Part shown: positions 1-64,000 of the stretch, piece by piece | Numbering within the stretch: position 1 is the first letter of the stretch | Layout: each line of letters begins with the position of its first letter | NCBI GenBank assembly: GCA_030658975.1 | Contig: JAUSBL010000105.1 | Location: 10,971 to 74,970, forward strand | Length of the DNA stretch: 64,000 nucleotides | Source: Candidatus Latescibacterota bacterium | GTDB taxonomy: Bacteria; Krumholzibacteriota; Krumholzibacteriia; LZORAL124-64-63 | Direction: 5' to 3' | Notes under the pieces: model-generated | What the model saw: the letters and a program-made list of their open reading frames with translations, nothing else | What the model was told of the DNA's origin: nothing | Databases searched by the model: none | Translations under genes and position numbers: made by a program

Positions 1-689
1 ACAAGGGCTTGGGCAAGGAAATCGGGCGGCAGCTGGGTGCGCTCGGATACACGGTGGTCCTCACGGCGAGGGACGAGCAGGCCGGTGCCGCAGCTGCGGC
101 CGAACTGGTGGCAGCCGGGTGCGACGCCCATAGCGTTCGTCTCGAGGTCACCAACCCCGACCATATCGCCAGCGTTGCGAGCTATCTCGAGAAGACCTTC
201 GACAAGCTGGACGTGCTCGTGAACAACGCCGGAATCTCCCTGGAGTGGGACGGGAAGCCGACCAGCGCCGACAAGATCCGCCGAACTCTCGAGGTCAACC
301 TCATCGCCCCCTACGCGATCACCGAGGCCCTCGTGCCGCTCCTCTCGCGCAGCGACGACGCCCGGGTGATCAACCACTCGTCGGTGCTCGGCTCGATCGG
401 CACTGCGGAGAGCACGTGGGAGCAGATCGGGGGCTTCATGTCCGTGGGGTACTCGACGTCGAAGGCCGGGCTCGACATGCTGACGCTGATCCAGTCGAAG
501 ACGCTGACGGGCAAGGGGATCGCGGTCGCCGCCGCCCACCCCGGGTGGGTGAAGACCGATCTCGGGACCCAGGCTGCGCCGATGGAGGTCGACGAGGGTG
601 CGAGCACGGTTGTCCAACTCGCGACCACCGCACGCGAGCGGTTCCCGCACGGCCAGTTGTGCCACAAGGGCGAGCGCTTGCCCTGGTAG
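1..689 (+). CDS. Short-chain dehydrogenase/reductase (SDR), 5'-partial (N-terminus lies upstream of the window)
   Basis: ORF 9..689 continues to the window edge in frame (KGLGKEIGRQLGALGYTVVLTARD). SDR motifs are present: NNAG (LVNNAGIS) and the catalytic YxxxK (YSTSKAG). The TGxxxGxG motif would be upstream. Confidence 0.8.
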   Translation, partial: KGLGKEIGRQLGALGYTVVLTARDEQAGAAAAAELVAAGCDAHSVRLEVTNPDHIASVASYLEKTFDKLDVLVNNAGISLEWDGKPTSADKIRRTLEVNLIAPYAITEALVPLLSRSDDARVINHSSVLGSIGTAESTWEQIGGFMSVGYSTSKAGLDMLTLIQSKTLTGKGIAVAAAHPGWVKTDLGTQAAPMEVDEGASTVVQLATTARERFPHGQLCHKGERLPW

Positions 690-743
690 GGGTCGCCTGT
701 GCATACGGTCCCGGACGCAGGCGCGAGCGATTGCGGCTACGGC

Positions 744-1613
744 ATGAAGAAACTGTCGGACGCGCTGCGGGAGCAGAAGGAGAAATGCGCGCACGAGGTG
801 GCATGTATAGGCGAACAGCGCTTTAAAGGAGATTTGACAGTGTGTCACGATTCAAGAAGCGATGAACGCCTTGAGGCAAGTCGAAGTTTCCTCAAGGATA
901 CCGTTCGCCAACAGGTCGATTTCTCGCGCACCGCGCAGAGTCGGCAATTGCCCGCGCCGCCTCTCCAGAAACCGTATGCACCGGACAGCGTGCGGATGAG
1001 TCTTCCCGGTGGCGTCTCGGCGCTGGCCCGCTTGGGCAGTATGTCGATCGGCGAGGCGATCACCAGGCGGCACAGTGTGCGTAACTACGGTGAGGCGCCG
1101 CTGACCATGGAAGAACTTTCCGCTCTGCTCTGGGCAACACAAGGCGTCCATAAAGTGCTTGGCCCAACCTGCGCGATGCGCACCGTGCCGTCTGCGGGTG
1201 CTCGCCATGCGTTTGAAACCTATATCGCCGTGAGCCGGGTTGAGGGAATTCCATCCGGCCTGTATCGATACTTGCCCTTTGACGGCCAGTTGCTGCAATT
1301 GCGCGTTGATATGCAGATCGGACGACAGGCCGCAACCGCCTGTTTAGGGCAGCAGTTTGTGGCTGGCGCCGCTGCGACCTTCTTCTGGACCGTGATACCC
1401 TCACGCATGGAATGGCGCTACGGCTTGGCGTCTCACAAGGTCATCGCCCTCGACGCCGGCCACGTCTGCCAAAACCTCTATCTGGCGTGCACCGCTCTTG
1501 GGGCGGGAACATGCGCGATCGCGGCCTACGACCAGGCCGCATGCGACCGGTTGCTGGGCGTTGATGGAGATGAGGAATTCACGTTGTACATCGCGCCGGT
1601 TGGAAAACTGTGA
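744..1613 (+). CDS. SagB-type dehydrogenase / nitroreductase-family protein
   Basis: Nitroreductase-fold signatures (RRHSVRNY, TMEELSALLWATQGV, SAGARHAFETY, ALDAGHVCQNLYLACTALGAGTC). The N-terminal approximately 100 aa extension is typical of SagB/ThcOx-type proteins. The start could be 699 or 744; MKKLSD was chosen. Confidence 0.7.
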   Translation: MKKLSDALREQKEKCAHEVACIGEQRFKGDLTVCHDSRSDERLEASRSFLKDTVRQQVDFSRTAQSRQLPAPPLQKPYAPDSVRMSLPGGVSALARLGSMSIGEAITRRHSVRNYGEAPLTMEELSALLWATQGVHKVLGPTCAMRTVPSAGARHAFETYIAVSRVEGIPSGLYRYLPFDGQLLQLRVDMQIGRQAATACLGQQFVAGAAATFFWTVIPSRMEWRYGLASHKVIALDAGHVCQNLYLACTALGAGTCAIAAYDQAACDRLLGVDGDEEFTLYIAPVGKL

Positions 1614-1692
1614 AACGCTGTGGACAACAGGCAGAAAGAATCGCGAGGCTGTAAGAAGCGAAACGATGACAACCAGCAGGAGAGGAACATCG

Positions 1693-2205
1693 ATGAAACG
1701 ACTCGCTGATCTCGCCGGTCAGCATCTGGAGTGGGTGCAGCCTAGCGCGCTCAAAATGGAGTACGAATTGCGGGCCGGCTCCGCAGTCGCGGCGACCCTG
1801 AATTTCAGGAGTTCCCTGGGTTCGCGTGCCACCGGCCGCAGCGCTGACGGCTGCTGGACGTTCAAGCGCGTGGGGTTCTTCCAGACACGAGCGACCGTCC
1901 GGGCCGAGGGCGCGGAAACCGATCTCGCCGTGTTTCGGAACAGCACCTGGACCAACGGGGGCACGCTGGAACTACACGACGGCCGAAAGTACCCCGCCAC
2001 GACCAACTTCTGGGAAACCGGCTTCGACTTGAACGACGAGTCGGGTCATACGCTGATCGGACATCGGGTCCACGGCCTGCTGCGCCTGTCGGCAGAAGTC
2101 GAAATCCGGGCCGGCGCTGGCCACATCCCGGAATTGCCATGGATGGTGATGCTGAGCTGCTATCTGATCGTGATGATGCAGAGCGACTCCGCGGCGGGCG
2201 CCTGA
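1693..2205 (+). CDS. Hypothetical protein
   Basis: ORF with an AGGAGA RBS 6 nt upstream of ATG 1693 (MKRLADL...). No recognisable family. Coding-like composition. Confidence 0.5.
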   Translation: MKRLADLAGQHLEWVQPSALKMEYELRAGSAVAATLNFRSSLGSRATGRSADGCWTFKRVGFFQTRATVRAEGAETDLAVFRNSTWTNGGTLELHDGRKYPATTNFWETGFDLNDESGHTLIGHRVHGLLRLSAEVEIRAGAGHIPELPWMVMLSCYLIVMMQSDSAAGA

Positions 2206-2231
2206 GTAGCCAACCGGCCGCGACATGCCCC

Positions 2232-2345
2232 TCAACGCACCAGCATCATCCGTCGCCGTTCGGCGCCCCGCGGCGTGACCAGTTCATAGAGATACAGCCC
2301 CGACGATACATTCCGTCCGTCGTCGTCTCTGCCGGCCCAGTGTGT
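2232..2345 (-). pseudogene. Remnant of a T9SS C-terminal sorting domain, a duplicate of the 3' end of the GH53 gene at 6238..6350
   Basis: Approximately 110 nt near-identical to 6229..6345. The encoded ...WAGRDDDGRNVSSGLYLYELVTPRGAERRRMMLVR is almost identical to the last 35 aa of the GH53 protein. The upstream part of this ORF is junk with no signal peptide or catalytic domain. Confidence 0.6.
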
Positions 2346-2478
2346 TTGATCCGGTTGGCAGGTTTGGGCTGGCATGCCGGTTGTCGGTATGTGGGGCGGG
2401 ACCGCCGGCAACTGGGGGCGGCGGCAGCTCGAGCTCGACGAGATCGAACTCATGGTCGTGGCCCGCAAGGAGGCCTGA

Positions 2479-3237
2479 ATGTCACACGCCGCTACGCCGC
2501 TCGGGGTGTCGCCAGACAAGACGGTCCTTCTCGTCGGCGGCACGGGGCGCACGGGTCAACGCGTCCTGTGCCGGCTGCTGGAGCGCGGCGTCGCCGTGCG
2601 CGCCGTCGTGCGGTCGGCCGGCCGGCTGCCGCCAGGGGTCGCCGGCGATCCGCGGCTGACGGTCGTCGAGGCCGACCTCCTGGCGCTCGACGACGAAAGC
2701 CTCGCGGCGCAGGTCCGCGGCTGCGAGGCGGTCGTCTCGTGCCTCGGCCACACGATCAGCCTGCGGGGCGTGTTCGGTCCGCCGCACGATCTGGTCGCGC
2801 GGGCCACGGCGCGCCTCTGCGGGGCGATCCGGGATTCGCGGCCGGCAGCGCCGGTGAAGTTCATCCTCATGAGCAGCGTTTCGGTCGACCACCCCGGCGC
2901 GTCCGGCGAGCGACGGACGGCCCCGGAGCGGCTGTTGCTGCGTGTGCTCCGCCGCCTGGTCCCGCCCGCCCGTGACAACCAGCGCGCAGCGGACTTCCTC
3001 CACGCCGCGATCGGGACGGAAGACCCGCACGTGCGGTGGGTCGTCGTCCGCCCGGACACCCTCCGGGAAGGGGAGGTCTCGGCGTACTCGCTCCACGAGC
3101 GCCCGGTGAGCAGCCTCTTCAGGCCGGACGACACCCGCATGTCGAACGTCGCCGATTTCATGTGCGACCTGGCGACCGCTGACGGATCTTGGAACGAGTG
3201 GGCGGGGCGGCTGCCCGTGATCGTCGACAGGAACTGA
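2479..3237 (+). CDS. NAD(P)H-binding atypical SDR / NmrA-like oxidoreductase
   Basis: AAGGAGG RBS 5 nt upstream. N-terminal Rossmann motif VLLVGGTGRTGQRV. Size and architecture of the NAD(P)-binding domain family. Confidence 0.75.
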   Translation: MSHAATPLGVSPDKTVLLVGGTGRTGQRVLCRLLERGVAVRAVVRSAGRLPPGVAGDPRLTVVEADLLALDDESLAAQVRGCEAVVSCLGHTISLRGVFGPPHDLVARATARLCGAIRDSRPAAPVKFILMSSVSVDHPGASGERRTAPERLLLRVLRRLVPPARDNQRAADFLHAAIGTEDPHVRWVVVRPDTLREGEVSAYSLHERPVSSLFRPDDTRMSNVADFMCDLATADGSWNEWAGRLPVIVDRN

Positions 3238-3258
3238 TCGATCCGTCCGGAGGAAATC

Positions 3259-3693
3259 ATGTACGAAGCCAAGACGAAACCCACCAAGGCCGGCGTCGCC
3301 GCCTTCCTCGGCGCCATCGCGGACCCCGAGCGCCGGCGCGATTGCCGGGCGCTCTCCGCCCTGATGAAGCGGGTGACCGGCTGCAGCCCCCGGATGTGGG
3401 GGACGAGCATCGTGGGGTTCGACAAGTACCACTACAAGTACGCGAGCGGGCACGAGGGCGACTCGTGCGTCGTGGGGTACTCGCCCCGCAAGGGGGATAT
3501 CAGCATCTACCTGGTTCCCGGGTACGAGACGGCGCCGGTCAAGGCGCTGCTCGCCAAGCTGGGCAAGCACAAGACGGGCAAGGGCTGCCTGTACGTCCGA
3601 CGCCTCGCCGACGTCGACCTGGCCGTCCTCGAGCAGCTCGTAGCCCGTTCCGTGGCGGAGATCAGGCGGAGGTATCCGCCGCGGGGGGATTGA
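3259..3693 (+). CDS. DUF1801 (YdhG-like) domain protein
   Basis: GGAGGAAATC RBS. Characteristic DUF1801 sequence (KPTKAGVAAFLGAI...RRRDCRALSALMKRVTG...PRMWGTSIVGFDKYHYKY). Confidence 0.75.
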   Translation: MYEAKTKPTKAGVAAFLGAIADPERRRDCRALSALMKRVTGCSPRMWGTSIVGFDKYHYKYASGHEGDSCVVGYSPRKGDISIYLVPGYETAPVKALLAKLGKHKTGKGCLYVRRLADVDLAVLEQLVARSVAEIRRRYPPRGD

Positions 3694-3944
3694 CGGCCGG
3701 CGTGGTCGCAGATCGCGAGGGTCGCGTTCGTGAGGGATTCACGGCGAACCGACCGCCCCCGCCTGAAAATTGATCATCGATCGCAGGATGTGCTAGGATC
3801 AGCCGGTCCAAGAGGGGCGTGGACGGCGATCACGGGTACGCACCCGCCATCGACCCACCGTCCCGGGCCGTCCCCGCCGACCCGAAAGCGCCGTCTCCTG
3901 AACGCATGCGGAGTTCTTCGCACCAGTCGTCAGGAGGTCCTGCC

Positions 3945-6173
3945 ATGGCTACGGCGATCACCGGAATTCCATCCATCTTTCGTGCGGCCCGCGCCTCGAT
4001 CCGCAGGGCGGCGACCGCGGCTGTCTGCGCGCTACTCTGCGCCGGGTTCGCCGGAGCTTCCCGCGTCGAGTGCGTCGACTACGGAGAACACCTGCACTGG
4101 ATCGGCGGCGTCAGCGCGCCCGACGTGGTCCGGGGCGTGGCCGTCTCCGGGAATTACGCCTACGTGGCGTGCGGGACGGCCGGCCTACGGGTGATCGACA
4201 TCTCGAATCCGGCCACGCCGCAGATCGTGGGCGCCGTCGACACGCCGGGCACCGCCAACGGCGTGGCCGTCGCCGGCGCCTATGCCTACGTGGCGGACGG
4301 CGCCTCGGGACTGCAGGTGATCACCGTCGCGAATCCGGCGAGCCCGCAGATCGTGGGCCACGCGACGACGCCCAGCTACTCGCGGGGCGTGGCTGTCTCC
4401 GGCAACCTCGCCGTCGTGGCGAACGACTGGTACGGCGTCCACGCGATCGACATCACCGTTCCCGAGGACCCGCAGGCCGTGAGCGGCGTGGACACGCCCG
4501 GGTCCGCCTACGGTGTGGCCGTCTCAGGGAACTACGCCTACGTGGCGGACGTGACATCCGGCCTCCAGGTGGTCGACATCTCGGATCCGGAGCACCTGCA
4601 GATCGTGGGCGGCGTGGTTCCCGCAGGGGTGTCCGCCTACGGCGTGGCCGTCTCCGGGCGCCATGCCTATGTGGCGGACTTCGGCGCCCGGCTGCACGTC
4701 ATCGACGTCCTGGATCCGGCGAGTCCGCAGGTGGTAGGGAGCGTGGCCACGCCCGGGTCCGCCCGCGGGGTGGTCGTCGCGGGGAGCCACGCGTATGTGG
4801 CGAACAACTTTTCGGGTCTCCTGTCCGTCGACGTGACGAATCCGGCGAGCCCACAGGTTGTCGGGATCGCGGATACGGGCGGCAACGCCATGGGCGTGGC
4901 CGTCTCCGGGGGCTGCGCGTACGTGGCGAGCGCGCTCCTCGGCCTCCAGGTCATCGACGTCACGTATCCGACGAGTCCGCAGCTCGTGGGCGGCGCGGTG
5001 ACGCCCGGCATGGCCCTCGGCGTCACCCTGGCCGGGAGTCGCGCCTACGTGGCGGACGACGAGAGCGGCCTGCAGGTGATCGACATCGCCGATCCGGCGG
5101 CCCCGGAGATCTTCGGCAACGCGGACACGCCCGGCCTGGCGCGGGGCGTGGCTGTTTCCGGGAGCTTCGCGTTCGTGGCGGACGAGAGCGCCGGCCTGCA
5201 GGTGATCGACATCTCCGACGGCAGGAACCCGCAGACCGTGGGCAGCCTGGACACGACGCCCCACTACGCCTACGACGTGTGCGTTTCCGGCGATTACGCC
5301 TACCTGGCGGTGAGCGGAGGCTCGGGCCTCCAGGTGGTCGACGTCACGAATCCGACGAACCCGTACCTCAGGGGCGGGGTGAGCCTCCCCGACGTCGCAC
5401 AAGCCGTGGTCGTCTCCGGAAATTTCGCCTATGTGGCGGCCTGGTCGGCCGGCCTCGTGGTGATCGATGTCTCGAATCCGGCCCTGCCGAGCATCACCAG
5501 CAGCGTGGACACGCCGGGCAACGCCTGGGACGTGATCGTCGTCGGGAACTACGCCTATGTGGCGGACTCGTTTTCCGGACTCCAGGTGATCGACCTCGCC
5601 GACCTGTCGAGCCCTCATATCGTGGGCGGCGTGAGATTGCCGGACGCCGCCCTGGGCGTGGACATCCACGGAAACTACGCCTACGTGGCGGGACGGGAAA
5701 GCGGGCTCCAGGTCGTCGACATCACGACTCCGGCGTCCCCGCAACTCGTGGGTGGAGTGGACACGCCCAACTATTCCGAGGGGGTGGCCGTCTCCGCGAG
5801 CCACGTCTTCGTGGTGGCCAGCGAATTCGGCCTGCAGATCGCGCCGCTGCAATGCGCTGGTGCGACCGCCGCGCCGTCATGGTCGGGCCCGGCGGACCTG
5901 AAGCTGTACCAGAACCGGCCGAACCCGTTCAACCCGCGGACGACCATCGCCTTCGACCTGCCGGAGGCGGCGCGGGTCGAGTTGGCCGTGTACGATGCGG
6001 CCGGCCGACTGGTCCGCACCCTGATCGCGGACCGCGATTTCTCGGAAGGCCACCACGAACAGGTTTGGGATGGGCGAGACCCGTTCGGCAACGAGCTGGC
6101 AGCGGGCGTGTACTTGTACCGGCTGGAAGCCGGCAACCGTCTCGAGACCGGGCGCATGGTGCTCGTGAAATAG
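3945..6173 (+). CDS. LVIVD-repeat beta-propeller protein with a T9SS C-terminal sorting domain
   Basis: AGGAGG RBS and a signal peptide ([38 protein letters not shown]). More than 15 tandem approximately 42-aa repeats of the form [33 protein letters not shown]. C-terminal Por_Secre_tail motif ([39 protein letters not shown]...[22 protein letters not shown]). Confidence 0.85.
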
Positions 6174-6237
6174 CGCCCACCGCGGTTCCGTGTCGCCGGG
6201 TCTGGCCGCCGGGCCCGGCGATGCGGAGCCTTGTCCG

Positions 6238-7959
6238 TCAACGTACCAGCATCATCCGCCGCCGCTCCGCGCCCCGCGGCGTGACCAGTTCGTAGAGATA
6301 CAACCCCGAGGACACATCCCGGCCGCCGTCGTCCCGGCCGGCCCAGTTCACCCGGTGCCATCCCGCGCCGGCCGCCGCCTCGGCCAGGGTGCACACCAGC
6401 TCCCCGGCCACGTCGTAGACCTTCAGGCTGACCGGGCCGGCCCGCTCGAGCCTGAAACCGATCTCCGTGCTGGGGTTGAAGGGGTTGGGCCGATTCTGCA
6501 GCAGGCTGCCGCCTCCCGGTGCGGGCACGACCGATACCGCGGCGCAGGCGGTGCCGAACTCCAGCCCCGGCAGGGCGTCCCCCCCGAAGTCGAAGAGCGT
6601 CAGGTTCTCGTAGGGGTTCCCTGGCCCCCCGTCGACCGGGATGAACGCCGGCTCCCAGTAGATCACCCCGATGCCGCCGGACGTCTCGACGACCCTTCGT
6701 ACGTCCCGCAGGAAATCCCGCTGCCCGAGCGGCGTCGCCGGGTAGCCGCTCTGCAAGTCGCCTTCCCCGGTGACGAAGTTCCCCGTGGCGTCCGCCGCCG
6801 CCAGCGTCCACGGGTACGCCGTCTCGACCACCATCAGCGTCTTCCCGTAGCGCGGCCCGAGGTCCCGCAGGTTCGCCTTCAGTTGCCAGAGCGTACCGTG
6901 CCACCACGGATAGTAGGACAACCCGATCACGTCGTAGTCCACCCCGGCGGATGTCAGCTGATCCAGGAACCAGCGGCAACGGGCGTTGTCGCCCCCCGGC
7001 GCCAGGTGCACGATCAGCTCGGTCGGCGCGCCGGGCGGCAACGCGGTCCGGGCGGCGCCGGCCGCCGCCTGCAGCAGGGAGGTGAGCGCGGCCCACTGCG
7101 CCGGCGTGTCCCATGAGCTGCCCGGCCAGCCCACCTTGCCTGCGTCCCACAGCAGGCCTGCGTCGATCTCGTTGCCGAGCTGCACGTAGCGTGGCGTCAG
7201 CCCCTCGTCGACGAAGCGGTCCACGACGCGCGTTGTGTAAGCGGCCACCGAATCGGCCAGCGCCGCGGTCGGGATGCCCTCCCAGGCGGTCGGCGTCGTC
7301 TGATGGCCGGGGTCGGCCCACGTGTCGGAGTAATGGAGGTCGAGCATCAGCTCGAACCCCGCGGCCTGCAGCCGGTGGGCGAAAGCGACGGTCGCGTCGA
7401 GCCCATGCCACGGCTCGGCCGGCGTGTGCCAGAGCCGCAGCCTCACCAGCCCGATGCCCGCCTCCGCGACGAGCGCGGGCAGCGGCGCGGGATGTCCGTC
7501 GCGGCCGTAGGTCGCGCCGAGCGATTCGAGTTGGGGTACGAAGGACAGGTCCGCCCCGACCACGCGCGTGGCCGGGTCCAGGGTGGCGCTCAGGTCCGCG
7601 AAGAAGACAGTCGGTGGGTCGCCGCCCCCGGCCGGCACCTGCCAGATCCGGTTGGGGATGTCCTCCTCCCAAACCTCGGCGCCGCCGCTGCGGACGATCA
7701 GGAACTTGTAGGCGATGCCGCCGGCGGGCAGGTCGGAGACGGTCTCGTAGATTCCCTGGCCGGCGCCCGCCTGCAGGACGCGCTGCCCGCCGGCCCAGCC
7801 GTCGAAATCGCCGCGCACCTCGACTAGGTCGCTCGACGGGTCGAAGTAACCGGCGGCCAGGTAGGGTCCCATGTTCACCCGGAACGTGACGGGCGCGGCC
7901 GGGACCGCGGCCGGCAGCAGGGCGGCGCAACAGCAGATCCAGAGTAGCGAATGGCGCAC
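6238..7959 (-). CDS. GH53 arabinogalactan endo-beta-1,4-galactanase with an N-terminal CBM-like domain and a T9SS CTD
   Basis: GH53 motifs: VRLRLW, LDLHYSDTWADPG, VQLGNE (catalytic acid), IGLSYYPWW, VVETAY (nucleophile), IYWEP. N-terminal CBM20/CBM61-like fold (FRVNM...VEVRGDFDGW...YKFLIV). C-terminal [16 protein letters not shown]...GLYLYELV...RMMLVR. GTG start with an AGGTGG RBS. Confidence 0.85.
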   Translation of the reverse strand: MRHSLLWICCCAALLPAAVPAAPVTFRVNMGPYLAAGYFDPSSDLVEVRGDFDGWAGGQRVLQAGAGQGIYETVSDLPAGGIAYKFLIVRSGGAEVWEEDIPNRIWQVPAGGGDPPTVFFADLSATLDPATRVVGADLSFVPQLESLGATYGRDGHPAPLPALVAEAGIGLVRLRLWHTPAEPWHGLDATVAFAHRLQAAGFELMLDLHYSDTWADPGHQTTPTAWEGIPTAALADSVAAYTTRVVDRFVDEGLTPRYVQLGNEIDAGLLWDAGKVGWPGSSWDTPAQWAALTSLLQAAAGAARTALPPGAPTELIVHLAPGGDNARCRWFLDQLTSAGVDYDVIGLSYYPWWHGTLWQLKANLRDLGPRYGKTLMVVETAYPWTLAAADATGNFVTGEGDLQSGYPATPLGQRDFLRDVRRVVETSGGIGVIYWEPAFIPVDGGPGNPYENLTLFDFGGDALPGLEFGTACAAVSVVPAPGGGSLLQNRPNPFNPSTEIGFRLERAGPVSLKVYDVAGELVCTLAEAAAGAGWHRVNWAGRDDGGRDVSSGLYLYELVTPRGAERRRMMLVR

Positions 7960-8117
7960 GGTGGTCCACCTGTCGATACGGGGGCGGGCATGTCAGCCGG
8001 ATCCGGAACCACACCATTATAGACCATGCCGGAGTAGGGCGCGGCGCCAGCGCCCGGCACAAATGAGACTTATCCTATGGGGATCCGTCCCTTGAGGCCA
8101 TCCGCCGAGGAGCCCCC

Positions 8118-9170
8118 ATGCCCAAGATCCGCTCCGTGAGCACCAGCGTCCCCGCCACCCGCATCGACCAGGCCGAAGCCGAAGCCTTCGCCCGCCTGAA
8201 GTTCACCGGCCGCATCCCGGACCTCGAGCGCCTGATGCCGCTCTTCTCCAACTCCGGCATCGCGACCCGTTACTTCGCCGCCCCCCGCGAATGGTTCTTC
8301 ACCTCCCACGACATGGCCGAGAAGAGCGCCCTCTACGCCGCCGAAGCGACCCGCCTCTCGGCCGAGGCCGCCGGCCGCGCCCTGGCCGCCGCAGAGCTCG
8401 CGCCGCGCGACATCGACTACATCATCTACGTGAACACCACCGGCCTCGCGACGCCCTCGATCGACGCCCGCCTGATCAACGTCCTGGGTCTGCGCCACGA
8501 CATCCGCCGCACGCCGATCTGGGGCCTGGGTTGTGCGGGCGGGGCGGCCGGCCTGTCCCACGCCCACCACTACGCGCTGGCCCACCCGCGCGCGCGGATC
8601 CTGGTCGTGGCCACCGAACTGTGCGGCCTGACCTTCCTGCCGGACGACGTCTCCAAGGCCAACCTCGTGGCCACGGCCCTGTTCGCCGACGGGGCCGCCG
8701 CCGTGGTGGTCTGCGGCGACGAGATCGACGGGCCAGGGCTGAAGATCCGCGGCACCGGCAGCCGCTTCTTCCCCGACTCGCTGGACGTCATGGGCTGGAC
8801 CGTTTTGCAGGAGGGGCTGCAGGTCGTGTTCGCCCAGCGGATCCCCGAGATCGTCCAGCAGACCGCGGCCGGGGACATGGGCGCCTTCCTGTCCCGCTTC
8901 GACCTGAAGATCGCCGACATCGGCGCCTTCCTGCTGCACCCCGGCGGCACCAAGGTCCTGGAGGCGTATCAGGAGGCGCTGGGTCTGCGCCCGGAACAGC
9001 TCGACCTGGCGCGCGGCGTGCTGCGCGACTTCGGCAACATGTCCTCGGCGACGGTCCTGTTCGTGCTGGAGCGGTACCTGCGGACGCACGGCACGGGCAA
9101 CGGCGGCCACGGGCTGATTTCGTCGCTGGGGCCGGGATTCTGCTCGGAGTCGTTGCTGGTGGAGTTGTAG
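8118..9170 (+). CDS. Type III polyketide synthase (chalcone/stilbene synthase family)
   Basis: GAGGAG RBS. Active-site Cys in GLGCAGG, His in LLHPGG and Asn in FGNMSSA. Overall fit to the RppA/ArsB-like length of about 350 aa. Confidence 0.85.
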   Translation: MPKIRSVSTSVPATRIDQAEAEAFARLKFTGRIPDLERLMPLFSNSGIATRYFAAPREWFFTSHDMAEKSALYAAEATRLSAEAAGRALAAAELAPRDIDYIIYVNTTGLATPSIDARLINVLGLRHDIRRTPIWGLGCAGGAAGLSHAHHYALAHPRARILVVATELCGLTFLPDDVSKANLVATALFADGAAAVVVCGDEIDGPGLKIRGTGSRFFPDSLDVMGWTVLQEGLQVVFAQRIPEIVQQTAAGDMGAFLSRFDLKIADIGAFLLHPGGTKVLEAYQEALGLRPEQLDLARGVLRDFGNMSSATVLFVLERYLRTHGTGNGGHGLISSLGPGFCSESLLVEL

Positions 9171-9282
9171 ACTGTGGACAGGAACATCCTGCCAACCGAG
9201 AGCAGCACCTGAGCACGAAAGGTCGGGTTCCCGGTTGGGCAAGACTCGAACGACAGGCGGCGAAGTGCGACAGGACGAGCCC

Positions 9283-9546
9283 ATGAGTTCAGACACTCCG
9301 AACGACACCCACGCGACGATCGAGACTTACTTGGTCGACGGCTACCGCATCATGTCACACGCCCAGAAAATCGAGTGTGTCCGATCGCTCACCAGGGCCG
9401 TGCAGGAGCTCGCGCTGCATGACGTCCGCCGCCGTTACCCGGACGCCGATGAGCGGGAATTGGCTCTCCGGGTCGCATCGCGCTGGCTCGATCCGCAGCT
9501 GATGGTTCGCGCCTTCGGCTGGGATGTCGGCAAGGAGGGGTATTGA
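9283..9546 (+). CDS. Hypothetical small protein (87 aa), 4-bp overlap with the downstream nucleotidyltransferase gene
   Basis: ORF whose stop overlaps ATG 9543 (ATGA). No family recognised. The start is uncertain (weak RBS). Confidence 0.45.
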   Translation: MSSDTPNDTHATIETYLVDGYRIMSHAQKIECVRSLTRAVQELALHDVRRRYPDADERELALRVASRWLDPQLMVRAFGWDVGKEGY

Positions 9547-10121
9547 TGCTCTCCGAGCCCATCCTCGTCCTGGCGAGACTCGCTCGCATCTTCGACGCCC
9601 TTGGAATTCGATATCTCGTGGGAGGCTCGCTGGCCAGCTCACTCTACGGGATTCCTCGCGCCACGCAGGACGTGGACCTGGTCGCTGATCTCAAGCCCTC
9701 CGATGTGGACGACCTTGTAACCGCGCTCAGCGATGGCTTCTATGCCGACGCTGCGATGATCCGTGATGCGGTCAACCGGCGTGAATCGTTCAACGTCGTC
9801 GACCTCGAAACGATGTTCAAGGCCGACATCTTTGTATCTCGCGGAGATCCCTGGTCTTGTGAGCAAATGGCGAGAGCGCGCACCGAGCGACTCGATGTGT
9901 CCGGTGGTGCGGTTTCGATCAACTTTGCCAGCCCGGAGGACACGCTGCTACACAAGATGGTCTGGTACAAGCTCGGAAACCAGACTTCGGAACGACAGTG
10001 GCGTGACATCGTGGGCGTGGTGAAAGTCCAGGGCGGCTCACTGGAGGTCGAGTATCTCGAACGCTGGGCGCCGACGCTCGGCGTGTCGGAACTGCTGCTT
10101 CGAGCGATGAAGGACCTCTGA
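9543..10121 (+). CDS. Nucleotidyltransferase-fold protein (minimal Pol-beta-type NTase)
   Basis: hG[GS]x(9-13)DhDh motif (YLVGGSLASSLYGIPRATQDVDLVADL). About 190 aa, resembling widespread uncharacterised 'nucleotidyltransferase family proteins'. Translationally coupled to the upstream small ORF. Confidence 0.7.
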   Translation: MMLSEPILVLARLARIFDALGIRYLVGGSLASSLYGIPRATQDVDLVADLKPSDVDDLVTALSDGFYADAAMIRDAVNRRESFNVVDLETMFKADIFVSRGDPWSCEQMARARTERLDVSGGAVSINFASPEDTLLHKMVWYKLGNQTSERQWRDIVGVVKVQGGSLEVEYLERWAPTLGVSELLLRAMKDL

Positions 10122-10186
10122 TGGTCCTGCTGGAAGGTTGAGATGCGAAGTGATGCGGGCAGTGATCACCGGGAGGGCGCAGGGGC

Positions 10187-10768
10187 ATGATGCTGCAATT
10201 TCGCATCGAGCTGCTCGGCGTCGACCCGCCCGTCTGGCGGCGACTGCTGATTCCGCACAATTATACCCTCTGGGACCTCCACGTGGCGATCCAGGACTCG
10301 ATGGGGTGGCTCGACTGCCACTTGCACGCCTTCAGGATCGTGGGTTCGCCGGTGACGTATGGGATTCCCGACGAGGACGGCGACGATCCTTTCGATACGC
10401 GCCCGGGTTGGGAGGCGCTGGTCCGGGACGTCTTCACCTTCGTCGACCCGATCGGGCTGTACGAGTACGACTTCGGCGACTCCTGGCAGCACCTCGTGGT
10501 GTTCGAAGATTTCGTGAGCGGCGGGAAGGCGGTCACACGCCCGAAGTGCATCGGCGGCGCGCGGCGGTGCCCGCCGGAAGATTGCGGCGGCGCCCACGGC
10601 TACGCCGAGTTCCTGGCGACGCTCGCCGATCCGGGCCACGATGAGCGCGTATCGCTGCTCGAATGGGTGGGCGGCCGGTTCGACGCAGAGGAGTTCGATG
10701 CTGCGGCCGTGAAGTTCGACCATCCCGGGAAGCGCTGGAAACAAGCGTTCATGGATGACGAGGGGTAG
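10187..10768 (+). CDS. Plasmid pRiA4b ORF-3-like family protein
   Basis: N-terminal signature FRIELLGVDPPVWRRLLIP...TLWDLHVAIQDSMGWLDCHLHAF typical of the family. Conserved CxxxxCGG at 10555-10590. Confidence 0.75.
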   Translation: MMLQFRIELLGVDPPVWRRLLIPHNYTLWDLHVAIQDSMGWLDCHLHAFRIVGSPVTYGIPDEDGDDPFDTRPGWEALVRDVFTFVDPIGLYEYDFGDSWQHLVVFEDFVSGGKAVTRPKCIGGARRCPPEDCGGAHGYAEFLATLADPGHDERVSLLEWVGGRFDAEEFDAAAVKFDHPGKRWKQAFMDDEG

Positions 10769-10829
10769 GTCTGCCGACCCGCGTCAACGCGTGGCGGACA
10801 TTATCACGACACCGCCTCGTCCCTGGCGC

Positions 10830-12035
10830 TCACTCCCCGATGACGATCGTGTAGGACCGGTTGACCGTCTGCCCTCCCTGCGGGCAGGAGTCGTAGACGG
10901 TGACGCGCACTTCCCAGCTCCCTGCCGCTTCCGCGGTGGGCGTACCGGTCAGCACTCCCGAGGAGAGCGTTTCCAGTCCCGGGATCGGCTCGGTGGGGAT
11001 GGCCCAGCGGGTGACCGTACCCTGGCCGCCGCTGGTCGTCGGTTCGAAATAGTAGAGCTGGCCGATGCTGCCGTCCGGCGGCTGCCCGCTGGTGATCACC
11101 AGCGGCGGGCATTCGCCGACGCCGGCGCGGGTCAGCACGTCCACGCAGTTGCCGCTGCAGTAGGGGGGCGTCGTGCTGCGCCAGGTGGAGCGCTTGGTAG
11201 CCGTGTCGGGCCCGTCCAGGGTCAGCGTACCGCGCTCGATCTCGTCGTCGTCGACCCGCTCGAAGTGGAAGGTGTCGCCGCAGACGAGGCCGGTGTAGGT
11301 GTCGCCGCCCTGGTCGACGTAGCTGGCCTCGTCGCCGTCCTGGGTGACCGTGAGCGTGACGTCGCCGCCGAACGGTTCGCCGCAGCTGTTGCCGCACTCG
11401 TAGGTGCCGGTCCAGGTCCCGGCGAAGTCTTCGGGCGCGGCGCAATTGCCCTCGGCCAGGTCCACCGCCACGGCGTCGACGCTGAACTCGGCGTCGAAGT
11501 TCGCGGTGACGGTCAGGCACAGGATCATCGAGCCGCGGTTGATGATCTGCAGCGTGGGACCGTCGGCGACGGCGGTCTCGGGCGAGACGACCAGCGACGT
11601 GCCGTGACTGACGGTGAACGGGCCGTAGAAGATGCCGGACTCGCACACGGTGGCAGGGTCGTCGCCGATGCGGATGGATGCCGTGGCGCCGAGGTCGTCG
11701 GCCGAACCGAAGAGACTGGCCACCTTGCGGGCGATCAACTGCCACAACGGGACGCCGCCGACCTGCACGTGGTCGAGCGTCGCCGTGACGTCGATCTCGG
11801 CGGCGGTCACCGGCGCGAGGTCGGGCGGCAGCTGGAGTGTGAACACGAGCGTGGAGGGCACGCCGGCTGAGAGTTGGACATCCGAGACGGCGCCCTCGAG
11901 CTCGGCCACCACGCGCTGCGGCTGCGGATCCTGCGGTTGGCCGGGTCCTTCGTCGCCGCAGCCGCCGCAGAGCGACCCCACCGCCAGAATCAGTGCGCCC
12001 AGAATCAGGTAGGCCGTCGGTCGTCGACAGTTCAT
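10830..12035 (-). CDS. Lipoprotein with a C-terminal putative Ig (He_PIG) domain
   Basis: GAGGAG RBS. Lipoprotein signal MNCRRPTAYLILGALILAVGSLCGGCG. C-terminal IPGLETLSSGVLTGTPTAEAAGSWEVRVTVYD matches the He_PIG pattern. Confidence 0.65.
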   Translation of the reverse strand: MNCRRPTAYLILGALILAVGSLCGGCGDEGPGQPQDPQPQRVVAELEGAVSDVQLSAGVPSTLVFTLQLPPDLAPVTAAEIDVTATLDHVQVGGVPLWQLIARKVASLFGSADDLGATASIRIGDDPATVCESGIFYGPFTVSHGTSLVVSPETAVADGPTLQIINRGSMILCLTVTANFDAEFSVDAVAVDLAEGNCAAPEDFAGTWTGTYECGNSCGEPFGGDVTLTVTQDGDEASYVDQGGDTYTGLVCGDTFHFERVDDDEIERGTLTLDGPDTATKRSTWRSTTPPYCSGNCVDVLTRAGVGECPPLVITSGQPPDGSIGQLYYFEPTTSGGQGTVTRWAIPTEPIPGLETLSSGVLTGTPTAEAAGSWEVRVTVYDSCPQGGQTVNRSYTIVIGE

Positions 12036-12311
12036 CGCACAGCTCCTCGATTCGGCATCCAAGGGAAAATCTACCGCCGAAACCAGGAGCATATCGGACC
12101 GAATTACTTGCGGTCAATGGGGTGCCGGACACCATATGACATGAATTTATGATATGACAATGTTCTGCCGGGAGCGCGGGACCCTCGGGACATCGTGTGG
12201 TGAAGTGGCACGCCGGTTGATCGGCCCCTATCATGGCATGGCCGAGGCAGTGATGATTGGATCGCGTCGGCAACAACGTCCAACCCGACCTCAGGTCCTG
12301 CGGAGCCGATC

Positions 12312-12788
12312 ATGAGCGTCACCGCTGCGATCCACAACACCGGCTACGAAGCCATCATCGCCCTGGTCATCGCCAACGCCACCGCCCAACTCATCAAGTT
12401 CGTGAGGGACTGGCGCCGGTACCGCCGCCCGAACTTCGACCTGCTGGTCGCCACCGGCGGCATGCCCTCGAGCCACAGTTCCACGGTGACGGCGTTGAGC
12501 ACCTCGGTCGGCCTGGTCGCCGGCTGGGACTCACCCGTCTTCGCTGTGGCCATCTGCTTCGCCTTCCTCACCATGTTCGATGCCGCCGGGCTGCGCCACT
12601 CCGCGAGTCTGCAGGCCCAGGCCCTGAACGTGATCGTGCGCGAGCTGCTCGCGCCGGACCACCGGCTCAATCACTACAAGTTGAAGGAACTCCTGGGTCA
12701 CACATCGCGCGAAGTGCTGGCCGGAGCCGTGCTGGGGGTGGGCGTGAGCCTGGGGCTGCGGCGGCTGCTGGTGCTGTTCGGCGGCTAG
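12312..12788 (+). CDS. Divergent PAP2 family membrane protein (DUF212/YuiD-like)
   Basis: Characteristic sequence GGMPSSHSSTVTALSTSVG...FDAAGLRHSAS...LGHTSREVLAGAVLG. Four predicted TM segments. Confidence 0.75.
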   Translation: MSVTAAIHNTGYEAIIALVIANATAQLIKFVRDWRRYRRPNFDLLVATGGMPSSHSSTVTALSTSVGLVAGWDSPVFAVAICFAFLTMFDAAGLRHSASLQAQALNVIVRELLAPDHRLNHYKLKELLGHTSREVLAGAVLGVGVSLGLRRLLVLFGG

Positions 12789-12889
12789 CTTGCGGCACCC
12801 CGCCGGGAATCGCCCGTAACTTACCATGGAATAATATCACGCCATGATGATGGCCCGGAAGCGATTGCGCCATCCGGCGGGTATCCATC

Positions 12890-12945
12890 TTTATTAACGA
12901 TATTGACACTGCATCTCATTATTGGTTGATAGTGTGTCTCGGCCG
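12890..12945 (+). promoter_or_regulatory. AT-rich putative sigma70-type promoter for the downstream secreted-protein gene
   Basis: TTGACA at 12905-12910 followed about 18 nt later by TGATAGT (extended -10-like). It sits in a locally AT-rich island within a 70% GC background, about 70 nt upstream of ATG 13014. Confidence 0.35.
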
Positions 12946-13013
12946 TGTCTTGGCCCGCGCGACGCAAGCCCGCGTCGCTTTCAGGCAGACCCCGAGCGAT
13001 TCCCAAGGAGTCA

Positions 13014-13772
13014 TCGATGCGCCACATTAAAGTCCTGCTGACGATCCTCTCCCTCGTCCTGGCCGTGACCGCAGTGTCCCAGCCGACCGCCGCGTCGGCG
13101 TCGGCCTACTCGATCACCTGGCTGGACATGTCGCCGACCGCGATCGGCTCGGTGGTGCCCAACGGCTCGGTCTTCTTCGTGCCGGGCATCGGCAACGTCA
13201 CGGTCACCTACTCGATCCCCGCCCACTGGACGCACGGTCGCAACCAGAACCCGCTGTACACGGTGGGCAGCGTCACCAGCGGGTTGGATACGTACTCGTG
13301 GTCCAACTACGAGCATTTCGGCACGATCTTCGTTGACGGCTTGCTGGGACCGGAGTCGGCCACCATCACCTACACGTTCGCGGGCACGCTGCCGGCGGGC
13401 TCGGTCTACGTCGGGACCATCGGCCTCGGCGCCACCACGAGTTTCGGCGGCGGCGCCTCGGTCACGACCGTCAACCAGAACGGCACGTTCCTGGGCGACT
13501 ACATCGGCGACGTCACCGCAGGCGCCTCGCAGTTCACCGGCGGCGCGGGGACGTTCTCGGTGCAGAACTCGGTCACGGGCGCCGGCGGCGCCAATCCCTG
13601 GTGGAACACGCAGCTGGGCGTCGTGCGCATCGATGACGCGGTGTCGAGCATCACCGTGCACCAGAGCCTGATCCGCGGCGACGGGATCGGCGTCAACATC
13701 GGCTTCGTGCGCGACGGGATCGTCGCCAACGAGGCCGCGGCCTGGGGCGACGTCAAGGCTCTGTTCAAGTAG
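13014..13772 (+). CDS. Secreted hypothetical protein ending in the ANEAAxWGxVKxxFK motif
   Basis: AAGGAG RBS. Signal peptide MRHIKVLLTILSLVLAVTAVSQPTAASA. Gly/Ser/Thr-rich beta-type body. C-terminus IVANEAAAWGDVKALFK is shared with the genes at 20202..20969 and 27167..28105. Confidence 0.7.
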   Translation, partial: SMRHIKVLLTILSLVLAVTAVSQPTAASASAYSITWLDMSPTAIGSVVPNGSVFFVPGIGNVTVTYSIPAHWTHGRNQNPLYTVGSVTSGLDTYSWSNYEHFGTIFVDGLLGPESATITYTFAGTLPAGSVYVGTIGLGATTSFGGGASVTTVNQNGTFLGDYIGDVTAGASQFTGGAGTFSVQNSVTGAGGANPWWNTQLGVVRIDDAVSSITVHQSLIRGDGIGVNIGFVRDGIVANEAAAWGDVKALFK

Positions 13773-13796
13773 CCTGGAGATACCCAACCGATTGCG

Positions 13797-13831
13797 GCGA
13801 CGGCCGGCTCCCGAGGGGGGTCGGCCGTCGT
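13797..13831 (+). terminator. GC-rich hairpin immediately downstream of the 13014..13772 gene (putative intrinsic terminator without a U-tract)
   Basis: Stem GACGGCCG (13799-13806) pairs with CGGCCGTC (13822-13829) around a 15-nt loop, 25 nt after the stop codon. Confidence 0.35.
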
Positions 13832-14058
13832 CATGACACGATGGCGCCTCCGCCGCCGAGCGTGTCTTCCGCCGAACTCCCACCAATTTGACACTGGACG
13901 ATACGCGACGATTTTGGTAGTGTTTCCATGCTTCAGGTTTACTGATCCGATGTTCGCCAACTGATCGCAACCGTTCGAACACAACATCAAGTGAAGGCGC
14001 CCCCGCCTGACCGCCGGGGGCTTGCATGCGACAACCTCTTACAAGGGAGAGACATGCG

Positions 14059-14625
14059 ATGATCGGAGGCTCCATTCTACTGCGCACCCGGCTGGTGCCC
14101 GTTGCCATCGTTCTGCTGCTGGCGTCCGGCGCCCAAGGTAAATCCCCGCCGGAAACCGAACTCCAGATGGGTGAACGACTGGTCCAGGTCCTGGACTGCA
14201 ACATCTGCCACTCGCCGAAGGTGTTCACGCCCCAGGGCCCGCGACCGGACGCAACCCGTCTTCTGTCGGGTCATCCGGCCGGCGTCAGGCTGCCCGCGAT
14301 CCCGAAGGGCGTGATCGGTCCGGAGGCGTGGGGTGGCCTCCACGACAACAACATGACCGCCTGGGCGGGACCCTGGGGCGTGAGCTTCGCCACCAACCTG
14401 ACACCGGACAACGAGACGGGGATCGGCGTCTGGACGGAAGAGATGTTTGTCAACGCGATCCGCAAGGGCAAGCACATGGGCGTGGCGCGCCCGATCCTGC
14501 CGCCGATGCCCTGGCAGGCGTACTCCCACCTCAGCGACGAAGAGCTGCGCGCAGTCTTCGTCTACCTGAAATCGTTGCCACCCATCAAGAACGAAGTGCC
14601 GGCGCCCCTGCCGCCCACGAAGTGA
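14059..14625 (+). CDS. Mono-haem c-type cytochrome, periplasmic
   Basis: Signal peptide (MIGGSILLRTRLVPVAIVLLLASGAQG). Single CxxCH motif (CNICH). Preceded by a 7-bp-stem hairpin at 13999-14021. Confidence 0.75.
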   Translation: MIGGSILLRTRLVPVAIVLLLASGAQGKSPPETELQMGERLVQVLDCNICHSPKVFTPQGPRPDATRLLSGHPAGVRLPAIPKGVIGPEAWGGLHDNNMTAWAGPWGVSFATNLTPDNETGIGVWTEEMFVNAIRKGKHMGVARPILPPMPWQAYSHLSDEELRAVFVYLKSLPPIKNEVPAPLPPTK

Positions 14626-14677
14626 TCACCACGGGCGCCGGGTACTCCGGCGCCCGAGGACTTTCCGGAGGTAGACC

Positions 14678-15628
14678 ATGGCGGACAAGAAGATCATCGC
14701 CGTCGTAGGCGCGACTGGTGCGCAGGGCGGCGGACTCGTGCAGGCCATCCTGGACGATCCCGACGGCCCCTTCCGCGTGCGCGCGCTCACGCGGGATCCC
14801 CACGGAGAGAAGGGCAAGCAGCTCGCCAGCCGGGGCGCGGAGGTCGTCAGAGCGGATCTGGACGACCCGGGCAGCCTGAGGCCGGCGTTCCGGGGCGCCC
14901 ACGGCGCCTTCTGCGTCACCAACTACTGGGAGCACTTCTCGCCCGAAAAGGAGCTGTCCCAGGCGACGAATCTGGCGGAAGCGGCGAAGGCCGAGGGACT
15001 GAAGCACGTCGTCTGGTCGACGCTCGAGGATACGCGCCGCTGGGTGCCCCTCGACGACGATCGCATGCCCACACTGATGGGGGCGTACAAGGTGCCGCAC
15101 TTCGACGCCAAGGGCGAAGCCGACCTGGCGTTCGCCTCCCGCGGCGTGCCGACGACGTTCCTGCTGACGTCTTTCTACTGGGACAATCTGATCCACTTCG
15201 GGATGGGCCCGAAACCGGGGCCGGACGGCAAGCTGGCCTTCACCCTGCCGATGGGCGACAAGAAGCTGCCGGGCATCGCCGCCGGCGACATCGGACGCTG
15301 CGCATACGGCATCTTCATGCGGGGCTCCGCCTACGCGGGCAAGACGGTCGGCATCGCCGGCGCCCACCTGACCGGCGCGAAGATGGCGGCCTCGCTCGAG
15401 AAGGCGCTCGGTCGCGAAGTCGTCTACAACGCGGTGACGCCCGAGGTCTACCGCGGTTTCGGTTTCCCGGGCGCCGACGACCTTGGCAACATGTTCCAGT
15501 TCAAGCACGACTTCGAGCGGGAATTCTGTGGAGCGCGGAAGCTGGACGAGTCCCGCGCGCTCTATCCCGCGCTGCAGAATTTCGATACGTGGCTCGCCGC
15601 GAACAAGGCGCGCATACCGCTCGAGTAG
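14678..15628 (+). CDS. NmrA-family NAD(P)-binding protein
   Basis: GGAGGTAGACC RBS. N-terminal IIAVVGATGAQGGGLVQAIL Rossmann motif. Overall NmrA/HSCARG-like length of 316 aa. Confidence 0.8.
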   Translation: MADKKIIAVVGATGAQGGGLVQAILDDPDGPFRVRALTRDPHGEKGKQLASRGAEVVRADLDDPGSLRPAFRGAHGAFCVTNYWEHFSPEKELSQATNLAEAAKAEGLKHVVWSTLEDTRRWVPLDDDRMPTLMGAYKVPHFDAKGEADLAFASRGVPTTFLLTSFYWDNLIHFGMGPKPGPDGKLAFTLPMGDKKLPGIAAGDIGRCAYGIFMRGSAYAGKTVGIAGAHLTGAKMAASLEKALGREVVYNAVTPEVYRGFGFPGADDLGNMFQFKHDFEREFCGARKLDESRALYPALQNFDTWLAANKARIPLE

Positions 15629-15635
15629 CGGACGC

Positions 15636-17108
15636 TCAACGCACCAGGGTCATCCGTCTTGATTGCCGGGTCCCGTCCTGCTGCAGCGTGTAAAGGTAGA
15701 CCCCGGCCGGCGCGGCCAGACCGTTGTCGTCGTTGCCGTCCCACACGACCGTGCGGTCCCCGGCGGCCTGCACCTCGTCGACGAGGGTGCGCACCCGATG
15801 GCCGGCGAGGTCGAAGATGCCCAGGGTCACCCGGGCGCCGTCGCGCACCGCACGGTAGGCGATCGTCGTGCGCGGATTGAAGGGGTTGGGCGTGTTGCCG
15901 GCGAGCAGGGCGATCGGAGCGGCCGGTTCGCCTGCCGCCGTGGACGCGTCCAGGCGGAGATGGTAGATCTCGCCGCGGCTGCGGTCGACGGCGTACAGTT
16001 CGCCGGCCGCGTCGCGGCCGATGGAAGCGAGGTTGCCCCAGCCTCCGTCGGGTTGCAGCGTGGCGGACCAGTTCTGGGCGGCGCTCACACCGTCGCCGCC
16101 GTCCCACACCACCGACCAGATCAGGTCGCTGCAGAAATCCGCGAAGAAGAAATGCCCGTTCAGGCCGGGATTGCCCGCGCCCCGGTAGACCTGGCCACCG
16201 GAGATCGAGCAGCCGCTCGGCGCCGGGCCGGAGTGCCGGTACTCGAAGATGGGCAGGGTGAGGCCCGTGAAGTCGCAGCCGCTCGCCGGCTCGTGGCACA
16301 AAGAGCCCTCGGTGATGTCCCACCCCCAGTTCAGGCCGCCCAAGCCGGCTGGCTGCACGTTCACTTCCTCGACGCGGGTCTCGCCGACATCGGCGATGTA
16401 GAGGTCGCCGGTCCCGGTGTCGAAGGCGAAGGTCCACGGATTGCGCAGACCGAAATGCCAGATCTCGTCCAGCGGCGCCGAGCCCACGAACGGATTGTCG
16501 GGCGGGACGGCGTAGCCGGTCGGCGTCGAGACGTCGAGGCGCAGCATCTTGCCGAGCAGTGTCAGGGGATCCTGCGCCCGCTCTTCCGGATCGCCGCCGC
16601 CGCCGCCATCGCCGAGGCCGATGTACAGCATGCCGTCCGGTCCGAATTCGAGATGGCCGCCGTTGTGGTTGTCGGAGGGTTGCGTGACCGCCAGGATGAT
16701 CTCCGCGCTCGCCGGGTCGGCGGCATCGGGATCGGCGGAAACCTCGTAACGGACGATGCGGGTGTTGCCGCCGTTGTTGGTGTAGTTGATGTAGAACCGG
16801 CCGCTCTGCCCGTAGTCGGGAGCGAAGGCGAGACCGAGCAGGCCGCGCTCTCCGGATGCGCCGGTCAGGGCGGTCGCGTCAAGGAAGACTCCGAGCGGGT
16901 CGCCGGTCCGCGAGAACACCTTGATCAGCCCGTCCTGCTCGACGACGAAGAGGCGGTCGTCGTCCGGAGGCGAGACCAGGCGAACCGGCTGGTCCAGGTC
17001 GCCGATGACCAGTTCGACGCCGATCTGCGCTTCCGCGACGGCAGGCGGCAGGATCAGGACACCGAGAAGAATCACCAGCAACGGTGATGGTTTGCTATGA
17101 ATGCGCAT
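15636..17108 (-). CDS. Soluble PQQ-dependent (sGDH/sorbosone dehydrogenase-type) sugar dehydrogenase with a T9SS CTD
   Basis: Signal peptide. GSDH-family motifs (GLLGLAFAPDY, SDNHNGGHLEFGPDGMLYIGLGDGG, HFGLRNPW). C-terminal [14 protein letters not shown]...GVYLYTL...RMTLVR. Confidence 0.8.
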   Translation of the reverse strand: MRIHSKPSPLLVILLGVLILPPAVAEAQIGVELVIGDLDQPVRLVSPPDDDRLFVVEQDGLIKVFSRTGDPLGVFLDATALTGASGERGLLGLAFAPDYGQSGRFYINYTNNGGNTRIVRYEVSADPDAADPASAEIILAVTQPSDNHNGGHLEFGPDGMLYIGLGDGGGGGDPEERAQDPLTLLGKMLRLDVSTPTGYAVPPDNPFVGSAPLDEIWHFGLRNPWTFAFDTGTGDLYIADVGETRVEEVNVQPAGLGGLNWGWDITEGSLCHEPASGCDFTGLTLPIFEYRHSGPAPSGCSISGGQVYRGAGNPGLNGHFFFADFCSDLIWSVVWDGGDGVSAAQNWSATLQPDGGWGNLASIGRDAAGELYAVDRSRGEIYHLRLDASTAAGEPAAPIALLAGNTPNPFNPRTTIAYRAVRDGARVTLGIFDLAGHRVRTLVDEVQAAGDRTVVWDGNDDNGLAAPAGVYLYTLQQDGTRQSRRMTLVR

Positions 17109-17269
17109 GGAAGAATATCCTCGTCGTTGGTGGGGATGGAGGCGGAGGTCGTTCTGGCAGGATAGGCAGGGCCGGTCCGGCCGGCCACCGCCCGGGACGT
17201 CCTTGCCGAGGTGGCTCCCCGCCGCGCCATGCGATATGATCGACGATGCACCTCCTCAAGGAGCTGATC

Positions 17270-18982
17270 ATGCGCCGTACGCCTTCCCCCACGCTGGTTC
17301 CGCTCGCCCTCCTCTGTGTCCTGGCCTGCGGTTCGGCCATCGCCGCGGACCGGGTGACCGGCAGCAGCTTCACCACCCGCTCCGAGGTGATCGCGCCGCA
17401 CGCCATGGCCTGCACCAGCCAACCCCTGGCCACGCAGATCGCCCTGGACGTGCTGAAAGCCGGCGGTTCGGCCGTCGATGCGGCCATCGCGGCCAACGCC
17501 GCCCTCGGACTGATGGAGCCCACCGGCAGCGGCATCGGCGGCGACCTGTTCGCCATCGTCTGGGATGCGAAGACCCGCCGCCTCTACGGCCTGAACGCCA
17601 GCGGCCGCTCGCCCCGCGCCCTCACGCTGGAGGAGTTCCAGAAACGCGGCCTGGAGTTCGTGCCGCCGCGCGGCCCGCTGCCGATCTCGGTGCCCGGTTG
17701 CGTCGACGGCTGGTTCGAGCTGCACGCCAGGTTCGGGCGTCTGCCGATGCCCGACCTGCTGGCCCCGACCGTGCGCTACGCCCGCGAGGGCTTCCCCGTC
17801 TCCGAGCTGATCGCCCACTACTGGCAGCTCAGCGTGCCGAACCTGATCGGGTACCCCGGCTTCCGCGAGGCCTTCACGCGCGACGGCCGCGCCCCGGCCA
17901 AGGGCGAGATGTGGACCAACCCCCTGCTGGCCGCCACGCTCGAACGGATCGGCCGCGAGGGCCGCGACGCCTTCTACAAGGGCGAGATGGCCCGCACCAT
18001 CGCCAACACCGTGCAGAAGGCCGGCGGCTTCCTGAGCTACGAGGACCTCGCCGACCACCGCAGCGAGTGGGTCGAGCCCGTCGCCACGAACTACCGCGGC
18101 GTCGAGGTCTGGGAACTGCCGCCCAACGGCCAGGGCATCGCCACCCTGCAGATCCTCAACCTGCTCGAGGGCTACGACGTCGCGGGGATGGGCTTCGGCA
18201 GCCTGGAGTACGTCCACGCCTTCGTCGAAGCCAAGAAGCTGGCGTTCGAGGACCGGGCGCGCTTCTACGCCGACCCCGATTTCGCCGACGTGCCGGTGGC
18301 CGGCCTGCTCTCGAAGGCCTACGCCGACGAGCGCCGCGCGCTGATCGACCCGCGCCGCGCCGCCCGCCGCATCGACGCCGGCAACCCGGCCCTGCGCCAG
18401 GGCGACACGATCTACCTGACCGTCGCCGACGCCGACCGCAACCTGGTCTCGCTGATCCAGAGCAACTACCGCGGCATGGGCAGCGGCGTCTGTCCCGAGG
18501 GACTGGGCTTCTGCCTGCAGGACCGCGGCGAGCTGTTCAGCCTCAAGCCCGGCGAGGCCAACACCTACGCGCCGGGCAAGCGCCCCTTCCACACCATTAT
18601 CCCGGCCTTCGCCACCCGCGACGGCGAGCCCTGGCTCAGCTTCGGCGTCATGGGGGGCAGCACCCAGCCCCAGGGCCAGGCGCAGATCATCGTGAACCTC
18701 GTGGACTTCGGTATGGACCTGCAGGCGGCGGGCGACGCCCCGCGCATCCTGCACGAGGGCTCGAGCGAGCCCACCGGCACCCTGATGACCGATGGGGGCG
18801 TGGTCAGCCTTGAGACGGGCTTCGCCCCGGAGGTGATCCGCGGGTTGGCCGGCAGGGGCCACCAAATCCAGGTGGACGTGGGGTCGTTCGGGGGATATCA
18901 GGCTATCATGTACGACCGTGTTCAGAACGTGTATTACGGGGCCAGCGAGTCGCGCAAGGACGGGCAGGCCGCCGGCTACTAG
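17270..18982 (+). CDS. ggt: Gamma-glutamyltransferase
   Basis: AAGGAG RBS and signal peptide. GGT family throughout (GGSAVDAAIAANAALGLMEPTGSGIGGD, nucleophile region GDTIYLTVADADRN, GGSTQPQG). Confidence 0.9.
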   Translation: MRRTPSPTLVPLALLCVLACGSAIAADRVTGSSFTTRSEVIAPHAMACTSQPLATQIALDVLKAGGSAVDAAIAANAALGLMEPTGSGIGGDLFAIVWDAKTRRLYGLNASGRSPRALTLEEFQKRGLEFVPPRGPLPISVPGCVDGWFELHARFGRLPMPDLLAPTVRYAREGFPVSELIAHYWQLSVPNLIGYPGFREAFTRDGRAPAKGEMWTNPLLAATLERIGREGRDAFYKGEMARTIANTVQKAGGFLSYEDLADHRSEWVEPVATNYRGVEVWELPPNGQGIATLQILNLLEGYDVAGMGFGSLEYVHAFVEAKKLAFEDRARFYADPDFADVPVAGLLSKAYADERRALIDPRRAARRIDAGNPALRQGDTIYLTVADADRNLVSLIQSNYRGMGSGVCPEGLGFCLQDRGELFSLKPGEANTYAPGKRPFHTIIPAFATRDGEPWLSFGVMGGSTQPQGQAQIIVNLVDFGMDLQAAGDAPRILHEGSSEPTGTLMTDGGVVSLETGFAPEVIRGLAGRGHQIQVDVGSFGGYQAIMYDRVQNVYYGASESRKDGQAAGY

Positions 18983-19015
18983 ACGCGATGACGATGGAGT
19001 GTGCGGTGTGAAGCG

Positions 19016-20185
19016 ATGAGCGGGTATGCGATCCGGCGCCTCGAGGATCCCGCCGAAATATTACAGTTGAAGGACGACTGGGATCGGCTCTACCTGGCCA
19101 ACCCCCGCCTGACGCATTTCCAGTCGTTCGCCTGGAACAGCGGCCTGGTCGCGCGGCGGGCCTTCCATGGCGCGCTGCGGGTCTACCTGCTGTACCGGGA
19201 CGGCCGGCTGGTCCTGATCGCGCCGCTGGCGCAGGTGCGGCGCGGCGCCGTCGCCGAGCTGGTGTTCATCGGGCACGACACGCACGCCGACTACCTGGAC
19301 TTCATCTATGACGACCTGCAGGCGCAGGACCTCGACCATCTGGTGCTCCGGATCAGGAGCGACGCCGCCGCCGGCGTCGTCACGCTCGCGTTCATGCACC
19401 AGGGCGGCCGCGCCGCCGTCCTGCTGGGGGAGAGCGGGCTCGCGCGCGGGCGGGTCGCCTCGCCGTGCTTCTCCATCGACCTGGCTGGCGGTGTGGACGA
19501 CTACAAGGCCCGGCTCGGCAAGAGCACCCGCAAGGAGATCAACGCCGGCACCAACCGGCTCGCCCGCGAGCACCCGGAACACCGGTACGAGTTCACTCTG
19601 GGCCGGCAGCTGGAGCGCGACCGCATCCGCGGGCTGCTGCGTGCCTACCGGGAAAGGCTTGCCGACAAGCACCTGCGATTCCGCTTCAGCGAGGCGTACC
19701 TCGAGTTCCTGACGGACTACATCGCCGAGAGCCGCGACGTCTTCCTCGCCGAGCTGTACCTGCAAGAGGGCCTGGCGGCCTTCAACCTGGGCTTCGTCGG
19801 CAGGGACCGGGAGATCCACGTCCTGCTCGTGTCGAGCGACACCCGCTTCAAGCGCCTGAACGCCGGCAACCTGCTGCTCTACAACACGGTGTGCCACCTG
19901 ATCGGGACCGCGCGCGCCAGCGGGCCCGACGTCGCGTACTACGACCTCACCCGGGGCGCCGAGCTGTACAAGCTGAAGTACGGCGGTGCGCCGCACGACG
20001 TGCTGAGCTTCACGCTGGCGCAGAGCCCGCTCGTTTACGCGGTGTTCAACCTGCGGCCGGCCCTGGTCGGCTTCGCCAGGCGGGTGCTGCGATTCGCGGC
20101 TTCGCGGCCGTGGCGGGCGCGACGGGCTGCACCCGATCCCGCTGAAGACGAGAGCGGCCGCCCTCCCGAAGGAAGACGGCCGTGA
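19016..20185 (+). CDS. GNAT-fold acetyltransferase, CelD/BioF2-like (Acetyltransf_6/FemAB-like)
   Basis: Approximately 390 aa with the family pattern (FQSFAWN...LVLIAPL...LDFIY...NLLLYNTVC...GAELYKLKYG). Confidence 0.65.
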   Translation: MSGYAIRRLEDPAEILQLKDDWDRLYLANPRLTHFQSFAWNSGLVARRAFHGALRVYLLYRDGRLVLIAPLAQVRRGAVAELVFIGHDTHADYLDFIYDDLQAQDLDHLVLRIRSDAAAGVVTLAFMHQGGRAAVLLGESGLARGRVASPCFSIDLAGGVDDYKARLGKSTRKEINAGTNRLAREHPEHRYEFTLGRQLERDRIRGLLRAYRERLADKHLRFRFSEAYLEFLTDYIAESRDVFLAELYLQEGLAAFNLGFVGRDREIHVLLVSSDTRFKRLNAGNLLLYNTVCHLIGTARASGPDVAYYDLTRGAELYKLKYGGAPHDVLSFTLAQSPLVYAVFNLRPALVGFARRVLRFAASRPWRARRAAPDPAEDESGRPPEGRRP

Positions 20186-20201
20186 CCGAGGTCCCTCCCT
20201 A

Positions 20202-20969
20202 TCAACGATAGATCGCTTTGACCGCTCCCCAGGTGGCCGCCTCGTTCGCGACGGTGCCCGGCAGACCGCACTGGATGCGGATCGTCGCGGTCGTGCTGCC
20301 GGACATGCCGGCGAGAGGGCCGCCCGGGCTGCCGACGAAGTCGATCCGGTAGGTGATGTCGAAGAAGCTGTCGACGGCCCAGCCGCCCCCGCCGCCGCCC
20401 CCGACCATGGTGAGCGTGGTGTGGCCGGGACTGGGCATGCCGAAGCCGCCGCCCGCGGTGATCCGCAGCAGGTCGAAGTCGGGATCGCCGGGCGGCAGTT
20501 GCCCCTGCATCAGGTACAGGTCATGCGGGAACGACTGCACGGGTTCTCCGGGCAGACGCGGTCCCGCGTGGCACTCGTAGAAGATGTCGAAGAACGCCGG
20601 GCGGAAATAGCCGGCGAGCATGCCCGATCCCGTCATCTCCATGTGGATCGGGGCGTGGAACTGCTCGATCTCCCCGCCGAGCGTGCCGCCGGCCTGGTAT
20701 GTGATGTCGAAGAACGAGTCGATGATCGACTCGATCGCGATCGTCGTGCCGGGCGGCAGGCCGTCGATGATCATCATCGGCTGCAGCGTCACGTAGGCGC
20801 ACGGGTTGGGCGGATAGTCGATCGTGCCGGAGCCGTTGTCGGGCACGATGCATTCCGTGGGCGTCAGGGCGGCGGCGGGCGAGACCAGCAGGAGCGCGGC
20901 GGCGGCCAGGACCAGCGCGGCTTGCGCGCCGGCGGGCGGCGACCTGTACGACTTCATGATCCTCGTCAT
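20202..20969 (-). CDS. Secreted hypothetical protein with internal DSFFDITY repeats, a poly-Gly tract and a C-terminal ANEAAxWGxVKxxYR motif
   Basis: Signal peptide (MTRIMKSYRSPPAGAQAALVLAAAALLLVSPAAA). C-terminus TVANEAATWGAVKAIYR. An alternative start lies 12 nt downstream. Confidence 0.65.
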   Translation of the reverse strand: MTRIMKSYRSPPAGAQAALVLAAAALLLVSPAAALTPTECIVPDNGSGTIDYPPNPCAYVTLQPMMIIDGLPPGTTIAIESIIDSFFDITYQAGGTLGGEIEQFHAPIHMEMTGSGMLAGYFRPAFFDIFYECHAGPRLPGEPVQSFPHDLYLMQGQLPPGDPDFDLLRITAGGGFGMPSPGHTTLTMVGGGGGGGWAVDSFFDITYRIDFVGSPGGPLAGMSGSTTATIRIQCGLPGTVANEAATWGAVKAIYR

Positions 20970-21186
20970 GGTGAACCCCCGATTCGTGGTGTGGCGGGGG
21001 CGGCGCAACGACGCCGCACCCATCACCGGCGAACCGGACGTCCTTGTCGGGCGATGGTCGCCGGCAACATGGACGATTCTAGTCCCAATTGCAGGGCGAC
21101 CGTCAACGGTGTTAATCTGATACCGATACGGCATTTACCCCAGGATCAGCGGGGGCCTCGATCCGGCCCGAGGCGGCCGGAAACGG

Positions 21187-22701
21187 TCATTTCAGCATGA
21201 CGATCCGCTGCGTCTGACTTGCGCCCGCGGTCTCCAGCCGGACGAAATAGACGCCGCTGGCCGCCGTCGCGCCGTCGTCGCTGCTCCCGTCCCAGACCGC
21301 CAGGTGTTCGCCCGCCGCCAGGTCGTCGCGGCGCAGCGTGGCCACGCGCCGGCCGGCCAGGTCGTGGATGCTCAGGTCGATCGGGCCGCCGTCGCCCAGC
21401 GTGAAGCGGATGCTGGTCGCGGGGTTGAACGGGTTCGGTTCGGCCGGATGCAGGCGGGTGGTTCCCGCCATCGAGGGCGCGGCCGTCACGGTCCCCACGC
21501 TGAAGAGGTGCTCGACCGTCTGGCCCTGGAACGTGACGCGGAACTTCCAGACACCGTCGTCGCCGAAGGGCAGGTACCAGCCCCAGTACCACCACGACGC
21601 AACGTAGTGGGGGACGTTCAGCCATGCGGTCCATTCCTGCCAGACCGCGCCGTCCGGCTTCAGGATCTGATAGGTGCTGATCTGGTTCTGCAGTTGGTCG
21701 CGGTAGTAGGTGGCGAAGTAGACCGGATCGCCGGCCTGGAATTGGGTCTGCTCGTTGGTGATTTCGGTATTCGGGCAGCTCGGCCAAACGGGCGGCGCGG
21801 AGTGCGTGCGCAGGGCGTTGATCGCCGGGTCGTAGTAGGGGCGCTGGTCGGCCCACCAGCCGTCTTCGTTCAGCGAGTTGCAGGGGCCGCTCCAGGGATC
21901 GACCAGCTGGCCGAGGTTGTCGTGCAGCTCGAAGTGCAGGTGAGGGCCGGTGCTGTTGCCGCTGCTGCCCACGACGCCCAGGTACTCGCCCGCGGCCACC
22001 GCGTCGCCGACGATCTTGGCGGTGGTCGACCCGCTCTTCATGTGTCCGTACCAGGCGGTCGATCCGTCGTCGTGCTGCACGTAGACGGCGTTCCACTGGC
22101 CGCTGCCGAAACCGCAGTTGTGGTCGAAATGGCCGTCGTACTTGCCGACGATCACGCCGGAGGCCGCAGCGACGACCTCGACATCATCGTTGTCCATCTT
22201 CAGCCAGGAGAAGGGCCAGGTGAAGATATCGGTCCCCGAGTGGTTGTAGCCGCCGGACAGGTCGTAGGTGCGCGTGCCGCAGTTGTAGTCCAGCAGGTGG
22301 TTCGGGTAGGTCGCGTCCTGGTCCACGTAGTTCGAGATGCCGTGGTAGCCCGGATCGTCGAGGTGGGCGGCGGCCCGCAGCGGCCACTGCAGGAGCACGC
22401 CGGCGGCCTTGTCGACCGAGTCGGGCAGAAGCCCCTGCGCGCGCAGGGCCGCGATGTTCGCGGCCAGGTAGGATTCGATCTCGGCGCGCTGTTCGGGCGT
22501 GACGCAGGGCACGTCGCGGTCGCTCTCCCAGTAGCCGTGCGCCGCAGCGACCGGCGGGTCGGCGGGCGGTTGCCCCAGACCGGCGGCGTGATCCCGCGAC
22601 ACCTCGACGATGCGCGCCAGGGACGCCGGCGCCCAGCAGAGGGAGAGCAGGGCCAGCGCCAGCGGCAGCAAGCGCGGCGTGCGGTCGAAGCGGTGGGTCA
22701 T
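21187..22701 (-). CDS. M23 family metallopeptidase with a T9SS CTD
   Basis: Signal peptide. M23 HxxxD and HxH motifs (YNHSGTDI, GSSGNSTGPHLHFELHD). C-terminal AEPNPFNPATSIRFTL...GVYFVRLETAGASQTQRIVMLK. Confidence 0.85.
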   Translation of the reverse strand: MTHRFDRTPRLLPLALALLSLCWAPASLARIVEVSRDHAAGLGQPPADPPVAAAHGYWESDRDVPCVTPEQRAEIESYLAANIAALRAQGLLPDSVDKAAGVLLQWPLRAAAHLDDPGYHGISNYVDQDATYPNHLLDYNCGTRTYDLSGGYNHSGTDIFTWPFSWLKMDNDDVEVVAAASGVIVGKYDGHFDHNCGFGSGQWNAVYVQHDDGSTAWYGHMKSGSTTAKIVGDAVAAGEYLGVVGSSGNSTGPHLHFELHDNLGQLVDPWSGPCNSLNEDGWWADQRPYYDPAINALRTHSAPPVWPSCPNTEITNEQTQFQAGDPVYFATYYRDQLQNQISTYQILKPDGAVWQEWTAWLNVPHYVASWWYWGWYLPFGDDGVWKFRVTFQGQTVEHLFSVGTVTAAPSMAGTTRLHPAEPNPFNPATSIRFTLGDGGPIDLSIHDLAGRRVATLRRDDLAAGEHLAVWDGSSDDGATAASGVYFVRLETAGASQTQRIVMLK

Positions 22702-22933
22702 GGCGAGATCCCTTCGTGACGGCTTGCGAGTCCGAGACTGCCGCAAATGAAGTCCAATCATGTCCTATTTATCGCGGATTGACAAGAGGCAGCCCCCGCT
22801 GCGGGCCAGAGTGCCCGGATCGATGGTCGGCTGATATGCTATATTCAAAACCCACTGCGGCCGACGATCGGGGGTCATCGGCCGGAGTCTCGTCGCGATG
22901 CACGCTCACCAGCCGCCAACCAAGGAGCCGACC

Positions 22934-25150
22934 ATGCGCCGGGTGTATCGAGTCCGTTTCGACGCCGTGATCCGCCGCGCCGCCCTGCGCCTCTGCCTGC
23001 CGGCGATCCTGTTCATCGCCGCCGGCGCCTTCGCGCAGGACTGCCTCGACTACGCCGGACTGCCGCACGTGATGGGCAGCGTGAACGTCTACGGCGCGCG
23101 CGCAGTGGCCGTCGCGGGCGATCACGCCTACTTCGCCTGCGGCGAGTACGGCTTCAGGGTGGCGGACATCAGCGATCCCGCCTGGCCCCAGCTCGTCGCC
23201 TACCTGCCCACCGGCGACTGGGCCGACGACGTGGCCTACATCGCCGGCCACGCCTACGTCGCCGACCGCCAGGGGGGACTGAAGATCTACGACGTCTCCG
23301 ACCCGGCGGCGCCCGAACTGGTCCGCACCATCACGACCGGCAGCTACGTGTTCGGTGTCGCCGTCGCGGGGGACCGCGCCTATCTCGTGGACCACAACGG
23401 CCTCAAGGCCGTCGACATCACCGTGCCGGCCTCGGCCGCGGTGATCGGTTCGCTGCCGATCGCCGGCTACCCGGCCAAGATCGACGTGCAGGGCAACCTC
23501 GCCGGCATCGCCGCCGGCTCCTACGGGCTGGTCCTGGTCGACATCACCGACCCGACGGCGCCGGTCCTCCGGGGTTCGCTGCCGCTATCCGGCCACAATC
23601 CCGACGTCGACCTCGACGGGTCGCGGGCCTACCTGCTCGGCGACGTCGCCGGCCTGCGCGTGGTCGACATCTCGAACCCGGCGGCGCCCGCGCTCGTCGG
23701 CACCCTCGACGTCAACGAGGATTTCGTCTACGACCGCCGGCTGGAATGCCGCTGGCCCTTCGTCTACACCGTGCACGGACGCGGCATGAACATCATCGAC
23801 GTCACGGCGCCGACCGCGCCCGTGCTCGCCTGCAAGGTCGGCATCGGCGTCGGCGTCTTCGACGGCGAGGGGGCCTTCGGCGTCACGGTCACCGAGGGCA
23901 AGGCCTGGGTCGCGGCCGACGCCGGCGGCCTGCAGGTCGTGGACGTGGCGGATCCCTACGCCACGGCGTTGTCCGGAACCTGGACGTGCCCCGGTTCCGG
24001 TCCCACCGACCTCGCGATCCGCGACGGACTCGCCTACGTCACACACGGCGGCTCCGGGCTGCAGATCCTCGACCTGGCCGATCCCGATGCGCCGACGCTG
24101 GTGGGAGAGGTCGGGACCGACGACACCGCCTACCATGTCGCGCTCGCGGGCGACCACGCCGTGGTGACCGACAACTCGTTCAAGCTCTACATGATCGACG
24201 TGTCCGATCCCGCCGACCCCGCGGTCGTCGGCACGATGCCGCTGTACGACATCGTCAACGGCCTGGCCGTGGTCGGCGACTACGCCTACGTGTCGGTGAG
24301 CTGGACGGGGGTCCTGATCGTCGACATCTCCGACCCGGAGAACCCCACGCATGTCTCGACCGAGTGGACGATGTGGATGCCCGGCCAGATCGTCGCCGAG
24401 TACCCGCTGCTCTACGTCGCCGGCTGGAACCAGGGCCTCCACATCCTGGACGTGAGCGACCCGGCCAACCCCTATGTGGTCGGCAGCGACTGGGCCGGCG
24501 GTCAGCCGGGCGGCATCGCGCGCTACGACCACTTCGTGTTCATGGCCCGCGCCGGCGTCGGCCTGCAGGTGATCGACGTCGCCGACCCGTCGTCGCCAGC
24601 CTGGGTGCGCGACTACGTGCTGCCGGGCGACGCGACGAGCATGGCCGTGGACGGCGATCTGCTCTACGTGGCCAGCCCCTTCGCGGGCCTGCAGGTGCTC
24701 GACGTTTCCGACCCCTTCGCGCCGCGACTGATCGGCACTGGTGCGACCGGAGGCGAGCCGCGGTCGGTGGTGCTGGGGGCCGGCCGCGTGTACCAGGCCG
24801 CGGAGTGGGGCGCGCTGGAGATCTTCCTGCCGCAGTGCGCCGGCGGCACGCCGGTCGGCGAGACGCCCCTGGCGCGCGGCGGGCTGACGGCGTACCCGAA
24901 CCCCTTCAACCCGAGCACGACCATCTCCTTCTCGCTGGATGCGCCGGCGGCGGTCGAACTCGCGATCTACGACCTCGGCGGCCGGCGCGTGCGCGGGTTG
25001 CTCAACGGACCATTCGCGGCCGGCGCCCACGCGACGCCCTGGCGCGGCGACGACGATGCCGGCCGGGCGCTGCCCTCCGGGATCTACCTGGCGCGGCTGG
25101 TCGTGGGCGGCAGGCTGCAGTCGCACTGGAAGCTGTCGCTGGTGAGGTGA
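22934..25150 (+). CDS. LVIVD-repeat beta-propeller protein with a T9SS CTD (paralog of 3945..6173)
   Basis: AAGGAG RBS and signal peptide. Repeated AVAGDHAYxAxxxxGLxVxDISDPxxPxLVG units. C-terminal YPNPFNPSTTISFSL...GIYLARL...KLSLVR. Confidence 0.85.
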   Translation: MRRVYRVRFDAVIRRAALRLCLPAILFIAAGAFAQDCLDYAGLPHVMGSVNVYGARAVAVAGDHAYFACGEYGFRVADISDPAWPQLVAYLPTGDWADDVAYIAGHAYVADRQGGLKIYDVSDPAAPELVRTITTGSYVFGVAVAGDRAYLVDHNGLKAVDITVPASAAVIGSLPIAGYPAKIDVQGNLAGIAAGSYGLVLVDITDPTAPVLRGSLPLSGHNPDVDLDGSRAYLLGDVAGLRVVDISNPAAPALVGTLDVNEDFVYDRRLECRWPFVYTVHGRGMNIIDVTAPTAPVLACKVGIGVGVFDGEGAFGVTVTEGKAWVAADAGGLQVVDVADPYATALSGTWTCPGSGPTDLAIRDGLAYVTHGGSGLQILDLADPDAPTLVGEVGTDDTAYHVALAGDHAVVTDNSFKLYMIDVSDPADPAVVGTMPLYDIVNGLAVVGDYAYVSVSWTGVLIVDISDPENPTHVSTEWTMWMPGQIVAEYPLLYVAGWNQGLHILDVSDPANPYVVGSDWAGGQPGGIARYDHFVFMARAGVGLQVIDVADPSSPAWVRDYVLPGDATSMAVDGDLLYVASPFAGLQVLDVSDPFAPRLIGTGATGGEPRSVVLGAGRVYQAAEWGALEIFLPQCAGGTPVGETPLARGGLTAYPNPFNPSTTISFSLDAPAAVELAIYDLGGRRVRGLLNGPFAAGAHATPWRGDDDAGRALPSGIYLARLVVGGRLQSHWKLSLVR

Positions 25151-25206
25151 GCGCGCAGCGGATCCGGCTCGGACCAGCGGGCGACCCGTTGTGTTATCAT
25201 CGGGCC

Positions 25207-25959
25207 ATGAGGACACTCATGGTCATGTGGTTGCTGATGCTCCTCAGCCCGGAGCCCGCCGTGCCCGAGCCGCACCGCCCCGCGCCCGATTCCCGCGCCG
25301 CCGACCGTCGCGCCATGGTCGAGGAAGTCGCCCGCTACGACCGCCTCGCTTCCGCCGAGATGGGCCGCCCCGCGCTGTCCCCCGCGGTGCTCGCGGCCCT
25401 GGGCCGCGCGCCCCGCCACCTTTTCGTGCCCGCCGATCTGCAGTCCGTCGCCTACGCCAACAACCCCCTGCCCATCGGGCACGACCAGACCATCAGCCAG
25501 CCCTACATCGTGGCCCTGATGACCGAACTGCTGGAGACTTCGCCCGGCGACACGGTGCTGGAGGTGGGTACGGGCTCGGGCTACCAGGCCGCCGTGCTGG
25601 CGGAGATGGGCGTGGTCGTGCACAGCATCGAGATCGTCCCGGCCCTGGCCCGGCGCGCCCGCCGGGACCTGGCCGCCGCCGGCTACGCCGGCAGTGTCAT
25701 CGTCTACGAGGGCGACGGCTACGCCGGTCTGCCCGACCTGGCGCCCTTCGACGGCGTGATCGTCACCGCGGCGCCCGACCACGTGCCCGAACCCCTGCTC
25801 GAACAGCTCGCGTCCGGCGGCCGCCTGGTGATCCCGGTGGGAACGGCGGGCGGCCATCAGGAGCTGCTGGCGCTGACCAAGAGCGCGGACGGAGCGGTGC
25901 ACCGCGAGCGGGTGACCGCTGTGCGGTTCGTGCCGCTGACGCGGGAGGAAGATCGATGA
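25207..25959 (+). CDS. pcm: Protein-L-isoaspartate O-methyltransferase with an N-terminal signal-peptide-like extension
   Basis: Canonical Pcm core (QTISQPYIVALMTELLE, LEVGTGSGYQAAVLA, GGRLVIPVG). The start is either 25207 (hydrophobic MRTLMVMWLLMLL extension) or 25315 (MVEEV); neither has a strong RBS. Confidence 0.8.
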   Translation: MRTLMVMWLLMLLSPEPAVPEPHRPAPDSRAADRRAMVEEVARYDRLASAEMGRPALSPAVLAALGRAPRHLFVPADLQSVAYANNPLPIGHDQTISQPYIVALMTELLETSPGDTVLEVGTGSGYQAAVLAEMGVVVHSIEIVPALARRARRDLAAAGYAGSVIVYEGDGYAGLPDLAPFDGVIVTAAPDHVPEPLLEQLASGGRLVIPVGTAGGHQELLALTKSADGAVHRERVTAVRFVPLTREEDR

Positions 25960-25993
25960 TCGCTATTCCGATACCCTTGTAGGAGGTCTCACC

Positions 25994-27061
25994 ATGAATC
26001 GACGGTCGTATCTCGGTGGCGCTGCGTGCGTGCTCGCTGTTTTCGTGCTCCTGACCTGTTGCGGTCCGGTCCGGGCCGAACTCATCGTCGACGGCGGGTT
26101 CGAAGCGGGAACGCCGGAATTGAGCCTGCCCGACGTGTTCTTGATCTGGGCGGGGGATCGCACCGCCACAGTCCCGGCGATGAGCGGGATCACGCCCGCC
26201 GAGGGCGTCCGGATGCTGCAGTTCATCAACACGAGCTGGACCCAGCAGGGCGCGAGCGGCGCCACGAGCAGCGACCTGTGGCAACTGGTCGACGCCGCGC
26301 CGTTGCGCGGGCAGAACCTGTTGCTGAGCGCCCGCTTCAACCGGGTGCAGGTCGACGCCCAGACGGACACGCGTTTCGCGCTGAACATCTACGCCTTTAC
26401 GGGCGCTCCAGCGAGTTTCGACAATAACGATCCGAACCTGCCGGCGAGCATCGGTCACGAGAACGCCCAACTCCTGAGCGACGCAGACCCGGCGACCTGG
26501 GAAACGGTCGCCATCGATTTCGCGGTGCCGGCGAACGCCGACTACCTCGGCGTCTCGGTGTCGGCCGCCGAGAACATCCACAACGACTCCTCGGGCACCG
26601 AACTGGACGGGCATTTCGCCGACGCGGTCGAGCTCGGCGTCGACTGCAACGGCAACGGGGTCTTCGACGCCGTGGAGATCGCCGGCCACCCCAGCCTGGA
26701 CTGGAACGGCGATGGCGTCATCGACAACTGCCAGCAGGGGATGGGTGTCGTCGGCGCGCCGTCCGCAAACTCCGGCCGCGACCGCGTCACACTGTGCGGC
26801 GCCAGCCCGAATCCCTTCAACCCGGTCACGACCTTGGCCTTCGACCTGCCTCGCCCGATGGTCGTGTCGCTGCGCGTGTACGACGTGTCGGGCCGATTGG
26901 TGGCCGGCCTGCTGGACGGCGAAACCGCGCGGCAGGGCCGCAACGAGGTCGCGTGGCGGGGGCGGGACGCGGCGGGCCGGGCGGTGCCGTCGGGGGTCTA
27001 CTTCTATCGTCTCGAGGCGGAAGGGAACGCCGCGGTCGGGCGCATGACCCTCTTGGAGTAG
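25994..27061 (+). CDS. Secreted hypothetical protein with a T9SS CTD
   Basis: GGAGGT RBS and signal peptide. Dockerin/EF-hand-like segment CNGNGVFDAVEIAGHPSLDWNGDGVIDNC. C-terminal ASPNPFNPVTTLAFDL...GVYFYRLEAEG...RMTLLE. Confidence 0.75.
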   Translation: MNRRSYLGGAACVLAVFVLLTCCGPVRAELIVDGGFEAGTPELSLPDVFLIWAGDRTATVPAMSGITPAEGVRMLQFINTSWTQQGASGATSSDLWQLVDAAPLRGQNLLLSARFNRVQVDAQTDTRFALNIYAFTGAPASFDNNDPNLPASIGHENAQLLSDADPATWETVAIDFAVPANADYLGVSVSAAENIHNDSSGTELDGHFADAVELGVDCNGNGVFDAVEIAGHPSLDWNGDGVIDNCQQGMGVVGAPSANSGRDRVTLCGASPNPFNPVTTLAFDLPRPMVVSLRVYDVSGRLVAGLLDGETARQGRNEVAWRGRDAAGRAVPSGVYFYRLEAEGNAAVGRMTLLE

Positions 27062-27166
27062 ACCTGCCGCCGGAGGGCGATGAATCCCGTTGAGCATTCA
27101 TGACTTCAGTGATATGAAGATGCGTGTTCATCATATCGATGGTCCATCGTGGAAGGAGCTGCGGTC

Positions 27167-28105
27167 ATGAACCCTCGCGCTCTCGTGCTCGTCATCGCCG
27201 TTCTCGCGGCCTTAGCCGGCGGCGCCTCCGCCGCGGAACTGTCCAACCGCGGACCCTACGGCGAGTTCTTCTTCGACCCGGCCACGGGACTCACCTGGTG
27301 CGACCCCGACGTGCTGACGGGCACGGACCGCGCCGCGCTCGACGTCTTCGTCACCCGCAACTCGACCGGCTGGGCCTGGGCCACGAGCGCGCAGATCGAC
27401 GCGTTGCTGGGCAGCACGGCGCCGGCCGGGTCCGATCTCGTGGACGTCATGGGCGCTCCCCAGTTCATCGTGGGCGCCGGCGGGCCCCGCTGGATCGGCT
27501 ACTATGCGGGCACCTTACCCGATGGCTGGCTGATCCAGTCGGACACCGAGCCGTACGATGTCCTGTCCCAGTCCGGCGGCCAGGGCGGCGTCGAGGCCTG
27601 GGGCCCCGGCGGCTGGCTCGTCAACGCCGCCGACCCGACCACGCTGCCCCGCCTCGCGGATCAGGGCGCTCACCGGCAGCTCTTCCACGACGAGAGCTCG
27701 GGCCTGTACTGGTGCGACCCGTCCCTGTTCGTCGGGTTCACCCGCGACCAGGTGACGGACTGGCTGGCCGCCAATCCCGGCTGGCGCTGGGCCGCCGCCG
27801 CCGAGGTCGCGGCGCTGGTCGGCCAGCTGTCCGTGGGTGATGTCTCCCTGGTCGAAGTCATGGGCGCGCCGCAGTTCTGGGCGGGCGTCGGTGAGCCGCG
27901 CTGGATCGGCTACTACGAGCAGGCCGCCCAGCCCGACGGGCTGCTGCTGGAGGCCAACATCGAACCCTACTTCCACATCGTGACGAACTACGGCACCCAG
28001 TCGTCCGCGGCGGGCTGGAACCCCGGCGCCTGGGTCGTGACCGCGGGCGCGCCGACGGCTGCGGCGGAAGCGTCGTGGGGAGAGGTAAAGAGTATCTATA
28101 GGTGA
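27167..28105 (+). CDS. Secreted hypothetical protein built from two tandem approximately 150-aa repeats, ending in the ANEAAxWGxVKxxYR-type motif
   Basis: GGAAGGAG RBS and signal peptide. The two halves align (LTWCDPDVL...VMGAPQFIVGAGGPRWIGYY... and LYWCDPSLF...VMGAPQFWAGVGEPRWIGYY...). C-terminus AAAEASWGEVKSIYR. Confidence 0.7.
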   Translation: MNPRALVLVIAVLAALAGGASAAELSNRGPYGEFFFDPATGLTWCDPDVLTGTDRAALDVFVTRNSTGWAWATSAQIDALLGSTAPAGSDLVDVMGAPQFIVGAGGPRWIGYYAGTLPDGWLIQSDTEPYDVLSQSGGQGGVEAWGPGGWLVNAADPTTLPRLADQGAHRQLFHDESSGLYWCDPSLFVGFTRDQVTDWLAANPGWRWAAAAEVAALVGQLSVGDVSLVEVMGAPQFWAGVGEPRWIGYYEQAAQPDGLLLEANIEPYFHIVTNYGTQSSAAGWNPGAWVVTAGAPTAAAEASWGEVKSIYR

Positions 28106-28186
28106 GATCGCGCCCGTGGCGCGGGATGTGCGGGGCATCGCCGTTGCGGCCTTGCCCCGCGGCCCGCTTCTGGCTAGCCTGCCCCC

Positions 28187-30040
28187 ATGAACCGCACCGC
28201 CCTGGACATCCTGAAATCCGTCTACGGCTACCCCGAGTTCCGCGGCCACCAGGCCGAGGTCGTCGACCACCTGACCGGCGGCGGCGACGCCCTGCTGCTG
28301 ATGCCCACCGGCGGCGGCAAGTCCCTCTGCTACCAGATCCCCGCCCTGCTGCGCGACGGCACCGGTGTGGTGGTCTCGCCCCTGATCGCCCTGATGCAGG
28401 ACCAGGTGGACGCCCTGCGGCAGCTGGGCCTGCGCGCGGCGTTCCTGAACTCCAGCCTGAGCGCCGCCGAGGGGAGGCGTGTCGAAGCGCAGCTGCTGCG
28501 CGGCGAGCTGGACCTGCTCTACGTGGCGCCCGAGCGCCTGCTGCAAGAGCGCACGCTCGAACTGCTGGACGAGGTCGCCCGGGCCCCGGCGCCGTCGGGC
28601 CTGGCCCTGTTCGCCATCGACGAGGCCCACTGCGTCTCCCAGTGGGGACACGACTTTCGCCCGGAGTACCTGCAGCTCGACGTCCTGGCTGAGCGCTACC
28701 CGGACGTGCCGCGCCTGGCCTGCACCGCGACGGCGGACGAGCGCACCCGCGAGGAGATCCTGCAGAACCTGCGGCTGCAGGGCGGGCGCGTATTCGTCGG
28801 CGGCTTCGACCGGCCGAACATCCGCTACCGGGTCGTGCCCAAGGACAACCCGCGCCGCCAGCTGCTGGACTTCCTGCGCGCCGAGCACGCCGGCGACGCG
28901 GGCATCGTCTACTGCCTGGCGCGCAAGAAGACCGAGGAGACGGCGAAGTTCCTCGAAGAGCAGGGCATCCCCGCGGTGCCCTACCACGCGGGGCTCGACG
29001 CCGCGACCCGCCGCCGCCACCAGGAACGCTTCCGGCGCGAGGACGGCCTGGTGGTGTGCGCGACCATCGCCTTCGGCATGGGCATCGACAAACCCGACGT
29101 GCGCTTCGTGGCCCACCTGGACCTGCCCAAGAGCGTCGAGGGCTATTACCAGGAGACGGGACGCGCCGGTCGCGACGGCCTGCCCGCCGACGCCTGGCTC
29201 TGCTACGGCCTGCAGGACGTGGTGATGCTGCGCAAGCTCGTCGACGCCTCCGAGGGCGACGAGATGCACCGCCGGCGCAACCTGCAGCAGCTCGACGCCA
29301 TGCTCGGCTACTGCGAGGTGACCGACTGCCGCCGCCAGCGCCTGCTGGCCTACTTCGGCGAAACGATGGCCGAACCCTGCGGCAACTGCGACACCTGCCT
29401 CGAACCGCCGGACACCTACGACGGCACCGTGGTCGCCCAGAAGGCCCTGTCGTGCGCGGCGCGCACGGGACAGCGCTTCGGCGCCCAGCACGTGATCGAC
29501 GTGCTGCGCGGCAGCGAAAACGAGCGGGTGCGGCGTTTCGGCCACGACCGCCTGTCGACCTACGGGATCGGCGGCGAGCTCGACGACTTCGGCTGGCGCA
29601 GCGTGTTCCGTCAGCTGGTCGCACTGGGGCTGCTGGCCCTGGACCCGGAGGGCTACGGTGGCCTGCGCCTGACGGCGGCCGCCGGGCCCGTGCTCAACGG
29701 GGGGCGCGAACTGCGCCTGCGGCGCGACGTGCTGACGCGGGCGGCGGCGAAGGAGCGCAAGCGCAAGACGCCGGCCGCGCTGACCGTCGATGCGGACGTC
29801 GAGGTGGACGCGGCCACCGCCGCGCTCTTCGAGCGGCTGCGCGTCCTGCGGCACGGGCTGGCCGTGGAGCAGGGCGTGCCGCCGTACGTGATCTTCCACG
29901 ACCGCACGCTGGCGGCCATGGCGCAGCACCGGCCGGCGTCACCCGAGGCTTTCCTGTTGCTGAGCGGGGTGGGGGAGACGAAGCTGCGGCGTTACGGTGA
30001 GTTGTTCATGGCGGAGATCCGCGCCGCCGCCGCCGGTTGA
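28187..30040 (+). CDS. recQ: ATP-dependent DNA helicase RecQ
   Basis: Walker A ([14 protein letters not shown]), DEAH box ([20 protein letters not shown]), RQC zinc-finger cysteines (CRRQ...CGNCDTC) and a C-terminal HRDC-like region. Confidence 0.92.
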
Positions 30041-30061
30041 CGGGGCAGGAGGAGCGAGGCG

Positions 30062-30439
30062 ATGAGACCGGCGGCCAACAGCATCGACGAGTACCTCGAA
30101 GCGCTGGACGACGACCAGCGCCTCGCGCTCGAGCGGCTCCGCAAGGCCATCCACGCCGCCGCGCCAGGGGCCGTGGAGTGCATCAGCTACGGTTTGCCCG
30201 CCTTCCGCTTCGACGGGAAAGCGCTCGTAGCCTTCGGCGCTGCCGTGAAGCACTGCGCATTCTACCCCATGAGCGCCGCCACGGTGGCCGAGTACGCAGA
30301 AGAACTCACTGGTTTCGACACCAGCAAAGGTACGATCCGCTTCCAGCCCGGCAAACCGCTGACGGTGGCGCTGATCCGCAAGCTGGTCAGGGCGCGGATC
30401 GCGGAGAACGCAGATAGACACAGACGCCCGAAGTGTTGA
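30062..30439 (+). CDS. DUF1801 (YdhG-like) domain protein, second copy
   Basis: DUF1801 pattern (IDEYLEAL...QRLALERLRKAI...ISYGLPAF...KALVAF...KHCAFYP). Confidence 0.7.
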   Translation: MRPAANSIDEYLEALDDDQRLALERLRKAIHAAAPGAVECISYGLPAFRFDGKALVAFGAAVKHCAFYPMSAATVAEYAEELTGFDTSKGTIRFQPGKPLTVALIRKLVRARIAENADRHRRPKC

Positions 30440-30554
30440 GTCCTCGCTCGTCCTTTTCGGCAACGTGCTTAACTTGTGGTGTGCCGGACCAGCCGCTTCG
30501 CGGCCCGCCGGCGACCGCGGCATTTAGCCGAACCAGCCGTCCAAGGAGCGCTCG

Positions 30555-30953
30555 ATGAAAACGGGTCTGTGGATCGACCATCGGAAGGCCGTCGTCGTGG
30601 CCGTCAACGGCAAGGAGGATACCACGACGCTGATCGAGTCGAAGGTGGAGAAGCAGCTGCGACGCACCGGCGATTCACCGCTCAAGGGCTCTTTCGAGCC
30701 GACACGGGTGCCCGCGGACGACAGCCGCCAGAGGGCCCTGACGGGGCATCTCAACGTCTACTACGACGAGGTCATCGCGTGCCTGCGCGACGCGGAGTCC
30801 ATCCTGATCTTCGGTCCGGGCGAGGCGAAGAACGAACTGAAAGCCCGGATCGAGGGCGGCCCACTCGACGGGCGCATCGTGGGGTTCGAAAAGACCGACA
30901 AGATGACGGACCGGCAGATCGTCGCCAAGGTCCATCAGCACTTCGCCGGCTAG
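30555..30953 (+). CDS. Hypothetical protein (host-attachment/eRF1-domain-like fold suspected)
   Basis: AAGGAG RBS and a 132-aa ORF. Only a weak resemblance to Host_attach-type proteins, so the family is not asserted. Confidence 0.5.
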   Translation: MKTGLWIDHRKAVVVAVNGKEDTTTLIESKVEKQLRRTGDSPLKGSFEPTRVPADDSRQRALTGHLNVYYDEVIACLRDAESILIFGPGEAKNELKARIEGGPLDGRIVGFEKTDKMTDRQIVAKVHQHFAG

Positions 30954-30980
30954 CGATCCGCGCCGGGCTCCGTGCCTCGT

Positions 30981-33581
30981 CTATCCATCCCGGACCGAAG
31001 CTAGCTCCGCCCGGATCGTGGCCAGCTCGTCGCCGTCGCCCGCGCCCTGATCGGCGATCCGCAACGCCCGCTCGTAGTGCGCGCGCGCTTCCTCCCGCCT
31101 TCCCTGCATCGCGCTGATCCTGCCCAGTTCGATCACCACTTCCAGGACCTGCGGGCTGTCGTCGCCGAAGGCCTGCGTGCGCACGGACAGCGCCGCATCG
31201 AGCAGCGTCCTGGAGTGGGCGGGCTCGCCGGCGTCGCGGTACATGTTGGCCAGGTAGACCTGGGTGTAGGTCGGAGACGGGTGGTCCGCGGGCAGCGCCC
31301 GGGTCAGGATCTCCAGGGCGCGCTGCGCGATGGCGATCGCCTCGGGCAGGCGGCCCAGGTCGGCGAGGTCGCGGGCGTAGTTGCTCAGGGCCATGCCGTA
31401 GTTGGGGTGCTCGGCGCCGACGGCCTTCTCCCAGATCGCCGTCTCGCGTCCGTGGTGGTCGAGCGCCCGTGCGTGATCGCCCTCCGCGCGGCAGAGGTTG
31501 CCCAGCATGTCGAGCGTCTCGGCCACGTCGGTGTGCTCGGGACCGAGCGCGCGTTCCTGCACCGCGAGGGCCTCCTCGCCGAGCTCGCGGGCCCGGACGT
31601 TCTGCTCGCTGTTGGCGTAGAGGGTGCCGAGCGTGGACAGGCTCCAGGCGAGGTCGAGGTCGTCGGGGGCGAGGGCGCGCCGCTGGATCGCGACGACGCG
31701 CTCGAACATCGCGAGCGCCGAGTCGGCTTCCCCCAGACGCCACTGGGCGAGGGCCAGGCCCGAGAGGTGCGACGCATACCGCGGGGAATCGGCGCCGGCG
31801 CTCCCGGCGGTGATGGCGAGGGCGCGCCGGTACAGCTCGCTGGCTTCGGCGAAGCGGCTCTCGTCCACCTCGAGGTTCGCCAGGCCGGTCAGGCTGACGG
31901 CGAGGTCGTCGGGATCGTGGCCCCGCTCGCGGATCGCGAGCGCCGAGCGGTAGTGCTCGCGCGCGGGGCCGAGCTCCCGCAGCCGGCGCAGCAGGCCGGC
32001 CAGGACGTAGTGGCTGCGCGCGACGCGCGGGTGGTCCGGGCCGAGCGTCGCGCGCTCGAGCGTCAGGGCCTGCTCCAGGAGCGGGCGTGATTCGCGGTAC
32101 AGTCCGAGCTGCCGGTAGGCGTTGCCCATCGAGGCCAGCAGCCGCCCGCGCACCTGCGGCTGGTCCGCCAGCTGGGAGTCGATGTCGGCCACCGCGCGGT
32201 CGAGCAGCTCGCGAGCGGTCACGGCCTCGCCGCGGGATTCGCTCGGATCGGCGACGCGGAACACGGATTCCAGGAAGCTCGCCGTCCTCTCGGCGGCGGC
32301 CTCGGCGCGCTTGGCGCGCAGCATGCCGGTGGTGGTCCCGCCGACCGCGGCGACCAGGGCCGCCAGCAGCGTGCCCGCGAACACGATCACCAGACGGTGG
32401 CGGACGACGATCTTGCGCAGCTGGTACGCCGTGCTCGGGGGGCGGCCGAAGATGGGCAGGTTGTCGCGGTGGCGGCGGATGTCCTCGGCGAAGGCCGCGA
32501 CGCTCTGGTAGCGCAGGGCGGGGTCCTTGGCGAGCGCCTTCAGGACGATGGTCTCCAGGTCGCCGCGCAGCAGCCGGCAGAACGCGGAGGGTCGCGCCGG
32601 TTCGTGCTCGCGGATCAGGAGCACCGCCTCGGGCAGCGCGGCGCCGCTCACCTCCACCGGCAGGCGGCCCGTGAGCATCTCGTAGAACAGGACGCCGAGC
32701 GAGTAGATGTCGCTGCGCACGTCGAGGTCGCGCACGTCGCCGCCGGCCTGCTCGGGGCTCATGTAGGCCAGGGTGCCGGCGAAGGAGCGGCCGCCGTGGC
32801 CGAGGGTCGTTTGCCCCGTGTCGCCGCCGGTGATGCGGGCGATGCCGAAATCGAGCACCTTCACCGCGGGCGCCGACGCGTCGCCGGCCGACGGCAATAC
32901 CATGATGTTCGACGGCTTGAGGTCCAGGTGCACGACGCCGCGCTGGTGGGCGTGCGAGATCGCGTCGCAGACCGCGAGGCACAACGCGGTGCGTGTCGCG
33001 AGTTCCGCGCGCGTGTCCGGCGCCGACCTCCCGCGCAGCCAGGCGTCGAGGGACTCGCCGTGCACGCGTTCCATGGCGAACCAGTGCAGGCCGTCGTCGG
33101 TGCGTCCGGCGTCGTGGATGGCGGCGATCCCGGGGTGGTTCAGCCGGCCGAGGCTCTCCGCCTCGCGCCGGAACATGCGCAGCTGCTGGGTGCCCGCGAA
33201 CACGCCGGCGCGCAGCACCTTCAGGGCCACGGTGCGCGGCGGGTGGGACTGGCGCGCCTCGAAGACGACGCCCATGCCTCCCTCGCCGAGCCGCCCGAGG
33301 ATCCGGAAGGGTCCCACCTCCCGGCCGGCGAGATCGCGGTCCGCGCCGTCGGCCGTCGCGCCGGTGGCCAGCAGATCGCCGAAGTGGTCGGGTACGGGAT
33401 GGTCGAGCAGGCCGTCGTCGGTCTCGTCGCAGAGCAGCAGGCTCTCGACCTCTTCGCGCAGCGCGCGATCGTCCCCGGCGAGTTCGGCGAGGCGACCGGC
33501 CCGCTCCTGGGGCGCCAGCGCCAGCAGTTCGTCCAGGATGGCGTCGAGCCGCCGCCAGCGCGCGGCTTCGCCGGGGTTCAC
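30981..33581 (-). CDS. Ser/Thr protein kinase, membrane-anchored, with a C-terminal (periplasmic) TPR array
   Basis: Hanks kinase motifs (GEGGMGVVFEA, ALKVL, HRDLKPSNIMV, DFGIAR, SPEQ). One TM segment (LVIVFAGTLLAALVAAVGG) followed by more than 8 TPR repeats. Its start overlaps the upstream sigma factor stop (ATGA). Confidence 0.88.
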   Translation of the reverse strand: MNPGEAARWRRLDAILDELLALAPQERAGRLAELAGDDRALREEVESLLLCDETDDGLLDHPVPDHFGDLLATGATADGADRDLAGREVGPFRILGRLGEGGMGVVFEARQSHPPRTVALKVLRAGVFAGTQQLRMFRREAESLGRLNHPGIAAIHDAGRTDDGLHWFAMERVHGESLDAWLRGRSAPDTRAELATRTALCLAVCDAISHAHQRGVVHLDLKPSNIMVLPSAGDASAPAVKVLDFGIARITGGDTGQTTLGHGGRSFAGTLAYMSPEQAGGDVRDLDVRSDIYSLGVLFYEMLTGRLPVEVSGAALPEAVLLIREHEPARPSAFCRLLRGDLETIVLKALAKDPALRYQSVAAFAEDIRRHRDNLPIFGRPPSTAYQLRKIVVRHRLVIVFAGTLLAALVAAVGGTTTGMLRAKRAEAAAERTASFLESVFRVADPSESRGEAVTARELLDRAVADIDSQLADQPQVRGRLLASMGNAYRQLGLYRESRPLLEQALTLERATLGPDHPRVARSHYVLAGLLRRLRELGPAREHYRSALAIRERGHDPDDLAVSLTGLANLEVDESRFAEASELYRRALAITAGSAGADSPRYASHLSGLALAQWRLGEADSALAMFERVVAIQRRALAPDDLDLAWSLSTLGTLYANSEQNVRARELGEEALAVQERALGPEHTDVAETLDMLGNLCRAEGDHARALDHHGRETAIWEKAVGAEHPNYGMALSNYARDLADLGRLPEAIAIAQRALEILTRALPADHPSPTYTQVYLANMYRDAGEPAHSRTLLDAALSVRTQAFGDDSPQVLEVVIELGRISAMQGRREEARAHYERALRIADQGAGDGDELATIRAELASVRDG

Positions 33582-34189
33582 GGCTCACCCGGCGCGGACG
33601 ATCCCGCCAGCTCGCGGTGGAGGAAAGCGCGCGCCCGTCGCCAGGCCCGCTTGACGGTGGCGTCGCTCACACCGATCGCCTGCGCCGTCTCCTCGATCGT
33701 CAGGCCGCCGAAATAGCGCAGCTCGACGATGCGCGCCAGCTGGGCGTCCAGACCGGCGAGCCGCGACAGCGCGGCGTCGAGGGCGATGATGTCGCGGGTC
33801 TGGGCTTCGACCGCCGCGTCGGACTCGGTCAGCGGCACGTGTCCGGCGCCGGCGCCGCGCTTGAGGCTCAGCCGCCGGCGCGCGTGGTCCAGCAGGACCT
33901 GGCGCATGGCGGAGGAGGCGACCGCAAAGAAGTGCTGCCGGTCCTCCCAGGCCATCTCGCCGTGGCGCGCTAGCTTCAGGTACGCCTCGTGGACGACCGC
34001 CGAGGTGTCGAGCGTCGGGCTGCGGCGTCCCCGGGCGACCCGCCGGTGGGCGATCTCGCTCACGTCCGCGTAGACCAGTTGAAACGCCTCGTTCAGGGCC
34101 GCGGGGTCCCCGCCGCGGGCGGCGTGCAGCGCCAGCGTGACGTGGTGGGTCCGCGCGGCGTCGTCCTGGAGTGCCCGATCTTCAACCAT
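33578..34189 (-). CDS. ECF-type sigma-70 family factor of the Ser/Thr-kinase-associated class (TIGR02999-like)
   Basis: Region 2 (VVHEAYLKL) and region 4 HTH (LTIEETAQAIGVSDATVKRAWRRARAFL). Translationally coupled to the downstream kinase gene. Confidence 0.8.
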   Translation of the reverse strand: MVEDRALQDDAARTHHVTLALHAARGGDPAALNEAFQLVYADVSEIAHRRVARGRRSPTLDTSAVVHEAYLKLARHGEMAWEDRQHFFAVASSAMRQVLLDHARRRLSLKRGAGAGHVPLTESDAAVEAQTRDIIALDAALSRLAGLDAQLARIVELRYFGGLTIEETAQAIGVSDATVKRAWRRARAFLHRELAGSSAPGEP

Positions 34190-34358
34190 GACAACATGGT
34201 ATCAATCGAATCCTGATTGGCTACAAATTTAGTCCGAAATTCTCACTCCGCGGTGACCCACCGGACTGGATTCCTCCGTTATCCCTCGTGAACAGGGCTG
34301 CCCCGGCGCACCGCCGCGGGTGGCAGGAATCGCAGTTCCGTCCGGCAGGAGGTCCGCC
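34190..34358. promoter_or_regulatory. Divergent promoter region between the ECF sigma operon and the secreted-protein/giant-protease operon
   Basis: Locally AT-rich. Palindrome CAATCgaatcctGATTG at about 34212-34228. TGAAC-type ECF -35-like element at about 34294 on the plus strand. Confidence 0.35.
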
Positions 34359-34820
34359 ATGTCCAGATACCAACAGTGGGTTACGAGCGCGGTCGTGCTC
34401 GTGGCCATCTCGTTCAGCGTCCCCGCCGCTGCCCAGACCGGGAAGGCGCCGGCCGACACGGGGGGCGTCCTGATCGTACCGGATGCGGCCGCCCTGGATG
34501 CCCCGGCGCCTGCGCCGTCCACGCCCCTGGAGCGGGAGGTCGCGGCGATCCGCGCCACCTACCGGACCCGGCTCGCCGAACTCGTCGCGGTCTACGCCGC
34601 CGCCCCGGACGCCGCCGCCGCGTCGGCGGCGCAGCGCGAGATCTCGGCCCACAAGCAGAAGCTCGAGCTGGACCTGCTGGGCCTCCAGCTGCGGTTGGCG
34701 CGCGAGCGCAACGCCACCGACGCGATCGTGGAGCTCGAACAATCCCTGACGGCCGCCCGCGCGCGGCTGGTCGCCGACACCGGTCTCGACGTCCCGGCGG
34801 TCCCCGCCGCCACCCGCTAG
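34359..34820 (+). CDS. Secreted Ala-rich coiled-coil hypothetical protein
   Basis: AGGAGG RBS and signal peptide (MSRYQQWVTSAVVLVAISFSVPAAAQ). Ala/Leu/Glu/Arg-rich helical C-terminal half. Lies 14 bp upstream of the giant HExxH gene. Confidence 0.6.
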   Translation: MSRYQQWVTSAVVLVAISFSVPAAAQTGKAPADTGGVLIVPDAAALDAPAPAPSTPLEREVAAIRATYRTRLAELVAVYAAAPDAAAASAAQREISAHKQKLELDLLGLQLRLARERNATDAIVELEQSLTAARARLVADTGLDVPAVPAATR

Positions 34821-34834
34821 CAGGAGGACCCGTC

Positions 34835-37800
34835 ATGAGGATCATCACACGGGGGCGACGCAGCCCCGCGACCATCCTGCTGCTGCTGGCGTTCGCCGCG
34901 CCGGCCCTCGCCGACATGGGGCCGGAAGTGAAGATGAGACTTCACGCGCCGGACGGCGCCTACCCGGTGGCCGGCCAGACGTTCAGCTTCGATTTCGAGA
35001 TCACGAGCGCGACTTCCTCCACCGTGACGGCGCCCGTCGTGCGCTCCGGCCGCACGCCGGCGGGCGAGTCCGCCTGGGAGGTGGTCAGCTTCCCGCTGCC
35101 GGCCGGCACCCGGCTGGTCGCGATGCAGCCGACGACGATCCCGGTGCAGCTGCAGTGCAACGACCCGGCGCAGCCGATCGAGATCTCCCTGGAGGTCGAA
35201 AACCGCACCGCGATGCAGCGCTTCTACCTGCTGCCGCAGAACCTGAACGCGGCCATGGGCGGCTCCGAGACGATCATGGCCTTCGACAGCGACCAGGGCC
35301 CGGCCTGGACGACGGACGACGAGTTCGCGCGCCCGGATCCCGCGCCCGTCACGCGCAAGAACGTGCGGGACCAGCGCAAGGACATGCCGGCGAACCCCAC
35401 CACCGGCCGCAACATCCGCGTCCGCGGGCGTTTCGTCTACTACCGCAACTCGTACAACGAGGATGGGGACTACCGGGGCGACGGCCTCACCATGGGCGCC
35501 GACGGCGTCACGGTGAACGTCTACGACTCCGACTGGGAGTGGGACGACCTGCTGGCCCAGACTTCCCTGGGACCCGACGGCAATTATGACATCACGTTCT
35601 GGTACGACGACGCCGAGGCCCCGGACATCTACGTGGAGTTCCTGGCCGCCAACAGCAAGGTCGATCTGGTGCACCCGAGCATCTGGAACATCTCCTACTC
35701 GTGGAGCACGCCGACCAAGGAGGACTACAACGGGTCCCACATCAACTGGGGGCTGCGGCACCCGGCGTCCGAGTCGCACTACGCCGGTCTGAACCTGCTG
35801 GCTTCAGCCACGCGCACCTGGCGCTGGCTGAACGCGAACGGTTACGGCGGCATCGACGATCTGCTCATCTCCTGGCCAGACTCCGACTGGCCCCACTACT
35901 CGTCGGACTGGGAGACAATCTACATGCCCGAAGACAAGGAGTGGTACGAGAGCACCGTCTGCCACGAGTATGGCCACCACTGGCAGCAGGAATACACCGA
36001 GGTCGACGGCACCGACTACTGCAACGCCGGCGGTCGCTGCGACGACCCCAACTCGGACTGCCGCCACTGCTTCTGGTGCGAGGAGACCGCGGGCGACGCG
36101 CTGCGGGAGGGTTTCCCCGACTGGATCTCCAACGCGGTGACCGCGTCCTGGCCGTCGTCCTACGGCTTCTCCGCGATCTTCGAGTACGACTGGGAGTCCG
36201 TGAACGTGTGCGGCTGGGACGACCTCGACGAATTCGACGATCCCTGGAAGACCGAAGGCAACATCGCCGCCTTCCTGCAGGACCTGGTCGACGACAACAA
36301 TGAGGTGGACCCGAACGCCCTGTTCGGCGGCGCCGACGTCGCGAACTGGTCGGCGCAACGGATCCTGTCGACCCAGGGCACCTACGACCCCACCACCCCG
36401 GCGGGGCTCATCTCCCGCCTGCGGACGCGCTACCCCGAATCCCGGGACGTCATCTGGATGGCGGCCGCGAACGCGCGTTTCAACGGGCTCGACACGCAGG
36501 CGCCCTCGGCCCTGTCCGGGCTCGCCTCGCTCAGCCACGCCACCTCCGGCGATTCGCCCGACGGCACGGTCGAGCTGGTCTGGAACGCCGCCAGCGACGG
36601 GGATTCCGGCGTCAACGGCTACAGCGTGCGCGTCGGCACCGCCGCCGGCCTGGTCCCGGACGTGACCGTCGAGACGACGGCGACCGCGTGGACCTCGGAC
36701 GACCTCAATCCCGGGACCTACTGGTTCACCGTCCGCGCCGTCGACCGCGCCGGCAACGCGGGCACGCACGCCTCGTTCGGGCCGGTGACCATCCGCAACT
36801 GGACCGCGGCCAACCTCGAGGCCATCGACGGCGGCTACTGGCCCTACCCGGTCGTGCCGCGCATCACCGGCAACTCGACCTACACGAGCGCGCCGCTGCC
36901 GGCGGTGCTGGTCGGCAACGACGACAACACCTACATGAACGTGCGCGTCGGGAATTCCGGCGAGCTCACGAGCAGCCCCATCGTGCGCCTGAACCTCCTG
37001 GTGGACGGCGCGCTGTGGTGGTACTCGAGCATCTACCCGCTGGAAGGCTACCACGACCTCCCCTACATGAACATCGGCCCCTCGGTGGTCAAGGGCGGCC
37101 GCCACGCGGTCATGATGTGGGCGGACGCCCACGAGCAGATGGCCGAAATCGACGAGGCCGACAACATCTTCGTGCGCCAGTTCATCTGGTACCCGCTGTC
37201 CCTCTACACGAACGGCACCTGGGTCGTGCGGCAGCGCCCGCCCGACGCCTGGGGCGGCTTCAACCCGGGCCTGTTCTCCGCCCCGAACTGCGACGGATTC
37301 GCCTTCGCCCTGAACTCCGACCCGTTCGTCGGCGCGGTCATGGTCACCGACGACGACACCTCGGACTTCGATCTGCGGCTGCACGGGCACACGACCGGGC
37401 CGACTTCCGGCTTCGGCTACTTCGACCTCGATGCGTTCAGCGCCCGGCCGGCCGGCTGCATCGAGGGGGTCTTCGTCAACAACAGCCAGACGACGGAGAC
37501 CGTCTTCGACGTCGGGGTCGTCAACCACGACTTCGACGGCTACGGCTTCAAGATCCGCCGGATGTTCAGCACCCTGATGGCGACCGGCAGCGACGTGCGG
37601 TTCCCGCTGAGCCCGATCGAGCCGCTGGCGCTGCGCCACTTCACGATGTCGGGCGGCTCGGGCACCAACTACGGCACGGTCACCCTGCAGGTGGATCCGG
37701 CGGTCGGACCGGTGCGCATGAAGGTCATGCACTCCGGGCTCGCCGACGGGGGCCTCGGCGACATCTGGGACCAGGCCGTCACCGATGCCGACGGGTTCGC

Positions 37801-39361
37801 GAAGGTCAACTTCACCTACGGCGGCACGACGCAGGGCCTGGCCGTCTGGCAGGATCCGCGGGACATCCCCGAGGGCGGCAACGGCCACTTCCAGGTGACG
37901 GTCCGCGCGTACGTCCGGCGTCCCGACTTCGTCCCGCTGACCACGGCCGGCTGGCACGCGCCCCTGGTGCCGACCTACCCGATGCCGGGCACGCCGGCCT
38001 CGACCCCGCTGCCCGGGACGCTGGTGGGCAACGCGACCGTGACCTACATCAACGCCCAGTTCCGCAACCAGGAGGCGGGCACGGCTGGGCTGTTCGACAG
38101 CATGATCTACCTGGACGGGGTGTCCCTGCTGGGCGAACAGATCTCCATGATGGCCGGCTTCTCCGACCGCATCCGCAACTTCCCGACCGCCCAGAACATC
38201 CGCGGCGGCCGGCACACCCTGTCGATGTTCCCCGATGCGGGGCACGACGTGACCGAGGGCGACGAGACCAACAACGCGATGGGCGTACAGTACGCCTGGT
38301 CGCCGATGAACCTGACGGCCGGGTCGGTCATCAACAGGACGGCGCCGCCGGACCCCACGGGCGGCTTCGCCGACGTGATGGCCTGGAGTTCGGATCCGAC
38401 GTGGTACAACTGCGACGGCCTGCGCTCTCCCGTGCCGGCGCCCTCGGGAGACAACGGGTGGTGGGTGGCGGTCGCGGCGCTCCCGGGCGCGGCCAGCGAT
38501 GTCGACCTGCGCCTGCACGAGAAGATCGACTCGCCGCTGCATGGTTTCCGCATGGCCCATGCCGTGTCGGTCTGGGGTCCGGCCGAGTCCGAGTACGTGC
38601 TCGTGAACTGCCGGGCCACGACGCCGCGGCAGTTCGACGTCGGGGCGATCGGCTTCGACGGCGTCGAGAGCTACCGGGTGCACGCGGCGGTGTCGTCGTT
38701 GCTGGACATCGATCCGCAGGGCGACTACGGCCCCTTCAACTTCGGCGCCACGAACCTGATCAAGCTGTACGATGTGTGGCTGCCGGCCGGCCCGCTGCTG
38801 ATCGAGCTGCGCGATACCGGCGGCGACGGCATCGACTGGGGCCTGACCCTGCACCGCGGCCAGCTGCCTTACCACGCCAAGTCGGCCTCGGCCGGCATCG
38901 TCGCCCAGAGCTGGATCGCCGGCGCGGGCCAGGACGAGAGCCTGCCCGCGGTCGTGCCGCAGGACGGGTACTACTGCCTCGCGATCTGGAAGGCCGGCGC
39001 CGCCGACGCCGCCAAAGCGGGGCAGTACGAACTGACGTTCAACCCGGGCACCACGCCGGTGCCGGGCGACAACGGCCCCCCCGTCGTCACTGCGGTGCGG
39101 GAGATCACGCCCAACCCGTTCAACCCCAGCACGCGCATCGCCTTCGACCTCGCGCGCGACGGGCGCGTCGCGCTCGAGGTGTTCGACGTGCGCGGCCGGC
39201 CGGTCCGCCGGCTGCTGGCGGCCGATCTGGCGGCCGGCCGGCACGAGGCGATCTGGGACGGCCGCGACGACGACGGCAACGGCGTGGCGAGCGGCACCTA
39301 CTTCGCACGGCTGACCGGTGCGGGCGAAGTGTCCACGCGCAAGATGCTCCTGTTGAAATGA
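34835..39361 (+). CDS. Giant (1508 aa) secreted putative zinc metalloprotease (HExxH) with an FN3-like domain and a T9SS CTD
   Basis: AGGAGGA RBS and signal peptide. HEYGHHWQQE (HExxH followed by a downstream E) plus a Cys-rich segment (CNAGGRCDDPNSDCRHCFWCEE). FN3-like domain (VELVWNAASDGDSGVNGYSVRVG...TYWFTVRAVDRAGN). C-terminal ITPNPFNPSTRIAFDL...GTYFARLTGAGEVSTRKMLLLK. Confidence 0.75.
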   Translation: MRIITRGRRSPATILLLLAFAAPALADMGPEVKMRLHAPDGAYPVAGQTFSFDFEITSATSSTVTAPVVRSGRTPAGESAWEVVSFPLPAGTRLVAMQPTTIPVQLQCNDPAQPIEISLEVENRTAMQRFYLLPQNLNAAMGGSETIMAFDSDQGPAWTTDDEFARPDPAPVTRKNVRDQRKDMPANPTTGRNIRVRGRFVYYRNSYNEDGDYRGDGLTMGADGVTVNVYDSDWEWDDLLAQTSLGPDGNYDITFWYDDAEAPDIYVEFLAANSKVDLVHPSIWNISYSWSTPTKEDYNGSHINWGLRHPASESHYAGLNLLASATRTWRWLNANGYGGIDDLLISWPDSDWPHYSSDWETIYMPEDKEWYESTVCHEYGHHWQQEYTEVDGTDYCNAGGRCDDPNSDCRHCFWCEETAGDALREGFPDWISNAVTASWPSSYGFSAIFEYDWESVNVCGWDDLDEFDDPWKTEGNIAAFLQDLVDDNNEVDPNALFGGADVANWSAQRILSTQGTYDPTTPAGLISRLRTRYPESRDVIWMAAANARFNGLDTQAPSALSGLASLSHATSGDSPDGTVELVWNAASDGDSGVNGYSVRVGTAAGLVPDVTVETTATAWTSDDLNPGTYWFTVRAVDRAGNAGTHASFGPVTIRNWTAANLEAIDGGYWPYPVVPRITGNSTYTSAPLPAVLVGNDDNTYMNVRVGNSGELTSSPIVRLNLLVDGALWWYSSIYPLEGYHDLPYMNIGPSVVKGGRHAVMMWADAHEQMAEIDEADNIFVRQFIWYPLSLYTNGTWVVRQRPPDAWGGFNPGLFSAPNCDGFAFALNSDPFVGAVMVTDDDTSDFDLRLHGHTTGPTSGFGYFDLDAFSARPAGCIEGVFVNNSQTTETVFDVGVVNHDFDGYGFKIRRMFSTLMATGSDVRFPLSPIEPLALRHFTMSGGSGTNYGTVTLQVDPAVGPVRMKVMHSGLADGGLGDIWDQAVTDADGFAKVNFTYGGTTQGLAVWQDPRDIPEGGNGHFQVTVRAYVRRPDFVPLTTAGWHAPLVPTYPMPGTPASTPLPGTLVGNATVTYINAQFRNQEAGTAGLFDSMIYLDGVSLLGEQISMMAGFSDRIRNFPTAQNIRGGRHTLSMFPDAGHDVTEGDETNNAMGVQYAWSPMNLTAGSVINRTAPPDPTGGFADVMAWSSDPTWYNCDGLRSPVPAPSGDNGWWVAVAALPGAASDVDLRLHEKIDSPLHGFRMAHAVSVWGPAESEYVLVNCRATTPRQFDVGAIGFDGVESYRVHAAVSSLLDIDPQGDYGPFNFGATNLIKLYDVWLPAGPLLIELRDTGGDGIDWGLTLHRGQLPYHAKSASAGIVAQSWIAGAGQDESLPAVVPQDGYYCLAIWKAGAADAAKAGQYELTFNPGTTPVPGDNGPPVVTAVREITPNPFNPSTRIAFDLARDGRVALEVFDVRGRPVRRLLAADLAAGRHEAIWDGRDDDGNGVASGTYFARLTGAGEVSTRKMLLLK

Positions 39362-39430
39362 CCCGATACTGAGGGTCATCCGTCCTGTATCGGGGCTCTC
39401 GCAGCGCAGGCTGCGGGGGCCCCGATTCGC
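39362..39430 (+). terminator. Cluster of GC-rich hairpins downstream of the giant HExxH gene (putative terminator)
   Basis: CCCGATAC (39362-69) pairs with GTATCGGG (39387-94). CGCAGC pairs with GCTGCG around a GCAG loop (39400-39415). Palindrome GGGGCCCC. Followed by an AT-rich TATAAATATAT element at about 39466. Confidence 0.4.
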
Positions 39431-39499
39431 TTTACCCCGCGGGAACGGGGGAGTATCCTGGAGGGTATAAATATATCACCTACCCCTTGAAGGAACCCC

Positions 39500-40138
39500 A
39501 TGACCAGCAGCTCTCGGAGCGTGCTGCCGTTAGCGACCCTGATGATCCTGGCCCTGACGACCTCCGACGCGCAGGCGCTCAGCGTCGTCGATGCGGGGAT
39601 GAAGGCCGGTGTCGCGCAGACGCGGATGAACTTCGCCGGCTACGATCGCTTCGACGGACGGCCCGGTCTGACGGCGGGCCTTTTCCTTACGGTCGAACTA
39701 GCGGACCGCCTGGCCGTCCAACCACAAGCCCTCTACGTCTGCAGGGGCGGCGCCTACAGGGACCAGGGTGGCGGCCCCTGGGGCACGCTCGAGTGGGTCC
39801 ATCTGGCGGAATTCCGTCTTGACTACCTCGAAATTCCGGTGCTGCTGCGCTATGATCTGCTGTCGGATCGCGCTTGGACACCGGTGCTGCTCGCCGGCCC
39901 GGCCTGGGGAAGGCTGCTGTCCGCGCGGTACATCCAGAACGACTGGAGCGACGCCGGCTGGTTGCGCCACCACGATTGGGCGCTGCTGGTCGGCGCTGGT
40001 CTCGAAAGGCGGACGAGCGGTGCGACCTGGAGCCTCGAACTGCTCTACAGACACGCGCTCACCGGCATCGCGAAAGGGCCACCTCCTCCCACGACTGAAG
40101 TGGATGGCCTGTCCTTGATGGTGGGACTCGGATTCTAG
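39500..40138 (+). CDS. Outer-membrane beta-barrel protein (small OmpA/OmpW-like barrel)
   Basis: GAAGGAA RBS and signal peptide. Alternating amphipathic beta strands. C-terminal ...LSLMVGLGF (terminal Phe typical of OMPs). Confidence 0.65.
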   Translation: MTSSSRSVLPLATLMILALTTSDAQALSVVDAGMKAGVAQTRMNFAGYDRFDGRPGLTAGLFLTVELADRLAVQPQALYVCRGGAYRDQGGGPWGTLEWVHLAEFRLDYLEIPVLLRYDLLSDRAWTPVLLAGPAWGRLLSARYIQNDWSDAGWLRHHDWALLVGAGLERRTSGATWSLELLYRHALTGIAKGPPPPTTEVDGLSLMVGLGF

Positions 40139-40170
40139 TCACGACAGACGGCACCCGGTTCAGCAGCGGT

Positions 40171-40617
40171 TTGACACCCGAAGGCAGGTTCCGCGTGGCG
40201 CTCAGCGCGTTCGACGACAAGTCCCGCCCGCCCGCCCCCGGCGAACTCGCCGAGGTCCTGGGCCGGGCGCTCCATCCCTGGAACGACCTCATCACCCACG
40301 TCGAGGCGACCTATCCCCCGATCACGCAGCTGTGGAACTTCGCCGGCGCCAAGTTCGGCTGGTCGTTGCGCCTGAAGTGCAAGGACCGGATCGTGCTCTA
40401 CATGACGCCACAGAGCGGCGTCTTCCAACTGGGCCTGGTCCTGGGTGAGAAAGCGGCGCAGGCCGCCCATGACATGGAGCTTCCCGATTCCGTTCTACCC
40501 CTGATCGACGCGGCGCCCCGTTATGCCGAGGGTCGCGGTATCCGTTTGCCGGTCGCCACCGACGACGATCTCGCCGCGGTCCGGGCGCTGGCGGCGCTGA
40601 AGATGGCCAAACGATAG
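40171..40617 (+). CDS. DUF3788 domain protein
   Basis: Pattern ...LWNFAGAKFGWSLRLKCKDRIVLYMTPQSGVFQLGLVLGEK... matches DUF3788. Confidence 0.6.
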   Translation: MTPEGRFRVALSAFDDKSRPPAPGELAEVLGRALHPWNDLITHVEATYPPITQLWNFAGAKFGWSLRLKCKDRIVLYMTPQSGVFQLGLVLGEKAAQAAHDMELPDSVLPLIDAAPRYAEGRGIRLPVATDDDLAAVRALAALKMAKR

Positions 40618-40625
40618 GAGAACCC

Positions 40626-41336
40626 ATGAAGTCGCTCATCGGATGCCTGATGCTGACCTGCCTCGTCGCCGGCGTTGCGTTCGCCGACACCCCGACGAAC
40701 CCGCTGGCCCCGGGTGCGCGGGCGATCCAGTTCCAGATCGGGGACAACTTCGAACTGAAGGCTTTCGACGGGATGAGCGTGTCGTTCAAGCGGCATTCCA
40801 CCGCCGAGTCGGCGTGGCGGCTCGGGGTGATGCTGGACCTTGAGATCGACGATGCGAACATGGAGGGCAGCACCACCACCACCGATGTCTTGCTTGTCCA
40901 ATCGCAAGACCGCGATTCGAACGGCCAGCGTCTCCGCGTCGATCTGCTCCAGCTGCGGTACCCCTCCCCGGGCAGGCGCGCGTGCTGGTACTGGGGTGTG
41001 GGGCCGCGGTTGCGCTTCTCGCGCTTCGAAACGGAGACCACGGCCGTGAACGGGACAGACCCGGTGTTCGATGAGCAATTCACCCGTCAATACAGCCACT
41101 CCTGGAGCGTCGGCGCACTCGGCGTGGGCGGCGTGGAATGGTTCGTGACCGGCGACGTCAGCCTCCATGCCGAGTACGCGGCTTCGCTGGAATACGGCGC
41201 CACGACCTGGGAAACCGACGTGTGGCAGGGGGAGGGCGGCGAATTGCCGAACTACCACCGCGCGACCAGCCAAACGGAGAACGACTGGGATTTCGGCGGC
41301 ACCCAGGCCATTTTCGGGGCCAGCCTGTACTTTTAA
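40626..41336 (+). CDS. Outer-membrane beta-barrel protein
   Basis: TAGGAGAA RBS and signal peptide (MKSLIGCLMLTCLVAGVAFA). C-terminal ...IFGASLYF. Confidence 0.65.
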   Translation: MKSLIGCLMLTCLVAGVAFADTPTNPLAPGARAIQFQIGDNFELKAFDGMSVSFKRHSTAESAWRLGVMLDLEIDDANMEGSTTTTDVLLVQSQDRDSNGQRLRVDLLQLRYPSPGRRACWYWGVGPRLRFSRFETETTAVNGTDPVFDEQFTRQYSHSWSVGALGVGGVEWFVTGDVSLHAEYAASLEYGATTWETDVWQGEGGELPNYHRATSQTENDWDFGGTQAIFGASLYF

Positions 41337-41349
41337 CAGAGTAGGCGTG

Positions 41350-41889
41350 ATGGATGAGCGAATCCGCCCGAGCAGGCGGCTGGCGATCCTGGCCGTCGCT
41401 GTGGTATGTGTCTTCGGCGCGGGTTGTGAGATGGTCGAGGAATGGTTCGACGAGGATCGGTACGTCCCGTTCGAATTCCCGCTGAAGTTCCTGATCCGCG
41501 AAGCGCGCCCCACCAATTGCACGGACTGTGCGCCACAGCTGCTCCTGTCGGTCGAGACGCCGCTGGAATACGAGTGTTCGAACATCGACCTCGTGCTGCG
41601 CGTGACGACGATCCCGGGCGTCGTTGAGGTCGCCATCGGCGGGTTGCGCTACCCCACGGTCGGCGATACCGCGATCGGACCAGCGACTTACGAGGGCCCG
41701 CTCGATCTGGCCACGGGCGCCTACCGGCTCGACTTCCGCCGCAAGGATTTCGTATCGACCTACCGGCTGGACATCACCGAAGATTGGATCACGGTTGCCG
41801 GGGATGACGGCGACGTCGCCGTCCCGTTACAGCGGCGCGTGGCGCGCTTGAGGAGCAACGATCGCAGCGGAGGGGACGATCCTCGATGA
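41350..41889 (+). CDS. Hypothetical lipoprotein
   Basis: Lipobox VFGAGC after a signal peptide. Its stop overlaps the downstream aminotransferase start (ATGA). Confidence 0.55.
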   Translation: MDERIRPSRRLAILAVAVVCVFGAGCEMVEEWFDEDRYVPFEFPLKFLIREARPTNCTDCAPQLLLSVETPLEYECSNIDLVLRVTTIPGVVEVAIGGLRYPTVGDTAIGPATYEGPLDLATGAYRLDFRRKDFVSTYRLDITEDWITVAGDDGDVAVPLQRRVARLRSNDRSGGDDPR

Positions 41890-43061
41890 CCGGAAACGAA
41901 ATGCTGATCCGGTACCCCGGCTACGATCTTCTGCTCCCGGACATCGTCCGCGCCGAAAACTGCCACCTCTTCGACGCGGCGGGCCGGAGGTACGTCGACC
42001 TGGAGTCCGGCGTCTGGTGCACCTCGCTGGGGCACGCGCATCCCGCGGTGCTGCGCGCGATGGCGGAGCAGGCGTCCCGGATCGCCCACACCGGCTTCTG
42101 CTACACGAGCGAAGTCGTGGCGGCCGCGGCGCGCGAGCTGCTCGCGCGGCTGGGGTTCGACGGCGGCCGCTGCGTGTTCCTGTGCTCGGGCAGCGAGGCC
42201 GTCGAGCACGGCGTCCGCACCGCGCAGGCCGTGATCGGGCGGCCGCTGCTGCTGACGATGGCCGACTCCTACTTCGGCGCCTACGGTTCGGCGAGCCGGA
42301 AGCACCAGGACGAGTGGTTCTGCTTCGATTGGGCGGCGTGCGAAGGCGGCTGCGGCGAGGGCTGCGCGCACTGGGACGCCATCCCCTTCGACCGCATCGG
42401 GGGCTTCCTGCTCGAGCCGGGCAGCTCGTCGGGCCTGGTGCGCTTCCCGCCCGTGAAGCTGGTCCGCGACCTCGCCGCGAGGATCCACGCGGACGGCGGG
42501 CTCGTCCTGGTCAACGAGGTCACCACCGGCATCGGCCGCACGGGCCGCTGGTTCGGATTCCAGCACTACGGGATCGCGCCGGACATCGTCGCGCTGGGCA
42601 AGGGCCTCGGCAACGGCTACCCCGTCAGCGCCGCCGCCTACGCGCCCGGCGTGATCGAACGGCTCGGCGGCGCGCCGGTCAAGTACGCCCAGTCTCACCA
42701 GAACGATCCGCTCGGGGCGGCGGTGGCGCGCGAGGTGCTGCGCGTCATCGACGCGGAGGGCCTGGTCGACAGGGGCGTGACCGTGGCCGAGCTGCTCCTT
42801 TCGGGCCTGGATGGGATCGCGGCGCGCACCGGCCGGATCGCGGCGATCCGCTCCCGCGGGCTGATGGTCGCCGTCGTCCTGCATGACGAAGCGCAGACGC
42901 CGTTCACGATCCGCGTCCACCGCGGGCTGGTGGAGCGCGGCTACATCGTCGGGCGCCGTCCCGGCGTGCCGGTGCTGCGCCTCGACCCGGCCCTCACGAT
43001 CGAGACCGCGGACATCGCGGGGTTCCTGGCGGCGTTCGAAGCGGCGCTGGCCGACGACTAG
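41886..43061 (+). CDS. Class III (omega-type) pyridoxal-phosphate aminotransferase
   Basis: Fold-type I class III signatures (DLESGVWCTSLGHAHP, VNEVTTGIGRTGRWFGFQHYGIAPDIVALGKGLGNGYP, with the PLP Lys in LGKGLG). Confidence 0.8.
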   Translation: MTGNEMLIRYPGYDLLLPDIVRAENCHLFDAAGRRYVDLESGVWCTSLGHAHPAVLRAMAEQASRIAHTGFCYTSEVVAAAARELLARLGFDGGRCVFLCSGSEAVEHGVRTAQAVIGRPLLLTMADSYFGAYGSASRKHQDEWFCFDWAACEGGCGEGCAHWDAIPFDRIGGFLLEPGSSSGLVRFPPVKLVRDLAARIHADGGLVLVNEVTTGIGRTGRWFGFQHYGIAPDIVALGKGLGNGYPVSAAAYAPGVIERLGGAPVKYAQSHQNDPLGAAVAREVLRVIDAEGLVDRGVTVAELLLSGLDGIAARTGRIAAIRSRGLMVAVVLHDEAQTPFTIRVHRGLVERGYIVGRRPGVPVLRLDPALTIETADIAGFLAAFEAALADD

Positions 43062-43070
43062 GGAGCGGAG

Positions 43071-43541
43071 ATGACGCGTGACCGACTGCTCGCGCGCCTG
43101 GACCTGGCCTGGCGCGACCTGCTGGCCTCCTACGAGGGACTGACCGAGGCGCAGCTGCTCACGCCGGGCGTCACGGGGGCCTGGTCGGTGCGCGACATCG
43201 TCGCGCACGTGTCGGTCTGGGAAGAGGAGGCGCTCAAGCACCTGCCGCACATCCTCGACGGCGGCCGGCCGACGCGCTATTCGGTCGCCTACGGCGGCAT
43301 CGATGCCTTCAACGCGCTGATGACGGAACGGCTCCGGGAGCTGTCGCTGCCGGAAGTGTGGCGCCGCCGGGATGAGGTCCACGCCAGGCTCGTCGCCTAC
43401 CTCGAGACGACGCCCGAGGAGCAGTTCGTCCGCGAGACCCGCTTCCGCCGACGCCTGCGCCTCGACGCCTTCGGCCATTACCCGCAGCACGCCGCGGGGA
43501 TCCGGGCGTGGCGGGATCGGAACGGTCAGGGATCGGTTTGA
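43071..43541 (+). CDS. DinB/ClbS-like four-helix-bundle protein (DinB_2 / DUF1706 type)
   Basis: WSVRDIVAHVSVWEEEAL motif typical of DinB_2/ClbS/DfsB. Confidence 0.6.
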   Translation: MTRDRLLARLDLAWRDLLASYEGLTEAQLLTPGVTGAWSVRDIVAHVSVWEEEALKHLPHILDGGRPTRYSVAYGGIDAFNALMTERLRELSLPEVWRRRDEVHARLVAYLETTPEEQFVRETRFRRRLRLDAFGHYPQHAAGIRAWRDRNGQGSV

Positions 43542-43803
43542 TGATTTGCTGATTTATTTACCATTGGTTAATTGACGGGCAAACGATATTGATCACAGCA
43601 ATCAACATGTTATGGTCTCCGACAGGATACCCCACGCCGCCGCCGCAAAATCCGCGGCCTTCCCTTGCGGTCGCGTCTTCACGCTGACCACTCGAGCTAC
43701 GCCGCGGGTCGCGGCGGCGGCACCACTTTATCGATCGCCACGACGATCTTCGGGCTCGGCGGGGCGCTGCCCAACGGCGCGGCCGAGCGCGAGAGGTGCC
43801 CGC

Positions 43804-46752
43804 ATGAGCGACGACGATCGGACCCAGCCTTTCGATCCCGAAGCCACGGCCCACACCGGCCCACCGGTGTCCCCGAACGGACCCGTCCTGCCCGCCCGCG
43901 TCGGCCGCTACCGCCCCCTGCGGATCCTCGGTCAGGGCGGCATGGGCGTGGTCTACGAGGCCGAACAGGACGAGCCGCGCCGTCGGGTAGCGCTCAAGGT
44001 GATCCGTCCCGAACTGGCCACCGCGGAGATGCGCCGGCGCTTCAGCCACGAGTCGCTGTTCCTGGGACGGCTCCAGCATCCCGGCATCGCCCAGGTCTAC
44101 GAGGCCGGCACCGCCGACACCGACTCCGGGCCGGTGCCCTTCATCGCCATGGAACTGGTGGACGGCGTCCGGCTCGGCGTATGGGACCGGGAGCAGGCCC
44201 CGGATCTGCGCGCCCGCATCGAACTGATGATCCGCTTGTGCGACGCCGTGCACCACGCCCATCAGCGCGGTCTCATCCACCGCGACCTGAAGCCGGGCAA
44301 CGTGCTGGTGGACGCCGCCGGCCACCCCCGCGTCCTGGACTTCGGCGTGGCCCGGACCGCCGACGCCGACTTCGAGACCTCGCTCGTGACGACCCACGGC
44401 GAGCTGGTGGGGACGTTGGCCTACATGAGCCCCGAACAGCTGGCCGGCGATCCGGGCGATCTCGACACCCGCAGCGACGTGTACGCCCTCGGCGTGATGC
44501 TCTACGAACTGCTCGCCGGCCGGCCGCCGCTCGCCCTGGTCAACCGCCCGCTCGAGGAAGCGTTGCGGGCCATCCGCGAGCAGGAGCCGCCGCCGCTGTC
44601 GAGCCACGATCCGCATCTGGCCGGCGACCTCACCGTCATCGCCGCCACCGCCATGGCCAAGGATCGCGAGCAGCGCTACGCCTCGGCCAACGGCCTGGGC
44701 CTGGACCTGCAAAGGTACCTCGACGACCAGCCCATCGCGGCGCGCACCCCGGGCACGGTCTACCTGCTGCGCAAGTTCGCGCGGCGGCACCGGCCGCTGG
44801 TGATCGGCGCGGTCGGGGTGGCCCTGACCCTGATCCTGGGCGTGGTCGCGAGCACGCTGCAGGCCGTGCGCGCCACCCGCGCCGAGCGGTTGGCCGAAGC
44901 GCGTCTGGACCAGGCCGAGACCGTCACCGGTTTCCTGCAGGACATGCTGGCGGCGGTCCGGCCCGAGGAGGCGCGCGGGCGCGAAGTCACCGTGCACGAG
45001 ATGCTGGATCGCGCGGCGGCGGACCTCGGCGGCGGCGCGCTGGCGGGCCGGCCGCTGGTGGAGATGGCGCTGCGCACCACCCTGGGCGGCACATACCGGA
45101 GCCTGGGCCGGTACGAAGAGTCCGACCTCCACCTGCGCCGCGCCCTGAGCCTGGCCGATTCGCTGCTGGAACCAGCAGATCCGGAGAGGCTGGAGCTGAT
45201 GCTCGATCTGGCGCGCACGGTGAAGATGCGCGGCGCCGGCGACGAGGCCGAACACCTGGTGTCGGGCGTGAGGGAGCGGACGTCTGCGCGCAGCCGCCTT
45301 TCCGCCGATGCCCTCGGCATCCTGGCCGACCTGCGCTACGAGCAGGGCCACTGGCTCCTCGCCGACAGCCTGAAGCATCAGATGCAGGACATCGTCGCCC
45401 GCAACGCGGGACCGGACTCGCTCGCCCTGGCCGACGTGCTGCAGAGCCGGGCCTTCCTCGCGGAGCAGCGCGGGGATCTGGACCGCGCCGGCGCCCACAT
45501 CCTGCGGGCGTCCGCGATCTACAGCGCCGCCTACGGCGCCGACGATCCGCGGATGATCGGGATGTTCAACAAGCGCGGGGATCTCGCCCACAGCCTGGGG
45601 CGCTTCCAGGATGCGGATTCGATCTACCGGGAAGGCCTGGCCATCGTCGAGGCGAACTACCCCGAGGACCACACGCTGCGCGGCGACGTGCTGTGGCGGC
45701 TCGGTGTCTGCCGGCTCGCCGCCGGCGATCCGGAAGCCGCCGAGCAGGCCCTCGTCGCCGCGCTGGACATCCGACGCCGGGCGCTCGGTCCCGTGCATCG
45801 CGACATCGCGCTGACCCTGCAGTCCCTGGCCGATGTCCGGAAGTCCCAGGGACGCCTCGACGAAGCCGAGACCGACCTGACCGAGTGCCGGATCATGCGC
45901 GAGCAGATCTTCGGCCGCGTCCACCCTTCGGTCGCCGCGGCGATGAACGACCTGGGCCTGCTCGCCCGCACGCGCGGACAACCGACGCGCGCCGAGAGCC
46001 TGCTGGTGCAGGCGCAGCGCATCATCGAGCAGCTTCCCGAGTCTACGGGCACCCTGGCCAGTCTCAACGCCTTCTATCTGGCCATGTCGTTGCAGGACCA
46101 GGGCCGCCACCAGGACGCCGAGGTGCATTTCAGGCGTTCTCTGGAACTCAACGCCGCGCAGTATCCCGGGCCGCACCCCGTGGTTGCCAGGGCGCAGACC
46201 AACCTCGCCACGTGTCTGTTCCGGCAGGGGCGCAAGCAGGAGGCGGCCGATCTGCAGGGCGAATCGTTGGCCATGCTGCGCACGCTCGGCGTCCGGGGCT
46301 CGGCCCTGCTGCTGGCGATCGGGAACACCGCCTTCATGCTGGACGACGCGGACCGCCTGGACGAAGCCGCGCCCCTGCACCGCGAATACATCGAGATCGC
46401 GGGCGAGGTGTACGCCGAACAGGAGCCCGGCCGCACCGACGCCCGATTGCGTTACTTCGACAACCTGGCCCGCCGGCAGCGGTGGGCCGAGGCCGAGGAA
46501 GAGGCGCGGGCGATCATCGGCTGGCGGGAGCGCTTCCTCCCCGACAGTGATTTCAGGTCCCGCAGCGGCGGCGTGTTCCTGGCCGAGGCCCTGCTGGGGC
46601 AGGGCCGCAGCGCGGCGGCGGACAGCGTGCTGGTCGTCGCCGAGGTCGCGCTGCAGAGGTACGCCGACGTGCCGGAGAAGGCCCGGCAGCGCTTCCAGCG
46701 GGTCCGCGCCGAGGTGGACGCCGCCCACGGCCGGGTCAGCGCGAGCCGATGA
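43804..46752 (+). CDS. Ser/Thr protein kinase, membrane-anchored, with a long C-terminal TPR array (paralog of 30981..33581)
   Basis: GQGGMGVVYEAEQ, ALKVI, HRDLKPGNVLV, DFGVAR, SPEQ. TM helix (LVIGAVGVALTLILGVVASTL). More than 10 TPR repeats. Confidence 0.88.
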   Translation: MSDDDRTQPFDPEATAHTGPPVSPNGPVLPARVGRYRPLRILGQGGMGVVYEAEQDEPRRRVALKVIRPELATAEMRRRFSHESLFLGRLQHPGIAQVYEAGTADTDSGPVPFIAMELVDGVRLGVWDREQAPDLRARIELMIRLCDAVHHAHQRGLIHRDLKPGNVLVDAAGHPRVLDFGVARTADADFETSLVTTHGELVGTLAYMSPEQLAGDPGDLDTRSDVYALGVMLYELLAGRPPLALVNRPLEEALRAIREQEPPPLSSHDPHLAGDLTVIAATAMAKDREQRYASANGLGLDLQRYLDDQPIAARTPGTVYLLRKFARRHRPLVIGAVGVALTLILGVVASTLQAVRATRAERLAEARLDQAETVTGFLQDMLAAVRPEEARGREVTVHEMLDRAAADLGGGALAGRPLVEMALRTTLGGTYRSLGRYEESDLHLRRALSLADSLLEPADPERLELMLDLARTVKMRGAGDEAEHLVSGVRERTSARSRLSADALGILADLRYEQGHWLLADSLKHQMQDIVARNAGPDSLALADVLQSRAFLAEQRGDLDRAGAHILRASAIYSAAYGADDPRMIGMFNKRGDLAHSLGRFQDADSIYREGLAIVEANYPEDHTLRGDVLWRLGVCRLAAGDPEAAEQALVAALDIRRRALGPVHRDIALTLQSLADVRKSQGRLDEAETDLTECRIMREQIFGRVHPSVAAAMNDLGLLARTRGQPTRAESLLVQAQRIIEQLPESTGTLASLNAFYLAMSLQDQGRHQDAEVHFRRSLELNAAQYPGPHPVVARAQTNLATCLFRQGRKQEAADLQGESLAMLRTLGVRGSALLLAIGNTAFMLDDADRLDEAAPLHREYIEIAGEVYAEQEPGRTDARLRYFDNLARRQRWAEAEEEARAIIGWRERFLPDSDFRSRSGGVFLAEALLGQGRSAAADSVLVVAEVALQRYADVPEKARQRFQRVRAEVDAAHGRVSASR

Positions 46753-46757
46753 GCGGG

Positions 46758-48362
46758 CTAACGGCGCCAGAAGCTGGGCCGCAGCACCACCAGCACCGTG
46801 AAGATCTCCAAACGTCCCAGCAGCATGCAGAGGATGAGCACCCACTTGCCTGGCAGCGGGATCCAGGCGTAGTTCTGCGTGGCGCCCACGCCCGCCAGGC
46901 CGGGACCGACGTTGCCGATGCAGGCGGCGACGCTGGTGACGGCCGTCACCAGGTCGGGCACGATCAGGGTCATCAGCAGCGAACAGACCACGAAGAGCCC
47001 CACGAACAGCACGAAGAAGCCGACGATGTTGGCCACCATCGGCTCCTGCAGGGACGAGCGCCGGATCTTGAGCGGCGCGACCAGACGCGGGCGCATCACC
47101 TTCTTCAGCTCGCGCCACGACGCCTTGATGGTCACGAGCACGCGGATCATCTTCATGCCGCCGCCGGTCGACCCGGCGCACCCGCCCCAGAACATCAGCA
47201 CCACCAGGAGCAGGCCCGCCGAAGTCGGCCAGAGATCGAAATCCGCCGTGCAGAATCCGGTGGTGGTCGTGATGGAGACCACCTGGAAGGCGGCGTGGCG
47301 CAGGGCGCCGGCCGGGTCGGCCACCTTGGCCGCTTCGGCCTGCAGGTGGGCGGAGTATCCCTCCGGCGACAGCGGGGATACGTGGTAACTGCCGGCGGGC
47401 GAGCCGGGGTCCGGAAGACCGGCGACCAGGAGCGCTGCGGTGACGGCCAGCACGGCCAGCGTCAGGGTGCCCACGTAGAAGTGGAACTCACGGTTCTCGC
47501 GCAGGGAGCGCCAGTCCCGCCGGAACAGCACGCGGTAGTGCAGCAGGAAATTCGTCCCCGCCAGGAACATGAACAGGATGACGACCCAATCCAGGTAGGC
47601 GCTGTCGAAGGCGCCCAGCGAGGCGTTGCGCGTGGAGAAGCCGCCGGTGGCCATGGTGGCGAAGGCGTGGCAGATGGCGTCGAACAGGGACATGCCCCCC
47701 AGCATCATCAGCAGGGTCTGCACGCCGGTCAACAGGGCGTAGACGCCCCAGAGGATCGCGGCCGTCTCGCGCAGGCGCGGGCGCAGGCGGTCGGCGCTGG
47801 GGCCGGGCACCTCGCCGCGGAACATGTTGTAGCCGCCGACGCCCATGGCCGGGAAGATGGCCAGGGCCAGGGTGATGATGCCCATGCCGCCCAGCCAGTG
47901 AGTGAGCGATCGCCAGAAGAGCAGTCCCCGGGGCAGGGCCTCGATGTTGGTCAGGATCGTGGCGCCGGTGGTGGTGAAGCCGCTCACCACCTCGAAGTAG
48001 GCGTCGGTGAAGGCGGCCAGCCAGGCGGTGGGGCCCTGGTAGCCGCCGTGGGCCATGAGCCAGGCCGCGAATGGGATCGCGCCGACCAGGGCCAGGCTCA
48101 CCCAGCTCAGGGTCACGATGGCGAAGCCCTCGCGCACCCCCTGGTCGTAGCGGGAACGCCGGTTGAACCACTTCAGGAACGTGCCCAGGATCAGCGCGAA
48201 CGCGATGGCGCCGCAGAAGGCCAGGCTCTCCACGCTCCCGAAGGCGGCGCTGCCGGGCCGCCGCAGGTCGTCCCGGACGCACAGCCCCAGTGGCAGCAGC
48301 AGGACCATCGCCAGGATCTGCAGCAGCCCGCCGACGGCGTAGAGGACGGCGCCGCGGTTCAC
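46758..48362 (-). CDS. trkH: TrkH/KtrB-family potassium uptake membrane subunit
   Basis: Approximately 10 TM helices with GGxG-type selectivity segments (TTTGFCT, LMMLGGMSLF, ATGGFSTRN). 4-bp overlap with trkA. Confidence 0.88.
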   Translation of the reverse strand: MNRGAVLYAVGGLLQILAMVLLLPLGLCVRDDLRRPGSAAFGSVESLAFCGAIAFALILGTFLKWFNRRSRYDQGVREGFAIVTLSWVSLALVGAIPFAAWLMAHGGYQGPTAWLAAFTDAYFEVVSGFTTTGATILTNIEALPRGLLFWRSLTHWLGGMGIITLALAIFPAMGVGGYNMFRGEVPGPSADRLRPRLRETAAILWGVYALLTGVQTLLMMLGGMSLFDAICHAFATMATGGFSTRNASLGAFDSAYLDWVVILFMFLAGTNFLLHYRVLFRRDWRSLRENREFHFYVGTLTLAVLAVTAALLVAGLPDPGSPAGSYHVSPLSPEGYSAHLQAEAAKVADPAGALRHAAFQVVSITTTTGFCTADFDLWPTSAGLLLVVLMFWGGCAGSTGGGMKMIRVLVTIKASWRELKKVMRPRLVAPLKIRRSSLQEPMVANIVGFFVLFVGLFVVCSLLMTLIVPDLVTAVTSVAACIGNVGPGLAGVGATQNYAWIPLPGKWVLILCMLLGRLEIFTVLVVLRPSFWRR

Positions 48363-49723
48363 GCGCGCTCCCGGAACAGATCCTCGACGGTGCGCAGGTG
48401 CTTCGGCTTGAGGATCACCACGGCCTCGTCACCCGCCTCCAGAACCGTGCCGCCTCCCGGGACGGTGGCGCGCCCATGGCGGTACACGGCGCCCACGATG
48501 GCCTGGCGCCGGTGCGCCGCCCAGATCTTCGACAGCGGCGCCCGGGTGACCTTGCTGCCGGCGCCCACGCGGATCTCCACCGACTCGAGATCGAGGTCGC
48601 GCAGCTGCAGTTCCACCGAGACGCGCCCGCGCGCGATGATGTCCATGATCTCGTGGGCGATCGCCCGGCGCGGGCTGACGACGTGGTTCACGCCGATCTC
48701 GCGGAACAACCGGTTGCTGGTGGGCTCCAGGGTGACGGCGATCACCTCGCGGCAGCCTTCGGAGCGGGCCAGCAGCGCGCCCATGACGTTGCGGTTGGTG
48801 TCGTTCCCCACGCCCACGAACAGGTCGGCGCGGCCGGCGGCCACTTCGCGCAGCACGTCCCGCTCCGTGGGATCCCCGCTGATGACTTCGACGTCCTCCA
48901 ACTGCTGGGCGGCACGCAGCGCGTGATCGGGATCCCAATCCACCAGCGTCACCACATCCACCCAGGTGTTCAGTTCCCGGCAGAGATGGATGGCCGACAG
49001 GCCATCGCCGGCGACCACGGCCCGCTTCGCCCGGCGGTGCTCCAGCCCCAGCAGCTCGAGGTAGCGGGGCAGCGAAGCCCGCGTGAAGGTGGTGGTGATG
49101 TCGTCGCCGACGATGATCGTGTCATCGCCGGCGGGGATCCAGGTCTTGCCCTCGGAGGCGCGGTGCAGGGCCACGGCCAGGAAGCGGTCCTCGCCGGCGA
49201 GCGCGGCGACCTCGGCGAAGTGCTTGCCGAGGATCGGCATGCCGTCACGCATGATGTGCCGCGCGATGAGGATCTCGCCCTCGTGATAGCTGAAGACCTC
49301 CACCGCGTCGGGGATGCGGGCGATCTGGGCGATGACCCGCACCAGGATGTGCTCGGGATCGATGATCCGCGTGACGCCCAGGGCCGCCAGATCGACCGGG
49401 TTGCGCTTGTCCAGGTACTCGCCGCTGCGGATCCGGGCCAGGCGCGTGGGCACGCCGTACTGGGCGGCCAGGCCGCAGGACAGGATGTTCACCTCGTCGA
49501 CGGAGCTGACGGCGATGATCATCTGGGCCTGCGCGATGCCCGCCCGTTCCAGCGCGCGCGGGCTGCCGCCGCCGCCCTCCACCACCAGGATGTCCAGCTT
49601 TTCGGCCAGCTCGGCGCAGCGCTCCGTCCGCGGCTCGACCATGGCGACGTCGTGCCCCGAGCGCTGCAGGTGCGCAGCCAGCTCGGAACCCACGGTGCCC
49701 CCTCCCACGATGACGATCTGCAC
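48359..49723 (-). CDS. trkA: Trk system NAD-binding regulatory subunit TrkA (two RCK_N + RCK_C repeats)
   Basis: IVIVGGGTVGSELAAHL and ILGLEHRRAKRAVVAGDG Rossmann motifs. TrkA architecture of 454 aa. Confidence 0.88.
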   Translation of the reverse strand: MQIVIVGGGTVGSELAAHLQRSGHDVAMVEPRTERCAELAEKLDILVVEGGGGSPRALERAGIAQAQMIIAVSSVDEVNILSCGLAAQYGVPTRLARIRSGEYLDKRNPVDLAALGVTRIIDPEHILVRVIAQIARIPDAVEVFSYHEGEILIARHIMRDGMPILGKHFAEVAALAGEDRFLAVALHRASEGKTWIPAGDDTIIVGDDITTTFTRASLPRYLELLGLEHRRAKRAVVAGDGLSAIHLCRELNTWVDVVTLVDWDPDHALRAAQQLEDVEVISGDPTERDVLREVAAGRADLFVGVGNDTNRNVMGALLARSEGCREVIAVTLEPTSNRLFREIGVNHVVSPRRAIAHEIMDIIARGRVSVELQLRDLDLESVEIRVGAGSKVTRAPLSKIWAAHRRQAIVGAVYRHGRATVPGGGTVLEAGDEAVVILKPKHLRTVEDLFRERA

Positions 49724-50038
49724 CGGGCCTCCTCGACGGTTTCGCGGCGGGGATTCCGCCGCGGATGCCTACGCCGGGAGTCTAGGAACACTTGTCGGGG
49801 GCCACAACCTCATTCTGGCCCGCACCGCCGGGAACGGGTGTGGCGGACGGCGCCGGTCGGGCTCATTTGAAACGTCCGGGCCGAATGCCGCCGGGCTCCG
49901 GGACCACCCCCGGCCCCTCCTGTCGTCACCGGGCGGGCGGTGGCGGGCGATCTTGGCACTGTCGCCCGCGTCACGATTGGCATATCCTGACGGCCGGCCG
50001 ATCGGGCGGCGAACCGACAACAAGGAGCAGCGACTGAA

Positions 50039-51103
50039 ATGATCGTGATCTGGCTGGCCTTCATCGCCTTCGTCCTGCTGATGCTGGCGCTCGACCTGGG
50101 CGTCTTCCACCGCAAGGCCCACGTCGTGAGCGTGAGGGAGGCCATGGGCTGGTCGGCGGTCTGGATCAGCATCGGCCTGGCCTTCGCCGTATTCGTGTAC
50201 TTCGCGTACGACGGCCAGTGGTTCGGACTCGGCACCCTGGTGGACCCCGTCGACGGGCTGGTGAACGGCGGCTCCGCGGCGGTGGAGAAGTACCTGACCG
50301 GCTACATCGTCGAGAAGTCGCTCAGCGTGGACAACATCTTCGTGATCGCCATGATCTTCGGGTTCTTCGCCGTGCCGCCGCTCTACCAGCACCGGGTGCT
50401 GTTCTGGGGCATCATCGGCGCGCTGGTGCTGCGCGGCGTGATGATCGTCCTGGGGGCGAAGCTGATCGCCGAGTTCCACTGGGTCCTGTACCTGTTCGCC
50501 GCCTTCCTGATCCTGACGGCGCTCAAGATGCTGTTCATCAAGTCGGAGCACGGCGACCCGAACCGCAACGCGGTGGTCCGCCTGGCGCGCCGGATGTTTC
50601 CGGTGACCGCCAGGTTCCACGGCGAACACTTCGTCGTGCGGGCCGGCACGTCCGCGTCGCTCGAGAGCGCGGTCCCCGGCGCGGCCGTGGAGGTGGACGA
50701 AGTCGTACGGGCGGCCCGGCCCGGGACGCTGCTGCTCACGCCCCTGGCGCTGGCGCTCGTGATGGTCGAGACCACCGACGTGATCTTCGCCGTCGATTCG
50801 ATCCCGGCCATCTTCGCCATCACGGGCGACCCGTTCCTGGTCTTCACGAGCAACGTGTTCGCGATCCTCGGCCTGCGGTCGCTCTACTTCGCGCTGGCCG
50901 GGATGGTGCAGAAGTTCCGTTACCTCAAGATCTCCCTCGCCCTGATCCTGCTGGTCGTGGGCGTGAAGATGCTGATCGCCGGGTGGCTGAAAGAGGTGCT
51001 CGGGAAGAGCTTCAACCTCTACGTGCTGCTGACGGTGCTCGCGATCCTGACGGCCGGCATCGCAGCGTCCGTGATCGCTGATCGGCGCGACAGGCAAGAG
51101 TGA
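50039..51103 (+). CDS. TerC-family integral membrane protein
   Basis: TerC signatures (SVDNIFVIAMIF, AVDSIPAIFAITGDPFLVFTSNVFAILGLRSLYF). Confidence 0.85.
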   Translation: MIVIWLAFIAFVLLMLALDLGVFHRKAHVVSVREAMGWSAVWISIGLAFAVFVYFAYDGQWFGLGTLVDPVDGLVNGGSAAVEKYLTGYIVEKSLSVDNIFVIAMIFGFFAVPPLYQHRVLFWGIIGALVLRGVMIVLGAKLIAEFHWVLYLFAAFLILTALKMLFIKSEHGDPNRNAVVRLARRMFPVTARFHGEHFVVRAGTSASLESAVPGAAVEVDEVVRAARPGTLLLTPLALALVMVETTDVIFAVDSIPAIFAITGDPFLVFTSNVFAILGLRSLYFALAGMVQKFRYLKISLALILLVVGVKMLIAGWLKEVLGKSFNLYVLLTVLAILTAGIAASVIADRRDRQE

Positions 51104-51188
51104 TCCGTGGCCGTTCCGACAAATGCACGACCCCCGTCGCATCCGCGCGGGGGTCGTACGCATTTCACCGAAACGGACCGCGGTGGGC

Positions 51189-51551
51189 CTACAGCATGTC
51201 CTTGATGGACTTCATGGGGCGGACACGCACCGAGCGGGAAGCCGGACGCGGCTTCTGCTTGACCATCTCGCCGGTGAAGGGGTTCTTCACGAGCTTGCCG
51301 CCGGCGACGGCGGGCTTCTTCACCAGGGACAGCTTCATCAGGCCCAGGTAGTTGTAGGAGCCGTGCTTCTTGACGGACTTGACCATGATGTCGGTCAGGG
51401 CGTCGCACACGCCGACAACGTCCTTGCGCGCGAGGCCGGTCTTCGCGCAGATCTCGCGGTAGGTCTCGCCCTTGGTCGGCGGCTTGTTCGAAGGGGCGGC
51501 CTTGGCCGGAGCCTTCTTCGCCGCGACCTTCTTCATCGTCTTCTTTGCCAT
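51189..51551 (-). CDS. hup: HU-like DNA-binding protein with a Lys/Ala-rich N-terminal extension
   Basis: AAGGAGG RBS. C-terminal HU fold signature (GGKLVKNPFTGEMVKQKPRPASRSVRVRPMKSIKD). N-terminal MAKKTMKKVAAKKAPAKAAPSNKP histone-H1-like tail. Confidence 0.8.
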   Translation of the reverse strand: MAKKTMKKVAAKKAPAKAAPSNKPPTKGETYREICAKTGLARKDVVGVCDALTDIMVKSVKKHGSYNYLGLMKLSLVKKPAVAGGKLVKNPFTGEMVKQKPRPASRSVRVRPMKSIKDML

Positions 51552-52021
51552 GCGGGTTTTCCTCCTTGGATGGAAACCTGAAGACCGCTACGGGTCCATT
51601 CCTTGGGGGAATCTAGCGCAATTCCCCGCGGTGATACACAAAATATCGTGGTTTGGCAGGGAAAAATGAAGGGTCCGCGACGGCGATCCCAACGCACTGC
51701 GCGGTCATCGCATCGTCGCGGCGCGTCCCGATGCCGCTCCGCGACGGGACGCGAGACGACGGCGTCGGCGTCGCCGCGTCACGCGAAGTCTCCGCGTCGG
51801 GTCGACGCCGCGGGCGCTGGACGTGTCCCGGCGTCGAGGCCGGCAGCGTCGGCGGCCGACCGGCGTCGGCGTGCGCGGCCGGCGCCCGCGCGGATGCAGG
51901 GCCGGTTCGCCGTCCGTTTCAGGGCCGGGCTCACGACCCGGGGTCGTCAGGGGGCGACAACACAAAACAATCCGTAAATACCCACATATGGAGCAATAAT
52001 AGACTCTAATTAGGCTTTATA

Positions 52022-53224
52022 TCAGAATTCATAAACAAGCGTGAAGGCCGTCACTCCCCTGCCGCCGGCCCCGAACAAGCCCACGGAAGTCAGCCCCGGG
52101 TTCACCGGGGCGCTGTCGTTGTGGGCGAAGTCCGCCGTCAGGCGGCCGTGACGCAGGGCGAAGCCCAGGGTCAGCGGCGTGGCGACCGCTTCGAGGCGGT
52201 CGCGCTCCCGGTCGGGGTGCGCGTCCGTGGTGGCGCGCAGCAGGTCGTCGTGCACGCGGACGTACTGCATGGAGGCGCGCGCGGTCAGCCAGGGCAGGAC
52301 CTCCGTCTCCAGACCGGCGCGTCCCCGGATCTGGTAGAAGTCGCGCTCGGTGAAGTCCCAGACGGAGCTCTGGGAACCCGCTGCGCGCAGGTCCAGGTCC
52401 TGGTGGCCGGAGCGGTACTCGCAGCCGATGAGCAGCAGGGTGCCCCGGTCGGTCCGCAGGTTGGCGGCGATCCCCAGGCTCGTCAGGGCGGCGTCGAGGT
52501 CGGCGGGGCTGTCGATGACGTCGTCGAAGGTGGCGCGCTGGTCGCTGTAATGGTCGATGAGCGGCACCAGGGTCAGGTCGGGTCCCAGTTCGATGAACCC
52601 GCGCAAACGCAGTCCGAACGTGGACCAGTCGTTCGTGGGCGACATGTGGTAGAGGGCGCCGTGGCTCTCGGCGCGGCTGTTGACGATCTCGCCCGCGGCC
52701 TCGAGGCGCAGTCCCGACAGCGGCTCGCCGCGCACGCCGAGCCCGTAGTGGTGGAAGTACTGCGCCTCGATGCGGTCCCCGACGACCGTGCCGACCTCGG
52801 AATTGCCGTAGGTGGTGAACTTGCCGCCGAGGCCGACGTCCAGCGGGCCGCAGCGCCGCGACCACAGCGCCGAGAACGCGCCGTCGGTGTCGCTCTGCGG
52901 CAGGTGGTCCTGGAAATAGAAGGCCGCGGTGCCCCAGTTGTCGTCCGCTGACAGGCGCGCGTGGACGCCGCCCCCGTGGCCGATCAGGCCCTGGTCCGTC
53001 GGGGCGCGGTCGCGGCCGTGCAGGATGTCGCCGAACTCGAAGACGGCCCGGTCCGGGTAGTCGCCGAGGCTGCTGTACCAGCGCAGCACGTCGACGGTGT
53101 CGGTGCAGTAGCCGGCGTCGCCCCCGAGGGCGAGCAGGCGCGCGGTGCCGGCGCGGGCCGGGCCCGCCGGCGCGAGAAGGGCGCACATCGACACGAAGGC
53201 GATCAGGCTGGTGCGACGGTGCAT
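52022..53224 (-). CDS. Outer-membrane beta-barrel protein (porin-like), operonic with the upstream lipoprotein
   Basis: GAGGAG RBS and signal peptide (MHRRTSLIAFVSMCALLAPAGPARA). Approximately 400 aa of amphipathic strands. C-terminal ...FTLVYEF. Confidence 0.65.
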   Translation of the reverse strand: MHRRTSLIAFVSMCALLAPAGPARAGTARLLALGGDAGYCTDTVDVLRWYSSLGDYPDRAVFEFGDILHGRDRAPTDQGLIGHGGGVHARLSADDNWGTAAFYFQDHLPQSDTDGAFSALWSRRCGPLDVGLGGKFTTYGNSEVGTVVGDRIEAQYFHHYGLGVRGEPLSGLRLEAAGEIVNSRAESHGALYHMSPTNDWSTFGLRLRGFIELGPDLTLVPLIDHYSDQRATFDDVIDSPADLDAALTSLGIAANLRTDRGTLLLIGCEYRSGHQDLDLRAAGSQSSVWDFTERDFYQIRGRAGLETEVLPWLTARASMQYVRVHDDLLRATTDAHPDRERDRLEAVATPLTLGFALRHGRLTADFAHNDSAPVNPGLTSVGLFGAGGRGVTAFTLVYEF

Positions 53225-53231
53225 GGCGTGG

Positions 53232-54995
53232 TCACTCCTCGGGAAATTCCTTGAAGAAGGTGGGATGGCCCTCGACGAAGACGCCGCAGTCGGGGTGGCT
53301 CCAGATCGTCGTGTACTCCTCGACGGGCAGGCCCGTTTCGCGGGACCAGGCGCCATCGCGGTACCGCCAGATCTGCTCGGCGGTCAGCACGAACAGGTCG
53401 TCGCTGCGCAGCTCGGTCATCCCGAGCAGCCACGACGGCAGCATCACGCCGTCGCTGACACGGCGCAGGTCGCCGCTCTCGTACCGGTAGATCGCCGTGC
53501 GGGCCGGGCTGCCGGCGACGTAGCCGCCGATCCAGAGCGTCTCGCCGCTGCGGGAGGCGCACAGTTTGGTGTCGGCCAGGCCGGGGAACTCGGCCACCGT
53601 ATCGAACGTCGCGCCGTTCCAGCGCCGCAGACTGAGCACGCCGTCCGACACCAGGCCGTAAAGCTCGCCGGACGCCGTGGCGGCCAGACCGTAGTCGATC
53701 CCCGCGGGCAGGCCGCCGTCGCGCCAGGTGGAGCCGTTCCAGATCATCAGGCCGGCGTTCGTGGAGGCGAAGATGCTGTCGGGCGTCACGGCGAAGGCGT
53801 GGTTCAGGCCCGCACCGGGCGATGGGATCCCGAGCCAGCCGCCGGCGGGATCCCGCAGGGAGATCCGGTCGCCCCCCCTGGCCAGGACCCACCCGTCGGC
53901 GAGCGCCTGGATGCCGGAGACGCTGCGGTCGTTCGGAAGGTTCGCGTATTCGCAGATCCAGGCTGTGCCATCGTAATGCAGGACGCGGCCCCACCACTCG
54001 CCGGCCCAGATGTCGCCGCAGCCCGTGCCGTCGAGGGCGTTGAGGTGGCGGAACCCCAGCTCCAGGGCCGACTCGTTCCAGTCGAAGCCGCCGTCGCCGC
54101 GCGTGCCGGCCATCAGGGTGCCGCCGTAGCCGCAGGCGAGCAGGCCGTCGGCGCCGCAGCGGTCCAGCCCGTAGATCCAGCGGCCGGAGTCGTTGGTCCA
54201 GATCTGCGAGTCGGTCGTGTCGCGCAGGCCGATGCCGGAGTTGGACGTCCAGACGAGATCGTCCATGTCGAGCACCGTCCGCAGGCTCGACCAGCTGCCC
54301 GGTTCCGCGACCCAACCGTCCTGCGTGTCGTGACGGTGGACCTTGGCGATGTTGTTGAGGCCTTCGGACCAGAGGAAGCGGCCATCGCCGTGCTGGATGC
54401 CGCCGAAGTCCAGATCCTGCTCCGCTGTGGCGCTCCAGCCGTCCACGAGCCAGATCCGGTTGCTGTCGCCGACGCGGATGCCGCCGTCCTCGGCAGCCCA
54501 GACCGTCGTGCTCGAGGACCTTGGCCCGGCCACGGTCCGCCAGTCGTCGTCGTCGCGGATGCGCAGACCGAACGAGCCCACGACGTGGAGCCGCCCGCCC
54601 GCGGCGCAGTGCAGGTCGAGGATCGCCTCTCCGGGGAAACGGTCCTCGATGCGCCAGGCGTGCCCATCGAAGTGCAGCAGGTACTCCTCGCCGGCGGCGT
54701 AGATGTCGTCGGGAGCCCAGGCGTCGAGGGTCCCCAGGCGGACGTCGACGGGGCTGTCCACGTCGGTCACGGTCTCGCCGTTCCAGTGCACGATGTGGCC
54801 GTAGGATCCGACCGCCCAGACATTGTCGAACGAGGCGCCCCACACCGCGAAGAGGTCGTAGCCGCCGGGCAGGGGATGGAAGACCCGCCAGCCGTCGGCG
54901 GGTCCGAAGGGCGTGGGGTCCAGGGTGTCGGGCGCGCAGCCCGGCGCCAGCAGGATGCAGACGAGCAGGCCGGCCAATGCGAGCGATCGGGTCAT
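53232..54995 (-). CDS. Lipoprotein with beta-propeller-type repeats (VWG...VWAVG blades; Ycf48/BNR-like)
   Basis: Lipobox (LLVCILLAPGCAP). Repeated blade-like units (LFAVWGASFDNVWAVGSYGHIVHWNGE, etc.). 7 bp upstream of the OMP gene. Confidence 0.6.
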   Translation of the reverse strand: MTRSLALAGLLVCILLAPGCAPDTLDPTPFGPADGWRVFHPLPGGYDLFAVWGASFDNVWAVGSYGHIVHWNGETVTDVDSPVDVRLGTLDAWAPDDIYAAGEEYLLHFDGHAWRIEDRFPGEAILDLHCAAGGRLHVVGSFGLRIRDDDDWRTVAGPRSSSTTVWAAEDGGIRVGDSNRIWLVDGWSATAEQDLDFGGIQHGDGRFLWSEGLNNIAKVHRHDTQDGWVAEPGSWSSLRTVLDMDDLVWTSNSGIGLRDTTDSQIWTNDSGRWIYGLDRCGADGLLACGYGGTLMAGTRGDGGFDWNESALELGFRHLNALDGTGCGDIWAGEWWGRVLHYDGTAWICEYANLPNDRSVSGIQALADGWVLARGGDRISLRDPAGGWLGIPSPGAGLNHAFAVTPDSIFASTNAGLMIWNGSTWRDGGLPAGIDYGLAATASGELYGLVSDGVLSLRRWNGATFDTVAEFPGLADTKLCASRSGETLWIGGYVAGSPARTAIYRYESGDLRRVSDGVMLPSWLLGMTELRSDDLFVLTAEQIWRYRDGAWSRETGLPVEEYTTIWSHPDCGVFVEGHPTFFKEFPEE

Positions 54996-55245
54996 GGCGC
55001 GCGTCCTCGTGCGGTCGCCGGGGCGTGTCGGGATCACGGCGTGCAGATGGCGATTCCGGCCGGCGGCGTGCCGCGGCGGCCTGCATGGAATTTGGTGAAT
55101 CCTCACACATGAGGGGGGCGGGGGCAAGGGGGATCGGCGGTTGCGGGCCGGTTGACGCCGGGGCGCAATTCCGCTATGGACTAGCGGATCGTCGAGGAGA
55201 CGAGCGAATCCCAGCCCCGACGGCCCGCGTCCCTGAAGGAGTCCC

Positions 55246-57249
55246 ATGACCCAACTGCCGGTCCTGCGCGACCTGGTGATCGTGCTGGCCGTTTCGCTGG
55301 CCGTCGTGTTCGCGCTGCGGCGCGCCGGCGTGCCGACGATCGCCGCCCTGCTGCTATCCGGCGTGGTGCTGGGCCCCGGCAGCCTGGGCCTCGTGCGCGA
55401 GCACGAGAGCATCGAGGTCGTGGCGGAGATCGGCGTGGCGATGCTGCTGTTCGGGATCGGCCTGAAGCTGTCGCTGCGCGAGCTGGCGCGCCTGCGCACC
55501 CTCATCCTCGGGGCGGGCGGGATGCAGGTCGGGCTGACCGTCCTGGCCGGCGTGATCGCAGCGTCCGCCTTCGGCTACCCGACCGGGCAGGCCGTGTTCT
55601 TCGGTTTCCTGCTCGCCCTGAGCTCGACGGCCATCGTGCTGAAGATGTTCGAGAACCGGAGCGAGACCGACGCGCCGCACGGGCGGCTGGGCCTGAGCGT
55701 GCTGGTCTTCCAGGACCTCGCGGTGGTGCCCATGATGCTGATGTTGCCCGTGCTCGGGCGCACCGAGGGGCTCTCGTGGGGGCGGGCGGGGGCCTCGCTG
55801 ACCTGGTCGATCGCCATGGTCGCGGCCATCGTCGTCTGCGCGCGTTTCCTGTTCCCGCGGATGCTGGAGCAGGTCGTGCGCGCCCGCAGCCGCGAACTGT
55901 TCGTGCTGGCCACGCTGCTGACGGTGCTCGGCACCGCCTGGCTCGGCAGCCTGGCGGGCCTGTCCCTGGCGCTGGGCGCGTTCCTGGCGGGCATCGTGGT
56001 GGCGGACTCGGAGTACGCCCAGCAGGTGCTGGCCGAGATCGTGCCGCTGCGAGACGCCTTCGGCAGCCTGTTCTTCGTCTCGGTCGGCATGCTGCTGGAC
56101 CCGGCGATCTGGCTGCGCGAGCCGCTGGCCACGCTCGGCCTGGGCGTGGCGGTGCTGGTCGTCAAGGCGCTGATCGTGACCGCCACGGCCCTCGCCTTCG
56201 GCTTCGGGGTGCGATCGGCGGTGCTGACCGGTCTGGCCCTGGCCCAGATCGGGGAGTTCTCGTTCATCCTGGCCGGCGCCGGGACGGCGCACGGCCTGAT
56301 CGGCGGCGAACTCATGCAGCGCTTCCTGGCCGTTTCGGTGCTGACGATGCTGCTGACGCCCTTCCTGGGGATGCTTTCGCCGCGCCTGGCGGAACGCACC
56401 GAGGGCGTGCCCTGGCTGCGGCGGCTGCTCGCGGTCCGGCCGTCCCGCGCCGCGAGCGACGCGGACGAGGAGCCGGCCGCGCTGCGGGACCACGTCGTGG
56501 TGGTCGGGCACGGGCTCAACGGCCACAACGTGGTGCGGGTCCTGCGCGAACGCGGCATCCCCTATGTGGTGCTGGAACTGAACCCGCACACCGTGCGCGA
56601 GGCGCGCGTGCGGGGTGAGCCGGCGCTCTACGGGGACGCCGCCAGCCCCGACGTGCTGGCCCACGCCGGGATCGCCCGGGCGCGGGTGCTCGTGGTGGCG
56701 ATCGCCGACCCGTCGGCGACGCGGCAGATCGTGGCGGTGGCGCGCAGCGCCGCGCCCGAGCTGAAGATCCTGGTGCGCACGCGGTACGTCAGCGAGGTCG
56801 ACGCGCTCTACCGGCTCGGCGCCGACGAGGTGGTGCCGGAGGAGTTCGAGACGTCGCTCGAACTGGCCGGCGCGGCCATGGCGGCTTTCGGGGTTCCCGG
56901 CCGCGCCATCGAACGGGACAAGGTGCGCATCCGGCAGGAACGGTACGCCTCGCTGGCGGCGGGCGGGCACGCGGCGCCGGCCGCCGCGCCCCTGGGAGCG
57001 TTGCTGACGGCGGCCGATCTGGAAGAGCTGACGCTCGGAGAGGCCTGCGCCGCCGCGGGACGGACCCTGCGCGACCTGGACCTGCGCGGGCGTTCGGGCG
57101 CCACCGTCGTGGCCGTCGCGCGCGGCGACGAGCTGACGGGCAACCCGCCGCCGGATCACGTCCTGCAAGCGGGGGACGTGCTCTGGGTTTGGGGTCAGCC
57201 GGAGCAGACGAAGGCGGCGCGGGAGCTGCTCCAAAGCCATATATGTTGA
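55246..57249 (+). CDS. CPA2-family monovalent cation:proton antiporter (KefB/KefC-like) with C-terminal RCK (TrkA_N/TrkA_C) domains
   Basis: Na_H exchanger membrane domain (approximately 12 TM). RCK motif VVVVGHGLNGHNVVRVLRERG. C-terminal TrkA_C. Confidence 0.88.
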   Translation: MTQLPVLRDLVIVLAVSLAVVFALRRAGVPTIAALLLSGVVLGPGSLGLVREHESIEVVAEIGVAMLLFGIGLKLSLRELARLRTLILGAGGMQVGLTVLAGVIAASAFGYPTGQAVFFGFLLALSSTAIVLKMFENRSETDAPHGRLGLSVLVFQDLAVVPMMLMLPVLGRTEGLSWGRAGASLTWSIAMVAAIVVCARFLFPRMLEQVVRARSRELFVLATLLTVLGTAWLGSLAGLSLALGAFLAGIVVADSEYAQQVLAEIVPLRDAFGSLFFVSVGMLLDPAIWLREPLATLGLGVAVLVVKALIVTATALAFGFGVRSAVLTGLALAQIGEFSFILAGAGTAHGLIGGELMQRFLAVSVLTMLLTPFLGMLSPRLAERTEGVPWLRRLLAVRPSRAASDADEEPAALRDHVVVVGHGLNGHNVVRVLRERGIPYVVLELNPHTVREARVRGEPALYGDAASPDVLAHAGIARARVLVVAIADPSATRQIVAVARSAAPELKILVRTRYVSEVDALYRLGADEVVPEEFETSLELAGAAMAAFGVPGRAIERDKVRIRQERYASLAAGGHAAPAAAPLGALLTAADLEELTLGEACAAAGRTLRDLDLRGRSGATVVAVARGDELTGNPPPDHVLQAGDVLWVWGQPEQTKAARELLQSHIC

Positions 57250-57295
57250 TATATGTATAAATATATAGATATATTTGGCTGTGACTACGGGGCTG
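57250..57295. promoter_or_regulatory. AT-rich island (about 90% AT over approximately 40 bp) with (TATA)n-like repeats, between the antiporter stop and the GNAT gene
   Basis: TATATGTATAAATATATAGATATATTT in an otherwise 70% GC context. Candidate promoter/UP element or architectural-protein binding site. Confidence 0.35.
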
Positions 57296-57323
57296 CGCAT
57301 GAAGATCATGACGGGAGCGGATC

Positions 57324-57911
57324 ATGCCGGAGACCATCAAGACCCGTGAACTGACCCCCTCGCTCTGGCCCCAGGTCGAGGAACTCTTCGGCGCCAAGGG
57401 CGCCTGCGGCGGCTGCTGGTGCCAGGCCTGGCGCATCGGCCCGGGCGAGAAGTGGGACGAGATCAAGGGCGACCCGGCCAGGGCGCGGCTGCGCACCGGC
57501 GTGGCGGACGGGAGCGTCCACGCCGTGCTGGCCTTCGACGGCGAGCGGCCGGTGGGCTGGTGCACCTTCGGGCCGCGCCTGTCGTTCCCGAAACTGGCCC
57601 GGGCCCGCACCCTGAAGTGCGACGACGCCGAGCGCGTCTGGTCGATCACCTGCTTCTTCATCGTGCGCGACCATCGCGGGCGGGGCGTGGCCACGGCGCT
57701 GCTCCACCACGCGCTGAAGGCGATGAAACGGCGCAAGGTGGCGATCGTCGAGGGGTACCCGTCGAAGCCGGACGCGGCGGGCAACTATGTGCCCACCTTC
57801 GCCTGGACCGGCACGCAGTCGCTGTTCCGCAAGGCGGGGTTCGAGGTGGTCGGCAACCCCGATGGGGGCAGGCAGCGGGTCCGCTTGATGATTGGTCGCG
57901 CAGATCCCTGA
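57324..57911 (+). CDS. GNAT family N-acetyltransferase
   Basis: GNAT core (VGWCTF...WSITCFFIVRDHRGRGVATALLHHAL...). Confidence 0.8.
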   Translation: MPETIKTRELTPSLWPQVEELFGAKGACGGCWCQAWRIGPGEKWDEIKGDPARARLRTGVADGSVHAVLAFDGERPVGWCTFGPRLSFPKLARARTLKCDDAERVWSITCFFIVRDHRGRGVATALLHHALKAMKRRKVAIVEGYPSKPDAAGNYVPTFAWTGTQSLFRKAGFEVVGNPDGGRQRVRLMIGRADP

Positions 57912-57966
57912 TATCAGGGACGAGCAGCACCGGACTACAAAATTGTGCGCCAGGGAGGCTGGAGCT

Positions 57967-58671
57967 ATGATCGAGCAATACCATTTTTCCGGCTTTCCGC
58001 CGGCCGCCGTCCGCTTCTTCGCGGACCTGGCGCGCCACAACGACCGCGACTGGTTCCTGGCGCACAAGCCCCTCTACCAGGAGGCCGTGCTCGACCCCGC
58101 GCGCGCCTTCGTCGTGGAGATGGGCGTGCGGTTGCGCCGTGTGGCGCCGCAGATCCAGTTCGACCCCCGCACCGACGGCTCGGGGTCGATCTTCCGCATC
58201 CACCGCGACGTGCGCTTCAGCAAGGACAAGTCCCCCTACAAGACGCACCTGGGCATCTTCTTCTGGGAGGGCCAGAAGAAGTGGGGACCCGGGTTCTACT
58301 TCCACCTCGAGCCGCCGCAGCTGCAGCTCTACGTCGGCAAGTACGTCTTCGACAAGGAGGAACGGGCGACCTGGCGGGCGGCGGTGGCCGATCCGGTGAG
58401 CGGCGCCGCGCTCGCCAGGCTGACGGCCAGGATCGAGCGCAAGGGGTACGAACTGGGCGGCCAGCACTACAAGCGCGTGCCGGCCGGGTTCGCGGCGGAC
58501 CACCCGCGGGCCGAACTGCTGAAGCACGACAGCGTCTGGCTGCGGCACGACGGGCCGGTGCCGGCGGAACTGCACTCGCGGGAGCTGCTCGATTACTGCC
58601 AGGGGCACTTCAGGGCCATGGCCCCGTTGCACGGGTGGCTGGCGGAGTACTACGCCGGGGACGGCGCGTGA
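57967..58671 (+). CDS. TIGR02453/DUF2461 family protein
   Basis: Signature FFADLARHNDRDWF...FRIHRDVRFSKDKSPYKTHLGIFF...YFHLEP. Confidence 0.8.
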   Translation: MIEQYHFSGFPPAAVRFFADLARHNDRDWFLAHKPLYQEAVLDPARAFVVEMGVRLRRVAPQIQFDPRTDGSGSIFRIHRDVRFSKDKSPYKTHLGIFFWEGQKKWGPGFYFHLEPPQLQLYVGKYVFDKEERATWRAAVADPVSGAALARLTARIERKGYELGGQHYKRVPAGFAADHPRAELLKHDSVWLRHDGPVPAELHSRELLDYCQGHFRAMAPLHGWLAEYYAGDGA

Positions 58672-58698
58672 TCCCGCCCGCAAGCACGAACTGGACGT

Positions 58699-60201
58699 TT
58701 GGTCCCTGTAAGACGATTGTGGGCATGGTGCACGAAGTCGCATTCTGAAGCCTGGAGGCCCCACCTGAACGAGAACCACGCTCCCCAGCCCGACGGAACC
58801 ACGGCCGAGATCCGCCAACGCGTCGTGCTGGTCGGCGCCGACCTGCCCGAGCACTACGGCACCGCCATCGGCGGCCCCGCCGACCTGCACGAGCTGGGTC
58901 TGCTGGTCGATACCGCCGGCGGGCTGGTCGTCGGGACCGTCCACCAGAAGCGGGAGAAGCCCGAAGCGCGCACCTTCATCGGCAAGGGCAAGCTCGAGGA
59001 GCTGCGCGCCGTGGTGGAGGCGACCGGGGCCAACCTCGTGGTCTTCGACAACGAGCTGTCGCCGGCCCAGGGGCGCAACCTCACCAAAGAGCTGAGCGGC
59101 AAGAAGGACAAAGAGGACAAGAAGAAGAAGTGGGAGGAGCCCGCGCCCGGGCCCGACGGCGCGCCGGTCAGGAAGACCCGGGTCCGCAGTGACGCCGACA
59201 AGAAGGGCGACATCTCGGTCATCGACCGCACCGAGCTGATCCTGGACATCTTCGCGATGCACGCCCGCACCCGGCAGGCCCGCCTGCAGGTCGAGATGGC
59301 GCAGCTGCAGTACCAGCTGCCGCGCCTGGTCAAGTTGTGGTCGCATCTGGAAAGGCAGGCCGGCGGCATCGGTACGCGCGGCCCCGGCGAGACCCAGCTC
59401 GAGACCGACCGCCGCCTGGTCAAGATGCGCATGGCCCACCTCAAGAAGGAGCTGATCGCGATCGACGAGGCGCGCGAGGTGCAGACGCGCCGCCGCCGCG
59501 AGCAGTTCGCGGTCTCGCTGGTCGGCTACACGAACGCCGGCAAGTCCACCCTCATGAACGGGATCACCGGGGCCGGCGTCCTGGTGGAGGACAAGCTCTT
59601 CGCCACGCTGGACGCCACGACCCGGCGCGTGGAGATCGACGAGCGGCGGCAGTTCCTGCTGTCGGACACCGTCGGCTTCATCCGGCGGCTGCCCCACCAC
59701 CTGGTCGAATCGTTCCGGGCCACGCTGCAGGAGGTGGCCGAGAGCGACCTGCTGCTGCACGTGGTCGACGCCTCGCACCCCGATCCCGAACACCCCATCG
59801 CCGCGGTGGACGAGGTGCTGGGCGAACTGGCGCCCGACGGGCTGCCGACCCTGATGATCTTCAACAAGATGGACCGCGTGCCGGCCGAGCTCTCCGAGAC
59901 GCTGCGCAACCAGTTCGGCCGGCGCTACGAGGGGGCCCTGTTCGTCTCCGCGCTGGATCCGGCCGGCTGCGCCGCCGTGCGCGAGGCCGTCGAGGCCCGC
60001 CTGCTGGCCGGCGAGCGCGTCGTGCGCCTGGAGGTGCCGTACACGCGGATGGATCTGGTCTCGGTCTTCCACCGCACCGGCTCGGTGCTCGAGGAGGAGC
60101 ACGGCGAGCATGGCGTGCGCCTGGCGGTGCGGCTGAAGGACGAGGAACTGAACCGCCTGCTGGGCCGCGACAGCGGCGTGAAGGTGATCGAAGGAAAGTG
60201 A
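58699..60201 (+). CDS. hflX: GTPase HflX with a Lys-rich insertion in the N-terminal domain. The start codon is uncertain (non-ATG).
   Basis: Collinear with E. coli HflX (VIDRTELILDIFAMHARTRQARLQVEMAQLQY, LERQAGGIGTRGPGETQLETDRR, G1 motif GYTNAGKST, DTVGFI, NKMD). No in-frame ATG upstream of the conserved N-terminus; candidate starts are TTG 58699, TTG 58717 or CTG at about 58767 after GGAGG. Confidence 0.85.
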   Translation: MVPVRRLWAWCTKSHSEAWRPHLNENHAPQPDGTTAEIRQRVVLVGADLPEHYGTAIGGPADLHELGLLVDTAGGLVVGTVHQKREKPEARTFIGKGKLEELRAVVEATGANLVVFDNELSPAQGRNLTKELSGKKDKEDKKKKWEEPAPGPDGAPVRKTRVRSDADKKGDISVIDRTELILDIFAMHARTRQARLQVEMAQLQYQLPRLVKLWSHLERQAGGIGTRGPGETQLETDRRLVKMRMAHLKKELIAIDEAREVQTRRRREQFAVSLVGYTNAGKSTLMNGITGAGVLVEDKLFATLDATTRRVEIDERRQFLLSDTVGFIRRLPHHLVESFRATLQEVAESDLLLHVVDASHPDPEHPIAAVDEVLGELAPDGLPTLMIFNKMDRVPAELSETLRNQFGRRYEGALFVSALDPAGCAAVREAVEARLLAGERVVRLEVPYTRMDLVSVFHRTGSVLEEEHGEHGVRLAVRLKDEELNRLLGRDSGVKVIEGK

Positions 60202-60205
60202 CCGG

Positions 60206-61366
60206 ATGACCACCGCCAACGACCTGCGCCGCCTCTTCCTGCTGCGCGACGACGTCGCCTTTTTGAACCACGGCTCCTTCGGGGCCTGCCCCCGGCCCGT
60301 CTTCGAGGTCTACCAGGCCCTGCAGCGGGAGCTCGAGGCCGAGCCGGTCGACTTCCTGGCCCGCGAGCGCACCCTGCCCGCCCGCCTGGCCGACGCGCGC
60401 GCCCGGCTGGCCGCCTTCGTGGGCGCCGACCGCGACGAGATCGTGTTCGTGCCCAACACCACCACCGGCCTGAACATCGTGGCCCGCTCCCTGGACCTGC
60501 ACCCCGGCGACGAGATCCTCACGACCGACCACGAGTACGGCGCCATGGACCGCACCTGGGCCTTCGTCTGCGGAAAGACCGGCGCGACGTACGTGCCGCG
60601 GGCGCTGCCGCTGCCGCTGGACGACCCGCAGGCGGTCGTCGAGGCGGTTTGGGGCGGGGTGACCGGACGCACGCGCGTGCTGTTCCTGAGCCACATCGCC
60701 TCGACCAGCGGCGTCCGGCTGCCGGTGGAGGAACTGGTCGCGCGGGCGCGCACGCGGGGCATCTTCACGATCGTCGACGGCGCCCACGGGCCCGGGCAGA
60801 TCGACCTGGACCTGCACGCGCTCGGGGCGGACGTCTACGTCGGCAACTGCCACAAGTGGCTGATGTCGCCCAAGGGGGCGGCGATGCTCTACGTGCGCGA
60901 GGACCGGCAGGACCTCATCGAGCCGCTGGCCGTGAGCTGGGGCTGGCACGACGACCAACCCGGCCCGAGCCGCTTCATCGACGAGCAGGAGTGGATCGGC
61001 ACGCGCGACGTGTCGGCCTACCTGGCGGTGCCGGCCGCGCTGGACTTCTTCGAAGAGCACGACTGGCGGCGGGTGCGGGCGCGCTGCCGTGAACTGCTGC
61101 TGGAGTCGCGCGCGCGCCTGCTGGAGGTCGTCCGCCTGCCGGCGCCCTGCCCCGCCGATCCCTGGCTGCTGCAGATGGCGGTCGTGCCGCTGCCGGCGGG
61201 CGTCGACGCGACGGCCCTGCACCTCACCCTGCGGCGCGACCACCTGATCGAGGTGCCGGTCACCCGCTTCGCGAACCGCGACTGGCTGCGCATCTCGATC
61301 AACGGCTACAACACGTCCGGGGACGTCGACCGGCTGGTGGCGGCGTTGCGGGCCGAACTGGGCTGA
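60206..61366 (+). CDS. Class V PLP aminotransferase (isopenicillin-N epimerase / cysteine desulfurase-like)
   Basis: Class V fold signatures (LNHGSFGAC, DGAHGPGQIDLDLHALGADVYVGNCHKWLMSPKGAAML, with the PLP Lys in CHKW). Confidence 0.8.
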   Translation: MTTANDLRRLFLLRDDVAFLNHGSFGACPRPVFEVYQALQRELEAEPVDFLARERTLPARLADARARLAAFVGADRDEIVFVPNTTTGLNIVARSLDLHPGDEILTTDHEYGAMDRTWAFVCGKTGATYVPRALPLPLDDPQAVVEAVWGGVTGRTRVLFLSHIASTSGVRLPVEELVARARTRGIFTIVDGAHGPGQIDLDLHALGADVYVGNCHKWLMSPKGAAMLYVREDRQDLIEPLAVSWGWHDDQPGPSRFIDEQEWIGTRDVSAYLAVPAALDFFEEHDWRRVRARCRELLLESRARLLEVVRLPAPCPADPWLLQMAVVPLPAGVDATALHLTLRRDHLIEVPVTRFANRDWLRISINGYNTSGDVDRLVAALRAELG

Positions 61367-61476
61367 TCGCGGCCAATCCGCGCTTGCCGCCGCCGTCCGG
61401 TGGCGGCTAACATCACCCGCGCCACACGCTCGACCCCCAAGCCGGGACGGATCCCGGCCGCGAAGGGACGGAACCG

Positions 61477-62685
61477 TTGAGACCCCTGTTCGCCAACCGC
61501 AGCTTCATGGCGGTCTGGGCCGCGTCGTTCGTCAGCGGCCTCGGCGACAAGATCGCGATCCTGGCGTTCTTCTCCCTCGTCTACCACCGCACCGGCAACG
61601 TGGCGAGCCTGGGCCTGCTGGCCGCCGTCCAGGTGCTGCCCGGCGTGCTGATCGGTCCCTTCGCGGGCGTCGTGGTCGACCGCTGGAGCCGCCGCGGACT
61701 GATGATCGCCAGCGACCTGTTCTCCGCGGTGGTGGTCTGCATCATCCCCTTCGTGCCCGAACTGTGGCAGGTCTACCTGCTGGCGTCCCTGCTGGCCGCC
61801 GGCCGCAACCTGGCCGGACCGGCGCGCATGGCCCTGCTGCCGGATCTCGTCCCGACCGAGCAGCTCGGCCATTCGAACGCCCTGTTCATGATCTCGCAGA
61901 ACGCGATGCTGCTGGTGGGCATGGCGGCGGGCGGGCTCATCGTCCACACGCTGGGGGTCGCGCCGGCGTTCCTGGTCGACGGGGCCACGTTCCTGATCTC
62001 GGCGGCGATCCTGGCGGCCCGACCCTTCCGCTACCTCACGGTCGAGCAGCACCCGTCACAGCCCGACGCCCTGGAGCGGCCCGCCGAGAAGTGGCACGAC
62101 ATCCGCCAGGGGGCGGTGTGGCTGTGGGGGCAGCCGTCCCTGCGCTTCGCGGTGATGTTCTTGGGGCTGGTGACGATGGTCACGGCCATGCAGCCGCCCC
62201 TGGTCTACGAGTTCGTCACGCGGATCCTCGGGCGCAGCGAGGGGGACCTGGGTCTGATCTTCGCCACCGCCGGATTGGGGGGCCTGCTGGGCGCCGCGGC
62301 TGGCGTGCTGACCCGCGGCGCGCGCCGGCCGCTGCGGGCGGTCGGGCTGCTGGTGGTGCTCGACGGCCTGCTGCTGGGCCTGTTCGCCATCAACCGCAGC
62401 TTCGCCGGGGCGCTGGTCCTGTTCGCGCTGTTCGGGGCGATCAGCACGGGGATCCAGATCAACCTCGCCACCTTCCTGCAGCGTGAAACGCCGCAGGAGC
62501 GCCGCGGCCGCATCTTCGGGTGGCTGGGACCGCTGCTGGGGCCGGTGACCCTGCTGTCGGTCCTGGTCGGTCCGACCCTGGCCTCCCTGTGGGGAGTCGG
62601 CCAGGTGCTGGTCGTCGCGGCGATCGCCGAGATCGTCTTCGGGCTGGCCGGCGCCCTGCGGGCTCCCGGGCCCGACCGGACCTGA
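61477..62685 (+). CDS. MFS transporter
   Basis: 12 predicted TM helices. MFS motif A-like (GVVVDRWSRRGLM). TTG start with an AAGGGA RBS; an alternative ATG start is at 61507. Confidence 0.75.
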   Translation: MRPLFANRSFMAVWAASFVSGLGDKIAILAFFSLVYHRTGNVASLGLLAAVQVLPGVLIGPFAGVVVDRWSRRGLMIASDLFSAVVVCIIPFVPELWQVYLLASLLAAGRNLAGPARMALLPDLVPTEQLGHSNALFMISQNAMLLVGMAAGGLIVHTLGVAPAFLVDGATFLISAAILAARPFRYLTVEQHPSQPDALERPAEKWHDIRQGAVWLWGQPSLRFAVMFLGLVTMVTAMQPPLVYEFVTRILGRSEGDLGLIFATAGLGGLLGAAAGVLTRGARRPLRAVGLLVVLDGLLLGLFAINRSFAGALVLFALFGAISTGIQINLATFLQRETPQERRGRIFGWLGPLLGPVTLLSVLVGPTLASLWGVGQVLVVAAIAEIVFGLAGALRAPGPDRT

Positions 62686-62835
62686 ACCGTTTCTCTCCCA
62701 ACCCATTGAAAATGCATACGACAACGGCCCTGTATCGGGAGCCGCCCCCCTTGATTTTTTAGCGGCGATAAGCGACGATTAGCGGGTCAGGACCGCCTCG
62801 AAGCCGTACCGTTCGTGGATACCGAGGAGGCACCC

Positions 62836-63909
62836 ATGGAGATCCGGATCACCCGTCATCCGAACCCGCCCACGCCCCCGCGCGGCGATTTCGGATTCGG
62901 CAGCATCTTCACCCCGCACATGTTCGAGATGCCGTACCGGGACGGAGCCTGGGGCAGGCCGGTCATCGTCCCCTACCACGACATCGTGCTCGATCCGGCG
63001 GCCAAGGTGCTCCACTACGGGCAGGAGATCTTCGAGGGGATGAAGGCCTACGCCAGTCCCGTGGACGGCTCGGTCCACATGTTCCGGCCGGACATGAACA
63101 TCGCCCGCTTCGGCCACTCCTGCGACCGGATGTGCATGCCGCGGGTCGACGCCGAACTGTTCATGGAGGCCCTCAAGCGGCTCATCGACCTGGACCGCGA
63201 CTGGGTGCCGAAGTCGCCCGACGCGCTCTACATCCGCCCGACGATGATCTCGACCCAGCGCGGCCTGGGCGTCAAGGCGAGCACCGAATACCTGTTCTAC
63301 ATCATCATCGGCCCGGTCGGCAGCTACTTCGCCGGCGGCAGCAAGCCGTTGCGGGTCAAGGCCGAGGACACCTACGTGCGCTCGGCGCCCGGCGGGGTCG
63401 GCGGGGCCAAGACCGGCGGCAACTACGGGGCCGCCCTGCTGCCCATCAAGCTCGCGCAGCAGGAGGGGTTCGACCAGATCGTCTGGCTGGACGCGCGCAC
63501 GATGTCGTCGGTCGAGGAGATGGGGGCGATGAACATCGCCTTCGTCTACGCCGACAGGGTCATCACCGCCGCCATCGGCGACACCATCCTGAACGGCGTG
63601 ACGCGCGACTCGGTCGGCGTCCTGTGCCGCGAATTCGGCCTGAACTGGACCGAGACGCCGCCGATGATCCGCGATCTCTGCGCCGACGCCGACAGCGGCA
63701 AGCTGCTGGAGGCCTTCGCCTGCGGCACCGCGGCCGTCGTCACCGCCATCGGCTCGCTCAGCTACGGGGGCAAGGACCACCGCATGGGCGACGGCCAGGA
63801 GGGACCCGTCACGCGCCGGTTGCGCGAGGCCCTGTGCGCGATTCACACCGGGACCAGCGACCTGCATCCCGAGTGGATCGAGAAGGTGCCCGTCTTCGTC
63901 CACGTCTGA
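62836..63909 (+). CDS. ilvE: Branched-chain amino acid aminotransferase (class IV PLP enzyme)
   Basis: GAGGAGG RBS. BCAT motifs (FTPHMF, EIFEGMKAY, PLP Lys in GGAKTGGNY, EAFACGTAAVVTAIG). Confidence 0.88.
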   Translation: MEIRITRHPNPPTPPRGDFGFGSIFTPHMFEMPYRDGAWGRPVIVPYHDIVLDPAAKVLHYGQEIFEGMKAYASPVDGSVHMFRPDMNIARFGHSCDRMCMPRVDAELFMEALKRLIDLDRDWVPKSPDALYIRPTMISTQRGLGVKASTEYLFYIIIGPVGSYFAGGSKPLRVKAEDTYVRSAPGGVGGAKTGGNYGAALLPIKLAQQEGFDQIVWLDARTMSSVEEMGAMNIAFVYADRVITAAIGDTILNGVTRDSVGVLCREFGLNWTETPPMIRDLCADADSGKLLEAFACGTAAVVTAIGSLSYGGKDHRMGDGQEGPVTRRLREALCAIHTGTSDLHPEWIEKVPVFVHV

Positions 63910-64000
63910 CCGCGTACGCGCCGATCGCGACGAAGGGGGCCCCGGCGGCGAGCCGGGGCCTCCTTCTTGCCCGGTGGCGCCGTTCGGCGATGGCGCCGGC

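Follow-up and report, generated by a model that had tools for sequence, protein, structure and literature searches.

LPXTG, PEP-CTERM, GlyGly-CTERM, MYXO-CTERM and the T9SS CTD are C-terminal signals, each of which pointed the way to a dedicated envelope machine. Other elements at protein ends are built differently. The outer-membrane beta-signal ends in an aromatic residue (F/Y/W), which closes the final strand of a membrane-spanning barrel. Amphipathic-helix membrane-targeting sequences of the MinD and PBP5 type have a high helical hydrophobic moment, a hydrophobic face and a poorly conserved residue identity, and the helices of MinD and FtsA conserve a pattern rather than an identity. In the Lpp-type tether (...YRK-COOH), an L,D-transpeptidase links the epsilon-amine of the C-terminal Lys to mDAP. 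The peroxisomal signal PTS1, which is eukaryotic and cytosolic, is a C-terminal SKL read by the TPR domain of PEX5, and dockerins are folded Ca-binding domains of ~70 aa that take part in tethering to a cohesin scaffold.

Seven attributes have been listed for short C-terminal sorting signals of the LPXTG, PEP-CTERM, GlyGly-CTERM and MYXO-CTERM class (bioRxiv 10.1101/2023.06.07.544157). Natural T9SS CTDs with lengths of only 43 to 55 aa exist, and in Hbp35 the final 22 aa have been reported as the sole part that is strictly needed for GFP to be secreted and attached (PMC11969387).

Here, we describe a C-terminal tail with a WG-K-YR core that was detected on three proteins encoded in a 64-kb stretch of DNA (the window, meaning the whole stretch analysed; GC content, 69.3%). 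Like the signals of the PEP-CTERM/exosortase and MYXO-CTERM/myxosortase systems, the tail is located at the extreme C-terminus, has many copies per genome and is found on unrelated carriers with signal peptides; the difference is that it has neither a hydrophobic TM segment nor an Arg cluster. No earlier description of the motif was found in the literature searched, and the tail is a widespread, portable and apparently undescribed C-terminal tag, as judged from comparisons of sequences.

Results

Three secreted proteins of the window share a C-terminal end

A sequence-only reading of the window had claimed that three proteins with signal peptides share a nearly identical C-terminal end on otherwise unrelated bodies, and both parts of this claim were borne out (Table 1). 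The pattern WG.[VIL]K..[YF][RK] had exactly three matches when all six frames of the window were searched. The W was exactly 9 residues ahead of the stop in P1, P2 and P3, and the common end extended over ~17 residues (P-V-x-T-E-x-S-T-W-G-x-V-K-x-L-Y-R-stop). A Sec signal peptide was visible in the sequence of each protein, and each body was a singleton, with no BLAST similarity between any of the three. The claimed lack of a TM helix also held, as no C-terminal TM helix was present in the sequences of P1 to P3 or in the AF2 models of P1 and P2. Searches of Pfam and NCBIfam matched no family and no CTD profile to these proteins, even at E<=10.

Table 1. Positions of the three tagged proteins and of their tails in the window
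Feature	Position	Strand	Remarks
P1, small secreted beta-sandwich protein with tag	13017..13772	+	ORF, translation; probable start; order: signal peptide, body, linker, tail, stop
P1 tail, IVANEAAAWGDVKALFK	13719..13769	+	Stop codon, 13770-13772
P2, small secreted beta-barrel-like protein with tag	20202..20969	-	ORF, translation
P2 tail, TVANEAATWGAVKAIYR	20205..20255	-	Stop codon, 20202-20204
P3, secreted protein with internal two-fold repeat and tag	27167..28105	+	ORF, translation
P3 tail, PTAAAEASWGEVKSIYR; protein end, AAAEASWGEVKSIYR	28052..28102	+	Stop codon, 28103-28105

Two details of the earlier claim required correction. The coordinates given for P2 and P3 stood, while P1 had been started one codon early, at 13014. 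P1 is 100% identical to a 251-aa NCBI MAG protein (P0249), and its translation probably begins at the ATG at 13017. The motif had been written as ANEAAxWGxVKxxYR; the WG-K-YR part was found to be general, but the 'ANEAA' part was specific to this lineage.

Seven other proteins of the window, the number that had been proposed, end in an ~85-residue CTD of the FlgD-Ig/T9SS type (PNPFNP...GVYLYRL...RMxLV[KR]). Six of these matched PF13860, and the seventh could be aligned with those six. The other neighbours in the window were unrelated and included a type III PKS, GGT, GNAT, NmrA, DUF212 and a cytochrome c-like protein.

The tail recurs at the ends of proteins in many genomes

To examine the distribution and position of the tail without bias, a DNA pattern encoding T-W-G-x-[VIM]-K-x-[LIM]-Y-R, with the stop codon omitted, was run against the GTDB representatives, in which a single genome stands for each species. 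At least 126 matches in at least 119 loci were detected. A stop codon directly followed the pattern in 109 of the 126 matches listed, while 1 extra residue was present in 10 matches and 2 to 5 residues were present in 5; the remaining 2 matches were internal, such that 124 of the 126 were terminal. An immediate stop is expected by chance at a frequency of ~3/64 (~5%), giving a binomial P value of ~1e-125 for 109 of the 126 matches listed. When the motif was relaxed, 155 occurrences in the loci listed were preceded by 60 or more codons of the ORF, and 152 of these were within 5 residues of the stop. The same pattern matched 16 loci on viral contigs, of which nine were ordinary internal matches, mostly in one low-GC phage protein family. 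Taken as an empirical null, these chance matches show that the pattern is not itself biased towards stops.

Multiple tagged genes were present in single sources. Two to four tagged genes were found in each of 31 sources, comprising 30 of the 119 loci listed (up to 8 kb each) and the window, and even the narrow pattern matched several contigs of one MAG. A profile of the tail alone, consisting of 17 positions and built from the window tails and those of the P2 family, was then used for an exhaustive search of 1.84 billion representative proteins. There were 86 matches at E<=0.001, and these were concentrated at extreme C-termini, with the motif located no more than 14 residues from the C-terminus in 83 of them. 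In a local test, this threshold recovered only ~2% of true tails, and tagged representative proteins therefore probably number in the thousands.

The record titles of the matches listed were almost all from Candidatus Eisenbacteria/Eiseniibacteriota, Krumholzibacteriia and 'Latescibacteria', with a few from Gemmatimonadota, 'uncultured Fibrobacteraceae' and unclassified MAGs; the window is itself identical to a MAG that bears the label Candidatus Latescibacteria. Judging from this sample and from the minority of proteins that are labelled, the tail is apparently restricted to bacteria of the Eisenbacteria/Krumholzibacteria type. Two alternatives to a genuine terminal tag, namely, that the motif is limited to these three proteins through local paralogy or that it is as frequent internally as at C-termini, were both found to be false. 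The tail occurs on at least 59 body families and in more than 100 MAG loci, it gave 86 profile matches and it is kept in relatives of P1 to P3. Its presence on P1, P2 and P3 is more than local paralogy.

The tail consists of a linker and a short conserved peptide outside the fold

The general consensus of the tail was C-x-P-[VT]-P-[TV]-[ER]-x-[ST]-[TS]-W-G-x-[VIL]-K-x-[LI]-[YF]-[RK]. The genome-scan tails, examined at the positions left free by the pattern, gave C-x-P-[VT]-P-[TV]-[ER]-x-[ST]-T-W-G-x-[IV]-K-[SA]-L-Y-R-COOH, and a Cys was present 8 to 10 residues ahead of the T in ~60 of 108 tails. The carriers have a Sec signal peptide, a folded extracytoplasmic domain of nearly any type, a flexible P/T/E-rich linker of ~8 to 10 residues (often just after the Cys) and a 10-residue peptide, in that order. 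This helix-prone peptide, [ST]-W-G-x-[VIL]-K-x-[LI]-Y-R, lies at the free C-terminus or a few residues from it.

Conservation was also assessed in 151 distinct tails obtained from protein searches, which were free of the DNA pattern but had been picked by a looser motif that fixes the W and restricts other positions. In this set, the G was present in 144 tails (S in 7), the K in 149 (R in 2), the Y in 131 (F in 20) and the terminal R in 143 (K in 5 and Q in 3). The near-invariance of these residues and the retention of the tail in P3 relatives with body identities as low as ~45% indicate that the tail is under purifying selection.

In the AF2 model of P2, the mean pLDDT was 85.8, and the core was mostly above 90 (10-residue blocks) to about residue 230. 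At the end of this protein, residues 240 to 243 had values below 50, blocks from residue 241 averaged 48 to 51 and a helix was predicted at residues 248 to 254. For P1, whose model is numbered from 13014, so that its residue numbers are higher by one than those of the protein starting at ATG 13017, the body had a pLDDT above 95 to about residue 231, the linker (residues 237 to 242) was below 50 and a helix spanned residues 241 to 251. In both models, the tail is an appendage outside the fold and is predicted to comprise a disordered linker followed by a short helix.

A short terminal helix could act as a generic physicochemical anchor, whereby a short cationic amphipathic peptide associates with a membrane leaflet or with anionic polymers (LPS, EPS or DNA) in the absence of a specific receptor, as do the helices of MinD and PBP5. 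The net charge of ~+2.3 and the presence of both W and Y are in keeping with such an anchor, and repeated copies of the tail would add avidity. Against this reading, the hydrophobic moment of the tail was 0.47 compared to 0.37 +/- 0.17 for shuffled sequences, of which 28% had a value at least as high, and the mean hydrophobicity was slightly negative. Furthermore, five specific residues and the distance to the C-terminus are near-invariant, unlike the situation in membrane-targeting helices. A generic anchor is improbable on these grounds, and the amphipathic membrane helix was downgraded as a model for the tail owing to a moment not above that of shuffles and a highly conserved sequence identity. 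The basic residues of the tail are a single Lys at -5 and a single Arg at the end.

Carriers are diverse secreted proteins, and some have several copies of the tag

A simple heuristic detected a Sec signal peptide on 92 of 102 complete carriers (~90%) among the genome-scan matches listed. Among the matches listed, a lipobox-like string was present in only 4 of 96 carriers, and the median length of the carriers was 243 aa. When signal peptide and tail were stripped, 99 carriers from the matches listed fell into 59 clusters without BLAST similarity at E<1e-5. The recognisable bodies were extracellular or surface modules, including the lamin-tail domain LTD (8 carriers), beta-helix/NosD, CBM20, CHRD, DNRLRE, CAP, cupredoxin, a PepA-like flocculation protein and an ExeM-like nuclease. 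No Pfam or NCBIfam model covered the tail in any of 98 carriers scanned, and this result, together with the scans of P1 to P3, agreed with the earlier statement that the motif matches no named sorting signal.

Phages of the clade also encode tagged proteins, and these adjoin tail genes. Some phage-borne carriers had no signal peptide, and hence the tag may not be strictly tied to export.

Several carriers have more than one copy of the tag. Four tandem copies were present at the end of P0163 and two each at the ends of P0165 and P0167, while P0172 consists of a duplicated unit of body plus tag. In one family (P0175, P0183, P0214, P0216 and P0233), one copy directly followed the site of signal-peptide cleavage, and a second copy was at the C-terminus.

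The tail replaces known sorting signals on homologous bodies

Relatives of P1, P2 and P3 kept the tail down to ~45 to 50% body identity. The final strand of P1-family bodies is '...RGDGIGVNIGF', after which come the WG tail in 94 of the best 120 relatives and signals of the 'VPEPATLALL...RRRR' type in ~20. One of these ~20 relatives with PEP-CTERM/MYXO-CTERM-like ends matched PF07589 (PEP-CTERM), and another was named MYXO-CTERM by its source. In the P2 family, ~65 of the best 120 of 1066 relatives ended with [ST]WGx[VIL]Kx[LI]Y[RQ], with the W at -9. Four alternative endings were found on the body of this family ('...GSTTGTIRMQCG'), namely, the WG tail, a PF13860 T9SS-type CTD, a PF07589 PEP-CTERM or anchors of the TM-plus-basic type; the PF13860 CTD ending was also found within Eisenbacteria (P0103). 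Among 42 relatives of P3, ~33 had the strict tail with the W at -9, and the tail was degenerate in most of the others. As the same bodies carry either the WG tail or known signals, at an identical junction in the P1 family, the tail is interchangeable with recognised surface-sorting signals.

This interchange, the most telling of the observations, bears on the possibility that the tail is not a sorting element at all but a C-terminal tag for degradation, quality control or oligomerisation. Proteases and receptors with PDZ domains recognise peptides at the extreme C-terminus, and self-association would be compatible with all of the observations. However, the tail substitutes for bona fide anchors on homologous bodies and is kept on stable, diverse families over deep divergence. 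It also ends in Arg, which is atypical for PDZ ligands. We regard a role of this kind as highly improbable.

The tail differs from each described signal

The tail has five of the seven attributes listed for short C-terminal sorting signals: it is near the C-terminus, occurs multiple times per genome and has at least three invariant residues, and its carriers have signal peptides and are otherwise unrelated. The two attributes that define the tripartite architecture, a strongly hydrophobic TM helix and 2 to 5 basic residues (mostly Arg) at the end, were absent. Only 7 residues follow the W-G dipeptide, and the helix in the AF2 models is just 7 to 11 residues long. The likeness to PEP-CTERM and MYXO-CTERM extends to the very same junction in P1-family bodies, to a role as alternative endings on P2-family bodies and to a similar cargo of small beta-proteins of unknown function, PepA-like proteins and LTD proteins. 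PF07589, TIGR02595 and any other CTERM model had no match in P1 to P3 or in the 98 carriers. A truncated PEP-CTERM was rejected, with a 'PEP' string present in the linker of only 1 of 84 carriers among the matches listed.

The T9SS type A CTD resembles the tail in being borne by a soluble, Sec-exported intermediate without a TM anchor, in occurring in the same genomes and in being interchangeable with it on the same body families. The tail could be a minimal type IX signal, a drastically shortened CTD that is read by PorV/Sov and possibly PorU of the same cell; secretion through the type A CTD depends on PorV, Sov and PorU. The abundance of CTD proteins in these genomes (seven in the window; 32 of the 119 loci listed), the presence of either ending on the P2-family body, also within Eisenbacteria, the natural shortening of CTDs and the reported strict requirement for the last 22 aa of Hbp35 alone are all in favour of this possibility. 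Several observations weigh against it. A profile-profile comparison (hhalign) of the tail with the window CTDs gave a probability of 1.2%, which confirmed that the motif is unlike those CTDs and led us to reject homology to the local T9SS CTD. PF13860, PF18962 and TIGR04183 had no match in P1 to P3 at E<=10, no CTD model was among the families of the 98 carriers and the tails of carriers matched no T9SS model. The CTD is an Ig-like beta-sandwich of ~85 aa built from beta-strands (type A CTDs range from ~45 to 100 aa), whereas the tail has ~17 aa and is predicted to form a linker and a helix; inspection of the tail and CTD consensuses found no counterpart of CTD motif B, D (GxY) or E (basic). 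The tail, unlike a CTD, may be N-terminal or tandem. The cargos also differ, being small, non-enzymatic beta-proteins for the tag and large enzymes or repeat proteins for the window CTDs. Overall, a minimal type IX signal appears quite unlikely.

Two other types of terminal element were rejected. The body of P2 resembles 8-stranded barrels, but an outer-membrane beta-signal does not fit a tail that ends in Arg in 143 of 151 cases and is detached from the folded body, and barrels are a minority among the bodies. A peptidoglycan tether like that of Lpp does not fit ~95% of tails, which end in Arg and not Lys, and a tether through the invariant Lys at -5 is only remotely conceivable.

Two systems provided functional analogies only. 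PTS1 is likewise a very short, unstructured peptide at the extreme C-terminus of unrelated folded cargos and is read without cleavage; it has no sequence relationship to the WG tail, for which the receptor is putative. The dockerin-cohesin pair likewise involves a portable terminal module on diverse secreted proteins and a non-covalent tether whose avidity is raised by extra copies, but a dockerin is a folded domain, whereas the WG tail is a linear peptide of 10 to 17 aa.

Discussion

The suggestion of the sequence-only reading that the motif is an undescribed C-terminal secretion or attachment tag was supported by all of the tests that were run, which consisted of comparative genomics and structure prediction. 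From these data we infer that the tail belongs to the C-terminal sorting or anchoring signals and has a new architecture. On balance, we favour the view that it is a portable tag, specific to this lineage, which addresses or anchors Sec-exported proteins and is read by a conserved envelope partner. The tail would stay exposed after Sec export and would be recognised in a sequence-specific manner by this putative partner, conserved in the envelope of diderms of the Eisenbacteria/Krumholzibacteria type, which would then retain or sort the cargo to the cell surface or matrix. On these bodies, the tail would do the job performed on homologous bodies elsewhere by PEP-CTERM, MYXO-CTERM, TM-plus-basic anchors or a T9SS CTD. 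As the tail has no TM segment, recognition would have to occur on a soluble periplasmic or surface intermediate, unlike in the exosortase-type systems of the inner membrane.

A further question is whether the tail is cleaved. A dedicated sortase-like transpeptidase or protease, in line with the processing enzyme proposed in the sequence-only reading, could cut the P-V-P-T-E linker and move the cargo to a surface polymer. Such a cleaved signal would agree with the five shared attributes of short sorting signals, with the replacement of PEP-CTERM by the tail at an identical junction in the P1 family and with the linker itself, as P-[VT]-P-[TV]-[ER]-x-[ST] is semi-conserved upstream of the invariant core and its P-[VT]-P-[TV]-E portion could equally be a cleavage site. 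However, the substrate has no TM helix that could keep it close to an enzyme embedded in the membrane, and N-terminal and tandem copies would serve no purpose, or would do damage, if all copies were cut. In addition, no protease or transpeptidase recurred beside tagged genes in the 119 loci listed (up to 8 kb), and no candidate partner, receptor or enzyme emerged from these gene neighbourhoods; the recurrent neighbours were the T9SS-CTD proteins and common genes of the Ser/Thr-kinase-TPR type. We consider a cleaved signal unlikely. The existence of tandem copies and of copies at the mature N-terminus favours non-covalent docking, in which extra copies would add avidity, over obligatory sortase-like cleavage, and hence obligatory C-terminal cleavage by a dedicated processing enzyme is, if anything, the less likely of the two.

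A bolder version of the address-tag reading has a substantial chance of being right, although we would sooner expect it to fail than to hold. The WG-K-YR tail might label cargos for a hitherto unknown route of post-Sec sorting in the diderm Eisenbacteria/Krumholzibacteria clade. It would then be the first bacterial sorting signal to take the form of a short linear peptide without a TM segment or a folded domain, read in a PTS1-like manner by its own receptor or translocon. Such a pathway would handle dozens of cargos in each genome, operate alongside the T9SS and be exploited by the phages of the clade.

The WG tail bears the genomic hallmarks of the signals that led to dedicated envelope machines, with many unrelated secreted carriers, several carriers per genome and interchange with known signals, while its architecture is new, being that of a linear peptide that lacks both a TM helix and a fold. 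If this interpretation is correct, the tail would provide better annotation for what are probably many metagenomic 'hypothetical proteins', and its small size and portability may give it a biotechnological use. The profile HMM of the tail would be a precise handle for finding the partner by phylogenetic profiling. The tail would also mark the proteins of the surface or matrix in two uncultured and almost uncharacterised phyla that are globally distributed in soil and sediment.

Cargo of the two C-terminal tags in the window

Seven proteins in the 64-kb window were found to carry the FlgD-Ig/T9SS C-terminal domain (CTD). The bodies of the Pfam-scanned CTD cargos (n = 6) were large enzymes or repeat proteins, with the exception of that at 25994..27061, and included LVIVD beta-propellers, GH53, glucose/sorbosone dehydrogenase and M23 peptidase domains. 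The WG-tailed proteins were small nonenzymatic beta-proteins, whereas the Pfam-scanned CTD cargos were mostly large enzymes or repeat proteins, and this difference in cargo type suggests a division of labour between the WG tail and the T9SS CTD.

One of the three WG-tailed proteins, P3, contained an internal tandem duplication of two ∼140-residue repeats, both having the strings '...G[LT][TY]WCDP...', '[VL]V[DE]VMGAPQF' and 'PRWIGYY'; no family match was obtained for P3. Three further ORFs of the window had a coding-type GC3 and no Pfam match. The C-terminal sequence of one of these, '...AFTLVYEF', resembles the signal of an outer-membrane beta-barrel. The 427-aa ORF was located just upstream of the WG-tailed protein P1 and was flanked by a PRiA4_ORF3-like gene and a DUF212/PAP2 gene.

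Coordinates of CTD cargos, P3 and ORFs lacking a Pfam match in the window
Feature	Position	Strand	Remark
CTD cargo	3774..6173		Pfam-scanned
CTD cargo	6238..7992	-	Pfam-scanned
CTD cargo	15636..17255	-	Pfam-scanned
CTD cargo	21187..22761	-	Pfam-scanned
CTD cargo	22835..25150		Pfam-scanned
CTD cargo	25994..27061		Pfam-scanned; body domain not recognisable
CTD cargo	34292..39361		1689 aa
P3	27167..28105	+	WG-tailed
427-aa ORF	10830..12113	-	no Pfam match
Large ORF ('...AFTLVYEF')	52022..53356	-	no Pfam match
Large ORF	53232..55505	-	no Pfam match

Variation in the ending and copy number of the tag

Among the best 120 of 1066 relatives of the WG-tailed protein P2, five (P0016, P0021, P0034, P0043 and P0044) had, on the same body and in place of the WG tail, the TM-less C-terminal motif '...F.DGFE[ST]G[DN]TS.WS...P'. 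This motif may represent another terminal tag, also unrecognised, that stems from other lineages. Lineage-specific tail dialects were detected in further relatives of P2, namely in P0076, P0086, P0091, P0108 and P0114 and in P0055, P0082 and P0083. These were 'S[TS]F[GS]x[VL]KxLY*', with F replacing W and no terminal R, and 'PWSxVKxLYKN*'. One extra acidic or amide residue (YRD, YRE or YRN) was common at the tail end in Krumholzibacteriia-type loci. Such a pattern of dialects would be expected if the tail co-evolved with a partner specific to the lineage.

Several copies of the tag were present in an uncharacterised family without a Pfam match (P0163, P0165, P0167, P0172, P0175, P0183, P0196, P0214, P0216 and P0233), either as up to four tandem copies at the C terminus or as one directly after the signal peptide and one at the C terminus. 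P0163, P0165 and P0172 are predicted lipoproteins, as judged from the lipobox.

Among the matches listed from the genome scan, the only internal ones were in two minus-strand ORFs of a 'Patescibacteria group' MAG (L086, JBBTRH010000024.1), both containing RSTWGAIKALYR. These ORFs were tandem paralogues with a near-identical signal peptide and ∼60-residue leader, within which '...KPA[IV]RSTWGAIKALYR' was located, followed by ∼200 aa of dissimilar bodies; a 'PPHIHFSVH' string in one body was, by eye, reminiscent of M23 peptidases. The internal matches could be due to chance or to a CPR epibiont using the same peptide.

Tagged proteins on viral contigs

Proteins ending in the WG tail were encoded on seven predicted viral contigs of IMG/VR (L125, L127, L129, L131, L132, L133 and L135), with a GC content of 55 to 69%. 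L135 is a genuine phage region, with matches to portal (1e-102), major head (3e-94), head-tail joining and minor tail proteins. Two tagged genes of L131 adjoined a gene for a large tail protein, and L125 encoded a phage DNA polymerase. Signal peptides were present on some phage carriers (L131:5719-6420 and L132) and absent from the carrier of L125/L127, whose LTGDAH and GHGHAYE motifs suggest, by eye, a metallophosphoesterase. The tag system may be exploited by phages of tag-bearing hosts.

Follow-up and report, generated by a model that had tools for sequence, protein, structure and literature searches.

The closest described counterparts of the regulatory genes reported here are EcfK/PknS of Xanthomonas citri and EcfP/PknT of Vibrio parahaemolyticus, in which ECF43 sigma factors are activated by Hanks-type kinases, and experimental study of such switches comes from only a few Proteobacteria (PMC13147305; PMC8999054). 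The sigma factors of this group carry STTA or QTTA at the DAED position, and the second Thr is phosphorylated (PMC8999054; PMC13147305). For the secreted proteins of the locus, a comparison is offered by the KLIKK peptidase/potempin pairs of Tannerella forsythia, where the gene of a small secreted protein lies directly upstream of the peptidase gene and is co-transcribed with it, and several pairs occur per genome; potempins are outer-membrane lipoproteins of 98-132 residues (PMC9890683).

The DNA analysed here (the window, a stretch of 64 kb in all) belongs to an uncultured Krumholzibacteriota-like bacterium and contains a four-gene block, in which a kinase and a sigma factor gene on the minus strand are separated by a short spacer from the genes of a small and a giant secreted protein on the plus strand. 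On balance, we lean towards reading the block as an ECF43-type phospho-switch next to its probable target operon, which would encode a secreted metalloprotease of a new kind together with a cognate partner. Regulation by the sigma factor and the role of the small partner are what we infer. The features of the block are as follows.

30981..33581, minus strand: receptor Ser/Thr kinase, 866 aa (Pkinase 131.6 bits, TPR_12 210 bits)
31002..32243, minus strand: periplasmic TPR array of the kinase, aa 447-860 (TPR_12/TPR_10)
32325..32393, minus strand: single TM helix of the kinase, aa 397-419 (hydrophobic stretch)
32463..33308, minus strand: Hanks kinase domain, aa 92-373
33324..33581, minus strand: N-terminal extension of the kinase, aa 1-86
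33578..34189, minus strand: ECF sigma factor, 203 aa, TIGR02999 / PF07638 (ECF43-type), by family models
33998..34009, minus strand: region 2.2 motif D61-T62-S63-A64 of the sigma factor, at the canonical DAED position (sigma alignment)
34190..34358: divergent spacer between the sigma and small genes, 169 bp
34196..34239, minus strand: two conserved blocks upstream of the sigma ATG, TGATAnnAT and, further upstream, GGACTAAATTTGTAGC (nine loci right-aligned)
34203..34219, no strand: palindrome CAATC-N7-GATTG, judged a chance feature
34254..34281, plus strand: candidate ECF-type promoter TGACCC-N17-CGTTA, facing the small and giant genes (conserved across orthologue loci)
34359..34820, plus strand: small secreted partner, 153 aa (ORF next to the giant gene in relatives)
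34835..39361, plus strand: giant secreted protein, 1508 aa

The first-pass annotation of this DNA had described the same four genes, with these coordinates and the 169-bp divergent arrangement, and the genes, their domains and the spacer all proved real, but the significance it gave to the palindrome and to a TGAAC element did not hold. Its TIGR02999/ECF43-type assignment of the sigma factor is well supported by scores of 191.4 bits for TIGR02999 (cut-off 126.15) and 154.9 bits for PF07638 (cut-off 21.1), and the coupling to a TM-TPR Ser/Thr kinase gene is seen in a 4-nt overlap (GTGA) of the sigma stop codon with the GTG start of the kinase gene. As in EcfK/PknS and EcfP/PknT, a TIGR02999/PF07638 sigma factor thus stands beside a Ser/Thr kinase without an anti-sigma gene, which is the ECF43 pattern of a co-encoded Hanks-type kinase; profile matches gave no anti-sigma domain in the genes neighbouring the sigma gene. 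In region 2.2, a motif with Thr/Ser stands where the acidic one would be, which resembles EcfK and EcfP in part. The alignment has TLDT(T/S)AVVHEAYL in all orthologous sigma factors, DTSA in the window and DTTA in its orthologues, and the Thr/Ser and the terminal Ala fit the ECF43 motif. Unlike in the STTA/QTTA of EcfK/EcfP, the first Asp is retained throughout this lineage. Judging from the position of the motif, S63/T62 is a candidate phospho-acceptor, and because the acidic residue D61 is kept, the sigma factor may not be fully inactive when unphosphorylated.

The kinase-TM-TPR architecture that had been read for the neighbouring gene is confirmed by the Pkinase and TPR_12 matches and the TM stretch between them. 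With its cytoplasmic N-terminal extension of about 85 aa, kinase domain, TM helix and periplasmic TPRs, the protein matches X. citri PknS as described in PMC13147305, and by this predicted architecture it is a PknS-like receptor Ser/Thr kinase. The motifs VALK (K121), HLDLKPSN, DFG and SPE are present. Leu replaces the Arg of HRD (HLD), which makes it a non-RD kinase, unlike in the EcfK/EcfP systems, and the catalytic Asp is kept. The 86-aa extension has a pattern, W-x2-L-D-x-IL-D-E-L-L, that is common to the orthologous kinases and can by eye be found also in the kinase of a paralogous locus (L046), though a BLAST match between the window and L046 extensions was not significant. The window contains another TPR kinase, an orphan, which does not have this extension. 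Other differences from EcfK and EcfP are the host, Krumholzibacteriota-like as against Proteobacteria, and the presumed target, a secreted protease operon as against T6SS or polymyxin-resistance genes. The likeness to these systems is known here from the genes, and the phosphorylation is predicted.

In the spacer, the TGATAnnAT block ends 6 nt before the sigma ATG on the minus strand, and no Shine-Dalgarno sequence was found ahead of that ATG. The two blocks at 34196..34239 may form a housekeeping-type promoter that gives a leaderless or near-leaderless sigma mRNA; a scan for sigma-70 promoters and terminators gave nothing useful around the operons. Facing the other way, the end of TGACCC-N17-CGTTA lies 77 nt from the ATG of the small gene, and this is the sole exact match in the 64 kb (0.06 expected). 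Exactly or with one or two mismatches, the motif recurs, 77-109 nt ahead of the small gene, in 11/11 evaluable orthologue loci, a figure that is partly circular because the pattern was derived from the same loci in which it was counted, and the orthologues are related by descent. Two of these loci, L003 and L012, have the motif without an adjacent sigma gene. Among the paralogue loci, the same relaxed pattern matches 3 of 65, one of which is L046, with TGTCCG-N17-CGTAT in the spacer between its kinase and small genes. The spacer DNA outside the -35/-10 pair cannot be aligned among the orthologue loci, and no copy of the motif was found facing the sigma gene. An ECF promoter had been proposed as something to look for upstream of 34359, and a conserved ECF-like motif is indeed there, although it is neither of the elements first picked out. 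The motif is ECF-like by its shape, and its link to the ECF43 group is drawn without an outside consensus (the reviews on these sigma factors give none for ECF43 promoters); it suggests that the sigma factor switches on the small and giant genes.

The elements picked out earlier were both rejected as regulatory sites. The palindrome exists in the sequence, but at chance level, as 5-bp inverted repeats with loops of 3-10 nt occur on average 1.4 times per spacer shuffle and at least once in 69% of the shuffles, and it is already lost in L008 and L015, where the giant protein is about 90% identical. The -35-like TGAAC (34289) is kept in the three closest relatives only, and there without a properly spaced CGT-type -10.

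Gene order in the relatives supports the linkage of sigma, kinase and protease genes in part. L001, L002, L010, L013 and L017 retain the four-gene block, and the flanking genes of the window are common to none of them. The sigma-kinase linkage is limited to the orthologue lineage (giant protein at least 53% identical), and it is the pair of small and giant proteins that is deeply conserved. All annotated loci have this pairing, and in many of them the stop codon of the first gene overlaps the start codon of the second; in the window the giant gene begins 14 nt past the stop of the small gene and its start is preceded by AGGAGG. Across the family the module is therefore not self-contained, since about 65 paralogous small and giant pairs are without the sigma gene and the orthologue loci L003 and L012 have none adjacent, theirs presumably lying elsewhere. 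It is possible, though in our view rather unlikely, that the linkage reflects descent only, so that the adjacency is synteny inherited within one family-level lineage, the sigma-kinase pair acts elsewhere or on itself, and the spacer motif is read by another sigma factor or regulator. Besides the limited distribution of the linkage, the abundance of Ser/Thr kinases in these genomes (one in about 90 kb across the loci examined) speaks for this explanation, as it accounts for kinase-only neighbours of the paralogues at background level; a general enrichment of Ser/Thr kinases beside the paralogous pairs was considered and rejected, the approximately 13 non-cognate matches in about 1.2 Mb being background. 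However, the block has outlasted the complete turnover of both flanks, and an otherwise unalignable spacer still keeps an ECF-shaped -35/-10 pair with fixed spacing and distance. That no copy of the motif faces the sigma gene also speaks against it. In addition, the association arises again, with the genes in another order, at L046, where sigma and kinase genes are co-directional with the small and giant genes; no other paralogue locus has a TIGR02999-like sigma factor and a TPR kinase next to it.

The proposed target of the phospho-switch begins with the small protein, which had been described as secreted and Ala-rich and has a signal peptide and 25% Ala. The signal peptide is followed by a Pro/Ala-rich linker, a conserved part of about 85 aa and a Pro-rich tail, and in the alignment the conserved part consists of three helix-like segments with an A(P/T)D turn. 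Over 84 loci and the window, the window protein matches 45 ORFs immediately upstream of a giant gene, and a gene for 142-201 aa precedes the giant gene in every annotated place, each paralogous pair having its own diverged small partner. With 18 members, no relatives were found in Pfam at E<=10, nor was there one in a PDB profile search, the matches of both being coiled-coil noise. No resemblance to an inhibitor or chaperone family was found; a relationship to Spy/CpxP (LTXXQ) or Skp/OmpH was considered and is without support. The window signal peptide has no lipobox Cys, and the homologues mostly have ordinary signal peptides, with a possible lipobox in a few. As in the KLIKK/potempin pairs, a small gene lies directly upstream of the gene of a peptidase with a T9SS CTD and several such pairs occur per genome. 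Unlike potempins, the small partner is 142-201 aa long, has three conserved helix-like segments and, in the window, is not a lipoprotein. The comparison is thus meant as a functional analogy only and not as membership.

The giant protein is divided as follows.

34835..34912, plus strand: signal peptide, MRIITRGRRSPATILLLLAFAAPALA
34913..35401, plus strand: N-terminal region, no family match
35402..35746, plus strand: transthyretin-like sandwich
35747..36502, plus strand: predicted catalytic core, aa 305-556 (AF2 model, invariant residues)
35963..35980, plus strand: HEYGHH, aa 377-382
36020..36079, plus strand: Cys-rich insert, C396/C402/C409/H411/C412/C415
36107..36112, plus strand: E425-G426 within 'EGFPDW', on the next helix, invariant
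36563..36760, plus strand: fn3, aa 577-642 (PF00041)
36812..39106, plus strand: tandem duplication, a CARDB-like domain and a module of about 250 aa, twice (BLASTP of the halves)
36920..37171, plus strand: CARDB-like 1
37199..37954, plus strand: module X1, no family assigned
38042..38281, plus strand: CARDB 2
38303..39103, plus strand: module X2, no family assigned
39104..39349, plus strand: CTD of the FlgD_ig / T9SS type A kind, aa 1424-1505 (PF13860, TIGR04183)

The HEYGHH...E motif, the Cys cluster, the FN3-like domain and the T9SS CTD that the first-pass annotation had read in this protein were all found again. The fn3 domain scores 27.6 bits against a cut-off of 25 for PF00041 when the sub-region is scanned alone, the second CARDB copy 32.9 bits against the Pfam cut-off of 22.7, and the first copy only 17.4. 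The duplicated halves are 32% identical over 254 aa (BLASTP, E 3e-24). The family comprises at least 273 clusters at 50% identity (E<=1e-30) in Krumholzibacteriota and Eisenbacteria, and several paralogues occur per genome, with small and giant pairs numbering at least six in CAIWHK01, at least six in CAIOLW01 and four in JAJDAC01.

No named peptidase family resembles the giant protein, as had been supposed. Searches with 21 cores against Pfam at E<=10 gave no peptidase family, only unrelated weak matches (best E 0.053), NCBIfam gave no match outside the CTD, and a PDB sequence profile search with the core gave none even at E=10. When the transthyretin-like domain and the core were submitted to Foldseek together, transthyretin-like matches dominated, with M1 also present, and the core was therefore modelled alone. 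The AF2 model (pLDDT 79, pTM 0.83, with low pLDDT in the Cys-rich insert) has thermolysin 5fxn as its top Foldseek match (prob 0.99, TMq 0.52, 11% identity, E 0.015), and the other leading matches, M36 fungalysin, minigluzincins, M4 protealysin and the M1 enzymes LTA4H and aminopeptidases, are likewise all gluzincins. Structure prediction, which had been suggested for the HExxH domain, thus points to a thermolysin-like gluzincin rather than to a non-catalytic fold. In 38 homologues of 32-87% identity, H377, E378, G380, H381, E417, E425 and G426 do not vary, and H377, E378, H381 and E425 are constant also across the 21 cores. E425, in the next predicted helix after HExxH, is the candidate third zinc ligand; its 'EGF' context resembles what we take to be the 'NEGFA' zinc-ligand motif of M1, and E417 is likewise invariant. 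Like gluzincins (clan MA(E)), the core has the HExxH helix and then a predicted helix with an invariant Glu, and all its significant or near-significant fold matches are M4, M36, M1 or minigluzincins. Unlike known gluzincins, it is without a Pfam, NCBIfam or PDB sequence match, about 40 residues rich in Cys and His are inserted between its two helices, reading the sequence by eye revealed no GxMEN motif, and the core follows a transthyretin-like sandwich in a protein of 1508 aa with duplicated C-terminal modules. Since it combines a thermolysin-like model with no sequence match in Pfam or PDB, the core is, by a fold similarity that is modest, a new thermolysin-like gluzincin family and a predicted zinc peptidase.

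One could also think of the giant protein not as a nutritional protease but as a weapon against bacteria or against cell walls or glycans, with the small one as its immunity protein and the pairs as a diversified effector-immunity arsenal, as several paralogous pairs occur per genome, each with a diverged small partner, and one pair (L005) adjoins a T6SS cluster. Immunity genes, however, usually lie downstream of the effector gene and not before it, the fold matches of the core are all peptidases, with no peptidoglycan or glycan hydrolase among them, and CARDB, fn3 and CTD modules are typical of secreted degradative enzymes; we find this explanation doubtful. A role of the giant protein in adhesion or structure at the surface, without catalysis and on a retained zincin-like scaffold, is very unlikely, for although about 930 of its 1508 residues are without a family match, its Ig-like modules and CTD fit surface display and the NCBIfam model 'T9SS-dependent M6-like inactivated metalloprotease' (matched here by the CTD only) means that inactive T9SS zincins exist, the invariance of H377, E378, H381 and E425 in 38 homologues down to 32% identity and in the 21 cores is what is expected of an active site and not of a relic.

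If the block is a phospho-switch with its target operon, the sigma-kinase mRNA would be made from its own housekeeping-type promoter, and the sigma factor would stay inactive until a cue from outside the cytoplasm is sensed by the periplasmic TPR domain and the kinase phosphorylates S63/T62. The phosphorylated sigma factor would then bring RNA polymerase to TGACCC-N17-CGTTA and the small and giant genes would be transcribed. Both proteins would reach the periplasm by Sec, and the giant enzyme, exported or surface-attached via its CTD, would degrade extracellular protein, with the CARDB, fn3 and duplicated C-terminal modules used for binding. The small protein, produced along with the enzyme, would be its cognate periplasmic partner. 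Its most probable role would be that of an inhibitor or holdase, which prevents damage by the protease until export, in the way that potempins act on T9SS proteases in Tannerella. More tentatively, the small and giant proteins could form an unrecognised phylum-wide system of Krumholzibacteriota and Eisenbacteria, in which every gluzincin of the new family is produced with its own helical inhibitor or holdase in the periplasm. In one lineage, a kinase with periplasmic TPRs would sense substrate, products or the state of the cargo and phosphorylate the ECF43 sigma factor, which would drive the pair from the TGACCC-N17-CGTTA promoter.

The 169-bp spacer offers a compact and testable triplet of sigma factor, promoter and target in a candidate phylum, and if the proposed regulation is true, the target promoter and the physiological output of an ECF43 system would be defined outside Proteobacteria for the first time. 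The giant protein stands for a sizeable unnamed family of thermolysin-like peptidases, whose members carry an unusual insert rich in Cys and for which a small partner is obligatory. As both the core and the partner are without a Pfam model, their description would improve the annotation of Krumholzibacteriota and Eisenbacteria from wastewater and sediments, and may reveal a new protease-partner principle, of inhibitor or chaperone, for CTD-dependent secretion.

With its signal peptide and C-terminal sorting domain, the giant protein has the pattern of T9SS type A cargo. The CTD reaches 39 bits for PF13860 (cut-off 27) and a marginal 23.1 for TIGR04183 (cut-off 23). Like the type A cargo of Bacteroidota, it has a Sec signal at the N-terminus, a sorting domain of the beta-sandwich type and about 80 aa at the C-terminus (TIGR04183/PF13860), and Ig-like spacers. 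Unlike that cargo, its TIGR04183 score is just at the cut-off and its host is outside Bacteroidota; no T9SS component was matched among the subset of window ORFs that was scanned. The same C-terminal tag is found on at least six other proteins of the window.

The kinase, the sigma factor, the 169-bp gap, the small Ala-rich secreted protein and the giant protein of the first-pass annotation are all real, and the four genes were confirmed by ORF listing and codon-position GC:

30981..33581, minus strand: kinase, 866 aa, GTG start
33578..34189, minus strand: sigma factor, 203 aa
34190..34358: spacer of 169 bp
34359..34820, plus strand: small protein, 153 aa, signal peptide, 25% Ala
34835..39361, plus strand: giant protein, 1508 aa, starting 14 nt past the small-gene stop with AGGAGG in front

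The TGA that ends the sigma gene overlaps the GTG that begins the kinase gene (GTGA), as the proposed coupling of the two genes had it. A 1661-aa ORF in the mechanical list is merely the giant-gene frame extended upstream.

A database search gave about 48 full-length relatives of the giant protein (1,377-1,557 aa, mostly 1,450-1,520; 33-87% identity), all of them unnamed or labelled by their CTD or CARDB domain only. H377, E378, G380 and H381 are invariant in the 38 aligned relatives, as are Y395-C396-N397, D403, C409, H411, W414-C415, E417 and E425-G426, and the family motif reads HEYGHH-x13-DYCN-x-G-x-CD-x-C-x-HC-x-WC-x-E-x7-EGF. The catalytic region matched no Pfam peptidase family even at E=10 in the 21 members scanned and no PDB entry by sequence, in line with the earlier remark that the protein is unlike any named peptidase family. 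The AlphaFold2 model of aa 185-560 (pLDDT 84, pTM 0.86) consists of a transthyretin-like beta-sandwich and then an alpha/beta core, and Foldseek matched the sandwich to transthyretin/HIUase and the model as a whole to M1 aminopeptidases. Modelled alone (aa 305-556; pLDDT 79, pTM 0.83), the core matched gluzincin-type zinc metallopeptidases only, with thermolysin (prob 0.99, TMq 0.52), fungalysin M36, selecase, abylysin, jannalysin, protealysin and the M1 members LTA4H and cold aminopeptidase among the matches, so that structure prediction, suggested earlier as a way of classifying the HExxH domain, points to a thermolysin-like gluzincin fold. In the core model, the helix that follows the HExxH helix carries E425, whose 'EGF' surroundings resemble the M1 ligand motif 'NEGFA'. 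Considering the invariant residues, the fold matches and the lack of a family match, it is thus most likely that the HExxH domain belongs to a new gluzincin family and is catalytically competent.

Between the HExxH and E425 helices lies a Cys/His-rich insert of about 40 residues with low model confidence. This is the Cys-rich cluster that had been pointed out from the sequence, and C396, C402, C409, H411, C412 and C415 are conserved in it. The cluster spans giant aa 396-415 (window 36020..36079); C459 is conserved too. Disulfides or a second metal site are possible roles for these residues. Searched with a core profile, a set of 1.84 billion cluster representatives yielded 273 at E<=1e-30 and 1161 at E<=1e-3; most are about 1,450-1,530 aa long, and a few are built differently. 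The same core (E 1e-64) occurs in P0050, a homologous protein of 1040 aa with RCC1 and Ig domains in place of the CARDB modules, and the transthyretin-like domain and core therefore behave as a mobile module.

Full-length scanning of the giant protein against Pfam and NCBIfam detected CARDB (aa 1070-1149, Pfam) and the C-terminal FlgD_ig/T9SS-type domain (aa 1424-1505) only, the latter just at the TIGR04183 cut-off (23.1 bits vs 23). Sub-region scans added fn3 (27.6 bits) and, both weakly, TTR-52 and the first CARDB. Between them, the two kinds of scan recovered the FN3-like domain and the T9SS CTD of the earlier reading. In the C-terminal half, a unit made of a CARDB-like domain plus about 250 unassigned aa is duplicated in tandem (32% identity, E 3e-24). 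The FlgD_ig-type tag looks like a general export signal of the organism, and at least six further window proteins (at least seven with the giant) end in it:

3774..6173, plus strand: tagged protein
6238..7992, minus strand: tagged protein
15636..17255, minus strand: tagged protein
21187..22764, minus strand: tagged protein
22835..25150, plus strand: tagged protein
25940..27061, plus strand: tagged protein

They comprise two LVIVD beta-propeller proteins, a GH53 galactanase, a GSDH-like dehydrogenase, an M23 peptidase and one protein without another domain. A 318-aa secreted protein without a Pfam match (27149..28105, plus strand) shows by eye two similar halves with the repeated motifs ...W(C)DP... 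and VMGAPQF...PRWIGYY.

At every annotated place the giant gene is immediately preceded by a gene of 142-201 aa without a Pfam match, in many cases with a 4-nt overlap, and the pair is therefore the deeply conserved unit. The small protein of the window detects this upstream ORF (45 ORFs across the relatives' loci examined). The small proteins are all laid out alike: the signal peptide is followed by a Pro/Ala linker of variable sequence, then by some 85 conserved residues (...LAEL...A(P/T)D...A.aiQ.EI..lK...ElD.L.iQ.R.AR..G...lE) and last by a Pro-rich tail. They matched no family or solved structure. Potempins in Tannerella are likewise encoded upstream of T9SS peptidases (PMC9890683), and by this analogy the small protein is most plausibly the cognate periplasmic partner of the giant, an inhibitor or holdase. 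On the protease side, a known clan gains a new family, and this comes with an obligatory partner that is itself new.

The sigma/kinase half belongs to a known kind, of which it is an ordinary example. With 191 bits on TIGR02999 (cut-off 126) and 155 bits on PF07638, the sigma factor belongs by sequence to the ECF43 group, and these scores and the adjoining Ser/Thr kinase agree with the class first assigned. A Hanks-type kinase encoded next door is the hallmark of ECF43 (PMC13147305; PMC7826278). In EcfP of Vibrio parahaemolyticus and EcfK of Xanthomonas citri, STTA/QTTA takes the place of the acidic DAED motif in region 2.2, and its second Thr, when phosphorylated, restores the charge for binding of the RNA polymerase beta' subunit (PMC8999054). 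The sigma alignment has D61-T62-S63-A64 at this position in the window and DTTA in the orthologues; the site therefore offers a residue that can be phosphorylated, but, unlike in EcfP and EcfK, the first Asp is retained. The kinase has an 86-aa N-terminal extension, a Hanks domain (VALK, HLDLKPSN, DFG, SPE), one hydrophobic helix (aa 397-419) and a long TPR array, which is the architecture described for PknS of X. citri. Its catalytic loop is HLDLKPSN (aa 218-225, window 32928..32951) in place of HRDLKPxN, so the catalytic Asp is present, yet the kinase is non-RD, a type for which control through phosphorylation of the activation loop is often absent. A second TM/TPR Ser/Thr kinase in the window (43576..46752, plus strand; roughly 980 aa, coding probably from about 43804) has no adjacent sigma factor and no such N-terminal extension.

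Searching one genome per species found 159 relatives, and 77 loci were kept, from MAGs labelled Krumholzibacteriota/-ia, Eisenbacteria or 'bacterium' and some 'uncultured Fibrobacteraceae'. Single genomes carry several loci (at least six in CAIWHK01, at least six in CAIOLW01, four in JAJDAC01), and the closest relative is in the Danish wastewater MAG JADJIV01 (91% identity). The proposed sigma-kinase-protease linkage holds only in the orthologue lineage (giant at least 53% identical), where the divergent sigma and kinase genes adjoin the pair in the window, L001, L002 (=L014), L008, L009, L010, L013, L015 and L017; it does not hold at the orthologues L003 (53%) and L012 (66%) or at about 65 paralogue loci with more distant pairs. 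The window flanks (RecQ, DUF1801, OMP beta-barrel, DUF3788, aminotransferase) are common only to relatives of about 90% identity, and the four-gene block is kept without them at L001, L002, L010, L013 and L017. In the paralogue L046 (Krumholzibacteriia MAG BB18, 3052..11401; giant 32% identical), a TIGR02999-like sigma, a TPR kinase with N-extension, small and giant are all co-directional; as one case among about 65, this is suggestive and not significant. Where other paralogues have just a kinase nearby, this is in keeping with the high kinase background of these genomes. Other neighbours include a T6SS cluster adjoining the pair in L005 (13120..20401), a FlgD_ig-tagged M6 peptidase beside it in L007 (4876..7410) and a FlgD_ig-tagged S8 peptidase directly downstream of the kinase in L001 (1871..3979) and L002 (1910..4030).

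The spacers of nine loci, when aligned, are mostly unalignable DNA with two conserved blocks:

34254..34281, plus strand: TGACCC-N17-CGTTA
34196..34239, minus strand: second block, with TGATAnnAT ending 6 nt before the sigma ATG

The first, a candidate ECF-type promoter, lies in the region upstream of 34359 where a search for one had been suggested. Its TGnnCC (-35), 17-nt spacer and CGT (-10) have the general shape of ECF sites, with those of B. subtilis sigma-W/X/M as the reference for comparison. It is the sole exact match in the 64-kb window (0.06 expected), recurs exactly at L002/L014, L008, L009, L010 and L015, and is found with 1-2 mismatches at L001, L013 and L017 and also at L003 and L012, the orthologues without an adjacent sigma; all orthologue copies lie 77-109 nt upstream of the small-gene ATG. 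A relaxed pattern, derived from the same mutually related loci and covering all their variants, occurs at 11/11 orthologue vs 3/65 paralogue loci (equivalent 700 nt). L046 is among these three (TGTCCG-N17-CGTAT in the kinase-small spacer), and TGTCCG-type matches lie upstream of the small genes of L044 and L062.

No motif copy faces the sigma gene. In the second block, GGACTAAATTTGTAGC is conserved upstream of TGATAnnAT, and no Shine-Dalgarno sequence precedes the sigma ATG, so that the sigma mRNA may be leaderless and come from a housekeeping-type promoter of its own. The palindrome noted earlier (34203..34219) lies between these two conserved elements; L008 and L015 have lost it, and its occurrence is no more than chance would give. 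The -35-like TGAAC (34289) follows closely after the -10-like CGTTA and is kept only in the three closest relatives.

Sigma control of the small and giant genes is plausible, in one lineage only, and this promoter is the specific candidate for it. The analysis showed the families, the motifs, the fold, the synteny and the conservation of the promoter-like motif; for every regulatory and biochemical step we infer that the sigma-kinase operon would be expressed constitutively, that the periplasmic TPR domain would sense an extracytoplasmic cue and the kinase phosphorylate sigma at S63/T62, and that phospho-sigma would direct transcription from TGACCC-N17-CGTTA. The small and giant proteins would be produced jointly and be exported across the inner membrane by Sec, and the giant would exit by a CTD-dependent route to act outside the cell as a multi-module zinc endopeptidase, with the small protein as its cognate periplasmic partner. 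In L035 (4737..7285), the gene immediately 5' of a paralogous small and giant pair encodes an 822-aa protein with a FlgD_ig tag and a beta-lactamase-like domain. TGATCC-N17-CGTTA lies about 50 nt upstream of this gene, which may thus be another target of a related sigma.
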